Under the pieces are notes generated by a model. The model saw nothing but the letters and a program-made list of their open reading frames with translations, ran no database searches and was not told the origin of the DNA. The translations under genes were made by a program, and so were the position numbers. This document shows, one piece after another, positions 1 to 64,000 of a stretch of DNA of 64,000 nt. Source of the stretch: a virus; IMG/VR virus record IMGVR_UViG_3300040810_000656, positions 1-64,000 of that record; one strand, given 5' to 3'. Each line of letters starts with the position of its first letter. Position 1 is the first letter of the stretch.

Positions 1-69
1 GGAAATAATCCAGCCAAATGGATTAAGAATAATTATTCTTGGTTTTATGAACACTTTAAATATTTCTAG
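1..69 (+). CDS. 3' end of a gene truncated by the window edge (GNNPAKWIKNNYSWFYEHFKYF*); loosely like phage sulfotransferase C-termini
   Basis: Open frame from base 1 to TAG at 67-69, directly followed by the GGAG RBS of the next gene; only 22 aa visible. Confidence 0.45.
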   Translation, partial: GNNPAKWIKNNYSWFYEHFKYF

Positions 70-77
70 GAGAAACT

Positions 78-485
78 ATGAGTATTTTAGATAGAGATGA
101 TCTAGATCGTCGTCCACCAGCAGATGTTATGGCTGCTGAGAGACTTGTCAGAATGACAAAAAACACTTTTGAGCAGATGGTTATGTCCTTTAATGAAGGG
201 TCACAACTTTTCTGGGGCAATCGTATGGGTGCAACTCCAGAAGAGATTGCAGAAGAACTTGGCACAGATGCTAAGGAAGTATTTTATCTTCACGCACGAC
301 TTGGTGAACTCATTGCTCTCGTTAAGCCAGAAGCAATTGCTGAAGGTCTTGGCGTAGTTGGTGACTTTACAATGAATGAAGATGGTACAGTTACCGTTCT
401 TCCTCCACCTGAGCCAGAACCAGTTCCTGAGCCAGATCCAACACCTGAACCAGATCCAGCCCCTGAGCCAGATCCAGGTGTATAA
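78..485 (+). CDS. hypothetical protein with C-terminal Pro-Glu/Pro-Asp repeat tail
   Basis: 135-aa ORF, AGGAGA RBS upstream, ends PPPEPEPVPEPDPTPEPDPAPEPDPGV. Confidence 0.8.
   Translation: MSILDRDDLDRRPPADVMAAERLVRMTKNTFEQMVMSFNEGSQLFWGNRMGATPEEIAEELGTDAKEVFYLHARLGELIALVKPEAIAEGLGVVGDFTMNEDGTVTVLPPPEPEPVPEPDPTPEPDPAPEPDPGV
400..478 (+). repeat. imperfect 18-bp tandem repeat encoding (PEPDPx)n
   Basis: Recurrent CCTGAGCCAGA/CCAGATCCA units. Confidence 0.8.
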
Positions 486-491
486 CTTATG

Positions 492-528
492 GTTGTATTG
501 TGGCCTCTTTATGGGGCCACAGTATAGC
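492..528 (+). promoter_or_regulatory. 16-bp stem-loop (several G-U pairs, no U-tract) in intergenic region
   Basis: GTTGTATTGTGGCCTC-TTTAT-GGGGCCACAGTATAGC, just downstream of GTGTATAA (478-485) and upstream of the RBS at 535-540. Confidence 0.55.
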
Positions 529-545
529 AAAATAGGAGGTATATA

Positions 546-722
546 ATGGTAATTAATATAAATGATCACGAAGTTACTAATGATGATGGTTTCCAGGGAG
601 CCGTAGTATTAAGTGATACTGACGAGACTGGAACAAATAAAGTTAATAATGTCGTCGTTCTCAGTCAAGCTTCTTATGATGCTTTAACTCCGAACTCTAC
701 AACACTCTACTTTATAACATAA
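546..722 (+). CDS. small 58-aa virion/fibre-associated protein (absent from the ORF track)
   Basis: GGAGGT RBS; MVININDHEVTNDDGFQGAVVLSDTDETGTNKVNNVVVLSQASYDALTPNSTTLYFIT*; C-terminus matches the common phage fibre motif LTQAEYDAL..KD.NTLY.I. Confidence 0.8.
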   Translation: MVININDHEVTNDDGFQGAVVLSDTDETGTNKVNNVVVLSQASYDALTPNSTTLYFIT

Positions 723-735
723 TGTTGGTGATACT

Positions 736-1371
736 ATGGCTCTTGTTTCTGAAGTTAAAGCAGCTGGTTCTGGTAGTAGTGGCACAATTGGAGGTTTTAC
801 GGGAGTTGCATGGACAAGTCCTGGTAGTATTACGTCATTTGCTGATAATGACTATGCCTCTGTTGATTTAAGTAATGTTAATACAAGCTCCGAGACTTTA
901 ATCGCTACTGATTTTGGATTTAGTTTTCCGTCCAATATAGTATCTATTGATGGCATTGTATGTACTTTTGAAAGAAAAGCATCTGCTGCTGATGTTATTA
1001 GAGATAATCATGTTTACTTAATTCATGATAATGGATTGATTGGTGATAATAAAGTTGGAGCACCAGCATACTGGAGCACAACCGAAGGTGGCGTTAGCTT
1101 TGGTAGCCCTACCGATATGTGGGGCATTTCATCATATACTGGAGATGTGCTGAGTGTTATGCAAGATTCCAGTTTTGGCGTACTAATAGATGCTCAATAT
1201 TATAGCGGGTATACTGGCACAGAAACCGCTTATGTAGATCAAGTCAAAATAACAATTTACTATACTATTGTAGATTTTGTAGGTAAAATTGGTTCTAACG
1301 ATCTTGTTGATATATACTATGGCTCAAATCAAGTATCTAGAGTATATTACGGTTCTATTAGGGTTGTATAA
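736..1371 (+). CDS. putative virion structural/fibre protein (beta-rich, G/S/T-rich)
   Basis: 211 aa; DFGFSFP...IDGI, GSPTDMWG, AYVDQVKITIYYT jelly-roll-like pattern; C-terminal IYYGSNQVSRVYYGS motif typical of phage fibre proteins. Confidence 0.6.
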   Translation: MALVSEVKAAGSGSSGTIGGFTGVAWTSPGSITSFADNDYASVDLSNVNTSSETLIATDFGFSFPSNIVSIDGIVCTFERKASAADVIRDNHVYLIHDNGLIGDNKVGAPAYWSTTEGGVSFGSPTDMWGISSYTGDVLSVMQDSSFGVLIDAQYYSGYTGTETAYVDQVKITIYYTIVDFVGKIGSNDLVDIYYGSNQVSRVYYGSIRVV

Positions 1372-2477
1372 TGGACCTTTCTAAGTGCCACTGTGAAAAT
1401 CCTGGGTTTTGCCCGATATTTAATAGAACGATGGGGTCCAATCCACCAGATTGGGAATGGTGTCAAAAAACAAAAGGGGAAGAAAGAAAAAAATATAGAG
1501 ATCTACTTTCCAGATCGCCTCCTAGCAAGAATCAAACATTAATGGACCTGTATTTAGATTTGAAAAAAGAAGGAAAAGAAAAATGGCTGCATCTTTATAG
1601 TATTAGTAATAAGGAAAGCCATTTATGTAGTATCGCTACTTTCAATCAGATACAAAGAAATGAGAAGATCATCAACTTTATTGAAAATCAGAAGAGGGAA
1701 GAAATAGACTTATCCAAAATAGAAATATTATGCTTAGGACATAGTGATAAACAGTTTGCAACCATAGAAGATAGACCGTATCTCACGAAAATTAATTTAA
1801 ATGAAATTGATGCTGGAAAATATAGCGATAATCAATGGTCTGAATCTAGAGCGTATATTTCAAAAAATAAACTATTTAGAAAAGATACAGATTTTATAGG
1901 CTTTACCACAGCTTCTTGGAATATAAAATACGAACATAGTCGCATAGATAATTTTCATAACTGGAGCAATGCAAAAGTTTTATTAAACTCAAAGCCAGAA
2001 GATAAAATTGTATTATGTGGACATATGACATGTTCATGCCCTTGGACAAAAAATTACGACTATAATAAAGATATCCTATCCGTTTTTTTAAACATTGAAT
2101 ATCCACATATGACAAAGATGTTTCTTAAAATGGTTGGTCTGCATGAGTATAATCATATTAATGTTCCTTATTCTCAGCAAATGATATTACATAAATCTTT
2201 ATTTGATCAATATTATAATGATTTAATCTCTAAGGAAGTTTTTGAAAAAGCAGACTGGATTTATAATAAGTTTTTTACTCCCAATATATCTACTTGCGAT
2301 CATATTAGAGAGCAGTATCATAAAATAAAACTTAAGGGTTATTTTTTGGAAATATTTACTTGTTTCTGGTTTTCCAAACAAGATTTTATGTATATACCAA
2401 ATGTTACACGCAAAGAAGATTGGTATAATCCGATACAAGTAAATGGGAGAATTCAAAAATGGGATATGACTTCTTAA
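1371..2477 (+). CDS. putative glycosyltransferase, DUF4422/GT111 (galactofuranosyltransferase)-like, with Cys-rich N-terminal extension
   Basis: WSESRAY...DTDFIGF, QMILHKSLFDQY and KLKGYFLEIFTCFW recall DUF4422 motifs (CELTALY..DYIGL, NMFIMKKELFDEY, RVFGFLSERLFNVW); overlaps glf. Confidence 0.55.
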   Translation: MDLSKCHCENPGFCPIFNRTMGSNPPDWEWCQKTKGEERKKYRDLLSRSPPSKNQTLMDLYLDLKKEGKEKWLHLYSISNKESHLCSIATFNQIQRNEKIINFIENQKREEIDLSKIEILCLGHSDKQFATIEDRPYLTKINLNEIDAGKYSDNQWSESRAYISKNKLFRKDTDFIGFTTASWNIKYEHSRIDNFHNWSNAKVLLNSKPEDKIVLCGHMTCSCPWTKNYDYNKDILSVFLNIEYPHMTKMFLKMVGLHEYNHINVPYSQQMILHKSLFDQYYNDLISKEVFEKADWIYNKFFTPNISTCDHIREQYHKIKLKGYFLEIFTCFWFSKQDFMYIPNVTRKEDWYNPIQVNGRIQKWDMTS

Positions 2478-3562
2478 TAGTAGGAGCAGGATTATTTGGG
2501 TCTGTATTTGCAAGAGAAGCTACAGATCGAGGATATAAGTGTTTAGTTATTGATAAAAGAGATCATATAGGCGGAAATTGTTATACGGAGAATAAAGACG
2601 GTATTGATGTACACGTTTATGGGCCACACATCTTCCATACCTCTGCTAAAAAAATATGGGATTATGTGAATCGTTTCACTGAGTTTGAGCAATTTGAACT
2701 TAATGTAATCGCTAATAGAAATGGTAAACTTTTTAATCTTCCTTTTAATATGTGGACCTTCTATCAAATGTGGGGAGAAAAAGATCCAGAACAGGTTAGA
2801 AAAATTATAGAAGATCAGCAATACGTTGGAGAGATTACTAATCTTGAAGAGCAAGCTTTATCTCTGGTTGGTAAAGATATCTATGAAAACCTAATAAAAG
2901 ACTATACAACAAAACAATGGGGTAGAGATCCTTCTCTTCTTCCTGCTAGTATAATTCGACGTCTACCAGTTCGGTTTACATATAACAACAATTATTTTAA
3001 CGATATCTATCAAGGCATACCAAAATATGGATATACCAAGATGTTTGACAATTTATTAGAAGGAATAGAAATTGATTTAGAAATTGACTTTTTTAAAAGA
3101 AGAGACTATTATGAGAATATAGCAGAAAGAGTGGTTTATACCGGGCCAATTGATAGGTTTTACGATTATGAATATGGCAAATTAGACTATCGTTCATTGA
3201 GACACGAAAATGAAATATTACAGAAAGAATCATTTCAGGGCAATGTTGTGGTTAATTATACAGACCTAGAAACAGATTACACTAGGATAATAGAGCATAA
3301 ATTTTTCCATAAAAATATCAAAACAGATTCCACAATTATCACCAGAGAATATCCAGCAAAATATACTGGGGAAAATGAACCAATGTATCCAGTTAATGAT
3401 ATGGAAAATACAGAGAAACTTTCTAGATATCAAAAAATTTCACACAGCCTAAAGTATATACTTGGAGGAAGACTAGCTGAATATAAGTATTATGATATGC
3501 ATCAAGTAGTGGGATCTGCTTTAAAAACTATTGAAAAATTAGGACTCAATAAAACCACTTGA
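2459..3562 (+). CDS. glf: UDP-galactopyranose mutase
   Basis: VGAGLFG FAD motif, HIGGNCY, HVYGPHIFHT, YFNDIYQGIP, YTRIIEHKFF, GRLAEYKYYDMHQ. Confidence 0.97.
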   Translation: MGYDFLIVGAGLFGSVFAREATDRGYKCLVIDKRDHIGGNCYTENKDGIDVHVYGPHIFHTSAKKIWDYVNRFTEFEQFELNVIANRNGKLFNLPFNMWTFYQMWGEKDPEQVRKIIEDQQYVGEITNLEEQALSLVGKDIYENLIKDYTTKQWGRDPSLLPASIIRRLPVRFTYNNNYFNDIYQGIPKYGYTKMFDNLLEGIEIDLEIDFFKRRDYYENIAERVVYTGPIDRFYDYEYGKLDYRSLRHENEILQKESFQGNVVVNYTDLETDYTRIIEHKFFHKNIKTDSTIITREYPAKYTGENEPMYPVNDMENTEKLSRYQKISHSLKYILGGRLAEYKYYDMHQVVGSALKTIEKLGLNKTT

Positions 3563-3564
3563 AA

Positions 3565-3574
3565 TGTGTATAAA
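3565..3574 (+). promoter_or_regulatory. candidate late promoter TGTGTATAAA
   Basis: Intergenic, 33 bp before the 3607 start; same motif at 6809, 10374 and 32899. Confidence 0.7.
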
Positions 3575-3606
3575 GTTTGGAACGTTCAACCTTCGGAGGA
3601 GCATAA

Positions 3607-3933
3607 ATGTCGTTCGTAGAACAGGCACATTATAATGATATTGGCACTTTGTTTAAAGTGACTGTATATGACACCACTAATACTGGCGGTCAGGTTATAG
3701 CGGATATATCTGATGCTACGGCCTTACAGTTTATTTTTCAAAGGCCAGATGATACAACATTTACCAGGACTGCTGTTTTTTCTGATGATGGCTCTGATGG
3801 CGAAATACAGTATAGAACAGTTGATGGTGATTTAAATATGGTAGGAACATGGAGCTTACAGGCTTACGTTGCTACAGGCGGTGGTGAATGGCGTACAAAC
3901 ATAGCAAACTTTAAGGTCTACGAAAACTTATAA
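3607..3933 (+). CDS. BppU N-terminal-like Ig-fold virion protein
   Basis: NDIGTLFKVTV...DISDAT...FQRPD...DGEIQY...GDLNMVGTWSLQAYV...FKVYENL pattern. Confidence 0.65.
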   Translation: MSFVEQAHYNDIGTLFKVTVYDTTNTGGQVIADISDATALQFIFQRPDDTTFTRTAVFSDDGSDGEIQYRTVDGDLNMVGTWSLQAYVATGGGEWRTNIANFKVYENL

Positions 3934-3943
3934 GGGGTTTAGT

Positions 3944-4444
3944 ATGTGGAAAATCTCAATGGTTTTGATGCTAAGAACCTTAATAGGTGACTTAGATTCT
4001 GTTAAATATACAGATGAGCGATTGAAGCAAATTTTAAGCGTTGCTGCTTTTACAGTTTATTCTGAGGCGGATTTTTCTAATGCTTATATTATAGACATAA
4101 GTAGAGTTTCTATATCTCCAGATCCAGTGTCTGAAGAGGATGGAGATTTTGTAGTGTTGGTAGTATATAAAGCGGCTTGTATATTGCTAGGCAGTGAAGT
4201 TAAAACAGAATCTGGTAACGCTATTTCTATTAAAGATGGCCCGTCTGCTATAGATTTACGTGGTGTTTCTGGAAGCTTGTTAACGCTTTGGAGAGATATG
4301 TGTGCTAAATATGATGATTTACTTATTGGCTATCAGAGGACAAACACTCTTGTTGGTCAGGCGGTTCTTGGGCCGTATAGTCCTGGCAGTTGGTCAGTTG
4401 GCTCCCAAAATTTTTCAAACTATTTAAACTACTATTTTAGGTAA
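3944..4444 (+). CDS. putative head-tail adaptor/connector protein
   Basis: 166 aa; LRTLIGD...YTDERL N-terminal helix motif; first gene of the neck cluster. Confidence 0.55.
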   Translation: MWKISMVLMLRTLIGDLDSVKYTDERLKQILSVAAFTVYSEADFSNAYIIDISRVSISPDPVSEEDGDFVVLVVYKAACILLGSEVKTESGNAISIKDGPSAIDLRGVSGSLLTLWRDMCAKYDDLLIGYQRTNTLVGQAVLGPYSPGSWSVGSQNFSNYLNYYFR

Positions 4445-4456
4445 CAGGAGATAAAA

Positions 4457-4705
4457 ATGTCAGTAGCACAGAAAATTATTTCTGGTAATGAACAGCCAAA
4501 TGGCGGCAGGGGTGTTGTAAGCGTTGGAGGTATGCGTGGGCTAGGTTCAAGCAGTGACCTTCTTACTCAGGTTGCCTCTACAAATATTTTACATCCTCCA
4601 TTCAACCAGGAAAACATAATTGATCAATCAATAGCATCAATTAATGCAGTATTAGATACGAGATTTGATGAGATTAATTACTATTATAATAGTGGTGCTT
4701 ATTAA
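4457..4705 (+). CDS. hypothetical protein
   Basis: 82-aa ORF with AGGAG RBS, stop overlaps the next start. Confidence 0.7.
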   Translation: MSVAQKIISGNEQPNGGRGVVSVGGMRGLGSSSDLLTQVASTNILHPPFNQENIIDQSIASINAVLDTRFDEINYYYNSGAY

Positions 4706-5217
4706 TGGCTATAACTATCCCGGCGGGTGTATTTGATCTATACAATGAAGCTATCTTGTTATTCACAAGAACCGCAACTCTTGTATATCCAGGTAAACGT
4801 GAAGACTGCCCAAATTGCAAAATGGATACTCTTGGAATAAGAAACAAGAGTGTCAGCATTTATGTTGCGGGTGGTCCTATTCCGTTTGAGCGTGGTATGC
4901 CTTGTCCTTACTGTAATGGAAGAGGATATAAAGAAATAGAGACTAGCCAAGACATTACTTTACGTATTTACTGGGATAAAAAATATTGGGTAGATGTTGG
5001 TGCGTCTATTGACGTTCCAGATATGTCTATTCAAACCATAGGCTACATGACAGACTTAACAAAAATAGAACGAGCAAATTATCTTATTCCAAAATATGAC
5101 GGTATGGAAAAATTTAAAACACAAAAATTTAGGCGTCATGGCCCTTCATTTCCACAAGGCTTTAAACAAAATTCAACAAAATATGTAGTAACATTTTGGA
5201 CAATGGCAAATGAATAA
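4705..5217 (+). CDS. putative head closure/neck protein with CxxC...CxxC zinc site
   Basis: DCPNC and PCPYCNGRG motifs; position in neck cluster. Confidence 0.5.
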   Translation: MAITIPAGVFDLYNEAILLFTRTATLVYPGKREDCPNCKMDTLGIRNKSVSIYVAGGPIPFERGMPCPYCNGRGYKEIETSQDITLRIYWDKKYWVDVGASIDVPDMSIQTIGYMTDLTKIERANYLIPKYDGMEKFKTQKFRRHGPSFPQGFKQNSTKYVVTFWTMANE

Positions 5218-5834
5218 TGTCTATATCAATTATACTCACGCAAACAGATAAAGAAATCAGCAGCTTAATACATAAAGCTTATGCTCGGGAGCTAGTTCTA
5301 TTTTTTAAGAAAAAAGAACCACAGCTTATTAAGTCAATAAAAGACGTAACAAGACAGGTGCTATTGATTACTCCAGAAATAATAGAATTAAGAAATGGTA
5401 TTTTACGTGCAGATTTTGGTTTAACGGTAGACCCTACTGTGTCTATTATTGAGGCTATTGTAGATAGCGTAAATGTCAAAGCCACGCCAATAAAAACTTC
5501 AAGAAATTCAATCACTGGAGGGTTTAAAATAACAATACAGCCAACGAATTATCAAAACCTATACGCTCTGGGTGTCTCCACTCAAGCTATTAAAAACGGT
5601 GTATTGCCGTGGCTCAAGTGGCTGTTAGAAGCGGGTGATACAATTTTAATTGTAGATTTTGGTGTAGAATATGGACCGTATGGAAGAACTGGGCAAGCTC
5701 ACATGGTTAAGGAAACAAGACCGTTTAAAGTTAATAGTAATTATTCTGGAACCAAAGGCGATAATTTTATATCAAAAGCTTTTCAAGCTAATGAACAAAA
5801 GTTTAAAAACATTATAATAAAGGTGCTTAGCTAA
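5217..5834 (+). CDS. putative neck/tail completion protein (HK97 gp10-like position)
   Basis: 205 aa; PWLKWLL...GTKGDNFISKA C-terminal pattern; synteny. Confidence 0.45.
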   Translation: MSISIILTQTDKEISSLIHKAYARELVLFFKKKEPQLIKSIKDVTRQVLLITPEIIELRNGILRADFGLTVDPTVSIIEAIVDSVNVKATPIKTSRNSITGGFKITIQPTNYQNLYALGVSTQAIKNGVLPWLKWLLEAGDTILIVDFGVEYGPYGRTGQAHMVKETRPFKVNSNYSGTKGDNFISKAFQANEQKFKNIIIKVLS

Positions 5835-6799
5835 TGTCTGCAAACTATGGGTCATATACAAGATTAAAAAGCGTAGACAACGCTCAAGATTCTACAATCA
5901 CTAATATACTTTTAGATAATTTTGTGTATTTTTACGATTGGGGATTTCTTGATCGTGGTTCATTCTATAATATAGAAATACCTCAAAGTGGCATTTATGG
6001 TGGAGACAGGCATACACTAAGAAGATCAGAAGATCCAAATTATACAGATGGTCAAGTATGGGAAGGCTATAGAAAAAATTGGGTTTGGGAAAGTGGAATA
6101 GAGGCGACCACTCAACAGCCAATTGATATATCTGGCGTATTTGTTAATTCAACATTCTATGCTACTGGCAATACAGAAAATCCTTATTACATAGACTATA
6201 GAAATGGTCGTGTTGTGTTTGATTCTGCACAAAGCACATCTGCTACTGTTAATGTTGCATTTAGTCATAAATGGGTAGAAGTTGTTCCAGCGGAAGGTGT
6301 TCCATTTTTTAGGGAGATTCAGCAAGGTTCTTTTTATACGAAATCTGGTTTTAATGTATACAACTCTGGTGGGTGGGCACAGCTTGGAGAAACAAGAATA
6401 CAGCTTCCGGCACTTGCTATAGAAGTGAATCCTCCACAGTCTTTTGATGGATATCAATTAGGTGGTGGTCAATGGGTAAATAATGATGTTGTGTTTTATA
6501 TCATAGCAGAAAATTACTGGGAATGCACTAATATAATGGATATTGTCCTTTATCAAAATGATAGCACTTTAAAGCTTTTTAATCCTACTTCAGTTGCTCT
6601 GTCTGGTACATTTCCTTTTAATTACAGAAATGAACTTAATGATAACGCAATACCAAGCGGCATGTACCCATCTATGGTTCAGAATTTTCCATATAGAGAT
6701 TGCTGGATTAATAATTCTAAAGGCGGCAACGTTACCGAGTTAAGTCCGCAGTTATTTATTGGTACTACAAGATGTTCAACCCAAGTAAAAGCAATTTAA
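5834..6799 (+). CDS. putative tail terminator/completion protein
   Basis: 321 aa directly upstream of the tail tube gene; IQLPALAIE...YQLGGG motif typical of tail terminators. Confidence 0.5.
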   Translation: MSANYGSYTRLKSVDNAQDSTITNILLDNFVYFYDWGFLDRGSFYNIEIPQSGIYGGDRHTLRRSEDPNYTDGQVWEGYRKNWVWESGIEATTQQPIDISGVFVNSTFYATGNTENPYYIDYRNGRVVFDSAQSTSATVNVAFSHKWVEVVPAEGVPFFREIQQGSFYTKSGFNVYNSGGWAQLGETRIQLPALAIEVNPPQSFDGYQLGGGQWVNNDVVFYIIAENYWECTNIMDIVLYQNDSTLKLFNPTSVALSGTFPFNYRNELNDNAIPSGMYPSMVQNFPYRDCWINNSKGGNVTELSPQLFIGTTRCSTQVKAI

Positions 6800-6808
6800 A
6801 TCGTTTTT

Positions 6809-6818
6809 TGTGTATAAA
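6809..6818 (+). promoter_or_regulatory. candidate late promoter TGTGTATAAA
   Basis: Intergenic, upstream of the major tail protein gene. Confidence 0.7.
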
Positions 6819-6863
6819 AACATAGCCTTTACCAGAGGATCATTATAATAGGAGAATTTTAAA

Positions 6864-7898
6864 ATGGCTTTTAATCAACGTATTTTCTACGCTTGCCAAG
6901 CTGTTGCTATTGCCCCACGAGGGACAGATCCAGTTGCAGCTACCCATGTTGTACATGGTGTGCAGAGCGTTGGTATGACTTCAACATTTACGCTAGAGCA
7001 GGTTTTTGAGCTTGGTCAGCTTGAAATATATGAAAATGTAGAAGAGGTTGCTGATATCGAAGTAACCCTAGAAAAGGTTATTGATGGATATAAGACTATC
7101 TATAATCTAGCCAGTGATGGCGAAGCTGCCAATAGTATTGTAACAGCGGCATCCAAGCGATGTGATGTTTATGTTGCTATTTTTGATGACACTCTAGATA
7201 ACGCCACTGGCACTCCAAAATCAGTATGTATGAATTCTGGTATGGCTGTTTCTTCAGTGAGCTATAACTATTCAGTAGATGGTAATGCCACAGAGTCAGT
7301 TACTCTTGTTGGTAATGATAGGTTTTGGAATAGTGTTACTGCTGGAGTTATTGCAGACTCACCTATTAACATTTGGACTAATGACAGTGGTCAGGCCGAC
7401 CTTACTGGTACTGCTGGTATAGACGGGAGCGATACTCCTCCATCTGGCGTAGTTCGTCGTGCTGATGTAGACCTTGCTAATTCAACCCTTCCTTCTGAAG
7501 TAACTTCACAGATGGGAGATGATGCCGCTGGTCTTGGTGGTGGATATCACGTTCAGAGTGTTTCAGTGAGTTGTGACTTTGGTCAGGAACTCATTCAGGA
7601 ACTTGGTCGCTTTGGTCCATACACACGCTATGCTACATTCCCAGTAGAAGTTACTGCTGAGTTTGAGGTTATAGCTACTTCTGGCGATCTCGTTAGTGTA
7701 TCTGGTAATGCACCTAATCTTGTCGATAGATCAATTATCATTAAGGATACCGCTGGAACAGTTATAAATCTTGGAACAAAGAATAAGCTAACTTCAGTTT
7801 CTTATACTGGTGGTGACACTGGTGGTGGAAACGCTACGGTGACCTATTCTTATTCCAATTTCAACTCACTCACAGTTGCGGATGGCGGTCAGACATAA
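6864..7898 (+). CDS. major tail tube protein
   Basis: 344 aa, acidic beta-rich; GVQSVGMT..F.LEQVFELGQLEIYE, echoed by VQSVSVSCDFGQELIQELG; strong RBS; lies between neck genes and chaperones/TMP. Confidence 0.7.
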   Translation: MAFNQRIFYACQAVAIAPRGTDPVAATHVVHGVQSVGMTSTFTLEQVFELGQLEIYENVEEVADIEVTLEKVIDGYKTIYNLASDGEAANSIVTAASKRCDVYVAIFDDTLDNATGTPKSVCMNSGMAVSSVSYNYSVDGNATESVTLVGNDRFWNSVTAGVIADSPINIWTNDSGQADLTGTAGIDGSDTPPSGVVRRADVDLANSTLPSEVTSQMGDDAAGLGGGYHVQSVSVSCDFGQELIQELGRFGPYTRYATFPVEVTAEFEVIATSGDLVSVSGNAPNLVDRSIIIKDTAGTVINLGTKNKLTSVSYTGGDTGGGNATVTYSYSNFNSLTVADGGQT

Positions 7899-7935
7899 TA
7901 TTGTTTATAACATGATTTCGGATTGAGGACGGACA

Positions 7936-9000
7936 ATGGATGATGTTTATTACGAAAAGATATTATATAGAATATTACAAGGTCGTCTTAGATTAAGATT
8001 GGGCGACCTTGTTCTATTTGTAGAAGAACCAACGGCAGATATTATAGAAGAGTCTTTTGAGATATATGATAAAGCATACAAAGAAGCGTACTACAACAAA
8101 GTGCCTATAAAAGAAGAACTGTTAGATATACTAATTGATAACAATATGTGGAGTCCTCTTGACGACAAAACAGCAGAGAAAATAGAAAAAGAAATCGAAG
8201 AAATGAAGCTACAGGCTTTTGAAAAATTTTACGATACTAGATTTTTGAATTCTATTAAAATGAACCTCAGAAAAAAAGAGGAAGATCTTTACAAAACAAA
8301 AAAGAAAAAATTAGCCCTAGACCATACCTCATGTGAAGGTGTAGCGTCTTTTTCTAGATCTTTATGGGTATTAAATCATACAACTTTTTATGCCAAGAAC
8401 CATAAGGCGTATGATTGGCAGCATTTAACAGTGCATAATCTTTTTGATTTATATATGTCGAAACAAATTAAATATGAATCAATAAGATACATTTCAAGAA
8501 AAGACCCCTGGAGAAGTATGTGGTCTTTAGGTAAAAAATCTTGCGGTATTTTCAATAGAGATTTAATGGACACAACAAAAGATCAACATACGTTGTGTCA
8601 TTATTCAATAATGTATGATAACATATATGAGCATCCAAATTCTCCAAACGATAAAGTTATTAATGATGATGACTGTTTAGATGGTTGGATGATTAAACAA
8701 AGAAGAGAAACCGAGAAGAATAAAAAACAACAAGAAGTAGATGCTTTAACAAAGAACTCCAAAATTGCTAATTCACAAGAAGTATTTCTTATGGCTAGAG
8801 ATCAAGAATCAGCAAATGAAATATATAACTTAAACAACCCACATGCTAAAAATTTAGTAAAACAAAGAGAACAACAGATTAAAAATTCTGAAGGAAGCTT
8901 GAATTTTAAGGAACTCATAGATATTAAGCAAGATATAGCAGTACAATCGCACCAGCAAGCACTACAAGGTGCTAAGACTAAAGGACGAGGAAGGAGATAA
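7936..9000 (+). CDS. putative tail assembly chaperone (long form)
   Basis: Helical 354-aa protein between tube and TMP; N-half aligns with 9369..10325. Confidence 0.5.
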   Translation: MDDVYYEKILYRILQGRLRLRLGDLVLFVEEPTADIIEESFEIYDKAYKEAYYNKVPIKEELLDILIDNNMWSPLDDKTAEKIEKEIEEMKLQAFEKFYDTRFLNSIKMNLRKKEEDLYKTKKKKLALDHTSCEGVASFSRSLWVLNHTTFYAKNHKAYDWQHLTVHNLFDLYMSKQIKYESIRYISRKDPWRSMWSLGKKSCGIFNRDLMDTTKDQHTLCHYSIMYDNIYEHPNSPNDKVINDDDCLDGWMIKQRRETEKNKKQQEVDALTKNSKIANSQEVFLMARDQESANEIYNLNNPHAKNLVKQREQQIKNSEGSLNFKELIDIKQDIAVQSHQQALQGAKTKGRGRR

Positions 9001-9001
9001 A

Positions 9002-9385
9002 ATGGACAATGATTTTTTGAAACAGTCTTTAGACTATAAGAATGCAAGAGAAGATAGACATAGAGATGTGTCTAGAGATAAGCTTTTTAAAGCCGCAAAA
9101 AAGAAAATACAAACGACCATGATTGGAGCTTTATCTACGATTGAAGAAAATTTTGGTTTTTTGTGGGGCATGGGAATTCCAGAAGAAGAACGCTCTACAG
9201 AACACAGGAAGATTCAGGAGCTTTATGAGGAGGCTCGTGCTAAAATATTAGACAGGGGAAATACTCAAATTAGAAACTTAGAGATAGAGTTTGTGAACTA
9301 TGATATAACAAGAAAGAAATATTTAATAAATTTGCCAATGGCAAACGACCAGGAAGGAGATCCAAAGAATGGACAAAACAATTAG
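9002..9385 (+). CDS. hypothetical helical protein in tail assembly region
   Basis: ATG at 9002 behind AGGAG RBS (ORF track start 8969 is probably too early). Confidence 0.7.
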   Translation: MDNDFLKQSLDYKNAREDRHRDVSRDKLFKAAKKKIQTTMIGALSTIEENFGFLWGMGIPEEERSTEHRKIQELYEEARAKILDRGNTQIRNLEIEFVNYDITRKKYLINLPMANDQEGDPKNGQNN

Positions 9386-10325
9386 AACAGTAGAAAGTAC
9401 CGATAAAGACGGTAACAATGTTAAGGTTATCGTTAGATCGCCTACAGTAGAAGATTACAAGGATTCACAGCTAGAATATAATAAAGCTTTTCGTGACGCT
9501 TTAGATTCTGGTGCTTTGCTTCGGCAGCGTCTTACGGACTATATGCGTGAGCAGGGAATTTGGAACGATGAAAAACAAAAGAAGAGCGAAGAATATGTCT
9601 CTCGTATTCGTGCAATGGAAGACAAGCTTAAAGGAGGCGGTATAAGATTATCAGAAGCTAAAGATATTGCGTTATCTCTAAAGGAAATAAGATCAGAATT
9701 TCAACTTTTTCTTGCAGAAAAAAATTCTCTTGACTCTGCGTCAGCAGAAGGTCAGGCAGACAATGCTCGATTTAATAAGCTTGTTCGTCTTTGTGTTTTA
9801 GATCCAAATACAAATAAGCCGTTTTTTAAGCGAGAAAGCAAGAAGGCAGAAGAAGAAGCATATAGTGCTAGTCAGTCTGAGCCTTGGCTGGTAGAGGCTT
9901 CTGCCGAGTTAGCCAATATGTTATACGGTCTTGATCCAGATTACAACAATAACCTTGAAGAAAACAAGTTCCTGAAGGAATTTAGGTTTGTCAATGAAGA
10001 ATATCAGTTTATTGATAAAGATGGTCATCCTACTGATTCTGATGGTAGACTGCTGAATGAAGATGGTAGATATGTGGCGTATCGTTCAGAAGAAGCTAAA
10101 AAGGCACGAGACGAATCGCAGATGTATTTTGTTAACAAGAGCGGAGATGAGGTTGTTTTAGTAACTAATGAGAATGGCGAAGAAGAGTGGGTTAAAGCGT
10201 CATTAAAAGAAAGAAAGCCATTTCTTGACGATGATGATAATCCTATTGTTAGCGAAAAAGAAGAAGAAGAAGACCCGCCAAAGAAAACCTCCAGAAAAAA
10301 GAAGACATCTACAAAAGAGGCTTAG
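9369..10325 (+). CDS. putative tail assembly chaperone (paralog of 7936..9000)
   Basis: 318 aa, immediately upstream of TMP; shares PT..S..Y.KA and LD..S.EG.A..R motifs. Confidence 0.5.
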   Translation: MDKTIRTVESTDKDGNNVKVIVRSPTVEDYKDSQLEYNKAFRDALDSGALLRQRLTDYMREQGIWNDEKQKKSEEYVSRIRAMEDKLKGGGIRLSEAKDIALSLKEIRSEFQLFLAEKNSLDSASAEGQADNARFNKLVRLCVLDPNTNKPFFKRESKKAEEEAYSASQSEPWLVEASAELANMLYGLDPDYNNNLEENKFLKEFRFVNEEYQFIDKDGHPTDSDGRLLNEDGRYVAYRSEEAKKARDESQMYFVNKSGDEVVLVTNENGEEEWVKASLKERKPFLDDDDNPIVSEKEEEEDPPKKTSRKKKTSTKEA

Positions 10326-10342
10326 TCTAACAGAGAAAATAT

Positions 10343-10374
10343 CAGAGGGGGCAGTAAGCTCCCTCTGTTTTTTT
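10343..10374 (+). terminator. intrinsic terminator
   Basis: CAGAGGGGGC-AGTAA-GCTCCCTCTG stem-loop followed by TTTTTTT. Confidence 0.85.
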
Positions 10375-10383
10375 GTGTATAGA
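10374..10383 (+). promoter_or_regulatory. candidate late promoter TGTGTATAGA
   Basis: Directly after the terminator and upstream of the tape measure gene. Confidence 0.65.
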
Positions 10384-10441
10384 TAACCGTAGGACTACAC
10401 TTGAAACTTAATAGTTTCTCTTATGATATGATGGAGAAAAG

Positions 10442-13400
10442 ATGGCCGCGAGCTTCGATCTAACAGCACAGTTACAGCTACAGGCACCAAATAACACAAA
10501 TGCTGTAATTGGCCAAATACGTAGACAACTGCAAGGCATCAATGTACCTGTTGCTGTACAGGCAAACGCAAGAGCACTATCTAATGTTCAAACTTCTCTT
10601 AAACAAGTCGATAAAAGTGCTAAACAGGCTTCAGACAGTGTAAGTAAACTTGGTAAAAGATTTAGCAATCTGGCTACAAAATTTGGTGCATTTGCCATTG
10701 GTACTCGTCTTATAGGCGGATTTTCATCTGCTTTAAGTAGGGCGGCTAAAGACGCTTTAAGTTTTCAAGAAGAGCTTGTTAAGATTAGCCAGATTACCGG
10801 AAGAGATGTTTCGCAGTTAAAAGATTTAAAAAACACTATCACTGGTCTGTCTACAAGTCTTGGTGTTGCGTCTAAAGATTTGTTGTTTGTTACAAAGACA
10901 TTAACTCAGGCTGGTTTTAGTGCTGAAAATACACGTAAAGCATTAGATATTTTAGCTAAAACGACTTTAACGTCTTCTTTCGATGATTTAATAAATACAA
11001 CAGAGGGTGCAATTGCTGTTCTTAATCAGTTTGCCAAACAAGCCCAAGAAACTGGTGATGAAATCAAATTCTTGGAAAGTACGCTTGGTGCTATTAATGC
11101 TGTTTCTAAATCTTTTGCTGTAGAATCTAATGATATTATTTCCGCTATTCGTCGTACTGGTGGTGTGTTTGCCGCTGCTGGTGGAGAAGTAGAAGAACTC
11201 ATCGCATTATTTACGTCTGTCCGTGCAACGACGCGAGAAACCGCAGAAACTATTTCTGTTGGTTTACGTACTATTTTTACAAGACTACAGAGAGATGATA
11301 CCGTAGATAGATTGCGGGCTTTGGGTATTGAGCTTAGAACTGTTGAAGGATTGTTTGTTGGACCTTTTGAGGCGGTGCAAAGATTAGCAAAAGGTCTTGC
11401 TGGCCTAGACCCTAGAGATTTTAGATATAGTGAAATCGTTGAAGAACTCGGTGGTATCCGTCAGATTGGTAAACTTATTCCTCTTATTCAAGCTAACGTC
11501 AAAGCACAACAAGCATTAAATGTCGCTAGACAGGGTGCAAATTCTATTAATGAAGACGCTGAAAAAACTCAAGGACTATTAGCAAGAAGAATTAGAGAAA
11601 CTAGTGAATCTTTTGACGCTCTCATACGAAAAATTTCAGAGAGCGAAGGATTCAAGCAGTTGGCAGAATACGCATTAAATTTTGCTGACGCTCTTGTTAG
11701 GGTTGCTGATGCTTTAATTCCATTAATTCCATTATTTACAAATCTCATAACTCTTATTGGCACGGTTGGTGCTGCTAAATTTGCCATTCCCGCAATTGGA
11801 AAACTTGGTAGAGGTTTAGTTGGTAAAAATTCTGGCGGTAAAATACATAGATTTGCCAGAGGCGGATTTGTTCCTGGTAATGGTAACGGTGACACTGTTC
11901 CAGCTATGCTTGCTCCTGGTGAGTTTGTTATTAGAAAGAGTAGTGCCGAAAAACTTGGTGCTGACACTCTTAATGCAATGAATGAAAATAGGTTTGAAGA
12001 TGGAGGTGTGTCTAAAAAACTAAGGAGCAAAACAGGCGTATCTTCCTCATTTATTTTAGCTGGACAGGGAAAACAAAGAATAGACGCAAAAGCGGTTATT
12101 AGAGCCGCTGGAGATAAAGATGGAGATAATGAATTAGATATTGGTGCGGCATTTTTGCAGCCTGTTGGAATGGATAGAAAAACTGTTGCTTCAATTGATT
12201 CAGCACCTTTTTATGAGGCTATAAAAAGGGACTTAGGTGGAAAGTCTCAAGGCGTAAGTGATGCTGGGGTTAAAAGAGCAATTGGTGATCTTGGAAGTCA
12301 AGTAAAAATAGGAATTAATTCTGGGTCTTTAGATCAAGGTATTAGCACAGCTTTTAGAGGTGGATTAAAAAATTATGTAGCTCAATTTGCACAAAACTTC
12401 GCATCAACAGAGATTCCACAATTACCATTTAATACTGGGAAATTTAACAGAGCTTATAAAAATGTTAATATTGAACAGATTGAAGGAGGAATTTTTGAAG
12501 CTGTGATCAATGGGCTTTCAGATGCTCCATTTGATAACTCAAAAATTAAAGCTAATGATAAATTTGACTTTCCTCAAGGATTGGGTGCCGCCGGTTCAAT
12601 TTTTAATGTTGCTGGTAATATGATGGCAGATGCTAAAAGAACATTTAATGAAGACGCTTTAAGCTCTCTATCTAAAAAAGGAAGTCAGTATTTAGCACAA
12701 GGTTTTAGGGCGTACTTTGCTCAAAGCTTAATAAATGCTGGAGCTACTGGCGGTGATACTTTACAAGAAGCAAGAACTAAAGCCGCTGCTGGTGCTACTC
12801 AATTACCATCAAGAAGAAAAAAAGCATTAGGTGGTTTGATTCGTAAATTTGCTGAAGGTGGAGATACTGGCACAGACACCGTTCCCGCATTATTAACTCC
12901 TGGTGAGTTTGTAATAAATCGCAAAGCGGCAGAAAAAATTGGCTACGGAAAACTAGAGTCAATGAATCAAAATGGTGTTGCTAAATTTGCTTCTGGCGGC
13001 ACCGTTGGAAGAAGAAGACTTGCTTCTGGAGGCAGCGGTGGCGGTGGCGGTGGAATAGATTTTAGTGCTATACAAAAACAAGCAGAGAAAACTGGAGAAG
13101 CATTGCAAAGTGCCGGTATAGCGTTTGGTCTTTTGTCAACTATTGTCTTACAAACTAGCCAAGATATGTTTGGACTGTCTGATGCACAAGCTAAAGCGGC
13201 ACAACAGGCTGTTGGTGTATCGTCTGCTTTGTTAACCACAGTAGGAACTATAACTCAATTAACAGCTAGTATGGCAGCACAAAATGCCGCAACACAAGCT
13301 AATACGGCAGCAGTTGCTACCGATACAGCCGTTGAAAAAGCTAACACAACAGCAGTTGCTGCTGATACTGTAGTTGAACAAGCCAATACAGTAACTACTG

Positions 13401-16400
13401 GTGGTTTTGGTAGTGCTATGGGTGCTATTACTATAACGGTTGCTGCTCTTGCTGGGGTTTTTACATATTTAGCTTCCGTTGCACAACAAGAAGCAGACGC
13501 AAGAGCACAAGCTGTTAAAGACGCACTGCAAGAAAAAGGTGAACAAGGAAGCTCATCAACAACTCTAGCGTCAGAAGATCTAGAAGGCTTGAGAAAATCT
13601 TTATTAGCAAATGCTGAATCAGAAGCATATGCTTCTGCTAGAAATGCTGGCATTGCCGCTGCTGGTGCTGGTGCTGTTGCTGGAGCTTCGTATGGTGCAT
13701 CTGCTGGACCACAAGCTGCGGCTGCTGGTGCTGCTATTTACGGAACAATATCTGGTTTAGCGACTTTTGGGACAGTGTTAGCAGAAGAAGGAGTTAGACT
13801 AGAAGCAGAAGCAGAAAAGACATTTCAAGCTTATAAAACAATGGCTGAAACTACCATAGCCACTGCTACGGCAATAGGAGATTTTGAAAAAGAATTTAAA
13901 GATGCTGGAAAAAATTTAGTCCCAGAAAACGCTACACCGGAACAGCGTTCTAGAATAGAATCACAAAATAGACAAGAACAAGCAGATGTTATTTCTAAAT
14001 TTGCTGGCCAAAGAGATGATGCAGGCAGACAAGATGCCATAGATATACTTGGCCCAATTGCTGCAAAACTTGGAAAAAGTATTGACAGCCTAACCACAGA
14101 AGACATTACATCTGCTGGTAGTGATGGTATTTTTTCTTCTACACTTAGTGAAGGAGAGGTTGGTGCTGCTACTATTGCTTTAAATAAAATGGAGCAAGAA
14201 GCTAAATTAAATGCTTCTGTAATAGAAAAAGTTAATAGTGCTCTACAGGAATCTGCCGCAGCAGAACTAAACGGAACAAAAAGTTTTGAACAGTTAATTA
14301 ATGGGAATACAGCTTTTGCTAAAAATTTAAGAGAAACAGAATCAGCACTTAAAGCCGAAAGAGACGCAAAATTAGCAAACATTGATGCTCAATTAAAAGC
14401 TATACCAGTTACCGATCAAGGAGCTGAAGCAAATGAAGAAAATCAGAAAAAAGAACAAGATCTATTAAAACAAAGAGCGAATATTGAACAACAAACATCA
14501 GATCAAATAAATTCTACTAGAGAACAATATAAACAGCTTAATGAAGCCGCTGCTGAAAACAGACAAAAGGCCGAGGAAGAAGCTGCTGCTAGGGCGGCTG
14601 TATTGGCAGAATTGAAGGCAATGCGTGAATTTACAAATACAATGAAAGCCGCTAGCAATGCTATGGCTGTAATGGCACAAAAAGCAGACAATCTTGGTAA
14701 TATGTTTGGTAGTGGTGCATTGGACTTTACTCAAATCACACCAGAAGATTTTGGTGATTTTTCTAGTGTTAATGCTGCCCAAAGAGGTGCAGATGCACAA
14801 AGACTTGGTAGAAATCTTGGTCCTGCGGGTGCTCAACTAGCAGATAGTATTGGAGAAACAGCGAGTCAAATTGAATTTGCTCAACAGGCACTAGAAGGAT
14901 ACAGGCTTCCAACAGAAGGAGCCGTGAATCCAAATCAAATTTTATCTGATCTTGGGTTTGATAATTTGAATCTTTCTGAAGGTATGAGACAAACACTTGA
15001 AACTAATTTAGCAAAAGCAGCGAGCGAAGCTGGTGGACAGCCGTTAAGCATGGAGGCTGTAAATCAAATTATTGGAGATTTAATTCAACAGGGCACTAAT
15101 GAAACAGATGCATTAGCAATGTTGAATGAATTAAGAAATAAAGAAATTGGTATCTATAGAAAGTATGGAGAACAAATACAGGCGGCACAAGGTCGTGTTG
15201 TAGACGCCTTTAATACATTAGTAGACACACAAGTACGTAATGCAAAATTCCTAGCTAAAATTGGAGTTAGAGGAGAAGTAACTAGACAGGAAAAGAGACA
15301 GGCAGAAACAAATAAAGCCCAATTCGCACTCAACCTTGCTGGCACTGGAACTCGTGCTGGAGATGTAGCTGGAAATGCCGCTGCTTTAGCGAAGGCACAA
15401 CAGGATAAACAAACTACTGCTATGCTTTCTGAAGCTGGGTTAATTGATACAGCGGCAGCAGAACAAGCACAACAGCAACAAAATGCAACCATAGCAGCAA
15501 CCACGGCAGAACTAAAGAGACTTGCTGATCAATCTGGGGCTTTAGCTGACATTGAAGCTGATTACCAAAAGGCTGTAGAAAAAAGAACTAAGCTTCAAAA
15601 AATTGGAGAGGACTTTGTGTTTGGCGGTCAGTCTCAAAGAGAGCAAATTAATATGGGTTTCCAGGGTGCTGCAATGGCCGCTTCTACCGGAACAGTACAA
15701 AATCAAACAGAAGAACAAAGAGCAGCAACACTCTCTATGTTAGATAGGCTTTCTGATGTTGAGATTGGTGGTACTGGTAAAACTGGTGCTCAGATTAAAC
15801 AACAAGTTACTATTAATGATCTGCAAAGAATGGGCATGTCTAGAGAGCAGGCAGAAGCACTATATAGAGCATCAGAAGAGGAAAAAAGATTGCAAGAAGA
15901 AGCCGTTGCTATTACACGGCAAAGCGAACAAGCGGCAGCAGCATTATTCGAGCGTCAAATTCAAGATTATGATGAAACTAAAAAAATCCAAGAAGATCAA
16001 TTGCAAGAACTTAGAAATATTAACGCAAGCGTTCAGGCTAGTTTTCCTGGTGCCCGACAAGGAAATCAAGGCAGAGGTAGACCACAGTTCAATGCATTAG
16101 GTGGAACCATATTTAACCGCCGTGGGTCAGATACTGTGCCAGCTATGCTAACTCCTGGTGAATTTGTTATGTCTAAGCCAGCCGTTAATAGGATTGGCAT
16201 ACCAACATTAACTGCTATGAACAATGGAGGTAGACAAGCTTCTATTGCTGGAGGCGTAACTTATGCTGCCTATGGTGGAGAAGTTGGGTCAAATGGCGGT
16301 ATGAATTTTGATAATATGATATCGGCAATGAATAATTTATCTGCTAAACTAGATGGGCTTGCCAACATAACTCTTAATCATAATCATACAGTAGATGTTA

Positions 16401-16537
16401 AAGGTTTGATTTCTTTAGGCGGATTAAACATAGACACAATTGTTCAAGGAATTAGTCAATCAATTGGGAATTTAGTTACACAAGAAGTCTCTAGACAGCT
16501 ACAGGGGAACAAGACAGATTTCCAAGCTGGAACATAA
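10442..16537 (+). CDS. tail tape measure protein (TP901-type N-terminal core)
   Basis: 2031 aa, Ala/Gln-rich helical; ELVKISQITG, FAVESNDII, RETAETISVGLRTIFTRL core; three DTVPAxLxPGEFV motifs. Confidence 0.92.
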   Translation: MAASFDLTAQLQLQAPNNTNAVIGQIRRQLQGINVPVAVQANARALSNVQTSLKQVDKSAKQASDSVSKLGKRFSNLATKFGAFAIGTRLIGGFSSALSRAAKDALSFQEELVKISQITGRDVSQLKDLKNTITGLSTSLGVASKDLLFVTKTLTQAGFSAENTRKALDILAKTTLTSSFDDLINTTEGAIAVLNQFAKQAQETGDEIKFLESTLGAINAVSKSFAVESNDIISAIRRTGGVFAAAGGEVEELIALFTSVRATTRETAETISVGLRTIFTRLQRDDTVDRLRALGIELRTVEGLFVGPFEAVQRLAKGLAGLDPRDFRYSEIVEELGGIRQIGKLIPLIQANVKAQQALNVARQGANSINEDAEKTQGLLARRIRETSESFDALIRKISESEGFKQLAEYALNFADALVRVADALIPLIPLFTNLITLIGTVGAAKFAIPAIGKLGRGLVGKNSGGKIHRFARGGFVPGNGNGDTVPAMLAPGEFVIRKSSAEKLGADTLNAMNENRFEDGGVSKKLRSKTGVSSSFILAGQGKQRIDAKAVIRAAGDKDGDNELDIGAAFLQPVGMDRKTVASIDSAPFYEAIKRDLGGKSQGVSDAGVKRAIGDLGSQVKIGINSGSLDQGISTAFRGGLKNYVAQFAQNFASTEIPQLPFNTGKFNRAYKNVNIEQIEGGIFEAVINGLSDAPFDNSKIKANDKFDFPQGLGAAGSIFNVAGNMMADAKRTFNEDALSSLSKKGSQYLAQGFRAYFAQSLINAGATGGDTLQEARTKAAAGATQLPSRRKKALGGLIRKFAEGGDTGTDTVPALLTPGEFVINRKAAEKIGYGKLESMNQNGVAKFASGGTVGRRRLASGGSGGGGGGIDFSAIQKQAEKTGEALQSAGIAFGLLSTIVLQTSQDMFGLSDAQAKAAQQAVGVSSALLTTVGTITQLTASMAAQNAATQANTAAVATDTAVEKANTTAVAADTVVEQANTVTTGGFGSAMGAITITVAALAGVFTYLASVAQQEADARAQAVKDALQEKGEQGSSSTTLASEDLEGLRKSLLANAESEAYASARNAGIAAAGAGAVAGASYGASAGPQAAAAGAAIYGTISGLATFGTVLAEEGVRLEAEAEKTFQAYKTMAETTIATATAIGDFEKEFKDAGKNLVPENATPEQRSRIESQNRQEQADVISKFAGQRDDAGRQDAIDILGPIAAKLGKSIDSLTTEDITSAGSDGIFSSTLSEGEVGAATIALNKMEQEAKLNASVIEKVNSALQESAAAELNGTKSFEQLINGNTAFAKNLRETESALKAERDAKLANIDAQLKAIPVTDQGAEANEENQKKEQDLLKQRANIEQQTSDQINSTREQYKQLNEAAAENRQKAEEEAAARAAVLAELKAMREFTNTMKAASNAMAVMAQKADNLGNMFGSGALDFTQITPEDFGDFSSVNAAQRGADAQRLGRNLGPAGAQLADSIGETASQIEFAQQALEGYRLPTEGAVNPNQILSDLGFDNLNLSEGMRQTLETNLAKAASEAGGQPLSMEAVNQIIGDLIQQGTNETDALAMLNELRNKEIGIYRKYGEQIQAAQGRVVDAFNTLVDTQVRNAKFLAKIGVRGEVTRQEKRQAETNKAQFALNLAGTGTRAGDVAGNAAALAKAQQDKQTTAMLSEAGLIDTAAAEQAQQQQNATIAATTAELKRLADQSGALADIEADYQKAVEKRTKLQKIGEDFVFGGQSQREQINMGFQGAAMAASTGTVQNQTEEQRAATLSMLDRLSDVEIGGTGKTGAQIKQQVTINDLQRMGMSREQAEALYRASEEEKRLQEEAVAITRQSEQAAAALFERQIQDYDETKKIQEDQLQELRNINASVQASFPGARQGNQGRGRPQFNALGGTIFNRRGSDTVPAMLTPGEFVMSKPAVNRIGIPTLTAMNNGGRQASIAGGVTYAAYGGEVGSNGGMNFDNMISAMNNLSAKLDGLANITLNHNHTVDVKGLISLGGLNIDTIVQGISQSIGNLVTQEVSRQLQGNKTDFQAGT
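13297..13392 (+). repeat. 42-bp (14-aa) imperfect tandem repeat within TMP
   Basis: ANTAAVATDTAVEK-ANTTAVAADTVVEQ-ANT. Confidence 0.7.
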
Positions 16538-16549
16538 GGACAGGAACAT

Positions 16550-19500
16550 ATGGTACAAGATTATTTCAAGTATGATAAAATACAAGGCGGTGCTCCGCTT
16601 TCCATAAAGACAGACGTTAACACTAAAGCCATGCCTTTAGGTATTAGAAGCAGAGCAGAGGGCATTAAACATTTTACTAATTGGGATAATATAGCTAATT
16701 CCATAGATGCTAAAAGCACACTGCGTTTTGAAGATAGTCAACCTAATAAATTATTTTATAAAACAAACCGAACAGTAGCAAATAGCTATAACCAGCTAAT
16801 AACGGATGATGGAATTAATCCCTGGACACCTAAACCTACTGCTGCTCCCGCCGGTCAAGAAACAGAGTTTACTGATGAATGGTCTGTAGAAGACATCAAG
16901 ATACTAGACGACATAGCAGTAGTGTCTTATCCAGATTATACAGATATACAACGAACAGAAGTAGGTTTTAATGTGCAATTAGTGCAACCAACTTCTCGCA
17001 CAGTAGTAGGAACCTATTCAGAAGAAAATACTACATTTTCTTATTATGGAGGGCTATGTTTTTATACAGATGAATTGCCTTTAATGCATGAAATTTTTGG
17101 AAAAGGAAGTGGTTATGGCACAGCATATGCTCATGCGACTACTAACAACTTAGAAACAGATGACCCAGAATCTGCATATCAAATACATTGTGATAATAAA
17201 TTTTACAATTTTGAAAATACTATTTTAAGGGTTAATATATCAGACGACAGTATTACTGGCCAGCCTGGAAGAGTGCTTTACTTCTTATACGGTGGTGCTT
17301 CGCCATGTAATATGCCAGACCAACAAGGCGGTGGAGATTTTGCTTTTGATGATTTTAGGTTTAGTAGATTATCGAATACACAGTATTCAACAATAAACGA
17401 GTTTGCCGATTATGCATATAGTTGGCATCAGTTTGAAGATGGTGATTTTGCTGGATATTTTTATCTTATCACAGAAAGTCGTGGGTCAGATACTACAGAA
17501 CGATCTCCATCTGGTAATACTCATATTCAACTGTTTGTTAATAATAATGTTTTAACTGAAGCATGGGGCAATTATACAATAAAATATACGTATTCAAGTG
17601 TTGGTGACACAACAATCACTTATGGATATGTTCCATGTGGAAACACTAGTCAAGCAACTTTTATTAAGTTTACTCCTGTGAGGAGATGCGGAAAGGTTGA
17701 GCTTTATACCAAAAAATCTGGAATTATTACTGCCGCTGTTGACAACAGGATTACTTCGCCTGGACATACGTTGGCAACTAACGATATTATCAAAATTACT
17801 TCTGCTTTGTGGGATGGCACACAGTCGAATGAAGGTGATCGGCACCCCTTAAATGGAAATAAGTTTGTAAAAGTTATTGATAGTGACACAATAGATCTTT
17901 ATGACGATCAATATTTTGGCGATCCTGTTTCTACTGCAAAATTAAAATCAACAGACGGTATAGCTTGGGTTTGTGTTGGAAGTTCTAACTCTAATGAGGC
18001 ACAGTCTTGGAAATATAATCAGACCCTACTTTCTCCAACGGGAAGAAATGGATATAGTAGCGGTGCAACAAATACCTTTAGTACAACAACAAGATATGGT
18101 CAGGCATATTTGTCTGGAGAAAACTCGCAAATTGATATAGATAATAATTCTTTGTATCTTGATTTTTCTGTATTTAATGACTACATAAGTAGTGATGATC
18201 CTCTTTACGAAAATAATCATTGGGGCTTTTTAAGATCTTATGACGGTGCTTTATTGCAATCTAACGCTACTAGATTTGGTAATATTATAAAAGATTTTTT
18301 AGACAATACTCCTGTGAAAAACTTAGGCGTTTCTGCTTTAGATACTTTTAATAAAGGCCCGCAGGATTTTTATCCTTTTAATGCAAATAATTTTAATGAC
18401 ACGAATAGTCCTGTCTATAATGGCACTAGATTTGGTGCTGGTATAGACATTAAATATTCTCATGATTCTGGCACAAGTAAAGTTTATACTCTTGCTATCA
18501 GTGAGCCTGGGTCAGACGTTTCTGTAGATATGTTTGGGCTAGCTGATTCAACAGAATATTCTCAGGATGGAAGCATTCCACATTGGCTGTATACCGAAGA
18601 AACACTTGGCTTTCGCTCTATTGGTAACGTATTTAGAAAAAGACTTTTTCCTTATTATATGCCATATGGCAAGGTGCATGTGTTTAGTGTTACGGTAGAT
18701 AGATATGGCCGTATTTCAAATGTTTCACATCAAAATACAGTGTTTGGAGATGGTTCTTCGTTAAACAATAATGCTGGAAACGAGGAGCATCCGTGGGCAA
18801 CATTTATGGACGATTTGGTAAGGAGCTATAACTATACTGGCGTAGATAGCAACACAGGAAGAAGACAAGCTCAGTCTTGGTCTTATAATGATGCTATAGA
18901 CACAACATACACTTCTGCTACTAACGGGTCAAAAGCTTCGTTTATCAAGATGGAAACCATAGCTCCATTTTTTGAGGTTCTTCCAAATAATACTAGTCTT
19001 TATTGGGATCGTGCTGGTATTGCGAATTGGTTTGGTCCTGATGAGTATGATTACTTTACTAACGAAAATTTTATATCCGGCGATAAAATTCGTTCAATAT
19101 CAGTAACCAGAAACTACGCAAACATAAATGGCACTAGTATTTTGTCTAGTAGATTTGGCAACAATACTGGCACCGCATGTATAGATAGGTTCAATGATTC
19201 AGAAACCCTTACTGGCTCACAATTTTATGTAATGCCGTGGGTAGATAGTTTTGGTAAAAGTATTGCCATTAGCAATACTAATACTAGCGGAGAAATTTCT
19301 ATTTTTGGATCTGCTAGCGTGAGATCTAATATTGATTACAGGACAGTTTCTAGAGATAGAAGCGGTATTTCTGGTGCTTATGGTGACGTTGCTATGCGTC
19401 CAGTATATGCTGATAATGCTGGAGTAGATGTGGATGAGGATGACCATATTAGTCAAGTTGGTCAAATTTCTTGCGTGGTTGTAGATAAAGACTCTTCTTA

Positions 19501-22500
19501 CAATGCAGTTCAGGTTGTAGAAATTAATGATGGTGGATCTGTTGATTCTAGTACTACGCCAGTTGATGCTGGGGAGGTTATTACTAGAATAAATTCTGAG
19601 TCTAACCCATTAACCATAAAACTTTTAAGGACAGCCACCTCTCTAGGCATTAATGACAAAGACACAACTGTTCGTGGCTTTAGACAATCTGCTCCTTCAT
19701 TAGTCTTTGAGGATAATCATCTTATATGGGCTGATAATATTCTTGCATCAAGAAAAACATATCTTAATATGTTTGATGTAGACTATAGCAATAATTCTTT
19801 TACTAGATCTTCTAGAATAGATAATAATTTTGAGGATCAGATAACTACTGCTGTAGCTGGTAATGGTTTTGGTAATTATCTAAGTTACAATAATGGGATC
19901 TTATTGACAAACGCTTTAACATCTACTAATGATGCAAATCAGAATATTAGTTCCTATGTAAATATTGATAAATACGATGCGTTGTTTGTGATTCGTGCTG
20001 ATGACAACGGTTTATTTAATTTACAAAAATTAACACCGACATTTTCATCGCTGAATGAAAGATACACGTCTAAGCTATTGATAGATTATAGTGATCAATT
20101 ATTAGAGATAAACAATACTACATATGATAATAATAGATATCGTTCTCACACTTGGAATATGAGACTTGCTGGCAAATACGATGTGGCTTCAGGAAAAATT
20201 ATTCTTAAAGACCCTATAGAATATGTTCTTTTTGGCAAAGACAATTCTTATAAAGGCACAACAATTCAGCCTGTTTCTTACCCCAAGACTATTAATCCAT
20301 ATTTTGGATATACGGAAATATTTCAAGACGATACAGTATATTATGACTATAATTTAAGCACAAATAATGTTCGTGCAAGAGATGCCGCTTTATGGTCTGT
20401 TGATGGTTTAAACGACTTGACTAATACATATAACATAACAAGAACTCCTGTCTTCTTTTTAAGTTTACCAAATCAGTCCGTAGATTCGTATGGCAATCTT
20501 ACTATTTCATTTACCAAAGAATCTATTGGTAGAACTTTGGCTTCTTATTGGAATTTAGATTCTTTTGCATACACTAATATTCAAGATAATACCGCTTCAT
20601 TAGTGCCAAAGTTAATATTTTATAAAAAAGACCCGAGAACTATGATAGTTCCCAATGGGCCGTGCTGGACTGATACTAATACTTCTGGTGCAGCTTCTTA
20701 CACAGATGGCATGTATGATTATACTTGGTCTACGTTTAGTACCGCCGATGCACAGAAAATGCAGTCTGTAGCAACGCCCCCTCTTTTTAGAGGTGGGGCA
20801 AACGACTTGTTTCATTACTATAGCCACCCGCGAACAGTACCAGCATTATTAGACTCAGAGGTAAATGCAACTTATGATTATACATATGCTAGAACTTATT
20901 TTAATGGTGAAAAAAATCTTGGCGAATTTTTTGACCTAACATACAATCAGCTAGGAAACACAAACAAGGGTGTAATTACATGGTTCGCAAATGATGTTAG
21001 AGACTATTATTCTAGAGTAAATGGCATTTCTACTGAGATAGCGGATCAGTATGGTCAAATATTTCCAAACTATACTAATAATGGTAATGTTTATTCTTTT
21101 ACTATTCCTTTTTCTGTTTGGAGTAAATATGTTGTTGATAATAATCTAATAAAATCTGCTTCTGATAATCGCCCTATATTTAATGACTCTACAAGAATCA
21201 AACATGGAAACAACGGTAATTCCATAGAGCCAAGTAACGGCACATGGGACTATACATATGATGATGTAAATAGGTCTTCTTATTCTGCATCCCATATAAA
21301 CTCTAATATAAGCTTGATACTTGGTTTTGTTTTTACTCGCAATAATGATATTACGCCAGAAGGCATAGAAAGCCTCGATACATCAAATACATCTTATGTT
21401 ATGAGGCAAATGTTTGATGTTACAAGAGGTAGATTAAGATGGGATAATAGGTATTCTTATACTAGCCTGTTTGGTAAAACCGTAGTGTCCGATAGCTCTA
21501 AAAATTTTAGTGATAGAAGCGAAGTAAATAATATTGATTTTGATACAACCATGCTTAATATGTCATTTAAATTAAGAGTGACAACATCATCCAAAAAGAG
21601 ATATAATGCAAAGTTTCACAAGATTGCTTATTATGAATATAATCAAGAAGCGTACAGCGACACACAGAGGCATCTTTTAGAAACTAACACCTCTGACTTA
21701 GAGAGATACGCTTTTGGCAAATATTCATTTACTCCATTGCCTGTTGGTGCGACAAGAAATACAAACGTGAATAACAATAGTGTACAATCTGTCTCAAAAA
21801 ACCCTATTATTAGACTTGGTAAATCTAATGATAGCACTGAGATATCATCTGGCAATAGTGGGACATTTTCAAAATCTATTCAGGTATTAACCTCAGATAG
21901 TGTAGGTGGTACTAATTCTATTGATACGTCTTTTTATGCATATAACGACGCTATACATAACAGTCTTTTGCCTTCTGGGTATTCTTTAGAAACAGCTTAT
22001 TTTTCTAATAGGGCCATGCTTGGGGGTTTTGATATCGAAGAACCAGAAGCTTTATCTTTGCATATTTCTGCTATTGAGCCAGCGAAAGAATTTATTCCAC
22101 TATACATTAAGTTTCAGCAGGCATCTGGAGAGTTGCCACTTGCTATGCCAGTGTATGGCGTTGAGACAAATGATACATCTCTTGTGGTAAAGGCTGATAA
22201 TAAAGTGGCTCAAGTTGCAGATCTTTCCGTAGCAGGGGTTGTTGGACTTAATGGTAATACAACTTTATATGTAAGAAATGATTTCATTACTCCAGACACT
22301 AAAAATATGCCTCTTAATCTATATGGAACTATTAATCCAGAGACAAGAGCTGGAGCTTATCTACATATTGGCAAAGAGGTTTTCAATAATAATAGTGCTC
22401 CATTATATATTCAAAGTGTTTATGTTACTCCAGGTTATACATTAGATAGCTCTATTTCTACTTTAGCTATTTCAGGTCTTCCTCCAAATGGTGCTAAAAG

Positions 22501-22918
22501 AATTGGCACAGGTGGAAATCTTCATATTACTGGACCAGACAGATATGTAATGAATAGCGGGGTTTCGTTGTTTATAACAACCCCAATTCCGCCGATTGGT
22601 ACTGGCGGTGGATATCTTGGTTCCGGTCTTACAACGCTTTTTATTGATTCTAATAATGATGCAGGATATGGGATTCCAAGCGAAAAAAATATTAGCACAT
22701 TTATTGAAGGCGTGGTTGGAGTAACTGGAGCTATGCCTTTATATATTGAAAGAGCTTTTGCAAATGGCATCTCTTTAGCTATCAAGAATCAAAATCCTAC
22801 TGGCGTTATGCCGATTGCTATTAGTGGGGCTTTTATTGCTTCTGGAGACATGTCGTTAACGATTACACCTCCAACAGCAAAAGATATATCTTTGTTTACT
22901 AGAGGATACATAGAATAA
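16550..22918 (+). CDS. very large tail tip/fibre protein (FG-GAP-like propeller motifs, E1-FCCH-like domain, C-terminal beta repeats)
   Basis: 2122 aa directly after TMP; ITSPGHTLATNDIIKI..LNG..VKVIDSDTIDL; RFGAGIDI, SFGKSIAI, GFGNYLSY; C-terminal xLxIxG repeats. Confidence 0.65.
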   Translation: MVQDYFKYDKIQGGAPLSIKTDVNTKAMPLGIRSRAEGIKHFTNWDNIANSIDAKSTLRFEDSQPNKLFYKTNRTVANSYNQLITDDGINPWTPKPTAAPAGQETEFTDEWSVEDIKILDDIAVVSYPDYTDIQRTEVGFNVQLVQPTSRTVVGTYSEENTTFSYYGGLCFYTDELPLMHEIFGKGSGYGTAYAHATTNNLETDDPESAYQIHCDNKFYNFENTILRVNISDDSITGQPGRVLYFLYGGASPCNMPDQQGGGDFAFDDFRFSRLSNTQYSTINEFADYAYSWHQFEDGDFAGYFYLITESRGSDTTERSPSGNTHIQLFVNNNVLTEAWGNYTIKYTYSSVGDTTITYGYVPCGNTSQATFIKFTPVRRCGKVELYTKKSGIITAAVDNRITSPGHTLATNDIIKITSALWDGTQSNEGDRHPLNGNKFVKVIDSDTIDLYDDQYFGDPVSTAKLKSTDGIAWVCVGSSNSNEAQSWKYNQTLLSPTGRNGYSSGATNTFSTTTRYGQAYLSGENSQIDIDNNSLYLDFSVFNDYISSDDPLYENNHWGFLRSYDGALLQSNATRFGNIIKDFLDNTPVKNLGVSALDTFNKGPQDFYPFNANNFNDTNSPVYNGTRFGAGIDIKYSHDSGTSKVYTLAISEPGSDVSVDMFGLADSTEYSQDGSIPHWLYTEETLGFRSIGNVFRKRLFPYYMPYGKVHVFSVTVDRYGRISNVSHQNTVFGDGSSLNNNAGNEEHPWATFMDDLVRSYNYTGVDSNTGRRQAQSWSYNDAIDTTYTSATNGSKASFIKMETIAPFFEVLPNNTSLYWDRAGIANWFGPDEYDYFTNENFISGDKIRSISVTRNYANINGTSILSSRFGNNTGTACIDRFNDSETLTGSQFYVMPWVDSFGKSIAISNTNTSGEISIFGSASVRSNIDYRTVSRDRSGISGAYGDVAMRPVYADNAGVDVDEDDHISQVGQISCVVVDKDSSYNAVQVVEINDGGSVDSSTTPVDAGEVITRINSESNPLTIKLLRTATSLGINDKDTTVRGFRQSAPSLVFEDNHLIWADNILASRKTYLNMFDVDYSNNSFTRSSRIDNNFEDQITTAVAGNGFGNYLSYNNGILLTNALTSTNDANQNISSYVNIDKYDALFVIRADDNGLFNLQKLTPTFSSLNERYTSKLLIDYSDQLLEINNTTYDNNRYRSHTWNMRLAGKYDVASGKIILKDPIEYVLFGKDNSYKGTTIQPVSYPKTINPYFGYTEIFQDDTVYYDYNLSTNNVRARDAALWSVDGLNDLTNTYNITRTPVFFLSLPNQSVDSYGNLTISFTKESIGRTLASYWNLDSFAYTNIQDNTASLVPKLIFYKKDPRTMIVPNGPCWTDTNTSGAASYTDGMYDYTWSTFSTADAQKMQSVATPPLFRGGANDLFHYYSHPRTVPALLDSEVNATYDYTYARTYFNGEKNLGEFFDLTYNQLGNTNKGVITWFANDVRDYYSRVNGISTEIADQYGQIFPNYTNNGNVYSFTIPFSVWSKYVVDNNLIKSASDNRPIFNDSTRIKHGNNGNSIEPSNGTWDYTYDDVNRSSYSASHINSNISLILGFVFTRNNDITPEGIESLDTSNTSYVMRQMFDVTRGRLRWDNRYSYTSLFGKTVVSDSSKNFSDRSEVNNIDFDTTMLNMSFKLRVTTSSKKRYNAKFHKIAYYEYNQEAYSDTQRHLLETNTSDLERYAFGKYSFTPLPVGATRNTNVNNNSVQSVSKNPIIRLGKSNDSTEISSGNSGTFSKSIQVLTSDSVGGTNSIDTSFYAYNDAIHNSLLPSGYSLETAYFSNRAMLGGFDIEEPEALSLHISAIEPAKEFIPLYIKFQQASGELPLAMPVYGVETNDTSLVVKADNKVAQVADLSVAGVVGLNGNTTLYVRNDFITPDTKNMPLNLYGTINPETRAGAYLHIGKEVFNNNSAPLYIQSVYVTPGYTLDSSISTLAISGLPPNGAKRIGTGGNLHITGPDRYVMNSGVSLFITTPIPPIGTGGGYLGSGLTTLFIDSNNDAGYGIPSEKNISTFIEGVVGVTGAMPLYIERAFANGISLAIKNQNPTGVMPIAISGAFIASGDMSLTITPPTAKDISLFTRGYIE

Positions 22919-24549
22919 TGGCTATTACTTTTACATCATATGATACAGGAATTAGGTTTTTGATTGGTGGTCAAAGCGTGACCACTGGTACTGATGATGG
23001 TAATATTGGTACAATGCCTACATTTTCTATCACTAGGAATGAAACACTATTAGCAGACGGAACATATGTTGGTAGCGTGTTCGATATTAACATTACCGGA
23101 ACAGCTAGAACAGTTGGCAATCTAGATATTTCCACTAAAGGTGCTAGTCAAACAGCTATTCAAGAGTTAGCTCTTAAAGATTTGCAATTCAATAAGGCTG
23201 CTCAAATGTTTGGCAACGGCAAGCTAGAGATTTCTCCATATGGAGGTATGCCAAACACAATATCATTTGATGATGCTAGAATTATAAATATTGAAATACC
23301 AGAACAAGACGAAAATAGTTCTGGGACTCAATATCTCCAATATACTTTTAATTTTCAGGCTACGGTAGATAGTAGTGTTACAAATAATAGCAATTGGGGA
23401 CTAAATGTTGTTGGCCCAACATATAAACTAAAAACAGCTTCAGAAAACTGGGACTTAGCTGAGTCTCAAGAATTTTCTTATGCTAATGGCGTTATTTCAA
23501 ACGAAGACAACAAATATAAGACATACACCCTTACTCATACTATATCGGCACAAGGCATTAGAAAATATAGTGGAACACAGCTAGATCCTGATAATGGCCA
23601 TGCATGGAGACAGGCTGCTGGATGGGTTAAGTCTAGATTAGATGTTTCTAGCGACCCAAGCACAACAATTAATGAAGACTTGATGGGGAACGATAGTGCG
23701 GAAATTAAAGCTAAATTCAATGCTTTTTACATGAACAAGAGTGGCGTTACCGCGATTAAAAATCTTAGCAGCGACGGATATGTTGCTAAAAACAAAACAC
23801 GAACAATTAATAGTGATATCTCTAATGGTAGTTATTCTATAACCGACGCATGGCTTGTCACCCAAGGAAATATTAATGCGACACATACTATTGAGGTTTC
23901 GATTGATAACTCAATTTCAGACGAAAAGATTACTATCACAGCCAATGGAACAGTTAATGGCTTATCTACAGTAGATGTTGACGATCAAAATACCGACAAA
24001 TACACCAATGCATTAACAGAATATAATAAGTTTTTTACTAGTGCTAGCTCATTAAATCAGACACAGATGGGTCTTGTTGCTTCTCAGTCATATTCTAAGT
24101 TTAGTGCCGTTGGTCAAAAGACAGGACGGCCTTTAACAGCTCAATCCATATCAGAAAGCCACGATAAAGTTAATGGCACAATTAGTTGGAACGTATCATT
24201 TTCAGATCAATACATTGGATATGAAGGTGCATCGTCTCAGAAAATTACTTATTCTTATACTAATGATCATTATTTAAGGAATCTTACTCAAAAACCTTCT
24301 GTAATTGAAGTAATAAGCAATGGACCTTTGATATATACTCCTGGCACTACAGATGAAAAAACTATGACCGTGAGTGTAGATTTAACTATGACAAGAGACT
24401 ATCGAAATGCAGTACCAAATGGTATATCTTTGGTTGATACTTCTACTGTTGTAAGTCAGTACTTTGGACCGATAGAAACAAACAGATCAGAAAGTTGGAA
24501 CCCGACTACTGGTGTGTATAATCTATCAGTGACATATACATACGCTTAA
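22918..24549 (+). CDS. tail tip/baseplate protein, paralog A
   Basis: 543 aa, beta-rich; colinear with 24562..26145. Confidence 0.6.
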   Translation: MAITFTSYDTGIRFLIGGQSVTTGTDDGNIGTMPTFSITRNETLLADGTYVGSVFDINITGTARTVGNLDISTKGASQTAIQELALKDLQFNKAAQMFGNGKLEISPYGGMPNTISFDDARIINIEIPEQDENSSGTQYLQYTFNFQATVDSSVTNNSNWGLNVVGPTYKLKTASENWDLAESQEFSYANGVISNEDNKYKTYTLTHTISAQGIRKYSGTQLDPDNGHAWRQAAGWVKSRLDVSSDPSTTINEDLMGNDSAEIKAKFNAFYMNKSGVTAIKNLSSDGYVAKNKTRTINSDISNGSYSITDAWLVTQGNINATHTIEVSIDNSISDEKITITANGTVNGLSTVDVDDQNTDKYTNALTEYNKFFTSASSLNQTQMGLVASQSYSKFSAVGQKTGRPLTAQSISESHDKVNGTISWNVSFSDQYIGYEGASSQKITYSYTNDHYLRNLTQKPSVIEVISNGPLIYTPGTTDEKTMTVSVDLTMTRDYRNAVPNGISLVDTSTVVSQYFGPIETNRSESWNPTTGVYNLSVTYTYA

Positions 24550-24561
24550 AGGATTTAGGAC

Positions 24562-26145
24562 ATGGCAATAACATTTACTTCTCATAACCCCGATGCCGCT
24601 GGAGAGCTAGTAATTGGCGGCGTAGATTCTTCTGGTCAATTAGGGGGATATGGTCCATTTCCAACATATTCTATCTCTAGAGAAGAGATATATTCTGGAG
24701 ATGACACGTATCTAAATACTAGATATACAATTAGTATAAATGGTTCTGCAACAATAAAACCAGCAGATAGTGCGAACGCGATGATCAAAGGACAAAGGCA
24801 GTCTCGTGTTCAAGGTGAAGCAATTATTAAATTACAGTTTAATAGAGACACATTTCCTATGGTTGGCAATGGAACCTTATCTATAGAGTCTTATGATGGC
24901 GGCTCTAATATTGAGTTTAAAGATGCTAGATTAACATCTGTATCTACTCCTAATGGAGAGTTAACGTCAAGCGTAAACTATCAGCAATATTCATTTACGT
25001 TTGAGGCTTATAATATTAATGATCATGGTTTGCCAACTTATATTTTAGACTCTGTAGAAGAATCTTGGAATTTGTCTGTAAATGACGGCCAATTTGCTTT
25101 TAGTGGCAGCGATATTAAACAATTGCCTTTAAAAACTTTTACATTAACGCATACATTATCTGCCACAGGTAAACAAAAACCAGGGTCTACTGAAGCAGAA
25201 GCATGGAGACAGGCGGCTCAATGGGTTCAATCTAGGCTAGTGAATTATCCTACGACAAACGCTGTTACAAGTCACGTAAATAACGCAGCAGACGGTCCTG
25301 AATTTGTTCCTTTTTATATGAATTCTGAATCTAATAAGGACGATCTAAAATTAAATGCTGAAACTAAAAATGGAATAGTATGGCGTACTTATAATCCCAA
25401 TAGGGCACCTAGCATCAGTATTTCTGATGGAACATACTCTGTTACTGATACATGGGTTGTTGCCCCAATAAACTCAAAAGCTTTACATACTTTAAACGCA
25501 GAAGTTAATGCAGATTTTAACGCTACTTCGACTGTTGTTTCAGTCAATGGCCAGATCCAAGGTCTTAATAGTTACTTATTAAACAGCGGAAATGACAATA
25601 AAAATAACGCCTATGAAAATGCTTTGGCGGAATATAATATTATGAAGGATTACATATATCCTGCCGCTTTAAATACTTTTAATAATCTTCAAGATTTAGT
25701 TGACGATAAGACATATCCTTTGCGACCAAACCCTATTTCTAGGAGCGTGGGCGATAATAAGACTGCCGGATTGATAACATGGAGTGAGACTTATAATAAT
25801 GATCAAATTATTGGGAATTCAGATTGTATTATGTCGCAGCAGATTTCTTTGAATTATTCTAACAGACAACAAAACGTTGCAAAAATAGCAATTATTCCCG
25901 TTATAGGCAAATCAGATGGACCCATATTTCAAACATTTAATACAGAAGTAATCAGGAATTTATCTTTGACAATAGATGTTGTTGTAAAGCCAGGAAATTG
26001 TAGAAATCTATCTAGCGTGTCTCAAATTGTAGATTCTATAGCGGCAATTTATAAGCCAGAAAATTCATATGTCTCTAGTAGAAGTTCTAATTATGATCCA
26101 GCGGCGGGTTCATACAGTCTTTCATTGGAGTGGCAATATAAATGA
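24562..26145 (+). CDS. tail tip/baseplate protein, paralog B
   Basis: 527 aa; shares MAITFTS, TLTHTxSAxG, AWRQAAxWVxSRL, FYMN, YxNALxEYN with paralog A. Confidence 0.6.
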   Translation: MAITFTSHNPDAAGELVIGGVDSSGQLGGYGPFPTYSISREEIYSGDDTYLNTRYTISINGSATIKPADSANAMIKGQRQSRVQGEAIIKLQFNRDTFPMVGNGTLSIESYDGGSNIEFKDARLTSVSTPNGELTSSVNYQQYSFTFEAYNINDHGLPTYILDSVEESWNLSVNDGQFAFSGSDIKQLPLKTFTLTHTLSATGKQKPGSTEAEAWRQAAQWVQSRLVNYPTTNAVTSHVNNAADGPEFVPFYMNSESNKDDLKLNAETKNGIVWRTYNPNRAPSISISDGTYSVTDTWVVAPINSKALHTLNAEVNADFNATSTVVSVNGQIQGLNSYLLNSGNDNKNNAYENALAEYNIMKDYIYPAALNTFNNLQDLVDDKTYPLRPNPISRSVGDNKTAGLITWSETYNNDQIIGNSDCIMSQQISLNYSNRQQNVAKIAIIPVIGKSDGPIFQTFNTEVIRNLSLTIDVVVKPGNCRNLSSVSQIVDSIAAIYKPENSYVSSRSSNYDPAAGSYSLSLEWQYK

Positions 26146-28601
26146 GTGTAACATTTTTCAACGCATATATTCAGAACATAAGTGTGAGCCTGTCGTGGGG
26201 AAGCGGTGCCTCATGTCAATTGTCTTTAGTTGAAGATCCAGACAACGGATACGAACTAAATGCTCCTCCTATTGGCTCTCCTGTTGGTTTAAATATTGGT
26301 CAATTTTATTTTGGTGGTATTTACCAGCGTGGATCATACAAAGAATCTGTAGGCGGTAGAACCTTTGAGGTTGTGATTGAGGCACCGAATAAATATTTGG
26401 ATGGCATACAAATTATATTGTCAGATTTTAACGGACAACTTTATAACGATGCAACAAAATACAGCCCAGGAACAGGTCCAACTTTTCTAGGTTCGACATT
26501 GGCAAACGTATGGAATCCGTTCGCTCATAGAGAAAACTATAAATATGGCGGCATTTATGGTGGATCAAACATTAATAGTAATGGATTTCCTGTTCTTGAT
26601 GCACTTCAATTAATTGAATTAATTTCTCGTGGAGAATCTATCTTTGGTGGCCCTGCTACATTTGGAGGATTTTTATACTATGTTAATTTAGGTTCTTTAA
26701 TTGGTGCTTTGAGCGGTTCAAATTATAGACTACAAGGGCCAGTGCAAAATTTAACTTCTATCATTGATGAGTGTGCTGAATTAGCTGGCTTAGAATATTA
26801 TTCTGAGGTTCAAGGTGATGGTCTTGATAGTCAAAATGTTATAATTAACCCTTATTTAAATATAAGAACTATATCTCGTGGATATCAACCAAATCCTGGT
26901 GCTGTCACAGAATTAATTAACAACGCAGACAGTCAGGGAAATTTAATATCTAGGAACGTAGGTCATGAATGGTCTGTTCCTACTACTCAAAAACTAGTTC
27001 TTGGCGGTAAAGGCAGCCGACTGCTGATTCAGGGCGTCGAGACTACTGTCCCTGTTTGGGGTAAACAGCAAAACAATATGTTTGTATATTCTCCTGATCC
27101 AACTTTAAATGTATATCAAACGCCTGGATATACGGTTCCTGTGTATTTAGATAAGTTTGATACTTCTCAGATATATTTTGCTTCAATTTTTGAGTTAAGA
27201 ATGGCAAGTGGGAGCAGAGAAACATGGGAAAGCTGGAAGACTTTTGAAACTTTATTTGGCGTAGAAAGAAATGGCTACAATAATTTTGCTTCTGCTCCGT
27301 GGTATGGTAAAATAAAAATATCAACAGAGTATTTAGCCAAGATACTAAATCAGCCTACATTTCAATCTGTTTCTGCTGATTGGGAGCAGACCGGATGGGA
27401 TTACATAACAAAAAGAATTAGCGGTGCTTTAAATGAACAATCCGACAAAATATGGTCAGCGGTTAATGAAGTAGCAAGTAACTTTTATGGTCAATCCTTT
27501 TTAATGCAAATTAAGACATATGAACCTGGAGGTATTTCTAATAATTTAAAATGGATACAAGATGATGTTCAAGTTGAACATGCTTGGGAGATAGCTGATT
27601 CTGCCTGGGTAGAAACCCCATTATTTGCAGATTTAAATTTTTATGACGGAGAAGGAAGAACTAAGGGTGGATGTGCATGGCCCTCTAATCCTAATATGGA
27701 TTTTAGTTCCCTTGGTAGTGATTGGGCATTTACTCTTGATGGGGGAATTGCTACTTTTAAAGGAGGACCAGAAAAAGATATTTATTGGATAGATAATCTA
27801 CCATATGTTATTGTTAACAGCGGTGGACAAGTAAAATATTATGATGCATTGACAACTCCCGATTTTGGTTTGAGTGTCATGTTTTGGATGTTTACTGGAA
27901 TATGGTTAAATCCAGCAATATATTTAAGTGGGGCGGCTGGTCAAAATGTTCAAATTGCCATTCCTCCAGCAGTAGTTCCTCCAACAAGCTTTGGTGTTCC
28001 GCAAGAAAGTAATAGATATGTTTGGGGTCCGTGGTACGCATGGCGTGGTGGAAACCCTGGTAAAACAGATGTTGTGTTTGATGAGAGCTTGAGGCCAGAA
28101 GTTTTTGGTTCTTCTGCCCTTTTAGATCAAGCCGCTTTTTCTAAGGCCGCTACTGGTTTAGCACAGGCGTCAATAAATGAAACCGGCAGTGTAGAATTGG
28201 CAGGATTACCTGACTACAATCTAGCAAATCAATTTGGTGGTGGCGGCCCATATATTAATGGAATGAATATTAGTATTGGTGTTGGTGGAATTACGACAAC
28301 CTACCAATTTCAAAATTGGACGCCCAAATTTGGTCAGTTGTCTCAAACAAACATAGAAAGAATCAAGCAAGTTAGAAAAGGTATGTTAGCATTTGCACAA
28401 AATAAACGCTCTCAAATAGTAAGAAAGCCTTTACCGCAAATTCAACAAAGGTCTAGATTTGATGAGCTAACGGAAAAATATTCAAGAATTAGCACAACTA
28501 TGGTTAGCGTTGGGTTTGGTGCTTCTATAGACGCCAATCTTTTACAGGGACAGACTCCTGGTAATTTACCTTCTAGAACTAATCAGCCACCGCCACAGTA
28601 A
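26142..28601 (+). CDS. putative baseplate hub/tail-associated protein
   Basis: 819 aa; hub-like N-terminus (SVSLSWG..CQLSLVED..FYFGGI) and C-terminus (INGMNISIGVGGITTTYQF); tail context. Confidence 0.5.
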   Translation: MSVTFFNAYIQNISVSLSWGSGASCQLSLVEDPDNGYELNAPPIGSPVGLNIGQFYFGGIYQRGSYKESVGGRTFEVVIEAPNKYLDGIQIILSDFNGQLYNDATKYSPGTGPTFLGSTLANVWNPFAHRENYKYGGIYGGSNINSNGFPVLDALQLIELISRGESIFGGPATFGGFLYYVNLGSLIGALSGSNYRLQGPVQNLTSIIDECAELAGLEYYSEVQGDGLDSQNVIINPYLNIRTISRGYQPNPGAVTELINNADSQGNLISRNVGHEWSVPTTQKLVLGGKGSRLLIQGVETTVPVWGKQQNNMFVYSPDPTLNVYQTPGYTVPVYLDKFDTSQIYFASIFELRMASGSRETWESWKTFETLFGVERNGYNNFASAPWYGKIKISTEYLAKILNQPTFQSVSADWEQTGWDYITKRISGALNEQSDKIWSAVNEVASNFYGQSFLMQIKTYEPGGISNNLKWIQDDVQVEHAWEIADSAWVETPLFADLNFYDGEGRTKGGCAWPSNPNMDFSSLGSDWAFTLDGGIATFKGGPEKDIYWIDNLPYVIVNSGGQVKYYDALTTPDFGLSVMFWMFTGIWLNPAIYLSGAAGQNVQIAIPPAVVPPTSFGVPQESNRYVWGPWYAWRGGNPGKTDVVFDESLRPEVFGSSALLDQAAFSKAATGLAQASINETGSVELAGLPDYNLANQFGGGGPYINGMNISIGVGGITTTYQFQNWTPKFGQLSQTNIERIKQVRKGMLAFAQNKRSQIVRKPLPQIQQRSRFDELTEKYSRISTTMVSVGFGASIDANLLQGQTPGNLPSRTNQPPPQ

Positions 28602-28611
28602 GGACTAAAAT

Positions 28612-29505
28612 ATGGCTAATAAAAGAGTAGAATCTGGCATGGGAAAAGCTGATGATATTACAGCGTCAGCTTATAGAAATTTTAATAATTCTTCTACATG
28701 TTCTTTTGAGCAAATTTTTACACCAATATTTACAGAAAAAAACAAAAGTTCCTCAACTCCAACTCCAGGGTTTCGCGTACCGTCTACTGAAAGTGCTGCA
28801 AACAATACTCCTGCTGGAGGTGGAGACGCTTGGCCTTATGGAAATAACAATGCAGGAAATTGTGGCCCTACCGTTCAAGAATTAGACCCATATTTTCCTA
28901 ATATTTTTGGGCAGCCTAATACAGGTTATTTAATTGAAAACTGTGACTATGTAAATGTATTTGCTCAACCTGGAGAAGATTTTAATTTACAAAAGAATAA
29001 TAAAAGGAATGAAATAGAAAATGTACGTACTGTTGGTTTTAGGTCGCCAATGATGTTATCTGGGTGGGGTTTTGATATGGCAAAGTTGCCAGTTCCTTAT
29101 ACATCTTCAGATCCTAATAATTTTGATCCAGAGCTTGTAAGAGATAGAACGCTATGGAAAAGCGGACCTCTTCATGTGCCGTGGGATGAAGAAAGACAAG
29201 TATGGAATGCCGCCGGTCCTGATATAATCGTTGGAATTCTACCAGAAGGAGAAGGTATTACAGCACCATCAACACCAACAGAATTTACAGCTTTTAATAT
29301 TAAGTGTTTCTTTTTTGACAGAGAAAATATTATAGTTAGAAGCGGACACGCATCAGGTATGCAGATATCCAGCAATAGATGGCTACAAGTTATAAATAGA
29401 GATCCCAGCTTATCTGTTCCAGCGTCTCACACAGAAGACATACTAGTAATAGCAATAAGAGTTAATTATGAGTTTTTACCAATATATGTTGGTTGTCCAG
29501 ATTAA
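28612..29505 (+). CDS. hypothetical tail-region protein
   Basis: 297 aa; RSPMMLSGWGFD, WKSGPLHVPWDEERQVW; AAGGA RBS. Confidence 0.6.
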   Translation: MANKRVESGMGKADDITASAYRNFNNSSTCSFEQIFTPIFTEKNKSSSTPTPGFRVPSTESAANNTPAGGGDAWPYGNNNAGNCGPTVQELDPYFPNIFGQPNTGYLIENCDYVNVFAQPGEDFNLQKNNKRNEIENVRTVGFRSPMMLSGWGFDMAKLPVPYTSSDPNNFDPELVRDRTLWKSGPLHVPWDEERQVWNAAGPDIIVGILPEGEGITAPSTPTEFTAFNIKCFFFDRENIIVRSGHASGMQISSNRWLQVINRDPSLSVPASHTEDILVIAIRVNYEFLPIYVGCPD

Positions 29506-29516
29506 GGATTTATGAC

Positions 29517-32426
29517 ATGGGAAGAAAATGTTTATGTTGTGGTTTAAGTAATTGTGAGGGAAAGACATATACCTTGTGGAAAGGAAGATTAGATTCTGTT
29601 TGTAATGAAGGTTCATCTGGAGGGCAGGGTCTTCAAGAAGACATCTATCTATATCCAGAGAGAGAAGGCTACATATGTTTGTCATATGATGCTCAAAGTA
29701 TACCAGATAGATTCATGGTGTATGTTGGGGGACAGCAAGTTGTTGATACTGGTCTTGTATCAGGTGTGGGCAGTGTAAGTTTTTTCAAACCACAAGGAGT
29801 CACTGAAGTAAAGGTTATTGTTGAAGCCCCATTAACAGGTACAGCATGGATATATACTTTATCTTGTTTAGAAATTATTGAAACAGGGACAGGATCAACA
29901 GATATAACTTTTTTTGCTGGCACTAGAAAAGGATGCATAGACATCCTTCCATGTCTTTCTGTGAGTAGCGACACATGCAGCGGGGCTAATGAATTGCTGC
30001 CACTTCAGTTTATTTTTCGTGATTGCGATAATTTAGATAAACAACCTTTTGCGACTGTAAATTGGACAATTGACCCTAATTACATCTATCATACAACATG
30101 TACTAAATTCGATGGCGATGTTAATAATCCAAAAAATTATTTTACAATATATAAACCAACTAATATATCAAAGGTATGCGTAACTGCCACATATCCAAAA
30201 GGTCCATATGAGATAGAGACAAGTATTGATTGCCCTAGAACATGTACAGATGACGATCCACCACCTCCTCCTCCTCCAGGTGATGATGATGATGATAGCC
30301 GCGACCCTAACCAGCCTCCTGACGGTGGTCCTGGCATACCTTGGAATCCAGATGATCCTGGTCAAGGTGGAAACGTTGATAATGGCGGCGGTTTTGCTCC
30401 ACCAGGAGGACGAAACGGTGGGTGGCCACCAAGAAATAATGGAGATTTTCGCCGTGGCTGGTGGGGAAATAACGGCACATGTTTTGTTAATGATTACAAT
30501 AATAGCGATGAGCCTTTGTCTTATTTAGCTTCGATTAGAACAGATACTTTTTTTACAAAAGAGCCACAGTGGATATTATTTGATCTAAACCGTGTTGCGG
30601 TAATTAATGACGCAGAAGCAAGATTTATAATAAAAATTTGTTTCAATCCAAACGCCGAAGAGAAGCCTATATCACGAAAAATAGTTATTGAGGGTTTTGA
30701 TCAAAATATGCAGAATGCACAAGAATTAGCGAGAAGAGACATCACTAACTTTAATCAAGTAGAAATATGTGAATGTGGAACTTTCACTAAGCCAGAAGGC
30801 ATAGTTAATATTTTTGTGTGGATATGGGAAGAGAATCCAGACGAAATTTCAGAACCCTTGGATATTTTGATTAGTAGAGAATTAGAGCCAGATACATACT
30901 GGCAACAGACATATCATGAAGTAGTATGGCACAACAAAGGAACGCAGGCCGGTGTAGTTAATTTTTATGCCTCTGTACATGCAGTGCCAGATGCTTTTTG
31001 CGAATGTCAAGGCGATTTTGATAATAATCCAATTACTTCAGAAGACAGTGCTGCTAGGGCTAGGTTTATAGTAGAAGATGTTAATAATGGCAATGTGTAT
31101 TTAGATTTTGAATTATCTTCAGATACAGATGATCCAAATTTTCCTGCTGGCTGCTCTGATCTTAACTCTAATAATAGCTTTAATGAAACACTAATAGAAT
31201 TTTTTAAAGAATTTGACGTTAGGTCTATTAAGGTAACAGTTAAATACACAAGAAATACTATATTCAGATATGTGTTGGGGTGCCCTAGAGATATGTGCTT
31301 GCAGCATTGTCCAGATTATCAAGGATTGCCGGAATCAATAAAGGTTACTATAGAAGGTAGTGATTATAATATGGTTCTTGGTCCATTGGGTCAGCAATTA
31401 ACTGCAACTTTCTTTCGGGTTGGAGGACCGCCGTTTATAACATGGACAGAAGTAGGTAGACCCACTGATCCATTTACGGATCAAATAGTATTGGGTTCAA
31501 TACAATATTATGCGACAGTATATTTTCCTGGTGGCTCTTGGAATGGGGAGCATGTACTTACTTTGAATGATTCAAAAACAGCATATGAAAGTAATTTAGC
31601 TGGTCCTCCTTTTTGTGATGCTACCGATATAGTGAATGGAGAGTCCAAAGGATCTAAAATGTCTTTAATGCTTGCTAATGGTTTTAGCTGTAGCCTGTTT
31701 CTTGAAAACATAAAAGTGTTTTATAGATGGGGCAAAACAAATAATGACATGCAGTGCGAAGTTGATATTAACCCCTGTGCTGGATATGTTTTAGCTCACT
31801 CTAGTCATGGTGACTCTTGGGCAATATCTTGTGACCAATTGTATAAAGGTCAAGAGGTTAATGTTTCATGGAATCTATTAGGTGCTAATAGGCAGAGTAT
31901 CTTAGACAATAATCTTTTTGTGAGTACTCTTGGCATAGGTCATAGAGCGTTTGATCCTCCTTTATTTCTTTATGATGGAAGGACTGACAATTCTTATCCA
32001 TGCTTGGAAAATAATGTAACGAGTGCAACATGCGGCGTGGGTCCAAGTCAATATCAGCCTCGTTATGGATGGGAGTGGCCCTACGCATATCGGCGGCATT
32101 ATGGTTGCATGAGAGGATGTGATAACCTATTCAATGACACATACGATAGATTTAAAACTGTGTGTTCAGGATTTAAAGAAAATTTTGATGTTGACAACTG
32201 GATTAACAGATGTCATTTAGGCAACGATGATTGGAATTATAATGATCCAAAAACTGTGCCTTGGGATTGCTTGAAGCCAGCTCCGTTTTTTCCTTGGTGG
32301 AACGAAGAAACAATGGGAGAGAAAGATCTATCAACTCTACCAGGAAAAAGGCGATATTTATCAAATTATGTATACGAGGAAGGTAATCCATATTTGGTTA
32401 TTAAGAAAGTTGAGGTTATAAATTAA
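29517..32426 (+). CDS. Cys-rich multidomain virion protein, possible receptor-binding/fibre protein
   Basis: ATG at 29517 (MGRKCLCC) behind AAGGA; four related beta-sandwich units and a poly-Pro/Asp/Gly linker. Confidence 0.6.
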   Translation: MGRKCLCCGLSNCEGKTYTLWKGRLDSVCNEGSSGGQGLQEDIYLYPEREGYICLSYDAQSIPDRFMVYVGGQQVVDTGLVSGVGSVSFFKPQGVTEVKVIVEAPLTGTAWIYTLSCLEIIETGTGSTDITFFAGTRKGCIDILPCLSVSSDTCSGANELLPLQFIFRDCDNLDKQPFATVNWTIDPNYIYHTTCTKFDGDVNNPKNYFTIYKPTNISKVCVTATYPKGPYEIETSIDCPRTCTDDDPPPPPPPGDDDDDSRDPNQPPDGGPGIPWNPDDPGQGGNVDNGGGFAPPGGRNGGWPPRNNGDFRRGWWGNNGTCFVNDYNNSDEPLSYLASIRTDTFFTKEPQWILFDLNRVAVINDAEARFIIKICFNPNAEEKPISRKIVIEGFDQNMQNAQELARRDITNFNQVEICECGTFTKPEGIVNIFVWIWEENPDEISEPLDILISRELEPDTYWQQTYHEVVWHNKGTQAGVVNFYASVHAVPDAFCECQGDFDNNPITSEDSAARARFIVEDVNNGNVYLDFELSSDTDDPNFPAGCSDLNSNNSFNETLIEFFKEFDVRSIKVTVKYTRNTIFRYVLGCPRDMCLQHCPDYQGLPESIKVTIEGSDYNMVLGPLGQQLTATFFRVGGPPFITWTEVGRPTDPFTDQIVLGSIQYYATVYFPGGSWNGEHVLTLNDSKTAYESNLAGPPFCDATDIVNGESKGSKMSLMLANGFSCSLFLENIKVFYRWGKTNNDMQCEVDINPCAGYVLAHSSHGDSWAISCDQLYKGQEVNVSWNLLGANRQSILDNNLFVSTLGIGHRAFDPPLFLYDGRTDNSYPCLENNVTSATCGVGPSQYQPRYGWEWPYAYRRHYGCMRGCDNLFNDTYDRFKTVCSGFKENFDVDNWINRCHLGNDDWNYNDPKTVPWDCLKPAPFFPWWNEETMGEKDLSTLPGKRRYLSNYVYEEGNPYLVIKKVEVIN

Positions 32427-32894
32427 ATGAATCATGTATTTTTAGGAAATGTTGGTTTTTCTAAAGACCAACTTCATGATGCAAAAATGGTTATAAATTG
32501 TGATATTGACTGCGATACAATGCGGTGTAAAATATGCAACGAGAGTATTGGTGGCTGCGATTGGAATAGAAACTGTAAAGTTAAAATGGCAAATTTGCCT
32601 AAAACGAATACCGAATCAACAAACAAGCAAAACAAAGTCAATGGCGGGCCTGGAACAGAATTAAAAAAACTTTTATCAAAAATAGGAATAAACTCAGAAG
32701 CTGGATGTGGATGTAATGATAGAGCTAAACATATAGACTTTATGGAAAACAAAGATCCAGGCTGGACAGAAAAAAATATAGAGAGCATAGTTGATTGGAT
32801 GCAATCAGAAGCAAAGAATAGAAAGCTGCCATTTTTAAGAATTGGAGCTAAAACACTAGTTAAGATAGCGATAAGAAACGCTAAAAAACAATGA
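32427..32894 (+). CDS. hypothetical Cys-rich phage protein
   Basis: 155 aa; GPGTELKKLL..IGI....CGCNDRA...W...NIESIVDW. Confidence 0.75.
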   Translation: MNHVFLGNVGFSKDQLHDAKMVINCDIDCDTMRCKICNESIGGCDWNRNCKVKMANLPKTNTESTNKQNKVNGGPGTELKKLLSKIGINSEAGCGCNDRAKHIDFMENKDPGWTEKNIESIVDWMQSEAKNRKLPFLRIGAKTLVKIAIRNAKKQ

Positions 32895-32898
32895 TTTT

Positions 32899-32908
32899 TG
32901 TGTATAAA
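32899..32908 (+). promoter_or_regulatory. candidate late promoter TGTGTATAAA
   Basis: Intergenic, 32 bp before the 32940 start. Confidence 0.7.
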
Positions 32909-32939
32909 CACATGACCCCACATTTTACAGGAGATTAAC

Positions 32940-33917
32940 ATGGCTGAAATTAGTTTTCAATTATTGGGTGCAACAACAATGGCACCTTCATTAACAACGC
33001 TATCTGGTTCTGGATTGGCGTTTTATGGTGCTAGTGCTGGATCTTCAGTGCAGATTGGCTCTTATCAAGAAAACACATACGTAGCTAATTCAGATGGAAG
33101 TATCTATAAAGATGCTACCACCAATATTAAATATGTTGCTTCAACTTACCCAAGTGGTAGATGTGTGGTTTCAGAGCAAGGTAATGATGATCTTGAAGTT
33201 GGGCTTTCTGGTGTTAAGTCTTATCAGTCTACTCTTGGTATTCAGTTTGGACATTCTACTCAAGTACAGGCACAGAATGTTCAGTTAAGAATTTATGACA
33301 GAAATAATATTAATTATCCTGCAAGTGGTGTGTTAACTAAAGTAGCTGAAATTATCAATCATAACGGTGTTAGTTTTGGTTCGCAAGGTCCAGCTGGTCA
33401 ATCTTCTGATGTCGTAGGAAGTGGTGACTTTTTCTGGTGGGGTGAGCCTTGGCCAGCTCAGTATGTCACTAAGAATTATTATACTAATAGCTCTGGTGAG
33501 GTATTTATTAATGGTTTAGATAGTGCGTCGAGAACAAATGGCGATTCAAGACTTGATGCTGCTGGCATTGCTGGATCATATGCTACAGTAGGTGGAACTG
33601 GAATTGTTGTTCCTCTAGTAAATTCTCCTGGTAGTGGACAGAAACAGCTTCAGCCTTCAGAAATTGCTGACAATAGCAATTCTATTCCAGGTATGATGTG
33701 GCCTAAATGGACTCAGTATGTGAAATCCGCTGATCAAGCAGCACTCATGGGTTCAGTAAATAGTTTTGGAGATGGTTCAGACACTAATATTGGTAGAACT
33801 TATGGAGGAACTGGTGTTGATACTCATCACACATGGGCTGTTGCACTATCATCTTCACCGCTTTCTATAGGTAGTAAAGAACAATTCGGGCTTTACGTGT
33901 CACTTGAGTACCTATAG
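32940..33917 (+). CDS. putative virion structural protein
   Basis: 325 aa G/S-rich, own candidate promoter and AGGAG RBS; last gene before terminator. Confidence 0.55.
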   Translation: MAEISFQLLGATTMAPSLTTLSGSGLAFYGASAGSSVQIGSYQENTYVANSDGSIYKDATTNIKYVASTYPSGRCVVSEQGNDDLEVGLSGVKSYQSTLGIQFGHSTQVQAQNVQLRIYDRNNINYPASGVLTKVAEIINHNGVSFGSQGPAGQSSDVVGSGDFFWWGEPWPAQYVTKNYYTNSSGEVFINGLDSASRTNGDSRLDAAGIAGSYATVGGTGIVVPLVNSPGSGQKQLQPSEIADNSNSIPGMMWPKWTQYVKSADQAALMGSVNSFGDGSDTNIGRTYGGTGVDTHHTWAVALSSSPLSIGSKEQFGLYVSLEYL

Positions 33918-33937
33918 AGTATTTTTGCTCAGTAATT

Positions 33938-33972
33938 AAAAGAAAACCCCGTGTTTTATCACGGGGTTTTTT
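33938..33972. terminator. bidirectional intrinsic terminator between convergent blocks
   Basis: AAAACCCCGTG-TTTTAT-CACGGGGTTTT perfect 11-bp inverted repeat with A-rich tract before and T-tract after. Confidence 0.92.
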
Positions 33973-33978
33973 ATTAAA

Positions 33979-34308
33979 CTACTCTATGGTTTTGGTTTTT
34001 GGGTTCCATTTAACCCATCCACCGTCTGGTAGCCAGTTTCCTTCAGCATCCTTACGTCTTGGAAACAATCCACCGCCCTTCTTATTTACGCCAAACCCAA
34101 GTCTAGCACCACAATCCAGACAGCGAAGCTCATAATATTCGTTTCCATCGTTTTCACGAACAACATAACGTAAATTATGAGATCCACACTTCCCGCAAGC
34201 TTCTACGCCAAAGACTTCTTCAAATGAAGCAATCTCCTTAAATAAATCTTTTTGTGTTTCTCCTTCAATCTCTACAGATAGACTACCGACTTTTTTTACG
34301 ACTTTCAT
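33979..34308 (-). CDS. zinc-ribbon protein
   Basis: 109 aa; CGKCG...RCLDCG. Confidence 0.75.
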   Translation of the reverse strand: MKVVKKVGSLSVEIEGETQKDLFKEIASFEEVFGVEACGKCGSHNLRYVVRENDGNEYYELRCLDCGARLGFGVNKKGGGLFPRRKDAEGNWLPDGGWVKWNPKTKTIE

Positions 34309-35072
34309 TCAGACCTCCAGTTGGTTTTATAGCCCATGATTCCATCTGGAATAGGCTTTTTCTTATTCTGATAGCTATTCAATACTCCTAGCATTTTAGA
34401 TGCTGTTTCTTTAGTTACATCATCTATACTCGCATAGAAATCAGTACCAGAGTTAATAAACTCCATAACATCAATATCTAGCTGTTTACATTTAGTGTCA
34501 ATAAAATTAGCTTGTGCTGGAGTAATAGAAACATCGCCCCGCCACTCACTGTCAACTTCTTTACCATGTTTAGCAACACTTTCTTTGACAATAGATTCAA
34601 TATCCTTCTTTCTTGTCAGTTCTTCTGCTGCTAGACAACGAATCTTGAGAGCTTTACGAAGAGCACGACCTTCTGCTCTTGTGCTTGCTGTTGCAACAGG
34701 GTGAGCACAGAATAAATCATCTGTATTACCATGCCACACATCTGCAACCTCTGAATATGTTCTTAGTTTGCCTGTTCCTTGCCAGTCAATAACTACCTCA
34801 AACACTACCGTGGCACGACCAGGACCATCCACGCATGTCGCTGGAAACACATGTGAAGGACGACTCACAATAATGTCACCAAGGACTTCTTCGGCAACAC
34901 GACGTAGACCAGCACAAGTTGGATTGCCGTCAAATAGTTCTCCTGGCTCAAATTTATTCATTACCCAATCATTCCATTCCTGAGAACCATAAATAGGAGA
35001 CATTTCACGAACTTCATCTTTAGTGCCAACTTCAATTTCGTTATCTTCCATGTCAAAAAACTTTTCAGCCAT
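34305..35072 (-). CDS. putative single-strand annealing protein (Rad52/Sak-like)
   Basis: Start at MAEKFF (35072) behind GGAG; ATASTRAEGRALRKAL helix and C-terminal ITPAQ..I...ASKML module typical of SSAPs. Confidence 0.5.
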   Translation of the reverse strand: MAEKFFDMEDNEIEVGTKDEVREMSPIYGSQEWNDWVMNKFEPGELFDGNPTCAGLRRVAEEVLGDIIVSRPSHVFPATCVDGPGRATVVFEVVIDWQGTGKLRTYSEVADVWHGNTDDLFCAHPVATASTRAEGRALRKALKIRCLAAEELTRKKDIESIVKESVAKHGKEVDSEWRGDVSITPAQANFIDTKCKQLDIDVMEFINSGTDFYASIDDVTKETASKMLGVLNSYQNKKKPIPDGIMGYKTNWRSE

Positions 35073-35076
35073 AGGT

Positions 35077-35859
35077 TTAATTCTCCAAAGATACTTCAAT
35101 TTCAACAAGACGGTTTTGCTTACTCTTATGAGTTGATATGTTATCAATCATTGGCTTGATTTTTGCCCACATCTTTTCTCCTACGGCACGGGTCATTTTA
35201 TTGCAGAGGTATTTTATTCTAATTACAGAATATCCTTTAGACATAAGTAGACCATTTTTCTTTGCGTCATATTCTATTACTTTTTTCAAGCGTTCTTCGC
35301 CCCATACAGGCTCAAAATGATGTCGTCCATCAATTTCAATGACTATTTTTAATGCGGGAAGAAATATATCTATTTCATAGTCTCCTGGTATTAGGTCTTT
35401 TTTATGTAAAAGCACATCATAATTTTCTTCTAGTAATCTTCTGCGTAGAAATTTTTCCGCCTTAGATCCCTCAACTCCAGCAAGACGTATGCCGCGAGCA
35501 GCAGCACTTTTGAGTTCTTGTTTTTCAAGTTCTGACTTGCTTTCCCATCTTTCTTTTGCACTTTGTGATATTGCTTCTTTTTGTTTTTTTGATAGCTTGC
35601 TCCATCTATCAGATATGCCAAGAGATATATTTTTCTTTTCTTGTTCAGTTCTTTTTTTGCCAGCCGTAGGATGTGACGCTGTTCCCTGTTCTAGTGCGAG
35701 TTTTTGCGTTTCACTCCTGTTTCGTAGTTGATGTCCGTTTTTTGCAACAATTCTTGAAATCTTTTTTGGATATGTGCCAACTTCCTTGGCTATATCGTTA
35801 GCACTTCTATTTTTGTTTACGTATTGATCTATTACGTATGCCTCATTTATTTTCGACAC
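35077..35859 (-). CDS. homing-endonuclease-like protein: HTH + NUMOD3-like repeats + Vsr/DUF559 nuclease
   Basis: GKKRTEQEKKNIS repeats; SKAE, YEIDIF, IVIEIDGRHH, YDAKKN..L...GYSVIRI. Confidence 0.75.
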   Translation of the reverse strand: MSKINEAYVIDQYVNKNRSANDIAKEVGTYPKKISRIVAKNGHQLRNRSETQKLALEQGTASHPTAGKKRTEQEKKNISLGISDRWSKLSKKQKEAISQSAKERWESKSELEKQELKSAAARGIRLAGVEGSKAEKFLRRRLLEENYDVLLHKKDLIPGDYEIDIFLPALKIVIEIDGRHHFEPVWGEERLKKVIEYDAKKNGLLMSKGYSVIRIKYLCNKMTRAVGEKMWAKIKPMIDNISTHKSKQNRLVEIEVSLEN

Positions 35860-36313
35860 TTTTTATTACTCCCATTAATGTTTCTAAGTCCCAATTATCT
35901 ATGATTGCTATAGGTTTTTTATTACAAAAATTGTCGATCATTTGAGCGTGTGATTCGCTTCTAGCTATAATATTTAATCTATCGTCTCTTAATATATCAC
36001 AATATTTAGTAAAATTATTAGGATTTCTCAGCCACTCTAAGTCCCATAGATAAAGAAATTTACGAGAAGCATTATTTGCTTTTAGGGTTATTTCTGCTTC
36101 TGCAATTGTTGTGGCGATAGTATTGTGATGATACCCAGAAAGAAATGCTATTGACCTACAAGAAAACATCGTTGGCACAATAGGGATTGCGGACCTTTGG
36201 AAAAAAATAGAAGCACATATGTTAGTAGCTGATAATGCCTTGTTAAACTCTTTGATTAGATAAAACGATTTTTGTGATGGTCCCAGGTTGTTAATGACTG
36301 CCGCTATATTCAT
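35843..36313 (-). CDS. glycosyltransferase-like fragment (single Rossmann domain)
   Basis: 156 aa; IATT, KFLYLWDLEW, IIARSESH resemble a GT-B N-domain. Confidence 0.4.
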   Translation of the reverse strand: MNIAAVINNLGPSQKSFYLIKEFNKALSATNICASIFFQRSAIPIVPTMFSCRSIAFLSGYHHNTIATTIAEAEITLKANNASRKFLYLWDLEWLRNPNNFTKYCDILRDDRLNIIARSESHAQMIDNFCNKKPIAIIDNWDLETLMGVIKSVENK

Positions 36314-37008
36314 TTGTATCCTCTTTTCTTAGCTAGAACCCAGCATTGACAACAGTTTTTAGGCTCATTTGTTACCCGTCCCTCGCTATCCTTTAATGCG
36401 TTATAATCAGGCCAGGATTGAGTTCTAAACATTTGTTCTATATACTTGTTATTGCCCCATTGCCCGAGATTGACAACATCAAAATCTGCCCTATGAAATA
36501 AAACAGCAAGTCCCATTGGGGTGAATCCACCAAAATGCACTGGAGTCATATGTGGAATATTAATTGTTGGAACGCTCGTAAACACGTATCCGCCAGCCTT
36601 GACGTTCTTAGAGATATTAGCCACAGCCAAATATGGATCATATAGATGCTCAAGAGTCTGGCTGAATATAAAGAAGTCAAATGGCTCATCCAGTATTGGT
36701 ATTTCATGTAGATCATACGATGGGTATGAGATAAACGTATGCTTACTATATTTAGTAGCAATGAATTCTAATTCTGGGTCTTCTTGGCATGTAAACCCTA
36801 AATGCTCACCAGACATATCTTTGGTCCACTCAATAAAGTCAAGAATACACCATGTCCTTGGAAAATCGTGGCCGTCCCATTGACGATTTTTATTCCATCC
36901 ACCAGTTTCTTTTTGCCCTGGAAATGGTGGCAGCTTTTCCCATTTAGTAAAGTATTCTGGTCTTGGGGCTGTTTGATTATAAAGATCGTAAATTTCTTTC
37001 TCTGTCAT
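36310..37008 (-). CDS. class I SAM-dependent methyltransferase
   Basis: FDFFIFSQTLEHLYDP...VKAGGYVFTSVP. Confidence 0.75.
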   Translation of the reverse strand: MTEKEIYDLYNQTAPRPEYFTKWEKLPPFPGQKETGGWNKNRQWDGHDFPRTWCILDFIEWTKDMSGEHLGFTCQEDPELEFIATKYSKHTFISYPSYDLHEIPILDEPFDFFIFSQTLEHLYDPYLAVANISKNVKAGGYVFTSVPTINIPHMTPVHFGGFTPMGLAVLFHRADFDVVNLGQWGNNKYIEQMFRTQSWPDYNALKDSEGRVTNEPKNCCQCWVLAKKRGYK

Positions 37009-37682
37009 TGGATGGAACTCCTAAATTCTGTTCCGCTTAACTGTCCGCAAAGCTTTGGGTAACAATGCCATACGCTCATATCGAGCTTCTCAAAAAAATA
37101 ATTCAATTGCCAATCCAGCGGAAGGCAGAATCCCATCATGTCATATAACTTAGATAGCTTTTCCGCTGTTGGCCTAGAATATACTATTGATGATGTCGTG
37201 TTTGTAGATGGATGACCAGCTCGAAAATAATTTCTATATATTTCTTTTACGTTAAAGAAATCTATATTGAGCGGTCCACCAAGAAATAAAACATCAAAAT
37301 CTGGTGCTTCATCAATGACTTGCTGCATACTTATGTTATAGTGAAAGTTTACATCGTCTTCTAATATTAAAGCATGATCTAATTCAGAAGATAGAAATAA
37401 ATCTATTGCTTGGAAGTGTTTAAGTATCAATGATATTTCTGAGTTTTTTAGTGTTGTTTGTTCAATCCTGTCTATCCCGAGCTTTCTGACGCTAGGCTCT
37501 ACTGCCACATGAAAATAATCGGATTCTGTTATGTAGTTTGTTGTATCTTCACCAGTTAGTGAGTCTCCGTCAAAATCTGTTATAAACTTAGCGTCATTAA
37601 TGCCAAGCTTATTAAGCTCCATTTCTATATGTGGCTTACGTTCTGTTAATTTAGTATAATGTGGAATATATGTGTCAAACAT
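37005..37682 (-). CDS. glycosyltransferase family 25
   Basis: ERKPHI, SEISLILKH, ALILEDDV, PLDW. Confidence 0.8.
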   Translation of the reverse strand: MFDTYIPHYTKLTERKPHIEMELNKLGINDAKFITDFDGDSLTGEDTTNYITESDYFHVAVEPSVRKLGIDRIEQTTLKNSEISLILKHFQAIDLFLSSELDHALILEDDVNFHYNISMQQVIDEAPDFDVLFLGGPLNIDFFNVKEIYRNYFRAGHPSTNTTSSIVYSRPTAEKLSKLYDMMGFCLPLDWQLNYFFEKLDMSVWHCYPKLCGQLSGTEFRSSIQ

Positions 37683-38494
37683 CAGTCCTCCATCTTTGAT
37701 TTGATATAATTTGCCAATCCGCGAGGCGAGCAGTATTTATTATGCCAAGTATATGCTTTTTCAGAAGCGTTATGCATGTTAACATTGGACATAGTGTTAT
37801 CAATTACTTTCTCTACGTCTGACCAATTAGAAATCTTGACATATGGTGCTTCATTATAGAATAGCACTTTTGGTAAATCAATACCTACAACAATACAGCC
37901 ACACATCATAGCCTCAAAGAATCTAAACGTCTCATAACTAGCAGAGCCACATGGAACTAATGCTATTTTGGTATTGTTCAGAATCTCAGAATATTCTTCT
38001 TTTGAAACACCATTATTCCACCCCGTATACCAATCACATTTAAACTTATAGGCTGTGTTATTACAGAGCCTGTCAACAGCCATTTTAAAATCAACACGGC
38101 GATATGGGTCAAATTGGCCCATCCAGCACCAATCGTATTCTCTGCTATCTATTGGAGTATTCGTATTAACAACACCATTAAGATGACATAGAGGTATACC
38201 ATGTACCTGACGATGATATACAACAGTATTTACATCCCGCATGTTTGTCATTGGGTGATATTGTTTAAATACGTATTTTACCCTTGGATCATCAATACAT
38301 TCTGGTACTTGATGCGTTTCATCTGAGGTTGAGATAAATATGATTGGAAACCTAGTATCTGTTGGAAGAGGCTTATTCCAGTTATTAATCACATAAGAAT
38401 ATCTAGTGGGTAATTCATCTGCTAGAATTCTTGCTGCCGCCTCATAAACATGATCGTCGCCATTGCCTTTGGCAAGATTTATTACTTCTGACAT
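37682..38494 (-). CDS. exostosin/GT47-like glycosyltransferase
   Basis: Start MSEVIN (38494); YSEILNNTKIALVPCGSASYETFRFFEAMMCGCI. Confidence 0.7.
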   Translation of the reverse strand: MSEVINLAKGNGDDHVYEAAARILADELPTRYSYVINNWNKPLPTDTRFPIIFISTSDETHQVPECIDDPRVKYVFKQYHPMTNMRDVNTVVYHRQVHGIPLCHLNGVVNTNTPIDSREYDWCWMGQFDPYRRVDFKMAVDRLCNNTAYKFKCDWYTGWNNGVSKEEYSEILNNTKIALVPCGSASYETFRFFEAMMCGCIVVGIDLPKVLFYNEAPYVKISNWSDVEKVIDNTMSNVNMHNASEKAYTWHNKYCSPRGLANYIKSKMED

Positions 38495-38495
38495 A

Positions 38496-39494
38496 TTATC
38501 TCCAATATTCGTATATGTCTTTTTCAATTTCGTATGTGAACTTTTTAACTGGGCGATCCTTTTCTAGCATTGCCCACGAAAACATTTCATCTACTAATGA
38601 TTCTAAGTCTGTTTTGTCTTCAAAGTTAAGCAAGAATTTAGCCTTAGAGTGGTCACAGAAAGCTTCCTTTACTTCATGTCTAGGCTCAACGTGTTTAATT
38701 TCAGTATCTATGTAATACTTGGCGGCGACTTTCTTGACTAAGTTAGCAGCTTCTAGAATAGTATAATACTTGTCAGCACCAATGTTAAAGATCTCCCCGT
38801 TGTGAGCGTCATCCAATAGTTTATAAAATGGCTCCATATAATAGCGAATGTCAGAAAAGGCACGAACCTGTTTCCCGTCTCCATAAACTAATATAGGCTC
38901 TTGATTGATAGCCTTTCTGATAAAGATTCCAATTACATTTCTATACTTATCCCAAATGTTTTGATAAATACCAATCACGTTGTGTGGACGGATAATGTTA
39001 TATCTTAGTCCATGCTGATCGCCACCAACGGCAATATCCATCTCAACCGCATACTTGGCAATACCATATGGGTCTATTGGATTAGGACGCATTGACTCAT
39101 GAAATGGCGGCGGGCTATTTCCGTAAACAGCCATTGATGATGTGAATATCAGCTTAGTGTCATAGTTTATGCACGAATTAATAACTGACGCACTGCCTAT
39201 GATATTATTCATGTAGTTATACTTGCGTACAAATGGAGACAGGCCTTCTGCGGCATATGCCCCAAAATGATAACATGCGATTGGTCTATATTTATTAAAA
39301 ATATGATCTATGTATAACGAGGCATCTAAATTAAGATTATAGAATAGAAAGTCGCTATGCTGCGGCATGAAGTCAGAATAACCACCAGATAGATCATCAA
39401 CACCAATGACACGATATCCTTTATTGAGAAGATATCTAGATAAATGTGTCCCTAGTAATCCAGCACACCCAGTTACCACTATGGTTTGTGACAT
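38496..39494 (-). CDS. NAD-dependent nucleotide-sugar epimerase/dehydratase
   Basis: VTGCAGLLG, TSSMAVYG, YGIAK, YGDGKQVRAF. Confidence 0.92.
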   Translation of the reverse strand: MSQTIVVTGCAGLLGTHLSRYLLNKGYRVIGVDDLSGGYSDFMPQHSDFLFYNLNLDASLYIDHIFNKYRPIACYHFGAYAAEGLSPFVRKYNYMNNIIGSASVINSCINYDTKLIFTSSMAVYGNSPPPFHESMRPNPIDPYGIAKYAVEMDIAVGGDQHGLRYNIIRPHNVIGIYQNIWDKYRNVIGIFIRKAINQEPILVYGDGKQVRAFSDIRYYMEPFYKLLDDAHNGEIFNIGADKYYTILEAANLVKKVAAKYYIDTEIKHVEPRHEVKEAFCDHSKAKFLLNFEDKTDLESLVDEMFSWAMLEKDRPVKKFTYEIEKDIYEYWR

Positions 39495-40153
39495 TAGCTA
39501 TCTCCTGTTATGGTATTGCATTTTTTAATAAAGTCTGATCTTCTCCACGGTTCTCTTCCTATTAGAAAATGATGATAAATAACATTATCATATGTTGTGC
39601 CAACTCCAAAAAAAGTATTAGTACGGCCTATTCTCCATTTTGGATCGTTGCAACTAGTGACTTTTAGAAAGTTAATATTGACAGAAGACATTTCGCAATC
39701 ATAGGTGAATCTCTGTGCTACATCAGAATATTCATCTTCTATAAAACATAGTCTATCCATATGATTTAAAACTTTTTGCATTACGGTTTTTGGAATGGCT
39801 AAACACGCTGGCCCGGCGTATATATGTCCATTAGATTTATTAGCTTCGCATGTTTGCTCAATACCGCATATAGTATTTTTATCGACTTTAGATAATAAAT
39901 GCTCATAAAGTTTATTCGTAATTGGAACACAATCAAGATCAAAGAATACGGCTACATCAAAATCTACATTATCTATAATATAGTTACAGGTTTTACCTAG
40001 CCAATGACCATGTGGAATTTCTTCAAATTGTTGATTTAAGGTAAGATTAAAATAATCAAACACATCTTTTTGAGCTTTTGTTACATCTGATTCAATATTA
40101 AAAGAATATGACAACGGTAAAATTATTTGGTTGTTTATTTTAGTTGTTTTCAT
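39494..40153 (-). CDS. putative GT-A glycosyltransferase
   Basis: AVFFDLDCVP DxD motif; HIYAGPA; IYHHF; cluster context. Confidence 0.55.
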   Translation of the reverse strand: MKTTKINNQIILPLSYSFNIESDVTKAQKDVFDYFNLTLNQQFEEIPHGHWLGKTCNYIIDNVDFDVAVFFDLDCVPITNKLYEHLLSKVDKNTICGIEQTCEANKSNGHIYAGPACLAIPKTVMQKVLNHMDRLCFIEDEYSDVAQRFTYDCEMSSVNINFLKVTSCNDPKWRIGRTNTFFGVGTTYDNVIYHHFLIGREPWRRSDFIKKCNTITGDS

Positions 40154-40910
40154 GTAAGATCCTTTGTTTCCAGTATTCTTTTCTTAAAATAGGAGTATCA
40201 AAAAGAGCGTTATCTATTTTATCATAAGTTTTTTTGAGAAAATCTTCAGTAACTTCTGACCAATCATCAACAAACACAATTGGAAATTTTTCTTCAAAGC
40301 TGTGCGTATAGTATCTCTTGACAATAGGAATACATCCAAGCGTTATTGCTTCCCACATTCTGTGTGTATCAATACCATTTCCTCTTGGGCAAAGACAGAA
40401 CGCATAACTCATAAGATTGTCCACATATTGCTCAAAATTGGTTCCATTCAAACAATAATAATTATCAGCAAAGACTCTTTCGTTTGCAACCATTTCTATC
40501 AAATTATATCTTTCTTGAGTATATGTGTTTGGGTTGAATTGAGACAATGCTTTAATTTTTCTATTTTCTAAGCTTTTATTATGTGCGGCTTTTTTTAAAA
40601 TACTTCTTTTATGCGGATGCCAATGATTATTCTCTAATCCTATCGGAAGTGGGAAAATTTTGGGATGTTTGAACTCTAAATTTTGTGCATACCAAGCTAT
40701 GAGGTTTTCTGGAATAAGTCCATTTATTACAGACTCATCTCCATTATGCGTTATTAATTTAAATTTTGTATCTGGATGATTGCATATGATTCTAATAGCT
40801 TTTTGATAATGTGCGGTATCGCTATACAGTGTAACAAAATTTTTATCATGAGGAATTTCTTCATATATTTTTATGTCGGCTAAACTAACAAAAAAATCTC
40901 CATCAATCAT
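40140..40910 (-). CDS. exostosin/GT47-like glycosyltransferase
   Basis: LITHNGD, PIGLEN, FCLCPRGNGIDTHRMWEAITLGCIPIV. Confidence 0.75.
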   Translation of the reverse strand: MIDGDFFVSLADIKIYEEIPHDKNFVTLYSDTAHYQKAIRIICNHPDTKFKLITHNGDESVINGLIPENLIAWYAQNLEFKHPKIFPLPIGLENNHWHPHKRSILKKAAHNKSLENRKIKALSQFNPNTYTQERYNLIEMVANERVFADNYYCLNGTNFEQYVDNLMSYAFCLCPRGNGIDTHRMWEAITLGCIPIVKRYYTHSFEEKFPIVFVDDWSEVTEDFLKKTYDKIDNALFDTPILRKEYWKQRILHENN

Positions 40911-41733
40911 TTGAAGATCCCCCTAGATAAAATTTAGAATCTGGTTGCCAGCTACAATGCCACATGTGACAAGCAACGCTTTCTGGCTTTAGGCACGAAT
41001 AGATTAATTTTTCAGTTGCTGAATTTCTGTGTATCGCCGGAAAAGGAAAGAAACACATGGTAGGAAATATAATAATGTCATCATTACCTTCGTTACGAAG
41101 TTTATTAAAAATACATTGAGAAAGAAGAAATGGTCCTGTTTGAAATAAAGTTCTTGTCTGTCTACATGGTATTTCGTTGTAGGTAGTATTACTACAACCA
41201 AGAAGACAATTTAAAACTATTTTGTTGTTTTTAGAGCATCCAATAGCACCATTAGTCATAACTGGATCTTGATCAAACATCAAGCAAGAAAAAAAAGAAC
41301 AACACTTAGTTATATTTGAAAAACAACTAGAGACACATAGGAAATCTGTGTCTAGATAAATGCCGCCATACTCATATAATATCGCGTATCTTAGCATATC
41401 TGATTTATTGCCAAAATTATCACTTTCTTTATATTCGTTATACTTTGGTGTTTTTTTCATTAAGTTTTCAGCGGTAGCATCATCCCAAATCATGAACTCA
41501 AATAACGGATTTTTCCTTTGCCAATCATCAATGTTTGCAAGATACATATCTGGAGTCTCACCGCCAAGCCAAATAAAATGAAATATATTTGGTATTGGAT
41601 TTTTAGATTTAGACTGTATATTCTTGTAGTATGTATCTTTTAGTAAGTTCCAATTATAATCAGATTTAGCATAATTAATATTAAATTGAGAAGACTGCGA
41701 TTCACAGCTTTTAAAAAAATCTAAAGTAATCAT
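40903..41733 (-). CDS. glycosyltransferase family 32 (DxD; OCH1/capsular polysaccharide synthesis type)
   Basis: IPNIFHFIWLG, KSDMLRYAILYEYGGIYLDTD, TGPFLL, HMWHCSW. Confidence 0.88.
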   Translation of the reverse strand: MITLDFFKSCESQSSQFNINYAKSDYNWNLLKDTYYKNIQSKSKNPIPNIFHFIWLGGETPDMYLANIDDWQRKNPLFEFMIWDDATAENLMKKTPKYNEYKESDNFGNKSDMLRYAILYEYGGIYLDTDFLCVSSCFSNITKCCSFFSCLMFDQDPVMTNGAIGCSKNNKIVLNCLLGCSNTTYNEIPCRQTRTLFQTGPFLLSQCIFNKLRNEGNDDIIIFPTMCFFPFPAIHRNSATEKLIYSCLKPESVACHMWHCSWQPDSKFYLGGSSND

Positions 41734-42579
41734 TTATATCAATCCATTTAGTATATCTATTTCTTGATGTGGACATACAATATTAGATAAATCTAGTAAG
41801 TCCATGTCAATTCTTTTACCATTCATGTATTTTCCAAGCAAGAATTCTGATTCATACATAAAATGTTCTCCAGAAAAATTTTCAGTATGAGTTTTAGATA
41901 CTCTATTGTTTGGGCTATTTACTACAGTGCTATGCTGCGTACATACCATAAAGTTACCAGATATAGGCCAGAATCTTTGCATTTGTGTTTCAACTTCATT
42001 AGGTGTTTGTTTAAATTGAAATTTTTTACTTAGATATTCTATCTGACTAAACATGTCTATAATTTCTGATTTTCTAAAAACATGACCGTCCACAGAATGA
42101 GAGTAAGACCAATATGAGCCATATATGTACATAGTCTTAGGAACAAACACATAGTCGCCAATTTCCTGATAATGATTAAGCTCATCGCTCATTTCTCTTC
42201 CGTGATGAAATCTTTTATGTATATTTTTCCCTAGCCTTAGAGATAAACATACTACCTGCGGTGCAGAAAAAAGATTATCGTAAGAAACACTTTGGCTTAC
42301 CTGTCTATAAACTATATTGTCGTCGGTAAAGAAACATATATACTTATTGTTTGAATTTATTGATATGCTACATATGTCTGCATATATAGAATTACTTTGT
42401 GTTATGAATTTAATATTTGGGTGTTCTATTTTTACATTATTTAGGCTTTCCTGATATGCTTCACTATACTTTTCAAGTACAACTATATCATTGGTGTCTT
42501 TAAAATTTTTGGATATACTTTTTAAAGTTAAGTCTAGTTGCAAAGGGCGATCTTTGCTAAAGATAATAGATGTAATCAT
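41734..42579 (-). CDS. putative GT-A glycosyltransferase
   Basis: IIFSKDRPLQL, CFFTDDNI, SLRLG, SVDGHVF. Confidence 0.6.
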   Translation of the reverse strand: MITSIIFSKDRPLQLDLTLKSISKNFKDTNDIVVLEKYSEAYQESLNNVKIEHPNIKFITQSNSIYADICSISINSNNKYICFFTDDNIVYRQVSQSVSYDNLFSAPQVVCLSLRLGKNIHKRFHHGREMSDELNHYQEIGDYVFVPKTMYIYGSYWSYSHSVDGHVFRKSEIIDMFSQIEYLSKKFQFKQTPNEVETQMQRFWPISGNFMVCTQHSTVVNSPNNRVSKTHTENFSGEHFMYESEFLLGKYMNGKRIDMDLLDLSNIVCPHQEIDILNGLI

Positions 42580-43613
42580 AAATTAAAAGTTGGTATGGCT
42601 TTGAGTAGCTTTTTGCTTAGTTCGTTGTTCCCGGTGTATTTCAGTATATCCGATATGCGATGAAAGCTTGTATGATTGCTAAGAACGGTTTGGCGACCTT
42701 TTTTAGCGATAGATTTAGCTTCTTCTTGGTTATTAATATAGTAGTCAATTTTTTCTCGAAACTCTTCTCCAGTTTTAGCAAGCACAACACCATCATTAAA
42801 TACTTTTTCATAGGCCTTGCAATAATCTGAAACACAAAAACCTCCTGAGAATAGTATCTTAAATATTCTCTCATTTACATCTACTCCAAAGGCGTGGGCG
42901 TGTGGTTCAGATAGGTTAGGGCAAACCTTAGCAGATACAAATAGATTTTTTACTTGATTATCTTCTATGTATCCACAGTATTGATTAACAGGCCAACGCT
43001 GATTGCCAAAAATTTTGACTTTATATTTATCAATATCATTAAGCATAGGAAAAAGATATTCATTAATTATAAGTCCTTTGTGAGGCCAGTAGCCACCAAC
43101 AAAACCTATGTCGCATTTAAGTTTTGGGTCTGCTATAGCGTTGCCATACATCAGAGTATCGGCACACATCATAAGAGACTTTGCTGGGATTCCAATACTT
43201 TGAAAATATTCGTGAGTTTTGTTCACATCTTCTTGTAAATAATGTATATGAACAAAGTCGGGCTTGCCGGTTTCATCTTTAAGCTTCTTTAGGAGTCTTT
43301 TTTCTTTTTCTGATGCAAACAGCATGTTCCATTGGTTTTGATTTATTTCTTTTTCATGGCTTCCCCAATCTCCTGCCCGAAGCCCCACTTTTAGATGCGG
43401 GCGTTCATACAAACATTTGACAAGTGCTTCATCTAAATTGTAAGATTGTCCAAGAAAAATATCTGGTTCAAATGAATCAAAGACATCAAAAGCGGATACG
43501 TTCTTGCAGTCCCACAATTGAGCTTCTATACCAACGGCCCGAAAAGCATTAAGCCAAGCCACACGCTGAAAATAGTGAGCATGAATTCCATCACTAGAAA
43601 TTAAAACTTTCAT
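42576..43613 (-). CDS. CgeB/YkvP-like GT-B glycosyltransferase
   Basis: CDIGFVGG, VNERIFKI..SGGFCVSD, IAKKGRQTVLSNHT..HR. Confidence 0.8.
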   Translation of the reverse strand: MKVLISSDGIHAHYFQRVAWLNAFRAVGIEAQLWDCKNVSAFDVFDSFEPDIFLGQSYNLDEALVKCLYERPHLKVGLRAGDWGSHEKEINQNQWNMLFASEKEKRLLKKLKDETGKPDFVHIHYLQEDVNKTHEYFQSIGIPAKSLMMCADTLMYGNAIADPKLKCDIGFVGGYWPHKGLIINEYLFPMLNDIDKYKVKIFGNQRWPVNQYCGYIEDNQVKNLFVSAKVCPNLSEPHAHAFGVDVNERIFKILFSGGFCVSDYCKAYEKVFNDGVVLAKTGEEFREKIDYYINNQEEAKSIAKKGRQTVLSNHTSFHRISDILKYTGNNELSKKLLKAIPTFNL

Positions 43614-44326
43614 AAATCTTTCCTAACTTTGTCTATTTCAATAATTCTCATTTCCTCTGGTTCATAACACTGAAACACCCCACCATGAGATATGATATTA
43701 TTGAGTATCTCAAATGATAACAATTTTTTATGCTGTGCTTCAAACTTGGAAAATAATTGACGGGCTATCCTAAGTTCCTTACCTGTTATATATGCTATCT
43801 GACACCATTTGCACTCTAGACCATAAGAAAAAATACTAGCTATTTGGTTATTAATAGTAACACCAACTTCTTTTTTTTCTATCTGATTTTTATTATCTAT
43901 TAAAATAAATGACTTAGAATAATCTAAGTTGAGTGTCTCTGAATTAAATAATAAATCTCCATGTAAAAATAACACACCGTTTTTATGGGTATTATTGATA
44001 GCTAGTCTCAAGCTTTCTGAAGTGTTTGTTGTGTCATAAATTTGATTCTCAACAATTCTTGCTGCATTTTTTACTTTTTTTATTACTCGCTGAGAATCAT
44101 ATCCTACAACACAAATTATTTCTGGATCTTCAAAATGGCTATTTATAACAGCAAGCTGATGCTCGATGAGCGTTTTATCTCTTATTTTAAGCAAAGATCT
44201 TGGCTCATAAGATTTAATTCTAGAACCAACACCAGCAGCCAAAATTGCAACACATACATGATTAGGGCTTTTATTTTTTTTGTTTTGCCCCTTTTTAATG
44301 TCGGTTGTATAGTTTTTTTTAATCAT
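43610..44326 (-). CDS. sugar/phosphocholine nucleotidyltransferase (LicC/GlmU-like)
   Basis: ILAAGVGSRIKSYEPRSLL, VVGY, TNTSESL, LHGDLLF, EID. Confidence 0.8.
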   Translation of the reverse strand: MIKKNYTTDIKKGQNKKNKSPNHVCVAILAAGVGSRIKSYEPRSLLKIRDKTLIEHQLAVINSHFEDPEIICVVGYDSQRVIKKVKNAARIVENQIYDTTNTSESLRLAINNTHKNGVLFLHGDLLFNSETLNLDYSKSFILIDNKNQIEKKEVGVTINNQIASIFSYGLECKWCQIAYITGKELRIARQLFSKFEAQHKKLLSFEILNNIISHGGVFQCYEPEEMRIIEIDKVRKDL

Positions 44327-45102
44327 CGTGACCTTAGTATTTGAGCATTTCTTTCAAACATTTCAGCAGTCATTTTGTATGATTGATTTTTACCTGTATT
44401 ATTAGCAATAGCAAGCTTTTCAGGAACATGGGTCATCATACATATTCTTGACAATCTTAACCATAGATCATAGTCTTCTGTGCATCCTATAAATTCTTTA
44501 CTTGCTGGCCCATGTAACCTAGAGTCAAAAAACTCTTTGTTTGGTTGACACACTTTGGCAAGTACTTCTTTCTTTATTAAAGAATTGCTATGAACAATAC
44601 ATCTGTTTAATAGAACAGATCTATCATAAGGTTCTTTAAATTCATGCTGTTTGTATTTTGGATGTACGTTATCATAATCACCATAAGCAACGCCAATCTC
44701 TACGTGCTGCATTAATTTTTCTACAAGAGTAGAAACCTTATTAGAATAATAAGCATCGTCTGAATCTAAGATACCAAAGATGTCTGCCCATTCCCATGCT
44801 TCCCAGATCGCAACATTTCTTCCAGTGCTAGCACCAGAGTTGTTGATTCTGAAAGCATATAAATCATCCTTCCTTCGTTCCTCGATTGGTCCACTATAAT
44901 ATGGCTGATTCAGAGTTCTTTTTTCAAATGGCTCACTTATAGAAGAAATTTCTTCCCACGAATGATCACTAGATCCATCATCAACAACATATACCCTTAA
45001 AGGCCCATCATAGTCTTGGCATGTTGCACTAATTATAGCATCTTTTACATAGTCACCGTAATTATAGTTTGTGCATATGATGGCTACATTAGGCTTGTTC
45101 AT
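44323..45102 (-). CDS. glycosyltransferase family 2
   Basis: NYNYG, VVDDGSSD, NSGASTGRN, LDSDD, EDYDLWLR. Confidence 0.92.
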   Translation of the reverse strand: MNKPNVAIICTNYNYGDYVKDAIISATCQDYDGPLRVYVVDDGSSDHSWEEISSISEPFEKRTLNQPYYSGPIEERRKDDLYAFRINNSGASTGRNVAIWEAWEWADIFGILDSDDAYYSNKVSTLVEKLMQHVEIGVAYGDYDNVHPKYKQHEFKEPYDRSVLLNRCIVHSNSLIKKEVLAKVCQPNKEFFDSRLHGPASKEFIGCTEDYDLWLRLSRICMMTHVPEKLAIANNTGKNQSYKMTAEMFERNAQILRSR

Positions 45103-45853
45103 TAAATTCCCCCCATGTGATAAACGTATCTGGGTGACTAGAGGCTGCGTATGCCCTAACCTTATCTAAAAATAAGTCATCATTAATTTTTTCATCAGAA
45201 AATATCTTTAAACGATTACCGTTGAGGAATTTAAACAATGCAGATTGAAATAATAACCCACTTAAATTTTCACTAACAGGCTCTACTACTACTAATGTTT
45301 TCATCTGCACGTTTACTCTATGGTTTATTTTTTCTATCAAACGTCTATCTATTGCATCTCCAGAGTCGCAAACATAAATCCATCCATTTTTAGCGTGTTT
45401 AAATGCTTCATCTATAAGAAACTCAGATATTTGTGGTTTGGCGACCAACTGAAGTATATGATGTTCTGTTACATTAAAGTCAAAACTTGATTTTAGTGTT
45501 TTTTGTATTTCTGCATTATACTCTACAGCATCATTAATAACAACCACATATCTGGCTTGCATAGTTTGATTTTTTATGTCGTCAATAGTGTTTTTTAGTT
45601 TGTCTAAATTTCTATTAAACCTAATAAAAAAACCGACTTTTGGCTGCACCTCCTTTAATGCCGTTTTAACAAGATCATTAGACTCTTCTAATGATAGCTC
45701 AGTCAACCATTCTTTTGGTCTATAGCAATTACAAAATCTTTCTAAGATTATATTTCCGTCTTCAATTTTATGTTTTAGTTTTTCAAGCCTATTTAAATCA
45801 CACAAGCTACCATCTTTTAAAAACACACATCCTTCACAACTTGTATTTAACAT
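45089..45853 (-). CDS. degenerate GT2-like protein with Cys-rich N-terminus
   Basis: CEGCVF..C...FCNC then PKVGFFI..LKNTIDDIKNQT..VVVIND. Confidence 0.45.
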   Translation of the reverse strand: MLNTSCEGCVFLKDGSLCDLNRLEKLKHKIEDGNIILERFCNCYRPKEWLTELSLEESNDLVKTALKEVQPKVGFFIRFNRNLDKLKNTIDDIKNQTMQARYVVVINDAVEYNAEIQKTLKSSFDFNVTEHHILQLVAKPQISEFLIDEAFKHAKNGWIYVCDSGDAIDRRLIEKINHRVNVQMKTLVVVEPVSENLSGLLFQSALFKFLNGNRLKIFSDEKINDDLFLDKVRAYAASSHPDTFITWGEFNEQA

Positions 45854-46275
45854 TATGATTTTCTCCTAGCTACTATTGTAAAATTACAAGTCTGATGATC
45901 ATAATGCTTTTGTTCAACGTAAAGATTTGGAGGAAGCAGACCTTCTAGTGAGATAAGCGAACTAACCGATTTTCGTTTTTGTTCAGAAAACAAAGCAGCG
46001 TTTATACTGTCTTCATCTATTTCTTCATTATATTTTCTTCTAGCTAAAATATTCATGTCTATATCAGTAATTGTTAGTTTGCCGTTAAGTCTTAGTTTAG
46101 TGGCTAGTTTTTTTAATAGCTCTTGGTATTCATTAATACTGAAAGAAGAAATAAAGTGATCGCATACAATGTCTGTTCCTTCTGAATTTAACAGAATGCC
46201 GTCTAGCATTGGCAAGCTATTTGCCCATTTGCCGCTAGTGCCTTCTGGCTTATTTGTTGACAGGTATACCTTCAT
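45853..46275 (-). CDS. methyltransferase-like protein (truncated class I fold)
   Basis: Start MKVYLS behind GGAGG; LLKKLATKLRLNGKLTI. Confidence 0.45.
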   Translation of the reverse strand: MKVYLSTNKPEGTSGKWANSLPMLDGILLNSEGTDIVCDHFISSFSINEYQELLKKLATKLRLNGKLTITDIDMNILARRKYNEEIDEDSINAALFSEQKRKSVSSLISLEGLLPPNLYVEQKHYDHQTCNFTIVARRKS

Positions 46276-47308
46276 ATATTCCTCCGTTTTTTTTATTTTC
46301 AATAGCCTGGAAAAACAACCTATTCCAGCCTTCAGTGAAGCGATTTAAATTAAACTTTTCTAATATTGTTTTTCTAGCATTGTCGCCAAGTTCACGAGCC
46401 TTTTCTGGATTTGCAAGAAGCTCTTCTAAGAAGGTTCTCAACTCTTTAGGGTCATTTGACAACAACCCATTATAATTGTGTTCGATAATTTCTGGTATCA
46501 TACAGTTGGCTGTAGAGACTATAGCACAACCGCAAGCCATTGCTTCCATTAAGACAGTTGGAACAGGTGAGTGCAAAGAAGTATTATAGAATATACTATG
46601 CTCACTATATACTTGGCGAAGATGCTCAATTGAATTTGCGGGTTCAGAAAAGCCAGGACTTTTACCATATACTTGTGTTGGTAAGCCTCGTGTTGTATCT
46701 CTCCATAAGTTAAACCCACAGCACCAATCTCTATTAGGCCAATCATTTACTACAGATAAACATGCATTTATTCTGTTTTTAGATACAGGACGCCAAAAAT
46801 CTGTATCTACACCATGCTCAATTATTTCAGCACTTCTTTTGCTTCTAATCCAGGCTTTGGCGTTATATTTAGATATGAATGAATCTAAATCCACCTTAAT
46901 ACTGTTAAAGCCAGCTACTTGTGTCTCTTCTGGCATTCTTATATCTGGTAAAATATGAGTATGTCTAATAATCGGAATAGAGATTTTATTCAGGGTTTGT
47001 TCATTATTCTGAGCTACTACATTATGTAGCACCATTAATCTTTTATCAGATGTATGGCTAAGTATTAAATCAAAATCAAGATAGCTTGGAATATTATTTA
47101 TGATGTGATAATTTTCTGGAATTGGAGCATAGTCTGTATCCCAAGTTTTTTGGCCTGGAATATTTAAGGCATAAAAATTATGACCCGTTTTACACAGATT
47201 GTATTCATATCTTTCATGTGTTGTTGCAGTAAGTATGTTTAAAGGCTCATCTTTTTTTGGATGATGCATTATAGCACGTATATTTGTCTGTGTGGCATTA
47301 ACTGTCAT
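46250..47308 (-). CDS. glycosyltransferase family 4 (GT-B)
   Basis: IEHGVDTDFW, PTVLMEAMACGCAIVST, NGLL, LGDNARKTI. Confidence 0.9.
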   Translation of the reverse strand: MTVNATQTNIRAIMHHPKKDEPLNILTATTHERYEYNLCKTGHNFYALNIPGQKTWDTDYAPIPENYHIINNIPSYLDFDLILSHTSDKRLMVLHNVVAQNNEQTLNKISIPIIRHTHILPDIRMPEETQVAGFNSIKVDLDSFISKYNAKAWIRSKRSAEIIEHGVDTDFWRPVSKNRINACLSVVNDWPNRDWCCGFNLWRDTTRGLPTQVYGKSPGFSEPANSIEHLRQVYSEHSIFYNTSLHSPVPTVLMEAMACGCAIVSTANCMIPEIIEHNYNGLLSNDPKELRTFLEELLANPEKARELGDNARKTILEKFNLNRFTEGWNRLFFQAIENKKNGGIYEGIPVNK

Positions 47309-48389
47309 TAAGTAGCTCCTTTATAGTTTTCCCTACTATAGTATGGTCCATCTTTGTGGCTTCTTTCACAGCTTTTTTAGACAGTACGTCAGCTTCTTTT
47401 GATTTCCATTTCATGTACGCTTCACGCATAGCGAATTGTAATCCACGCAAATCAATTTCTCTCCAATAAGCACCATAATTGTCTAAGTTTGGAACTGTGT
47501 CTATAGCACCAAAGCATGGTTGCTCAGTAGAATCTACAGATCTACCTACTCCAAAATCATCAATACCAGTGTTTTTAGTCCATATCACAGGTACACCGCA
47601 GGCCATAGACTCTAAAGCTGGGATACAAAAAGCCTCTCCCCTGCTAGGCATCACAAAGCGGTGACATTGTTTTATAATAGATTTATACATCTTATCTTCA
47701 AGCATACCAGATAAAACTATTTCTTTTTTATAGCTCTTTCTTAATTTCATTCTAGCTTTTATTCCATCGCAATATTTTTGTACCATTGAAGCATTTGCCT
47801 TAGAGGTTTTTAAAACTAGATTAACGGGTTCTTCTGGATAAAACTCAGCATGAAAAGATTGAATAAGGGCTTTTACATTCTTTCTTTCTATGAATTCACC
47901 AATAAACAAAAAATTGAATGTATTATCAATTTCTTTGATGCCTCCAATTGACTTATGAGTTTGGTATTCGGATATGTTTAATGAATGAGGAACCACGTAT
48001 ATTGGAACTTTAACACCGCTCATTCTACAATGACCTTTACATTCTAAGCTAGGAACCCATATTTCATCCATTAGATTTAATGATTCTGTCCATCCAGTAA
48101 GTTTAAATGGAGACGTTTCAACGTCTAAGAATCCAATGTTTTTGTAATTCGCATTATATGATAAAAGATGTGGAAGCACATGCTGTATGCAAATATTACA
48201 GCCATAAGAGGATTTAGCTTCCAGTTGCTTGATTCTTTCTGGATAGTCAATCTGCCGTGCTTCGTATGACACAGCTCTAGGAATCACATTTATTCCAACA
48301 TTATCCATCGCTAGAATGTTATTCAAACACGCATTACCCCATCCAGTTCCATCTCTATAATTTCCAATGTATAATACTTTATTTGACAT
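47298..48389 (-). CDS. glycosyltransferase family 4 (GT-B)
   Basis: DEIWVPS, FIERKN, FVMPSRGEAFCIPALESMACGVPVI. Confidence 0.9.
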   Translation of the reverse strand: MSNKVLYIGNYRDGTGWGNACLNNILAMDNVGINVIPRAVSYEARQIDYPERIKQLEAKSSYGCNICIQHVLPHLLSYNANYKNIGFLDVETSPFKLTGWTESLNLMDEIWVPSLECKGHCRMSGVKVPIYVVPHSLNISEYQTHKSIGGIKEIDNTFNFLFIGEFIERKNVKALIQSFHAEFYPEEPVNLVLKTSKANASMVQKYCDGIKARMKLRKSYKKEIVLSGMLEDKMYKSIIKQCHRFVMPSRGEAFCIPALESMACGVPVIWTKNTGIDDFGVGRSVDSTEQPCFGAIDTVPNLDNYGAYWREIDLRGLQFAMREAYMKWKSKEADVLSKKAVKEATKMDHTIVGKTIKELLNDS

Positions 48390-50022
48390 TACTAATCACC
48401 TTTTGATATCTAGCTTGTTCCCAGCTATTTAGCTGGTTTCTAAAGTTTAACAATTCTTTACCAGCTTCTTCAATAGAAAAGGCTTTAAACTTATTATAGG
48501 ATTGAATATGTGATTCATTAAAATAACAATTTGCATCAACATTATCACATCTGTATCCATATGTGCAGTCTCTTAATACTCTTCTCCAAAAATATCCGCC
48601 AATCCAATCTGGTTTACATAAAACATTATTAAACAAAAAGTTTACTTTATCTTGTAGAGAAAGATTCTCAGGAACACTTGTTGCTGGCTGCTTTATTCTT
48701 GGTGGACTAAGCCAAGTAGATTTAATATCTTGAAGTTCTACTCTATTTGCATAGTCGATCCATTTATTGGCTGCATTATCCCATGTATAATGGGACTTTG
48801 CTTTATTCATTACTTCTATGCCCTTAGCACGTATTTGTTCTGGCGTTTCGTTTGTTAGTGCAAGCAAATAATTAATGAATTTTTCATTATCTGGAATGGC
48901 TCTCATGCATCCAGTTTCGCATTCTTTGTTATACGCCAGTGGCTCAATACCTACACCTCCTATGTTATCAATAACAGACTGCATGGCAGAATAGTATGTA
49001 GAAATAACAGGAAGCCCACAATAAGCGGCTTCTAGTTGAGGCATACCAAAACCTTCGCTGTTTGCGTATTGCACATAGACATCAAATATATTGTATATTT
49101 TTGCAAGATCTTCTTCCGACATCTTATTATTAATACCAACAAGTTGATTAGTAAACTTGCCGCAGTTCTTACAGTGCTGCACAGAATCTTGGAAAAAGTC
49201 AGAACTAATTTTATTACAGTTCTTGCATTTATATGTAAACAAAACCCTGTTTGACAAACTATGCTCATCTAAAAGACTTGGAATATCCCAGCCAATGTCT
49301 GGATAATATGTGTGGCAATATAAAAACACATTGTTCTTTTTTGTTCTATTTAAGAATTCTCTGAAAGCCTTAAATAAATCTGGATATAGTTTGCGTTTTT
49401 GGTTTCTCATTACAGTGCCAATAATTAATGATTGAGAATGAACACCGTGTTTTTGCTTGTGTTCATATTTATTGTCAATCATATTAAATGTATCACTTGC
49501 TGCTGGGGGTGCTAGATCTACAAATTTCATGTTGTCAGACTGTGAAGCAAGTGTATCGCGGCCAAACTCAGAATATGCAAAAATAGCATCTGCGTCTTCA
49601 TATGTTGCAATCCACTGATTATTTTGGGGAGCGGCGTCTACAGTAGGCATAAGTGCCCATTTGTAAAAATCTCTAAATGGAGAACGCTGTTCAAATTCTA
49701 CCATCCACCAATCTCTTATGTCCATCACTACATCTGGCATAAAGTCTATTAAAACTTCATTATAGGTAAAGTCTCCAAATTGAGCAGTTGGATTACTATA
49801 AGAGCTAAAATTTGGATGATCTTTGGATGGTTTATTTGGATAAATCTTCCAAGGATACTGTTTTATTTGAGGGTCTTCGGCTCCAGCATAAACACCCAAT
49901 TGAGCAACTTCAATATTTGGCTGTTGAGCCATTCTTTGAAGCACTTCATTGGTATAAACTGAATAGCCAGTTGTTAGCCAAGGAGCCTCTGATACAAATA
50001 ATACTTTAGTTTTTCTATTCAT
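48379..50022 (-). CDS. glycosyltransferase family 4 with zinc-ribbon insertion
   Basis: TTGYS, VMRNQKRK, CKNC-x14-CKNC insert, YANSEGFGMPQLEAAYCGLPVI. Confidence 0.88.
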   Translation of the reverse strand: MNRKTKVLFVSEAPWLTTGYSVYTNEVLQRMAQQPNIEVAQLGVYAGAEDPQIKQYPWKIYPNKPSKDHPNFSSYSNPTAQFGDFTYNEVLIDFMPDVVMDIRDWWMVEFEQRSPFRDFYKWALMPTVDAAPQNNQWIATYEDADAIFAYSEFGRDTLASQSDNMKFVDLAPPAASDTFNMIDNKYEHKQKHGVHSQSLIIGTVMRNQKRKLYPDLFKAFREFLNRTKKNNVFLYCHTYYPDIGWDIPSLLDEHSLSNRVLFTYKCKNCNKISSDFFQDSVQHCKNCGKFTNQLVGINNKMSEEDLAKIYNIFDVYVQYANSEGFGMPQLEAAYCGLPVISTYYSAMQSVIDNIGGVGIEPLAYNKECETGCMRAIPDNEKFINYLLALTNETPEQIRAKGIEVMNKAKSHYTWDNAANKWIDYANRVELQDIKSTWLSPPRIKQPATSVPENLSLQDKVNFLFNNVLCKPDWIGGYFWRRVLRDCTYGYRCDNVDANCYFNESHIQSYNKFKAFSIEEAGKELLNFRNQLNSWEQARYQKVISNVK

Positions 50023-50320
50023 CGTTATCAATATCGTTAAAGATTTTAAAACTAGTTACACGAAACACAAAATTATTACTATAGTTTCTAGCAATTGCTT
50101 CTATTACTATATAATCACCAAATCTACCTTGATTGGCAATCGCTTTTGCTGCCGTGTCCCATGCTTCAAAAGTCAAAACATTGTTTCTTTTTTTGGTGTA
50201 GCCTTCGCGGTCTTTGCGATGTTCTTCTACGTTAACTTTAAAACGACAAACTGTTGTATTGTGGACATTTTCTAAAATTGGGTCTTCCACAAACTTCCCA
50301 AGAAAATTACATTTATTCAT
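50015..50320 (-). CDS. ssb: single-stranded DNA-binding protein (short OB fold)
   Basis: MNKCNFLGKFVEDP, VCRFKVNV, FEAWDTAA, GDYIVIEA; short acidic C-terminus. Confidence 0.85.
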   Translation of the reverse strand: MNKCNFLGKFVEDPILENVHNTTVCRFKVNVEEHRKDREGYTKKRNNVLTFEAWDTAAKAIANQGRFGDYIVIEAIARNYSNNFVFRVTSFKIFNDIDNDE

Positions 50321-50323
50321 TTA

Positions 50324-51874
50324 TCAAACCTGTTTTACTCTGTTTACAATTATAGATGTTTTATCGCGTTTAGATATTTCACCATGAATAAGAACGGTGT
50401 TTCCCTCTACTAGCAAGTCTTTATACTCTTCAAAAGCCTCTGGAAAAACGGTAATCGAATCCAGCATCCCGCTGCTGTCTTCGGCACAAACAAATGCCAT
50501 AAGCTGACCAGGATTTTTGCCCTTTTTAGTTTTGTATTGTCTAACAGAACTAATGCTTACAACAATGTTTACTTTACCTGTTATCGCACCGTTTGCTATG
50601 TCTCGACACATAGTAGCATATGACGCCTCTTCAGTATCATCAACCTTGCTGCACGTTAAAGCACATCCCATTAAATTTTCCTCGTCTTGAGCAATTGTAG
50701 CAACACTATCCTTAATTCCATACATTGGATTAGCTAGAGCCTGATTAATATCTGCTACAGTTTGCTGTCTCTTAGAAGTAAGCTTGAAATTCATGAGCAT
50801 GTCATTCACGCAGTCATATAGAGTATTAAACTTTTTGTAGTTTTCATATACATACTTCTGTTCTCTTGCTGTTAATTGTTGCCAGCTATCAAATTCATAT
50901 AGCATTTTTTTACGATCTGTGTGGTTCTTTGGCCCATTAAATGCACCAACGGAAATTAATGATATAGCAGCTCTTTTATTTACCTTGCCATTATAGATCA
51001 TTTCCATTAGGCAGTTTAGCCATGTGAATTGACTTATTTCATGACTAGACTTTAGGTTTTCAATCTTTGCACACTCAGCATCGCCAACATTCTTAACATG
51101 CGAAATGCCAAAAATAATTTTACCTTCATGATCTGTAAAATCTTTATATAGGTAGTTTAGTCTTGGTGGATATACTTCAATATCGTTACCCTTGGCATCA
51201 ACGATTAGCTCCTTCATTTCACGCTGAGAGTCTGGCTTACGATACGCATGATTAAGATAAGTGACATAGAATTTGGATGGACGATAAAGTTTACAATATG
51301 CTGACCAATAAGCATTAATAGCATATGAAACAGCGTGTGATTTGTTAAATGCGTATCTGTTAGACTTCTCAATCCATCCAAAGATTTCCTGGGCGATCTC
51401 CTTAGAAACAATACCAAGCTTTTCAGCACCCTCTAGGAACTGACCCTTAACCTTTTCCATGAGGTCGGCTTTCTTTTTACCAATAGCCTTACGAAGAGCG
51501 TCTGCTTCCTTCAGATCAAACCCAGCAAGTTTCTGGGCGATCATCATAGATTGCTCTTGGTATACAAGCACCCCATAAGTTTCAGATAGAATATCCTCAA
51601 GAGACTCATGCTGGTAAATAACCTTGTCTTTTCCAGCCTTACGGTCACAGTAATGCTGAGTCATAGATTTACCGTCTACATAGGCACGAAGACACCCAGG
51701 ACGGATAAGACTAATTAGAGCGGATAGTTCTGAAATACTTCTAGGATGTAACTGTTTTGACCAATGGCGACCAAGATTAGACTCTAGCTGAAACACTCCC
51801 TTGGTACGTCCTGAACAAATATAGTCCCATACTTTTGTGTCGTGAAAATCATTAATGTCAAACTGACTACTCAA
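50324..51874 (-). CDS. dnaE: DNA polymerase III alpha, C-terminal part (fingers, HhH, OB)
   Basis: GVFQLES, SLIRPG, ETYGVLVYQEQ, ADALRKAIGKKK, YAFNKSHA, MAFVCAEDSSG; probable TTG start at 51874 behind GGAG. Confidence 0.95.
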   Translation of the reverse strand: MSSQFDINDFHDTKVWDYICSGRTKGVFQLESNLGRHWSKQLHPRSISELSALISLIRPGCLRAYVDGKSMTQHYCDRKAGKDKVIYQHESLEDILSETYGVLVYQEQSMMIAQKLAGFDLKEADALRKAIGKKKADLMEKVKGQFLEGAEKLGIVSKEIAQEIFGWIEKSNRYAFNKSHAVSYAINAYWSAYCKLYRPSKFYVTYLNHAYRKPDSQREMKELIVDAKGNDIEVYPPRLNYLYKDFTDHEGKIIFGISHVKNVGDAECAKIENLKSSHEISQFTWLNCLMEMIYNGKVNKRAAISLISVGAFNGPKNHTDRKKMLYEFDSWQQLTAREQKYVYENYKKFNTLYDCVNDMLMNFKLTSKRQQTVADINQALANPMYGIKDSVATIAQDEENLMGCALTCSKVDDTEEASYATMCRDIANGAITGKVNIVVSISSVRQYKTKKGKNPGQLMAFVCAEDSSGMLDSITVFPEAFEEYKDLLVEGNTVLIHGEISKRDKTSIIVNRVKQV

Positions 51875-52556
51875 TATACATTTCTCCGTTTGCAAATGCT
51901 TTTTCAAACTTTACCTTCTTCAATAGCCCACGTTGAAGCTTCAAGAACTTAATAAGGATGTTGGCAGTGTCCTTAACGTCTTGTAGAGCATCATGAGCGT
52001 TATCCTTGGATAGTCCAAAATAATCACGCAAGTAATCCATGTTATAAGACTTAACATCTTGATTGTTCTCAAACCAGCAGTAGATGTGATCCATTAGGTC
52101 CATCTTAAAGACAGGATTAAATAACTTTTGGTCATCACGATCAGTATTGTATGGGCCATACTCTTTACACATGCGACGAACAATAGGCATATCATAACTA
52201 ATAATGTTAAAACCAGCAGCGATTGGAGCAGTGAACGGAGTATTTTTCCAATTGTACTGATTTACAAATTCTGTAAACTTCTTCCATACTACCTTTGGGG
52301 GTGGTGCTTTTGCTAGGTCTTCACGGTTCTTTCTGGTAATTTCCAGTGCCTTTTCCTCAAGCGGAGCAACACCAGCGGCAATAGCTTTTTCATCATCAAT
52401 AATAGGACGAATCTCGCTATTGAATACACCTCCAGGTTGAAGAGTTAGCTTTCTGCCATGAATAGCAATTGCAGCAATCTGCGTAGGTTGTGCTGTGTTA
52501 GGATTAGCACCACCAGTCTCAAAATCGAAGCAAATAATGTCCCTCATATTAGCCAT
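51867..52556 (-). CDS. dnaQ: DEDDh 3'-5' exonuclease (DNA polymerase III epsilon-like)
   Basis: FDFETGG (ExoI), GFNIISYD (ExoII), AHDALQD (ExoIII). Confidence 0.88.
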   Translation of the reverse strand: MANMRDIICFDFETGGANPNTAQPTQIAAIAIHGRKLTLQPGGVFNSEIRPIIDDEKAIAAGVAPLEEKALEITRKNREDLAKAPPPKVVWKKFTEFVNQYNWKNTPFTAPIAAGFNIISYDMPIVRRMCKEYGPYNTDRDDQKLFNPVFKMDLMDHIYCWFENNQDVKSYNMDYLRDYFGLSKDNAHDALQDVKDTANILIKFLKLQRGLLKKVKFEKAFANGEMYIE

Positions 52557-52776
52557 GAATCTTATCCTTTAATAGGGAAGAAAATTTATTAACAGCTTCG
52601 TCAAGATTAGCATAAAGATTGTAGCATCTGTGCTTCTCAGACCATACTTGATACTTAGCACTACGCTTAATTATAGCATTCTTCATTACGTTGTCAATAT
52701 TGCAAATGGATACACCATCAACATCAAGCGATCCGCCCCCATAAATAACAGCTTTAACGTCTTGTTTAGTCATCAT
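52549..52776 (-). CDS. hypothetical 75-aa protein between dnaE-N and dnaQ
   Basis: ATGA overlap with the dnaE-N stop; GGAG RBS; stop overlaps dnaQ start. Confidence 0.7.
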   Translation of the reverse strand: MMTKQDVKAVIYGGGSLDVDGVSICNIDNVMKNAIIKRSAKYQVWSEKHRCYNLYANLDEAVNKFSSLLKDKIHG

Positions 52777-54338
52777 AATTTAATCTCCATGACTTTTGAT
52801 AGTAGATCAATCCCAAGAATGTCTAGTTTAACTAAACCCAAAGTCTCCAAGTCTCCCATCTCAAACGCCGCCACAGGTACTCCGTTTTTATCATTAATCA
52901 TAGGACATACGTCCTTGAGCCTGTGTTTGGAAACAATCACCCCGGCGGCATGTTTTCCATGAGATTTATTCGTTCCCTCAATCCTAATAGCCTGTTTAAA
53001 AATATCAGCGAGCGGACCCACAAGATTGCCATCGTTATCTTTACGACACCAACCTTCTAGATCTTCTGACTGATTTTCCAATGCCCAATTGATAATGCTT
53101 TTATCTTCTGACACTTCTAGCTGGTCAGAGATTTCAGCTTCATTGGGAATGCTCTTTGTTATCTCGTTCATTTCGGTAAATGACACAGCGTCATTAATTC
53201 TCAGCACTTCTTTCAATGCGGCACGACCTTGGAGTCTGCCAAACGTGATCATCTGTGAGACGTTTTCATGACCGTACTTGTCCTTAATGTAGTCAATAAC
53301 TTCATCACGATGCTCCGCTGGAACATCAACATCAATATCAGGCAGAGAGATATTGTCTTTGGTATTTCGTCCTTCATTATAGAATCTCTCAAAAATAAGA
53401 CCATACTCAATTGGATCTACTTCCGTTATACCAATTAAGTAAGAGACTAAACAGCCAGCAGCAGATCCTCGACCAGGACCAGCAAGCCAGCCACGACGTT
53501 TAACTTCGTTTACAATATCAGCAACAATAAGGAAATAACCAGATAAATCTGCCTTGAGAATAACATCTAGTTCACGCTTGACGCGATCAGCATAGATCTT
53601 CTTCACGTTCTCATTATCAACCTTATTGGTTGTCATGATCCTAGACTTCCATCCTTCACGACACAGATGACGAAGATAATCTGGCTGAGACATATTTTTA
53701 GGAGTAGCAAAAGCTGGAAGAACGGGATTTCTAGCAACTTCATATTCTTCGCACATATCCTCAATACGGTCTAACTTATTGTTATCTTTGGGTGCATGAA
53801 GATAAAATCTATCCGTCTCAAAAAACTTTCTGTTGTCAAATTCTTCATCTGTCTTTAAACGCTTCTTGATCTTGGGTATAGTGGTTTTCATTCCAGAACA
53901 TAGAAGCACTCTATGGCATTCTGCGTCTTCTTTAAAAACATAATACACAGGATCAGAAGTGTGGTCATATTTAATAAAACTAGAGCCAAATATCTTTCTA
54001 TATGTTTCATTATTGCTAATACATATAACGTTATTTTTTTTGGATACTAGTTGTAGAGCGTCGATTGTTTGATTAGAAACACATGCAATAACGTCAAACC
54101 ATCCATCATGATTCGTTGCTATAAGCATATAATCACCAAAGTCACAACCAATAATTGGTTTGATTCCATGCTTTTTACATGCCGAGTGGAAGTCCACCGC
54201 ACCAGAAATAGTCTTCATGTCAGCAAGAACGCATGATGTATAGCCAAGCTCTTTGGCTCGCTTGGCTAACTCATTACATTTAGAAAAACCACTCAACAAA
54301 CTAAAATGCGTCTTACAGTTAATCGCAATCTTAGGCAT
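52773..54338 (-). CDS. dnaE: DNA polymerase III alpha, N-terminal part (degenerate PHP, palm, thumb)
   Basis: HFSLLSG, GIKPIIGC, GPGRGSAAGCLVSY, LIFERF, SLPDIDVD, GKHAAGVIV, GLVKLDILG then stop. Confidence 0.95.
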   Translation of the reverse strand: MPKIAINCKTHFSLLSGFSKCNELAKRAKELGYTSCVLADMKTISGAVDFHSACKKHGIKPIIGCDFGDYMLIATNHDGWFDVIACVSNQTIDALQLVSKKNNVICISNNETYRKIFGSSFIKYDHTSDPVYYVFKEDAECHRVLLCSGMKTTIPKIKKRLKTDEEFDNRKFFETDRFYLHAPKDNNKLDRIEDMCEEYEVARNPVLPAFATPKNMSQPDYLRHLCREGWKSRIMTTNKVDNENVKKIYADRVKRELDVILKADLSGYFLIVADIVNEVKRRGWLAGPGRGSAAGCLVSYLIGITEVDPIEYGLIFERFYNEGRNTKDNISLPDIDVDVPAEHRDEVIDYIKDKYGHENVSQMITFGRLQGRAALKEVLRINDAVSFTEMNEITKSIPNEAEISDQLEVSEDKSIINWALENQSEDLEGWCRKDNDGNLVGPLADIFKQAIRIEGTNKSHGKHAAGVIVSKHRLKDVCPMINDKNGVPVAAFEMGDLETLGLVKLDILGIDLLSKVMEIKL

Positions 54339-55236
54339 ACTTCAATAATTCCTCTCTAGTTGTTTTCAATTGTTCCTTAATCTTATCAATACCAATAGAA
54401 TCTCTAGCACAAACAACTTCAGCAAGATATTTACCTATCCATTTTGGATTAAGTACTGTCATGTTGTAGATTGCAACATTATTAGAAATTTCTGAACATT
54501 GTTTAGAATTGATGCTATTTAAAGTAATAGATAATGTTTTGTCTAGAATACTCCAAGGAGTTCTAGCAAACGGTGCATTTAGATAATACCATAAAGGAGG
54601 AAGGTTGTCAACTAAGGGAATAGCTCCCATTTTTATTGTTTCAAAAAACCTAAATGTTTCAGGGCTGTTTGCCCCATGTGGACACAAAACAATTTTAGAA
54701 TCATTAATAAGATGAATATAAGCTTCATGACCTAACCCCTTATTAAAACCATCAGTATACATAACTTTATATTTAAATTTCATGCCAGAATTTAACATTA
54801 AATTATCTAAGTTTCTTTTAAAACAATCTCTTGTTCCAGTTTTTGGAATTTGACCGACAAAAATAAAATCGTAATTTCTTTCTGGCAGAGGTTTGGGGTC
54901 TGGCATATTTGAAAAATCAGCAAAAGTTCCTATAGGCATAGGATAAACTAAGTTGTTCGTAGGATACAATCTTTGAAATTTATCCAACCAAGGATAATTT
55001 TGAAATATCATATGGACATCAGAAACAAACAAATCACATGGATTTATGTGTATTTCTCTTGATGTGGAAATTTGTATATTTAGCTTGTCATCGTAAAATT
55101 TAGGCCAATCTTGCTGATCATATTTTACAACGACACGATAATTATTTGGCAATGCTTGAGCAAGTTCCTTGGCTACCTCTAAGGTATAAACATTGCCCTG
55201 ATCAAATTCTTGATGAATGTCAATTAATTCTGCCAT
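54331..55236 (-). CDS. exostosin/GT47-like glycosyltransferase (paralog of 37682..38494)
   Basis: RNYDFIFVGQ, SKIVLCPHGANSPETFRFFETIKMG. Confidence 0.7.
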   Translation of the reverse strand: MAELIDIHQEFDQGNVYTLEVAKELAQALPNNYRVVVKYDQQDWPKFYDDKLNIQISTSREIHINPCDLFVSDVHMIFQNYPWLDKFQRLYPTNNLVYPMPIGTFADFSNMPDPKPLPERNYDFIFVGQIPKTGTRDCFKRNLDNLMLNSGMKFKYKVMYTDGFNKGLGHEAYIHLINDSKIVLCPHGANSPETFRFFETIKMGAIPLVDNLPPLWYYLNAPFARTPWSILDKTLSITLNSINSKQCSEISNNVAIYNMTVLNPKWIGKYLAEVVCARDSIGIDKIKEQLKTTREELLKYA

Positions 55237-55877
55237 TATATTTTTCTAAGTTTTCCTGTTCCATCGTTTGTAAATACTACTTGATTTTTTTGTTTTGTTC
55301 TATTTTTAGCAACTGCTCTTATTCTAGTAGGTGGATCATCGGTATCTTCTTGGTTTATTTTTCGATATTCTATACTATCTTCCCATAGAAAACTCATTTG
55401 CATTTGGTCTAGAAAATATGGCTCTAGATTTTTAAGTTGAGATGGATACCACGCTTCTAGTAATTTAGTTTTCTTCTTTGTATACAGTAATTCACTAGTA
55501 ATATCATCAAAGTATAGCCACCATTTGTGCTCTTCAAAATTTCCAAATACTAGATTATCAAATAGAGGAGTTGGAACTTCTATGTATCCACGTTTTCCTA
55601 TCCTCATCAATTCAGACATATATACTTCCATATCATCTACATGCTCAGTCACATGACTAGCTATGACAAAATCAAATTCCTTATCTTCAAATGGAGTCTT
55701 AGAAGCATCAGACTGAACAAATCTTTTACCTGGATATAAGCTGCTATGATCTTTTATGTCTAAAATAGTATTAGCTTGACTCCAGGCATTTGAGCCTCCA
55801 CCCAAGTCTACAATTTTCCAATCTGGATTTTTATTAAGCAGCCCTTCTATATATTTTTTTGAAGTTCTTTTTATCAT
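55236..55877 (-). CDS. class I SAM-dependent methyltransferase
   Basis: Start MIKRTS (55877); IVDLGGG, PFEDKEFDFVIASHVTEH, RIGKRGYIEVP. Confidence 0.85.
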   Translation of the reverse strand: MIKRTSKKYIEGLLNKNPDWKIVDLGGGSNAWSQANTILDIKDHSSLYPGKRFVQSDASKTPFEDKEFDFVIASHVTEHVDDMEVYMSELMRIGKRGYIEVPTPLFDNLVFGNFEEHKWWLYFDDITSELLYTKKKTKLLEAWYPSQLKNLEPYFLDQMQMSFLWEDSIEYRKINQEDTDDPPTRIRAVAKNRTKQKNQVVFTNDGTGKLRKI

Positions 55878-55878
55878 T

Positions 55879-56901
55879 TTAACCTGGAGCCTCATAGTAA
55901 TTGGAATCAAACCCGTCACGCTTCATCTTCTCGGTAGTCTCATCATAACCAAAAGCAATCAAATGTTCTTCTGCATACTGACACATTGACGTATTTGTTC
56001 CAGGCCACTTAGTCTTATAGAAATTGCATAATTTTGTACACTTGAAACTTTTACGGTCTTTTGAGCAAGGCTGTGGAAAATCGTTTCTTGTAATAGACTT
56101 CCATCGTTTCTCCAACATACCAAGGAATTTTTGCTGATCCTCTTTGTCAAAGCACATGCTAAAAGGACCGCCATCTCTAATGAAAAAGATAGACATGATA
56201 GCCTGATCGTATTCTGGAAAGAGTTTAGATATGGCGTAGTTATATAGAAGAAGCTGTGGGTCTTCGCATAGTTTTTCATATGTCTTTTCTTCTCCGGTAG
56301 CCCAGTTTAGGCGACGACCAGTTTTCCAGTCGATTACTTCTATAACACCATCATCTACTTCTGTTACGAAGTCAATAGTACCTTTAATAGAAAGCTGACC
56401 TTCTGCTTCTTTGCCTTTGCTATCCTTGTACTTAAATTTTGCCCACGGTTCCTCAATAGGAATATCGAAATGCGGTTCCGCAGCGACGATCTTTCTGTTT
56501 CTTGGATCGAACTGACCATCATTGTATTCAATTGCTGTTTGAACAAGCTCATCACAGAATCTATAATCAGCATCAGTATATTCATGAATGCACTTATTAG
56601 TATAAGACACATATGCTTCTTTTAAAATTTTAGCTACGAACCTTTTAGTATACAAAGCCTTTGGAGTACATTGAATTCCTCCAATGGCATCATCTACTAT
56701 TTTCAAGGTTTTAGCATCTGGATTATCTTGCTGCTCTTTTTTAAGTGTAGCAAGAACTTCCATTACCTTATGCACAATAGTTCCAAGCTGTGCCTTTTTA
56801 CCAGACGGAGACTGATACCCCAACACGTATGTAAAGTAATATTGCATCTGACAGTATTCATAACCATTGTATGATGACGATCTAATGTACGGACAGAGCA
56901 T
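55879..56901 (-). CDS. PD-(D/E)XK exonuclease, Cas4/AddB-like with Fe-S staple cysteines
   Basis: SS....CQMQYYF, GTIVHKVME, KGTIDFV, VIDWKTG, QLLLY, C-terminal C..KCTKLC. Confidence 0.85.
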   Translation of the reverse strand: MLCPYIRSSSYNGYEYCQMQYYFTYVLGYQSPSGKKAQLGTIVHKVMEVLATLKKEQQDNPDAKTLKIVDDAIGGIQCTPKALYTKRFVAKILKEAYVSYTNKCIHEYTDADYRFCDELVQTAIEYNDGQFDPRNRKIVAAEPHFDIPIEEPWAKFKYKDSKGKEAEGQLSIKGTIDFVTEVDDGVIEVIDWKTGRRLNWATGEEKTYEKLCEDPQLLLYNYAISKLFPEYDQAIMSIFFIRDGGPFSMCFDKEDQQKFLGMLEKRWKSITRNDFPQPCSKDRKSFKCTKLCNFYKTKWPGTNTSMCQYAEEHLIAFGYDETTEKMKRDGFDSNYYEAPG

Positions 56902-56904
56902 GTA

Positions 56905-57789
56905 TTACCCCTTTTTAAAAGTATGTATCCCAGTATTATTCTCAGCCTTTGGAGGATCTGGAATATTCTCGTCTCCCAGCCAGCCCCAAGATTCTAAAGC
57001 TTCCATAATTTCTATATTAACATCATGGATAGTCATTTCTCTATTATCTATAACCCAATCAAATCCTCTATGTCGCCCCATCTGCTTTTCAGATTCATCA
57101 TTGTCTTTAAAAGGGTTGCGGCATAGATGTATTACCTTGCCTCCAGCCTTTTGAATGGCTTCAACTTCATTGACGAATCTACAATCATCAATCACAGCAA
57201 CTAAAGGTTGTTCTAAGGCGATTCTTTGCATGGTATTTTCTAGCCAAATATCATCATAAACTTTTCTACATAGGCCAGTTCCAAACCATTGCAGAAATTC
57301 ACGATGGGTAAGCTTTCCAGGTTCATGGTATATAAGTGTGCCATCTTCTATAAGTTTCTTTATTACTGTGCTTTTTAAGGCGTTTTGGTCAGTAACAACT
57401 CCAGGCATGTCTTCCCATCTATAGTGTGTATTTGTATTCTTCTGAGCATTGTTGCCATAAATACCTTCACGCTTTAAATTAAAAAGATTGGCGGCAATTT
57501 CTTTTAACACCGAGGCAAAAGAATACATCTTAACATAGGGCCACATATTATATCCCGCCCATTCTGCAAACTCAGGGTCTATTCTGTTAATGTCTAGAAA
57601 TACACCAGAACCATCAGATTCATTTCCGTTGCTATCTCTAATCACAGTACTAACAGTCAGTCTACCGTCTTCAAGAATTGCAAAGTCGCTAATAATATTA
57701 TTAGCACGAAGTTGATAACCATGAATAAAATTAGCGGCAGTAGTCTTGCCAGCCTGTTTAGTGCCAGCAAAGGCTAGAATTCTAGTCAT
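56905..57789 (-). CDS. deoxynucleoside monophosphate kinase (T4 gp1-like)
   Basis: FAGTKQAGKTT, SFASVLKE, REFLQWFGT, DDCRFVNE. Confidence 0.85.
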   Translation of the reverse strand: MTRILAFAGTKQAGKTTAANFIHGYQLRANNIISDFAILEDGRLTVSTVIRDSNGNESDGSGVFLDINRIDPEFAEWAGYNMWPYVKMYSFASVLKEIAANLFNLKREGIYGNNAQKNTNTHYRWEDMPGVVTDQNALKSTVIKKLIEDGTLIYHEPGKLTHREFLQWFGTGLCRKVYDDIWLENTMQRIALEQPLVAVIDDCRFVNEVEAIQKAGGKVIHLCRNPFKDNDESEKQMGRHRGFDWVIDNREMTIHDVNIEIMEALESWGWLGDENIPDPPKAENNTGIHTFKKG

Positions 57790-58816
57790 TAATAAGTCCT
57801 TTCAATTGAGGTTCTAGTTCTGATTTGACTTGATCGACAGGCATGTCGCCAACATCTTTAGTTGTAATAATAGGACGATAGTAAGAAAACCTTCGCCCGC
57901 ATCGTTTAATGATTTGCTGATAAGCTTTTTGACCAGCTTCATCTGAGTCTGTAAGTATGATGACATTCATCACTCCCGATTCTTCAAGTATAACTAGCTG
58001 CTCTTCACCAATGCTACATCCAAAAATACCAACAGTTTGAGTGTAGCCAGCTTCGTGCATTCTCCAAACATCGCCTTGTCCTTCAACAAGGATAACAGAA
58101 TGAGTATCTTTCATAGTGTTATATGCATGATGTATCCCATAAAACACATTTCTCTTAAATCCCTTACTATATAACCATTTTGGTTTTATTTCTTCGTTAG
58201 TGGCACGACCAGCACATCCAACATAGTTAAAGAATTGATCATATATTGGTGCAACTGCACGACCGCTCATTTGTTTACCAGTTTCGGAAGATAAGCCTAC
58301 GTCAAAATGGTTAAGAATTTCTGATGACCATCCACGTTTAATAAAATATTCTGCTGGTATAGAGAGTCTTGATCTCACTTGCTCTCTTGATGGCCCACCT
58401 TCTTGAGGTTGTGTTTTCTTGCTAAACACATCAAGAGGATCAAAAATATTTACTGGCGTACTTGATATGTCGCAATTATCACCAATCAACGACATACAAA
58501 AACGTTCTGTCTCATCAAGCGACACATTTCTATGCTTACGATAGGACAATACTCCACGAACAAAACCAAATAAACTATTTGTCCATTCTTGCTCGCATTG
58601 ATGCGTCCAACATCTCCAGTTACCTCTTATAGAGTCTCCGTCAGTAAATATGGTACAGGCATTTTCATTATCTCCCCCATGTACTGGACAAGCACAGGAA
58701 AGACGATTAGGATGCTCAACATATTCTATGTTAAGCTTTTCCATCAGTCGCGTTAGATTTGGTTGCTCTGCTAGATTATTACAGATCTGATAGATCTGAT
58801 TCTGCGTCAATGTCAT
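57782..58816 (-). CDS. dnaG: DNA primase (CHC2 zinc finger + Toprim)
   Basis: CPVHGGDN..WRCWTHQC, GCAGR, LVEGQGD, DSDEAG, KDVGDM. Confidence 0.9.
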   Translation of the reverse strand: MTLTQNQIYQICNNLAEQPNLTRLMEKLNIEYVEHPNRLSCACPVHGGDNENACTIFTDGDSIRGNWRCWTHQCEQEWTNSLFGFVRGVLSYRKHRNVSLDETERFCMSLIGDNCDISSTPVNIFDPLDVFSKKTQPQEGGPSREQVRSRLSIPAEYFIKRGWSSEILNHFDVGLSSETGKQMSGRAVAPIYDQFFNYVGCAGRATNEEIKPKWLYSKGFKRNVFYGIHHAYNTMKDTHSVILVEGQGDVWRMHEAGYTQTVGIFGCSIGEEQLVILEESGVMNVIILTDSDEAGQKAYQQIIKRCGRRFSYYRPIITTKDVGDMPVDQVKSELEPQLKGLIND

Positions 58817-60239
58817 CTTCTATTTCAAATCCTTCTTGGTTTGCTTGTTGAGGATCGTGGATCTGATTTCGAGTACGGCTTTCCTCAATTTTCCCAATCG
58901 AACCATACATTTTAATGCTAATATAGTCACCGTCATCAAGACCAGAACCATGACGAGCAACAACGGGTACAAGTTTTCTGTTTCCATATTGAGCGGTATC
59001 CTCTGCTATTTCTTCTTCTGATTTCATTTTAAAGATAGTAAAACTAGTGCAAAGCCATATTAATCTATCTGAGCCAGAAACAACATCTGTAGACTCTTTA
59101 GTTATACCATCACGATTTAACTGAACAAAACTTAAACAAGGAACGTCATATTTTACGCAAAAATTATGCAGCTTAGTTATCTGAAATCCCAGGACTTGGT
59201 ATTCCTGCATAGAAGCAGAAATGCCCTCTGAACCCATAAGCTTTAAATAGTCATAAACTATTAGGCAGTCTTTAGTTCTGCCATTCTCGTCAAAACCAAC
59301 GTGCTGATAAATCCATTTTCGCATAATAGCAAGAATGTTTTCAAATGACTGACCAGCAATGCTAATATAGTGATAAGGAATACTTTTTAATTCCTCCACC
59401 GCTTTCATTACTTTTTCTCGATCAATTGCGTTTTCAGAAAATTTACCACTAGATATTTTATTGATCTCTACGCCACTAATAGACGCAAGCATTCTATTAT
59501 AATGATCGTCTTTGCTCATTTCGGTGTCCAGCATTAACACAGGAATGTTATGCTCTTTAGAAACATGAACAGCGACAGCATCGCCAAACATAGACTTACC
59601 AGTTTTTGGGCGAGCGGCAATAAGATCTACAGATTTTCTACGCAGTCCTCCACCAATAGATAAATCAAAATGTGGAAACCCACTTGGAATACCAACATAG
59701 TCTGTTGGGTTCTCACAAAGAAACTCTATATATTCTTCAAGACCGTCCCCAAGCATTTCAGTTGTTTTATTAGAAGACTGATAAAGAGTGCCAGTTGCGT
59801 CTAGAATGGGTTCTTCAACCTTGCCAATTATATCCATTAAGTCTTCGTCGCCAGATACATTCTGTATGTCTTCAGCACATGCTGTAAGAGTTTTACCTAA
59901 ATCTCTAGCTAGTTTCAGTTTTGTTATTTTAGACGCATGAATAGAAACATTTTCTTTATGTATTGGAAAATTAAAAAGAGAACGTACAAATCCAATCTCA
60001 CGCTTGTTGTGAATCTTTTCATAAACGCCAAGCTCGCTAGCAGTTGATAAAATAGAAGTTAGATCAACTTTGGCATTTTGGTTTATAATTCTAGAAATGC
60101 ATGTATAAAGAATTTGATTCATGCTATCAGTAAAATGATCAGCATCTACGAAATCCATTTCTAGATACGCATCTAGTCCGAACTGGCATAGTCCAGCCAG
60201 TACGGCTCGTTCTGAAGCATGATTCTCTAATTTACTCAT
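58779..60239 (-). CDS. dnaB: replicative DNA helicase
   Basis: SERAVLAG, GIPSGF, AARPKTGKS, DTEM, YDYLKL, QLNR, ARHG. Confidence 0.93.
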   Translation of the reverse strand: MSKLENHASERAVLAGLCQFGLDAYLEMDFVDADHFTDSMNQILYTCISRIINQNAKVDLTSILSTASELGVYEKIHNKREIGFVRSLFNFPIHKENVSIHASKITKLKLARDLGKTLTACAEDIQNVSGDEDLMDIIGKVEEPILDATGTLYQSSNKTTEMLGDGLEEYIEFLCENPTDYVGIPSGFPHFDLSIGGGLRRKSVDLIAARPKTGKSMFGDAVAVHVSKEHNIPVLMLDTEMSKDDHYNRMLASISGVEINKISSGKFSENAIDREKVMKAVEELKSIPYHYISIAGQSFENILAIMRKWIYQHVGFDENGRTKDCLIVYDYLKLMGSEGISASMQEYQVLGFQITKLHNFCVKYDVPCLSFVQLNRDGITKESTDVVSGSDRLIWLCTSFTIFKMKSEEEIAEDTAQYGNRKLVPVVARHGSGLDDGDYISIKMYGSIGKIEESRTRNQIHDPQQANQEGFEIEDDIDAESDLSDL

Positions 60240-60673
60240 CGTCTAATACATCCATCGCAGACAAACCATTCACGTTTATGGCTCGGGTGGGTTTTTACTG
60301 TTCTACTGCATTTTTGGCATTTTTGCTCAATCATTTTGAATGGCTTTCTTTTTCGTTCTGCAAGAGAAACTTCTGGAGTTTCAATGTTCTTATCAGATCC
60401 ATCGTCATAAAATTTGATTTCTCTCTGGATTTTATTTACAGCAATTCCATTTTTTTTAGAGTTATCGTCTTCTGTACGCATTTTAAATAAAGAAAAGTCT
60501 TCATGATCTTTTTTCTTCTGCGGTGGATCTTTTTTTGGCTGTGGAACAACTGCTTTTTCTACAGAGTTACCTGTGTTTTCTTCCAATAGCTCATTTGCTA
60601 GCATTATAAGCTCATCATCTCCTGTGTCAATAGCAAGTTTGATTAGCTTCTTAGCTTGTTTTATTTTATCCAT
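60236..60673 (-). CDS. hypothetical protein with C-terminal zinc ribbon
   Basis: KCQKC...VCDGC. Confidence 0.7.
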   Translation of the reverse strand: MDKIKQAKKLIKLAIDTGDDELIMLANELLEENTGNSVEKAVVPQPKKDPPQKKKDHEDFSLFKMRTEDDNSKKNGIAVNKIQREIKFYDDGSDKNIETPEVSLAERKRKPFKMIEQKCQKCSRTVKTHPSHKREWFVCDGCIRR

Positions 60674-61134
60674 TATCTTCTCCTAGATAAGTTGAGTAAT
60701 ATTTCTGATAGTTTTTTAGTATTTTCAATAGAGTGCTCAACAGAAGTTATACGAGCTTGGGCATTTATTTTTACTTTTGTCATCTCCTTAGCAATCGGAT
60801 TTTCTTTGATTGCACTGTAATATTTTTCTTGCCACTTAGCATATTGACCGCCATAATTGTTTAGCTTATCCGATATCATATACCATATGCCATCATCTGC
60901 CCACTCTAGTGCCATTTTCTCTTTCGCTAAAACATTCTGCAAATATTCTGCATATGCAGTAAGACAATAAGCTCCTATGTTGCATTCCTCGCTTGACAAT
61001 CTTTTCAGTTGTGCAATATCAAGATTAAGATATTTTTCTACTTCTTCATTGCGTTCGATTTTTAGTCTACCAACACCCTGAATCCAGTTTTCAATATCTT
61101 CTACAAATTTATTGAATCTTTCTTCGCCATTCAT
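60673..61134 (-). CDS. hypothetical helical protein (possible recombination mediator)
   Basis: Start MNGEERF; coiled-coil character; between RecA and DnaB. Confidence 0.55.
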   Translation of the reverse strand: MNGEERFNKFVEDIENWIQGVGRLKIERNEEVEKYLNLDIAQLKRLSSEECNIGAYCLTAYAEYLQNVLAKEKMALEWADDGIWYMISDKLNNYGGQYAKWQEKYYSAIKENPIAKEMTKVKINAQARITSVEHSIENTKKLSEILLNLSRRR

Positions 61135-61516
61135 CAATATCCTCATTATAGTTTAATTCTATCAAGTCTATATCATTAATCCTACACCACTCTCTTTTAT
61201 CATTATCTCTTGCTTTGGCCTGATAAAACTCAAGCTTAGTCTTAAAGAAAAAAGTATTAAACTTATAGTGCTGTTCTCCATGAACTTCTACCATAATCTT
61301 TCTATTTGGTAAAAACAAGTCAGCACGAAGAACGGTTTTTCGGAATTCGCTTTTACTTCCTGGCAGCGACAACTCTTCAAGAATTCTATCAAAAGGATAA
61401 ATTTCTTTAAGTAATGCTCTTGCCTTTAAATGTAGTTTTGATTTTTTTTTGCTGGAAGACTGTGAAGACGTTGGATTCCAAGAGTAAGTTTTTTCATCAA
61501 GCCCTATGATTTTCAT
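61109..61516 (-). CDS. Vsr/DUF559-like endonuclease
   Basis: LRADLFLP, MVEVHGEQHY, RDNDKREWC. Confidence 0.75.
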   Translation of the reverse strand: MKIIGLDEKTYSWNPTSSQSSSKKKSKLHLKARALLKEIYPFDRILEELSLPGSKSEFRKTVLRADLFLPNRKIMVEVHGEQHYKFNTFFFKTKLEFYQAKARDNDKREWCRINDIDLIELNYNEDIDEWRRKIQ

Positions 61517-62586
61517 AGTGCCTCCTTAATCTTATCCTCCATAAACTTAGCGAGCTTTGGATTTTCATTAAAAAAGTTATATAGGTTTTCCATTCCTTGA
61601 AATTTAAATCCTTTGAGTATTGATTCTGTATTTTCAGTGTCTATATCTGGATTAATCTCTTTAGCCATTTCTGGAAAATCAGCAAGAAACGAACATGTCA
61701 ACCAAGCACCAGCTTTGTCAATAAACCCAAGCTCTACAGCAAGACTAAGTACTTCTTGAACTTTATCAATGCCATGACCATACCTTATATAGCTTTGCAC
61801 ATTGCCTCCAGGTGGCCCCATAGAAGAACAAATAATCTTCCAGTTCACAACTTGACCAATTCTATTTTTGTTTGAGTCTATCCAAGGACTAACTGCTGAA
61901 ACCTTTTCTCCACCTCCAGCAATCTCCATTCTAGTATCTGCTTGATATTGAATTTTATTGCCGCCATCTGCCATCTTGGCTTTGCCAAAACCAGAAGTAT
62001 TAGCGATGTAATGAGTAATAGCGATAACTAAGCCACGCTGACGAGGTAATAATTGGCCCATCTTTTTTGTGAACACAGACAAAATCTTAGGAAGTCCCGC
62101 ACGACCAGGACTCATATCTCCATCTAATTCTTTAGATGGGGTAAGTGAGGATATTGAATCAATCACAAGAATACCTCTATAATAATCTGGATGACTCATC
62201 ATCTTGTATGCAACTTCTAAAAAATACTCTGCCGATAGAGGCTCATCATCTGGATGCACAATCTTCATTTTAGACGGATTAAGACTTGCAACGCCAAAGT
62301 TCATTTCTTTCAGTCTTCCTTCAACGTCTAGATAAATAATAGGGCGATTTTCAGCTTGGCAATTTGCTATAATTTGCATACTGGTAGTAGTCTTGCCAGA
62401 TTTTGGATCTCCAGTAAGAGTGACCCAGCTTCCTTCTTTAATGCCACCACCTAGAGCTATGTCAATAGCTGGACTAACAGATATAACATCATAGTTCTTT
62501 TTATCTTGCAATACTTTGTCGCCGTCAGAAATGATATTGCCATATTCTTTCATTAGCTTGCTCAAATAGTCATCATTCTTTGCCAT
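61513..62586 (-). CDS. recA: RecA/UvsX recombinase
   Basis: IDIALGGGI, GDPKSGKTT, YLDVE, VIDSISSL, GGNKIQY, KAGAW. Confidence 0.93.
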   Translation of the reverse strand: MAKNDDYLSKLMKEYGNIISDGDKVLQDKKNYDVISVSPAIDIALGGGIKEGSWVTLTGDPKSGKTTTSMQIIANCQAENRPIIYLDVEGRLKEMNFGVASLNPSKMKIVHPDDEPLSAEYFLEVAYKMMSHPDYYRGILVIDSISSLTPSKELDGDMSPGRAGLPKILSVFTKKMGQLLPRQRGLVIAITHYIANTSGFGKAKMADGGNKIQYQADTRMEIAGGGEKVSAVSPWIDSNKNRIGQVVNWKIICSSMGPPGGNVQSYIRYGHGIDKVQEVLSLAVELGFIDKAGAWLTCSFLADFPEMAKEINPDIDTENTESILKGFKFQGMENLYNFFNENPKLAKFMEDKIKEAL

Positions 62587-63052
62587 TGTCTGCTTTCCTC
62601 AATTTAGATAGTAATGAATTTCTTGCGGGTCTATTTGTTCTTGGTCTAAACACCATATTATCAGCCTCAATAACCTTTTTGGCCTTCTTTGCTTCTTCTT
62701 CAATTATTTTCTTAGACTTTTCTAGCCCTTCCTTTACAAACTTATTAAGTATGATAAATTTCTTATTCTTATTAAGATAGCCCAAAGAGTATGTACGCTT
62801 ACCATTTGGGCTTTTTAAGTAATGAAGCAAAGCTTTTTCGCCATAGCGTTTTATGGCCGTGTTGGCGGCACGAATTTGTGTTTGATATTCATCCTTCTGG
62901 GCCTTGTTCCAGAACTTGAAAGCAAGACTACCATTGTTCTCACGCTCTCTTCTTCTCATGCAAACCATTTCAGCCACATATTGTGCGGCAGTACATGGCT
63001 CACCCGTTGAGTAGCTTTTGAACCGTTTCGTGTTGTCTTTTTTTTGATCCAT
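62573..63052 (-). CDS. hypothetical basic protein
   Basis: 159-aa Lys/Arg-rich ORF overlapping both neighbours. Confidence 0.7.
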   Translation of the reverse strand: MDQKKDNTKRFKSYSTGEPCTAAQYVAEMVCMRRRERENNGSLAFKFWNKAQKDEYQTQIRAANTAIKRYGEKALLHYLKSPNGKRTYSLGYLNKNKKFIILNKFVKEGLEKSKKIIEEEAKKAKKVIEADNMVFRPRTNRPARNSLLSKLRKADNGKE

Positions 63053-63506
63053 TCTTAAATATCATATTCTCAAGATTTTCTTTTGTCAATACCCTGGTGC
63101 TATGTCGTCGTTCAAAATCAGAAATAGGCCAAGTATATTTACCAACATCAATACACGAACAATCGTCACGTAAAAGTCCTACTGTTAAGGTTTGATAAGA
63201 TTGTGAGTGGCTGCCATCCATTGCTTGGTCTTTAGCCACGCCACGCATTATAAGCAGTCCATCAAGTCCATTTGGGTCTTCAAAAAAAACCTCGCTAGGA
63301 GCACCAAACATATGTAAGCTTACCTTAACAGGCCACACATCATTTTCTTTGCAGTAATTTTTTAGTCTTAGAATAGGATTTTCAAATCCCGGTCTATCAT
63401 AATCTCCATATACAGTTGTTCCATCTGTAAGAACTACTTCCCAGCTTATGTATAGCTTATTATAGCAAAGATCTTGTAGATAAGAATCAATTGTAGTGCA
63501 TATCAT
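63000..63506 (-). CDS. hypothetical protein
   Basis: 168-aa ORF in the operon. Confidence 0.7.
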   Translation of the reverse strand: MICTTIDSYLQDLCYNKLYISWEVVLTDGTTVYGDYDRPGFENPILRLKNYCKENDVWPVKVSLHMFGAPSEVFFEDPNGLDGLLIMRGVAKDQAMDGSHSQSYQTLTVGLLRDDCSCIDVGKYTWPISDFERRHSTRVLTKENLENMIFKNGSKKRQHETVQKLLNG

Positions 63507-63508
63507 AT

Positions 63509-63817
63509 TTAATCCCTAATTTTATGAATAGAGTTTCTATATTTACGTGTTTCGTATACATTTTTTGCTTTCGTTCTATCATCTGATGAAATAGAAGCAT
63601 TTTCTGTCATGGCAACAACACCATATTTTTTGTTACGTGCATACAAATTCATGGTGCTGGTTTCTTCCTGACTTTTTTCTGGCGTAGCTAAGGTTGTGCG
63701 ATACTGACCTATAGAACTCTCAGAGCGATCTAACTTATCAGATAGCTCCGCATTAGATAAATTAAGATTATCTTCAATGAATTCTTTGTCCTTGTTTGAT
63801 AGCGGTCCCTTTCTCAT
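63509..63817 (-). CDS. small HTH-like protein
   Basis: Start MRKGPLS (63817) behind AAGGAG; LSNAELSDKLDRSESSI HTH-like segment. Confidence 0.6.
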   Translation of the reverse strand: MRKGPLSNKDKEFIEDNLNLSNAELSDKLDRSESSIGQYRTTLATPEKSQEETSTMNLYARNKKYGVVAMTENASISSDDRTKAKNVYETRKYRNSIHKIRD

Positions 63818-63829
63818 TAGCAATCTCCT

Positions 63830-64000
63830 TTACATTAAGTTACGTCTAGCTCTTGTAAAATAAAGAGTATTTTTTGTTTCTAGAAATTTTTTGTAATTTT
63901 TAAAAGTGTCTGAAGTTACCTTTTTAAAAGTTGCAAGTCTTTTGGCAAGCGATGTAGTCATAGAAACATTATGGGGGTCTGCTAATTCCCCACGACTATA
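63830..64000 (-). CDS. 3' part of a gene truncated by the window edge
   Basis: Open frame YSRGELADPH...YFTRARRNLM* ending next to the RBS of the following gene. Confidence 0.65.
   Translation of the reverse strand, partial: YSRGELADPHNVSMTTSLAKRLATFKKVTSDTFKNYKKFLETKNTLYFTRARRNLM

Follow-up and report, generated by a model that had tools for sequence, protein, structure and literature searches.

The 17 minus-strand ORFs that fill positions 35843-50031 of the window, which is the first 64 kb of a 97-kb IMG/VR record from an uncultured phage of 100–150 kb, form a glycan biosynthesis island directly after the genes for DnaE-C and ssb. The layout is common to 104 related viral contigs in IMG/VR, two of them complete with terminal repeats. 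The order across this clade is a conserved core, then a hypervariable tailoring block and then a conserved tail, and the place of the island directly behind DnaE-C and ssb is fixed across the deepest divergences. This clade-wide architecture of core and hypervariable block, held in a fixed position behind the replisome, is new. Since about 100 related contigs keep the first half of the island and reshuffle the second, it probably makes a strain-specific sugar coat within the infected cell. The best reading, put forward tentatively, is that virion proteins are glycosylated in the cytoplasm without a lipid carrier, in the manner of chloroviruses and Megavirinae.

The ORFs overlap or abut, with all junctions within the island between -26 and +1 nt (first-ATG starts), and the ATG of the first island gene (50022) overlaps the end of the ssb-like gene (50015..50320, minus strand; phrog_44, E 1.4e-4) by 8 nt (junction -8 nt). 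This agrees with the original prediction of a glycan island of about 14 kb and 17 genes coupled to the replisome genes. Upstream of the island are ssb, a split DnaE and an exonuclease, with a conserved dNMP kinase in the same operon, and a sigma-70-type promoter-like site (52670..52697, minus strand; 12/12 matches plus a TG extension, a consensus match only) precedes exo, DnaE-C, ssb and the island. The operon tail encodes a DUF559/HNH-like endonuclease, a very conserved 280-aa protein and a 109-aa protein (33979..35859, minus strand; PF04480 1e-6; phrog_559); it is kept in relatives, with 71 invariant columns in A3. Past the last gene, a terminator-like hairpin (33943..33970, minus strand; 11-bp stem with 6 G-C pairs, T run) closes the leftward operon. 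It is the sole strong minus-strand terminator-like site in 33500-53000, and none lies inside the island, as had been claimed. The island would be transcribed together with the replication genes, unbroken to this site at 33970-33943.

Eight genes make up the core, present in 25/26 to 39/39 loci, gene by gene, and like the rest of the island all are on the minus strand. GT4a, which opens the island and is its best-conserved gene (48379..50022, ORF 48379..50031; Pfam Glycos_transf_1 4e-12; in 39/39 relatives), specifies a GT-B/GT4 protein of 547 aa with an inserted four-Cys zinc ribbon, in which C269, C272, C287 and C290 are invariant across 26 sequences; its C-terminus is extended by about 120 aa. 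Its structure model (pLDDT 89.7) has a GT-B fold, and the closest PDB match is chlorovirus B736L (3oy2, E 2e-19), a likeness at the level of fold with 15% identity; 7qsg is also among its structural neighbours. The family is acidic (pI 5.0-6.6), and the N-domain of GT4a is net negative. GT4a is a candidate for the initiating transferase. It is followed by GT4b (47298..48389; Glycos_transf_1 1e-13; 35/36 relatives) and GT4c (46250..47308; Glycos_transf_1 1e-15; 32/33), and the scores of the three genes, 46-58 bits against a Glycos_transf_1 cut-off of 26.4, place them in CAZy family GT4. Next comes a small class-I methyltransferase-fold protein (45853..46275, ORF 45853..46302; 31/32), without a Pfam match but with Atlas structure TM values of 0.83-0.85 to Methyltransf_11 clusters. 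The core continues with a weak GT2-like gene (45089..45853; Glycos_transf_2 5.7e-4, 20.3 bits, under cut-off; 29/29), a GT2 (44323..45102; Glycos_transf_2 1.5e-11; 25/26) and a sugar-phosphate nucleotidyltransferase of the MobA/IspD/GlmU N-domain type (43610..44326; NTP_transf_3 3e-12; 26/26), for which all NCBIfam matches are far under their cut-offs, and it ends with a CgeB-like GT (42576..43613; PF13524 1e-23; 25/26).

The variable block opens with a semi-conserved GT-D (DUF1792)-like protein (41734..42579). It has no Pfam or PHROG match, and its GT-D likeness is one of structure (Atlas TM 0.84 over 259 residues, PF08759 cluster), with no membership at the sequence level. The DXD-type GT that follows (40903..41733; Gly_transf_sug, PF04488 1.6e-16) is swapped for other ORFs in a relative of 70% identity (L069). 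Beyond it are a GT47/exostosin-like GT (40140..40910; PF03016 34.6 bits, cut-off 33.4), a 219-aa protein without a Pfam, PHROG or PDB sequence match (39494..40153), a GalE-like NDP-sugar 4-epimerase/dehydratase (38496..39494; PF01370 6e-41; TIGR01179 7e-35, under its cut-off), a RXYLT1_C/GT47-like GT (37682..38494, ORF 37682..38527; PF24785 28.7 bits, cut-off 27), a GT25 (37005..37682; PF01755 30.1 bits, cut-off 24) and a class-I SAM methyltransferase (36310..37008; Methyltransf_11 8e-7). The last gene (35843..36313) specifies a stand-alone N-terminal, acceptor-side half of a GT-B/GT4 enzyme (model pLDDT 92.4) that aligns with 6eji (VIA Z 17.1, rmsd 2.2, 151 aligned) and with further GT4 chains (Z 12-15); a homologue is found in most of 64 loci and ends the variable block in most relatives.

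Altogether the island holds ten GTs with family support, the GT-D-like protein, the half GT-B, the nucleotidyltransferase, the GalE-like epimerase, two methyltransferases and the 219-aa gene. Most of the families named in the original prediction are borne out: its three GT4s, GT2, GT2-like (weak, under cut-off), CgeB-like, two GT47-like, GT25 and 'GT32' (Gly_transf_sug) genes all have Pfam matches, its nucleotidyltransferase is NTP_transf_3/IspD-like, its NDP-sugar epimerase is GalE-like (PF01370), and its two methyltransferase-like genes gave a Methyltransf_11 match (36310-37008) and a structure match (45853-46302). Only one of its two other DxD GTs is supported, the GT-D-like protein at 41734-42579, since 39494-40153 gained no assignment. 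Elsewhere in the window, a further GT47-like GT and methyltransferase set (54331..55919, minus strand; PF24785 8.5e-8, Methyltransf_11 1.2e-10) lies between DnaE-N and the exonuclease gene, and the late structural operon carries glf, for UDP-galactopyranose mutase (2459-3562, plus strand; PF03275 7.6e-72), overlapped by the gene for a 368-aa clade-specific protein (1371-2477, plus strand) with 82 homologues, none of which has a Pfam family. The GT total in the phage is 13 or more, and an Fcl-like enzyme is also encoded.

The variable blocks of 64 loci comprise 594 ORFs in 150 clusters. Prominent among these are DegT aminotransferases, epimerases/dehydratases, GDP-mannose dehydratase, several methyltransferase families, formyltransferases, sulfotransferases and further GTs, as one would expect where a glycan is open to recognition from outside. 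The island may be a phage-encoded assembly line, independent of a lipid carrier, in the cytoplasm of the infected cell. Its core (the zinc-ribbon GT4a, two GT4s, the small methyltransferase, two GT2-type enzymes, the nucleotidyltransferase and the CgeB-like GT) would build an inner glycan, to which hypervariable transferases and sugar-tailoring enzymes would add strain-specific outer sugars, the set in this phage being the GT-D-like protein, Gly_transf_sug, two GT47-like GTs, GT25, epimerase and methyltransferase. We infer cytoplasmic assembly with the virion as target; before lysis, one or several of the phage's own virion proteins would most likely receive the glycan.

Several observations count in favour of virion glycosylation: the gene families and their tight coupling, the conservation of the core, the content of the variable block, a chlorovirus GT as the nearest solved structure to GT4a, the acidic GT4a family, glf within the late structural operon, and the failure to find carrier or export genes, polytopic proteins or base-hydroxylating genes in the records searched. 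As in viruses that glycosylate their virions, GTs and nucleotide-sugar enzymes are both encoded by the phage (ten or more GTs, nucleotidyltransferase, epimerase, Fcl-like enzyme and glf). On the chlorovirus major capsid protein, cytoplasmic virus-encoded GTs and methyltransferases build a glycan whose core is conserved and whose decorations differ between strains. That system (reviewed in PMC9614988) resembles the present one in its core and decoration scheme and in the match of GT4a to B736L (3oy2), which is at fold level and does not imply a shared acceptor; its genes, however, are scattered, whereas here they form one operon. Precedents for clusters of virion glycan genes (PMC10117803, PMC9614988) include the fibril glycosylation clusters of the Megavirinae (Mimivirus, Moumouvirus, Tupanvirus), of 6-33 genes (PMC10117803; review PMC9614988). 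These likewise combine nucleotide-sugar pathways with GTs, vary from clade to clade (150 clusters in 64 loci here) and include aminotransferases and methyl- and sulfate-modifying enzymes; the Megavirinae clusters coat the virion and work without host membrane glycosylation machinery. They differ in belonging to eukaryotic giant viruses, with glycans and acceptor fibrils chemically proven, against a bacterial host here, and a conserved core placed behind the replisome is not described for them.

Among tailed phages, the GT systems of mycobacteriophages reportedly consist of few genes near the structural genes. Their phage-encoded GTs are reported to O-glycosylate the phages' own capsid and tail-tube subunits at the C-termini (Freeman et al. 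2023, Cell Host Microbe, as cited in PMC12619734). That is a small-scale likeness, in contrast to 13 or more GTs, a replication operon and no Ser/Thr tracts here. Serine-rich-repeat-protein O-glycosylation (GtfA/GtfB, GT-D) has a Ser/Thr-rich repeat acceptor, but no Ser/Thr-rich tract was found in the virion-module proteins (15-aa windows, 60% or more Ser/Thr). That system also uses a GT-D (DUF1792) transferase and a non-catalytic GT-B-like partner; 41734..42579 resembles a GT-D cluster in structure (TM 0.84) and 35843..36313 is a half GT-B, both without sequence-level membership. The lack of such tracts counts against a virion acceptor, as do the location of the island in the replication operon rather than the structural one, the association of GT25, Caps_synth, WavE, GT4 and GT2 with LPS and capsule pathways, the ability of soluble GTs to extend host lipid-linked intermediates, the presence of DUF1559 prepilin, DUF1501 and PAP2 in the genome, and the completeness of the record, which is only 66%.

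Some of these points would also suit a remodelling of the host envelope, which we consider rather unlikely. On the inner side of the membrane, phage GTs would add sugars to undecaprenyl-linked or lipid A-core intermediates of the host, and host flippases and ligases would export the altered glycan, changing the cell surface and, for example, excluding superinfecting phages or grazers. LPS, capsule and EPS loci typically hold GTs of these families, and envelope-directed genes (DUF1559 prepilin, DUF1501, PAP2) occur elsewhere in the genome. Soluble GTs alone are compatible with such extension, because the GTs of O-antigen pathways, too, are mostly soluble or peripheral. Similar cyanophage gene sets have been read in this way (PMC1079782, PMC12801897), with 24 such genes in P-SSM2 (PMC1079782) and 22, including 13 GTs, in S-SCSM2R (PMC12801897); together with Megavirinae clusters of up to 33 genes (PMC10117803), they overturn the earlier suggestion that a phage glycan pathway this large may not have been described before. 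Those cyanomyovirus 'LPS / cell-wall modification' sets are accessory and vary between close relatives among T4-like phages, whereas the eight-gene core here is fixed across the clade and tied to replisome genes. Bacterial O-antigen and capsule loci share the mixed GT families, sugar-nucleotide genes and a variable block between conserved genes, but neither the initiating phosphoglycosyl transferase nor the Wzx flippase, Wzy polymerase, Wzz or ABC exporter of Wzx/Wzy- or ABC-dependent loci was found here, and about 100 contigs, the two complete genomes included, gave no initiating transferase, flippase, polymerase or ABC exporter. By hydropathy, the 97-kb record and a complete relative (G001) have no polytopic membrane protein but the tape measure, and none of the 594 variable-block ORFs (64 loci) has two or more hydrophobic segments. 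Profiles for initiating transferases (PF02397, Bac_transf; PF00953, WecA/MraY-type; with positive controls) and for ABC ATPases (PF00005) matched nothing in five records, of which two are complete. The original prediction of soluble proteins and no flippase, Wzy, Wzz, exporter or initiating transferase thus holds for the records searched. Host exporters, which are tuned to host repeat units, would also have to let a hypervariable phage glycan through, and the conservation of the core resembles that of a replication gene, with inteins in 30% of the family representatives listed. No integrase was found and rIIA/rIIB are present, so lysogenic serotype conversion is unlikely.

GT4 enzymes together with methyltransferases also make cytoplasmic methylated polysaccharides, and the structural neighbour 7qsg of GT4a would fit such building. 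Another cytoplasmic product, whether a free or protein-primed methylated polysaccharide, a glycolipid, or glycosylated host proteins during takeover, is nevertheless improbable: if the product were an internal metabolite, unseen by outside recognition, such hypervariable outer enzymes would be difficult to account for.

Slightly more doubtful still is hypermodification of DNA, in which the zinc-ribbon GT-B enzyme GT4a would glycosylate phage DNA and some further enzymes extend the sugar, blocking host nucleases. Inteins, which favour DNA-related proteins, are found among the family representatives. The fixed position of GT4a right after DnaE-C and ssb, its zinc ribbon and the dNMP kinase in the same operon would all suit this, and GTs are encoded with replication and nucleotide-metabolism genes in known phage DNA glycosylation (T4 agt/bgt; 5hmC and 5hoC glycans). 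The DNA glucosyltransferases of T4 are GT-B enzymes too, although the match of 1y6f to the half GT-B is generic. Every described DNA-glycosylation route, however, needs an enzyme that creates a base hydroxyl (PMC13326640; bioRxiv 10.1101/2023.12.21.572611). A genome search for base-activating enzymes, as the original prediction proposed, gave no match for ThyA-like hydroxylase/hydroxymethylase (PF00303), C5 DNA methylase (PF00145) or TET/JBP (PF12851, searched without a positive control) in this record and two complete relatives, so no known route to DNA glycosylation was found in these records. ThyX, dCMP deaminase and dUTPase point to an ordinary thymidine supply. The DNA glycans known so far consist of one to three sugars, far below the scale and tailoring of 13 or more GTs with sulfo-, formyl- and aminotransferases in relatives' variable blocks, and the acidic GT4a with its net negative N-domain also argues against a DNA substrate. 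Of the earlier proposal that a glycan is built in the cytoplasm on a phage substrate, either virion proteins or DNA, the large phage-borne line stands, with no lipid-carrier entry or export genes of its own found here, in two complete relatives or in 64 related loci, and the DNA option is weakened.

An assembly chimera with bacterial DNA, raised by the bacterial-looking gene content and a GC of 0.30-0.39 across the island, can be rejected with near certainty, since the same synteny recurs in the 104 viral contigs, the two complete ones with terminal repeats among them, while composition is uniform with the flanks and GT4a overlaps ssb.

The glycan island (35843-50031, minus strand) lies directly behind the genes for DnaE-C and ssb and is filled by 17 ORFs, all in the same orientation. 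With first-ATG starts, its internal junctions all fall between -26 and +1 nt, and GT4a, the first of its glycosyltransferase (GT) genes, starts at 50022 with an 8-nt overlap with the ssb stop. The close packing and gene content given in the original prediction are thus correct, and Pfam supports three GT4 enzymes, one GT2 and a further sub-threshold GT2, an NTP_transf_3 nucleotidyltransferase, a CgeB-like GT (PF13524), a Gly_transf_sug DXD GT, two GT47/RXYLT1-like GTs, a GT25, a GalE-like epimerase and a Methyltransf_11 enzyme. Four genes have no Pfam match. The product of 45853-46302 (minus strand) resembles a small class-I methyltransferase in its fold (Atlas TM 0.83-0.85), and that of 41734-42579 (minus strand) is GT-D/DUF1792-like (TM 0.84 over 259 residues to GT-D/DUF1792 models). 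The latter is one of two genes initially listed as other DxD GTs; the second, 39494-40153, encodes a 219-aa protein that gained no assignment from Pfam, PHROG or PDB searches. The fourth (35843-36313, minus strand) specifies a free-standing half-GT-B protein, the model of which (pLDDT 92) corresponds to the N-terminal Rossmann half of a GT-B/GT4 enzyme with a returning C-terminal helix. Foldseek was uninformative for this model; the GT4 matches came from VIA-align (Z 17.1 to 6eji, and Z 12-15 to many GT4 chains). PDB searches gave no usable sequence or profile match for the CgeB-like GT or the half-GT-B protein, and PHROGs gave none for the unassigned proteins or for those of the tail module. 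The best-conserved protein of this kind in the operon is a 280-aa product (34305-35147), without Pfam, PHROG or PDB match, which has 71 invariant columns among 20 relatives and a single unbroken invariant stretch exceeding 30 residues.

The record is linear, 96,992 bp long and 66% complete according to CheckV; the window is its first 64 kb. Structural genes, including that for a 2031-aa tape measure, occupy 78-33917 on the plus strand, and the remaining genes form one long leftward block on the minus strand from 33979 onward. This block carries genes for replication, recombination and nucleotide metabolism (a split DnaE with an exonuclease between its halves, ssb, primase, DnaB, RecA, dNMP kinase, class II RNR, ThyX, dCMP deaminase, dUTPase and PhoH), and for rIIA/B and a sigma factor. 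A search of the phage genes found no tyrosine integrase. GC content is uniform across the island and its flanks (0.30-0.40), and a chimeric origin of the contig was rejected, as the synteny is conserved in relatives. Our guess at the host, Planctomycetota, comes from the DUF1559 and DUF1501 proteins alone.

Relatives were collected with DnaE-C (56 IMG/VR loci) and the 280-aa protein (64 loci), giving 104 distinct contigs, and include two complete genomes with terminal repeats (148,313 and 158,520 bp). All synteny maps display a single architecture: DnaE-N, a 75-aa ORF, exonuclease, DnaE-C and ssb are followed by a core in the order GT4a, GT4b, GT4c, small methyltransferase, weak GT2, GT2, nucleotidyltransferase and CgeB-like GT. 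An Fcl-like enzyme and a GT-D-like protein often come next, and then a variable block, with 2 to more than 12 genes, whose content changes from one contig to the next (about 41734 to 36310 in the window), the half-GT-B protein, a DUF559 endonuclease, the 280-aa and a 109-aa protein, and finally the convergent structural genes. Among loci reaching far enough, core genes are present in from 39/39 (GT4a) down to 25/26, the sole exception being a contig more divergent than all others, in which part of the set is retained. The variable blocks of 64 loci hold 594 ORFs in 150 clusters, with a Pfam tally made up mostly of DegT aminotransferases, epimerases/dehydratases, GDP-mannose dehydratase, several methyltransferase families (FkbM among them), formyltransferases, Sulfotransfer_2, cytidylyltransferases, PIG-L deacetylases and further GTs. 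No GenBank phage matched the island by megablast, and tblastn with GT4a detected only distant GTs of cyanophages and a Rhodothermus phage, so the group has no known cultured relative. In some relatives (L050 and L053) DnaE-C is itself split by a DUF559-type endonuclease ORF.

GT4a is the candidate initiating transferase. Throughout its family the donor domain contains an inserted zinc ribbon built from four invariant cysteines, and there is a C-terminal extension. Among solved structures GT4a is closest to B736L of chlorovirus NY-2A, with MshA, GlgM and PimB' next, so that the match is at the level of the GT4 fold. An exhaustive search recovered 552 family clusters (50% identity) at E 1e-30 or better. 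Long forms of 720-1283 aa make up 45 of the 150 best family representatives (about 30%), and Hint/LAGLIDADG inteins were present in all four that were scanned (P0083, P0096, P0104 and P0173). The long forms have the GT4a match interrupted at two places, around residues 103-134 and 323-327, the second adjoining the catalytic NSEGFG motif. To our knowledge inteins are unusual in glycosyltransferases. Elsewhere in the record, an intein (Intein_splicing, LAGLIDADG_3) lies in a 640-aa protein at record 74120-76042, directly upstream of the GT4 gene of a second glycan-gene group, and RecA is 700 aa in the complete relative G001 (99684-102540) versus 357 aa here, possibly owing to another intein. All 16 GT4a matches in cellular genome collections proved to be the DnaE-ssb-GT4a phage module, with no cellular context and no reliable host, and GT4a thus ranks as a hallmark of these phages, not as a gene lately taken up from bacteria. 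Those contigs span GC 0.29-0.64 and were binned into MAGs of many phyla (L132-L147: Flavobacteriales, SAR202, Verrucomicrobiales, Paceibacteria, Phycisphaerales, Promethearchaeota, Thermoplasmatales and others), probably by mis-binning, which makes the labels unsafe as host evidence.

Giant viruses are proven to make sugar coats of their own, as are mycobacteriophages on a small scale. The nearest demonstrated parallels are the virion glycosylation systems of the Megavirinae, whose clade-specific clusters comprise 6-33 genes (PMC10117803), and of the chloroviruses (PMC9614988); there the virion glycans are proven, whereas here they are predicted from genes. In view of these precedents, including the mycobacteriophages, cytoplasmic glycosylation of virion proteins is tentatively favoured, at slightly less than even chances. 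The replication-like conservation of the core and the O-antigen-like reshuffling of the outer block are what would be expected of a phage-essential, externally recognised glycan, as are the purely soluble enzymes and the absence of carrier and export genes in over 100 contigs. Hydropathy analysis of the record and a complete relative found no polytopic membrane protein, the tape measure being the only protein with more than two hydrophobic segments, and every one of the 594 variable-block ORFs has fewer than two. Likewise, profile searches of five records (two complete), in which positive controls worked, detected no Bac_transf, WecA/MraY-type transferase or ABC ATPase, in agreement with the initial view that no initiating transferase or ABC exporter is present. 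Since no Ser/Thr-rich acceptor tracts were found in the virion-module proteins, the acceptor, if a protein, would not be of the mucin-like type.

The same enzymes could instead remodel the host envelope, and O-antigen GTs are soluble too. Cyanophage gene sets have been interpreted in this way (PMC1079782, PMC12801897), but host exporters would need to accept highly variable phage glycans, and we consider this reading unlikely. Glycosylation of DNA is quite improbable. In its favour are the position of the island behind ssb, the zinc ribbon of GT4a and the dNMP kinase, but each route described so far depends on either a ThyA homologue or the pairing of a methylase with a dioxygenase (PMC13326640; bioRxiv 10.1101/2023.12.21.572611). 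The DNA glycans known to us consist of one to three sugars, which also speaks against this reading, as does the acidity of GT4a (family pI 5.0-6.6). Profile searches covering the record and two complete relatives found no ThyA-like enzyme or C5 DNA methylase, and TET/JBP profiles, run without a positive control, gave no match. A rarer possibility would be that GT4a, with its zinc ribbon, adds sugar to DNA via an undescribed handle chemistry.

Returning to virion glycosylation, it is possible, if somewhat doubtful, that a widespread uncultured tailed-phage clade carries an essential 'serotype' system, in which virions would receive an inner glycan in the cytoplasm from the fixed eight-gene core, while the recombining cassette block would diversify the sugars added outside it. 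Phages would then have their own equivalent of LPS core plus O-antigen, and of the fibril glycans of giant viruses. The suggestion that a phage pathway of this size may be undescribed fails, as large phage glycan gene sets have already been published. In the searchable literature we found no description of a clade-wide fixed core and hypervariable block welded to a replisome operon, of a zinc-ribbon, intein-rich GT4a, or of a free-standing half-GT-B protein. If the proposal is true, an abundant lineage of environmental phages would have complex, fast-diversifying glycan coats among its core traits. This would affect how hosts, grazers and sinks (marine particles, for example) recognise phages, and many 'LPS-like auxiliary genes' of viromes would be explained. 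The variable block is also an extensive collection of GTs and sugar-tailoring enzymes that are soluble and do without a lipid carrier, useful for glycoengineering, and the fixed GT4a behind the replisome offers one concrete enzyme with an acceptor testable in vitro.

Glycan genes also occur outside the island, and about 13 ORFs of the record match a GT family (E < 0.001). Between DnaE-N and the exonuclease gene are the genes for one more GT47-like GT, the third, and one more methyltransferase, the second (54331-55919), and a UDP-galactopyranose mutase gene, glf (2459-3562), is in the late structural operon. Beyond the window are a second group with a GT4 and a weak GT2-like gene (record 76026-80426), a GDP-fucose-synthase-like enzyme, a DUF1501 protein, a DUF1559 prepilin and a soluble PAP2-family protein. 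The last, without transmembrane segments, and a 241-aa partner (record 81433-82814) travel with glycan genes; in relatives the pair adjoins DnaE-N (L048, L134) or lies a few genes upstream of it (L144), and in L134 and L144 it neighbours a homologue of the ORF (1371-2477) that precedes glf. Assignment of that ORF as a galactofuranosyl transferase was unsupported, none of its 82 homologues having a Pfam family. The structural genes of relative L148 are 97-100% identical to those of the window, but between L148 1-4700 and window 1371-3933 identity is only 63% for glf and 50% for the upstream ORF, which points to cassette replacement. In other relatives this position is taken by large proteins (646-1124 aa).

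The sole strong minus-strand terminator-like hairpin in 33500-53000 (33970-33943) lies past the last gene of the operon. A sigma-70-like site at 52697-52670 (minus strand) scores 12/12, with a perfect TTGACA-16-TATAAT and a TG extension, and falls within the 75-aa ORF between the DnaE halves; judged from its sequence, it may be an internal promoter for the exonuclease, DnaE-C, ssb and the glycan island. The overall number of terminator- and promoter-like sites is not above that of shuffles. Finally, the gene for the putative major tail (tube) protein (6864-7898) has the highest GC in its module, and the C-terminal segment of its product is strongly conserved and Ser/Thr/Tyr-rich, with Asn-Ala-Thr in nearly all 44 relatives, making it a possible acceptor site.

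Follow-up and report, generated by a model that had tools for sequence, protein, structure and literature searches.

In textbooks, the bacterial replicase Pol III alpha is a single chain, and DnaE structures have been solved for Taq (2HPI/3E0D), E. coli (2HNH/5FKU) and M. tuberculosis (5LEW/7PU7). In the Taq and E. coli structures, the dNTP site is formed jointly by palm and fingers. To our knowledge, the only well-known natural split of Pol III alpha is repaired by an intein. In cyanobacteria, dnaE-n and dnaE-c are found at distant loci, are broken at the FNKSH site and carry the Ssp/Npu split-intein parts by which the products are spliced into one chain. In marine metagenomes, 'fractured genes', which include DnaE and further replication genes, are broken by split inteins, and a free-standing homing endonuclease lies between the halves (Dassa et al., 2009, PMC2677866). 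T4-like phages have genes in pieces, among them the split NrdA of Aeh1, with intein-free reassembly without splicing; the 43A and 43B parts of the split PolB gp43 of Aeromonas phages 25 and 44RR co-purify and polymerise (Edgell et al., 2010, PMC2988022). The gp43 and NrdA splits are tied to homing endonucleases or to an untranslated spacer and are present in few phages (PMC2988022). In group 2.2 jumbo phages, a minimal Pol III alpha-type module consists of two free-standing proteins that are predicted to form one enzyme together (Iyer et al., 2021, PMC7824862). This module is a core without PHP, HhH and OB, and the cut separates its NTP-binding from its Mg/template-binding subdomain; its genes are distant from one another and it accompanies a PolB replicase (PMC7824862). 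No paper describing an intein-less two-gene DnaE layout with an exonuclease in the gap was found in the literature.

The locus described here was found in an uncultured marine phage (IMG/VR record IMGVR_UViG_3300040810_000656), and the stretch formed by positions 1 to 64,000 of this record is hereafter called the window. Five genes follow one another on the minus strand in the order N, ORF75, exonuclease, C and SSB. The DnaE-N chain (52773..54338, 521 aa) contains a reduced and degenerate PHP domain, the Pol-beta-like palm with all three catalytic Asp and the thumb. ORF75 (52549..52776) encodes a conserved 75-aa protein accompanying the exonuclease. The DEDDh 3'-5' exonuclease, an epsilon-like candidate proofreader, is encoded at 51867..52556 (229 aa), and the DnaE-C chain (50324..51874) contains the fingers, the HhH/beta-binding region and the OB fold. 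An SSB-like OB-fold protein (50015..50320, 101 aa; Pfam SSB, 8.4e-07) is encoded just downstream, and this gene is found 3' of the C chain in nearly all relative loci that are sufficiently long. DnaE is thus not one continuous polypeptide but two cistrons with two genes between them. The DnaE-N stop and the ORF75 start overlap by 4 bases, the ORF75 stop and the exonuclease start by 8, and the exonuclease stop and the predicted DnaE-C start by 8; all four cistrons would be translationally coupled through these overlaps. A sequence-only reading of this DNA had already recognized the two polymerase ORFs, the 75-aa ORF and DEDDh exonuclease between them and the overlaps joining all four genes, in agreement with the ORF list, the domains and the junctions. 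The longest ORF for DnaE-C is 50324-51907, but its start was revised: in relatives, the C chain opens with M-[S/N]-x-FDINNF, either right at the exonuclease stop or overlapping it, and the equivalent start in the window is a TTG at 51874, with GGAG 9 bases upstream. DnaE-C therefore most likely starts at this TTG and not at 51907, giving a predicted chain of 516 aa.

The domain content of both chains was determined with Pfam and by alignment to Taq alpha. In DnaE-N, PHP (PF02811, 1.9e-17) matched residues 8-133 only and DNA_pol3_alpha (PF07733, 8.1e-75) matched residues 220-509 over the complete profile (1-260/260). The PDID and KLD motifs aligned with Taq D463/D465/D618, the three catalytic Asp. 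About 100 residues of the PHP domain are missing and its metal ligands (HxH, Asp, His, D/H) are substituted or deleted, and the domain is probably inactive. In DnaE-C, the finger domain (PF17657, 5.5e-45, profile 26-164/166) and HHH_6 (PF14579, 1.5e-09) were detected. The OB match (PF01336, 3.1e-05, 24.3 bits) was under the 27-bit curated cut-off; it aligned with the Taq OB region, and OB strands are present in the AF2 model of the unsplit relative P0121. The tau-binding tail/C-terminal domain is absent after the OB fold. The earlier assignment of the catalytic Asp to the N part and of fingers, HhH and OB to the C part agrees with these matches.

The two chains covered positions 245-607 (N) and 623-1068 (C) of phrog_405. 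Residue 514 of DnaE-N corresponds to Taq alpha 626, just past the third catalytic Asp motif, and residue 15 of DnaE-C to Taq alpha 644; the C alignment spans Taq 644-951 and the OB region. N and C were collinear end to end with the unsplit 1052-aa relatives P0121-P0123. In the AF2 model of P0121 (pLDDT 91), the break falls where helix 521-533 ends, ahead of loop 534-542. As placed by these alignments, the cut follows directly on the last palm helix and precedes the loop into the fingers, without loss of residues; that almost nothing is missing at the break had also been noticed from the sequence alone.

The same collinearity leaves no residues for intein fragments. A six-frame search of the whole record with the intein profile PF14890 gave no match at the break, the sole match (74810-75715) being in another gene. 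No Rfam match was obtained at E<=1 in 49500-55000, hence no intron match. The C chain covers PRK09532 620-777 and PRK07373 37-359 (NCBIfam), which places the FNKSH site inside the C chain, near residue 175. Thus, the split form, for which there is a contiguous homologue, is made of two cistrons without splicing elements, as the sequence-only reading had claimed in finding no intein, no room for an intron and an intact cyanobacterial split-intein site. The working enzyme could nevertheless be one chain if the halves were covalently rejoined, whether through an intron, trans-splicing, ribosomal bypass or a cryptic intein. The family is not free of inteins: they are found inside the N-chain homologues P0145, P0149 and P0154 and, in L063, L130, L138, L140 and L144, within the C chain at FNKSH, besides the one in another gene of this record. 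However, in addition to the lack of intein and intron matches and of spare residues at the break, the intervening 0.9 kb is taken up by two genes that are conserved, under selection and each provided with a ribosome-binding site, and the gap in relatives reaches 2-4 kb and contains unrelated genes. Covalent rejoining is largely refuted by these data and we consider it very improbable. Since nothing able to splice the halves is present, the two-chain enzyme would most likely work as a non-covalent complex.

As the record is a metagenomic fragment and unsplit relatives exist, dnaE might also simply be broken, i.e. a decaying gene, a misassembly or a chimeric contig. The order N, small ORF, exonuclease, C and SSB was retrieved in >100 independent metagenomic contigs (43-100% identity), with an identical break in assemblies from different projects. 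The best 120 of 5644 N-chain homologues were all 505-552 aa long (58-92% identity). The order with ORF75 was present in 80 viral loci and in most of the 65 metagenome loci that were long enough. The distant lineages L147-L150 also have N, a small ORF, the exonuclease and C, and L130 has the same order without a separate small ORF. About 20 relatives have extra genes between the cistrons, coding for endonuclease VII, a formyltransferase, a GT2, and FkbM and other methyltransferases. dN/dS was 0.03-0.10 across all four genes, both halves included (DnaE-N 0.05 against L003; DnaE-C 0.04-0.09), and every catalytic motif is intact. Only one Pol III alpha palm, no PolA and no PolB were found on the genome fragment, and no beta clamp gene; the record is about 66% complete, so a second polymerase or a clamp may lie outside the fragment. 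Among GenBank phages there was no close relative: the best N-chain match had 36% identity and DNA matches were limited to short patches. Because of the recurrence, the low dN/dS and the genes inserted between cistrons, the locus is regarded as a real, selected two-chain gene set. The sequence-only reading had named recurrence of the split point and gene order as a check and misassembly or decay as its refutation; the layout proved widespread and under purifying selection, and a broken gene, already refuted by recurrence and selection, is given practically no weight.

The exonuclease was identified by Pfam RNase_T (1.7e-13, residues 8-201) and by phrog_192, 'DNA polymerase exonuclease subunit' (1.4e-26). 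Its motifs are readable (Exo I FDFETGG, Exo II YD, Exo III HDALQD with the His). Among the four genes it shows the strongest conservation (identity of 60-97% across the loci, dN/dS 0.04-0.09); its resemblance to epsilon is a weak match and no match was found in GenBank phages at 1e-8. The PHP ligands are lost in this clade, and a separate exonuclease is therefore needed. The DEDDh enzyme of the gap is likely to be the sole proofreader, and its proposed pairing with the polymerase is supported by gene adjacency in split and unsplit relatives. A covalent, PolC-like link was also considered, in which a programmed frameshift at the 3' end of the exonuclease gene would yield an exonuclease-C fusion. 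In the window as in many relatives, the C frame indeed stays open over the 11-24 codons that precede its start and overlap the exonuclease 3' end, but this open stretch results from the conserved C-terminal peptide of the exonuclease read in another frame. Moreover, about 20 relatives have one or two unrelated genes between exonuclease and C, the two genes do not overlap in several others, no slippery site was noticed on reading the junctions, and no fusion of RNase_T with the fingers was present among the 120 best longer homologues. Such a frameshift is extremely improbable.

For ORF75, 73 distinct homologues of 70-79 aa with 7 invariant positions were collected from the loci (dN/dS 0.03-0.10). 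No match was found in Pfam, PHROG or NCBIfam. The AF2 model (pLDDT 82.9) is alpha-beta4-alpha. Foldseek against the PDB gave nothing at E<=0.001, the ESM Atlas gave no usable match, and VIA-align gave a YkuJ-like fold only, with a Z of 5.9 that is inside the stated noise range of the tool. Theta/HOT, the small partner of epsilon, is a three-helix bundle of about 76 aa; the ORF75 model has a helix, four strands and a helix, and theta was not among its fold matches, although a relation to theta may still exist. In L146, an ORF75 homologue precedes the exonuclease upstream of a whole dnaE, and one split sub-clade (L080/L095/L099/L104) is without ORF75. Judged from gene content, the ORF75 gene travels with the exonuclease rather than with the split. 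The small ORFs of L147 and L149 and the 165-aa ORF preceding the exonuclease in L081 were also tried as ORF75 relatives and were found unrelated by hhalign. The ORF75 protein is most likely an accessory partner of the exonuclease; that it is a subunit is a guess, because one sub-clade of split forms does without it and its fold has no recognisable relative.

A sigma-70 consensus (52670..52697, minus strand, 12/12 match) lies within ORF75, about 110 nt before the exonuclease start. It is made of TTGACA, 16 nt and a TG-extended TATAAT, and is a candidate internal promoter for the exonuclease, C and SSB genes. Two perfect sites were observed in the 64-kb window for 0.16 expected. The site is kept in L003, weaker in L129/L090/L005/L006 and absent in more distant relatives. 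Its position ahead of exonuclease, C and SSB and its partial conservation in near relatives would fit a reading in which the two real chains do more than restore a standard alpha: these three proteins would be a separately expressed module, with a regulated N:C ratio or partner exchange, for example through this promoter. The exonuclease is also far better conserved than the halves (L004: 94% against 76-79%), and the N-half and C-half trees are partly discordant. However, the promoter is not conserved past close relatives and is possibly a by-product of the codons for a conserved C-N-[IL]-D motif, the stop/start overlaps argue for coupled translation, and synthesis needs both chains because palm and fingers jointly form the dNTP site. 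A separate module is thus improbable.

Unsplit relatives with a readable gene context were two, L081 and L146; scans of viral contigs with P0122, alignment A2 and P0131 as queries gave no match. In these unsplit relatives, the exonuclease gene, with or without the small ORF, is directly upstream of the whole dnaE. Split and whole forms are interleaved on the DnaE tree, and a single split clade was rejected (AU test, 30 rows, LG+G4). The break is in the same linker in every split form. Parsimony gave three changes whether split or whole was taken as ancestral. A recombinant origin of P0121-P0123, raised by the differing half-trees, was not retained, the C data being compatible with the N-tree position (p 0.29). 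The cassette of small ORF and exonuclease and the 5' half of dnaE may have swapped places repeatedly and reversibly, always at one linker, but this is tentative and on balance unlikely. If true, split and fused Pol III alpha would be interconvertible natural states, and the split could offer the phage something that the fused form lacks, for example a fingers/OB chain transcribed or dosed separately together with the proofreader, or alternatively the swapping of halves between co-infecting phages. Some close relatives are split and others whole at this one linker, and they therefore provide matched natural pairs for comparison.

Taken together, these data point to a phage replicative C-family polymerase made as separate polypeptides from coupled cistrons and assembled non-covalently, with the exonuclease as proofreader and ORF75 as accessory, and we give this reading a probability of about 0.8. 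Chain N would provide the nucleotidyl-transferase centre (three-Asp palm and thumb) together with a PHP remnant without metal ligands. Chain C would bring the fingers, in which the LRKAIGKK motif is conserved, as well as HhH and OB for DNA binding and a presumed clamp-binding region. The exonuclease encoded in the gap would edit for the polymerase, assisted by ORF75. The overlapping stop and start codons would couple translation of the cistrons, and the proteins would assemble non-covalently, as the pieces of gp43 and NrdA do in T4-like phages. Oceanic phages of a very large group thus appear to keep Pol III alpha as two unspliced pieces with the proofreader gene in the cut. This offers a natural, easily cloned system for studying how C-family palm and fingers dock, how an epsilon-like nuclease is recruited when PHP is vestigial, and why phages tolerate or prefer genes in pieces. 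For virome annotation, half-length 'DnaE' calls of this kind are neither fragments nor pseudogenes. The exonuclease upstream of whole dnaE, the interleaved forms, the constant linker and the tie of ORF75 to the exonuclease are new.

Compared with single-chain DnaE of bacteria, phages and the unsplit P0121-P0144, the domain order and catalytic motifs are shared, and the DEDDh exonuclease gene stands beside the polymerase gene here as in L081 and L146. Here, however, the polymerase is cut after the last palm helix with the exonuclease gene in the cut, PHP is about 100 residues shorter without metal ligands, and there is no tau-binding C-terminal domain. Cyanobacterial split DnaE is likewise a replicative Pol III alpha from two genes, whereas here there is no intein, the genes are neighbours, the break is between palm and fingers and FNKSH is inside the C chain. 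With the fractured genes (PMC2677866), the locus shares a marine/phage-like context and adjacent half-genes with another gene between them, but it has no intein, and its gap contains ORF75 and an RNase_T-family exonuclease instead of a homing endonuclease; the endonuclease VII gene is an extra insert in some relatives only, and L130 may have a true fractured break at a second site. The jumbo-phage module (PMC7824862) is also a phage Pol III alpha-type catalytic module in two proteins, whereas here a full-length DnaE is cut between palm and fingers, the genes lie side by side and the genome fragment showed no other polymerase. As for gp43A/B and split NrdA (PMC2988022), an essential replication enzyme is in two polypeptides, which here would likewise reassemble without splicing. 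Unlike gp43A/B, the polymerase is of family C and not B, the genes in the gap encode inferred polymerase partners and the family is very large. By analogy, split gp43 and NrdA are the best model for how this two-chain Pol III alpha would work.

The DnaE locus belongs to a minus-strand replication operon ordered, in the window, RecA, DnaB, DnaG-like primase, dNMP kinase, PD-(D/E)XK nuclease, methyltransferase and GT47-like gene. Downstream of the latter come the four genes of the locus, then an SSB-like gene. DnaE-N (52773-54338, minus strand; 521 aa) contains a short PHP match and a complete Pol III alpha catalytic domain. ORF75 (52549-52776, minus strand) has no family match. It is followed by an RNase_T/DEDDh exonuclease (51867-52556, minus strand; 229 aa), assigned to a PHROGs family annotated 'DNA polymerase exonuclease subunit', and by DnaE-C (50324-51874, minus strand), which contains the finger, HhH and OB domains and whose start was deduced from relatives. 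The DnaE-N stop overlaps the ORF75 start by 4 bases and the ORF75 stop overlaps the exonuclease start by 8 bases. ORF calls, domain matches and these overlaps agree with the sequence-only reading, in which DnaE is encoded as two ORFs with a 75-aa ORF and a DEDDh exonuclease between them. Perfect sigma-70 consensus promoters (TTGACA, 16 nt, TATAAT) occur twice in the window (0.16 expected). One (60603-60630, minus strand) is intergenic, upstream of dnaB; the other (52670-52697, minus strand) lies within ORF75, ahead of the exonuclease, and is retained only in close relatives.

The longest DnaE-C ORF starts at TTG 51907, 41 bases within the exonuclease gene. The C chains of 60-odd relatives open with M-[S/N]-x-FDINNF, located at the exonuclease stop or spanning it. 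The equivalent codon in the window is TTG 51874, with GGAG 9 bases before it. On the basis of this position and of the GGAG, the C chain was taken as 50324-51874, a predicted protein of 516 aa whose gene would overlap the exonuclease by 8 bases.

When aligned with Taq alpha, the N chain reaches residue 626, just beyond the K-x-D motif bearing the third catalytic Asp, and the C chain resumes at residue 644. With the domain matches, this places the catalytic Asp residues in the N part and the fingers, HhH and OB in the C part, as had been proposed. The loss of almost nothing at the break and the lack of any intein or intron, both claimed from the sequence, were also upheld. Unsplit 1052-aa relatives (P0121-P0123) show 56-59% identity to the N chain across its full length, and in the joint alignment the N-chain end and the C-chain start fall on neighbouring columns of these proteins. 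The 521 + 516 residues cover the 1052-aa protein, save small indels elsewhere, leaving no space for intein fragments. The AlphaFold model of P0121 (pLDDT 91) has the third-Asp strand at 514-520, then a helix (521-533), a loop (534-542) and the first helix of the fingers; the break maps to the end of helix 521-533. The whole 97-kb record was searched in six frames with an intein-splicing HMM and no intein was found at the break. The sole match (74810-75715, minus strand; E 6.7e-14) lies in another gene beyond the window, inside a 640-aa ORF. A permissive Rfam search of 49500-55000 gave no match, hence no group I or II intron. The cyanobacterial split-intein site, which had been placed inside the C part, lies roughly 175 residues from the C-chain start.

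Inteins are common in this DnaE family, only not where palm and fingers are cut apart. Intein and LAGLIDADG domains lie within N-chain homologues of 950-1030 aa (P0145, P0149, P0154, P0159 and others), and the C-chain ORF of a distant relative (L150:10670-12823) has an intein-like insert ending ...VVHNC. In another locus (L130:8998-14477), DnaE is in three pieces, in the order N, exonuclease, C1 (270 aa), a 309-aa LAGLIDADG ORF and C2 (372 aa). Its second break coincides with FNKSH, a classic intein site, and may represent either a genuine 'fractured gene' or an intein that has been disrupted. In the cultured Cbastvirus Tenacibaculum phage Larrie (ON950054; L154), DnaE is annotated as adjoining ORFs of 515 + 676 aa (3228-6808). 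This cut is elsewhere than the window's break, with no gene between the ORFs, and may reflect a frameshift, an error in sequencing or a further natural split.

With proteins of 286-912 aa searched at E<=1e-10, the N chain has 5644 homologues. The top 120, from JGI, ENA, Tara and Logan assemblies, are all 505-552 aa long, with 58-92% identity. The split point and gene order recur: 80 IMG/VR loci keep N - ORF75 - exonuclease - C - SSB, as do most of the 65 metagenome loci that extend far enough. About 20 relatives have additional genes between exonuclease and C, or between ORF75 and exonuclease (endonuclease VII, FkbM-type and other methyltransferases, formyltransferase, GT2). Since unrelated genes are inserted between them in relatives, the four genes are independent cistrons. 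The sugar-modification-type inserts (FkbM and other methyltransferases, formyltransferase, GT2; L020:8488-9201, L030:3591-4896, L034:8445-9077, L064:8643-9329, L065:7759-8406) echo the large glycan gene set of the window phage. Decay beside the intact dnaE of relatives was considered. Whole relatives exist, but dN/dS (Nei-Gojobori, against close relatives) is low in all four genes: 0.05 for N, 0.03-0.10 for ORF75 and 0.04-0.09 for both exonuclease and C. No PolA, PolB or second Pol III alpha palm was found in the genome fragment (CheckV 66%). The split layout is genuine and under selection.

N - small ORF - exonuclease - C is also found in more distant lineages (L147/L148, L149, L150), and L130 has N - exonuclease - C with no separate small ORF called. 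Their break falls in the same linker, following the conserved helix; the free tails differ. In L081, an unsplit relative, the whole dnaE starts right next to the exonuclease gene, and L146 has the order ORF75 - exonuclease - one ORF - whole dnaE - SSB. As the exonuclease, in L146 together with ORF75, lies upstream of the whole dnaE in both, the split layout corresponds to this cassette and the 5' half of dnaE having swapped places. For phylogeny, N and C were combined, with bacterial DnaE as the root, in trees built with FastTree (84 rows) and IQ-TREE PMSF (51 rows). Split and whole forms interleave in both, and well-supported branches of the latter force at least three changes. A single split clade was rejected by the AU test (delta lnL 388, p 6e-55). 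The whole P0121-P0123 adjoin ORF75-type split forms within the window's clade (SH-aLRT 98, N data), and their grouping with other whole forms was rejected by the N data (p 1e-4). Taken singly, N and C each reject monophyly of the clade's 13 split rows (p 0.015 and 0.010); the combined N + C data do not reject it (p 0.106). P0121-P0123 may be a re-fusion. Over the tree, three changes are needed whether the split or the whole form is ancestral. Speculatively, tandem duplication of cassette + N followed by deletions could give either state via viable intermediates. N-half and C-half trees are partly discordant: C chains of the L080 group branch outside and the C regions of P0121-P0123 lean to whole forms. 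Phages swapping halves, or a higher evolutionary rate of free C chains, could account for this.

The ORF75 family (70-79 aa) is tightly conserved, with seven invariant positions. Its confident model (pLDDT 82.9) consists of a helix, four strands and a helix; sequence-family and fold comparisons gave no convincing relatives. An ORF75 homologue immediately precedes the exonuclease upstream of the whole dnaE of L146, and ORF75 is missing from a split sub-clade (L080/L086/L095/L099/L104), where about 10 bases separate N from the exonuclease. These two observations rule out a split-specific gene. We read ORF75 as a putative exonuclease partner.

PHP metal ligands are retained in bacterial DnaE and in basal viral lineages, including split L147 and L149. 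In the window's clade (including P0121 and L080), about 100 residues of the PHP are deleted and H-x-H, the Asp of LLDG, the His of DHG and the D/H of the last motif are missing. The reduced PHP (53940-54338, minus strand) forms the N-terminal 130 aa of DnaE-N and lacks most metal ligands. With these ligands lost, the DEDDh exonuclease would be the only plausible proofreader in the clade. It is the most conserved of the four genes (94% in L004 versus 76-79% for the polymerase halves). L002 has an exonuclease with 97% identity to the window's, against 100% for N, ORF75 and C. Such differences in divergence between the exonuclease and its flanks suggest local recombination or much stronger constraint.

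The two-chain reading of DnaE is supported at the level of sequence. Both chains would be produced from one operon with coupled translation, and would dock via the normal palm/fingers interface. The N chain would provide the catalytic Asp residues and the GRGSAAG loop; the C chain would provide the LRKAIGKK motif of the fingers, as well as HhH and OB for DNA binding. In the Taq alpha ternary complex, the incoming nucleotide is contacted by palm and fingers alike, so neither chain alone should be able to polymerise. The layout is widespread; the two-chain enzyme itself is predicted.

Surveys of bacterial and phage polymerases in the literature do not mention this layout, and the open-access literature yielded no account of a full-length DnaE divided between palm and fingers around an exonuclease gene. 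Related cases are the cyanobacterial split-intein DnaE, the marine 'fractured' DnaE genes with split inteins and a homing endonuclease (PMC2677866) and the minimal Pol III alpha core of jumbo phages, encoded by two distant genes (PMC7824862). The split PolB of Aeromonas phages provides the direct precedent, as its proteins 43A and 43B co-purify and polymerise; the split NrdA of Aeh1 is a further one (both PMC2988022). The window's DnaE can be classed with such intein-free 'genes in pieces', and belongs to a polymerase family not previously described in this form.
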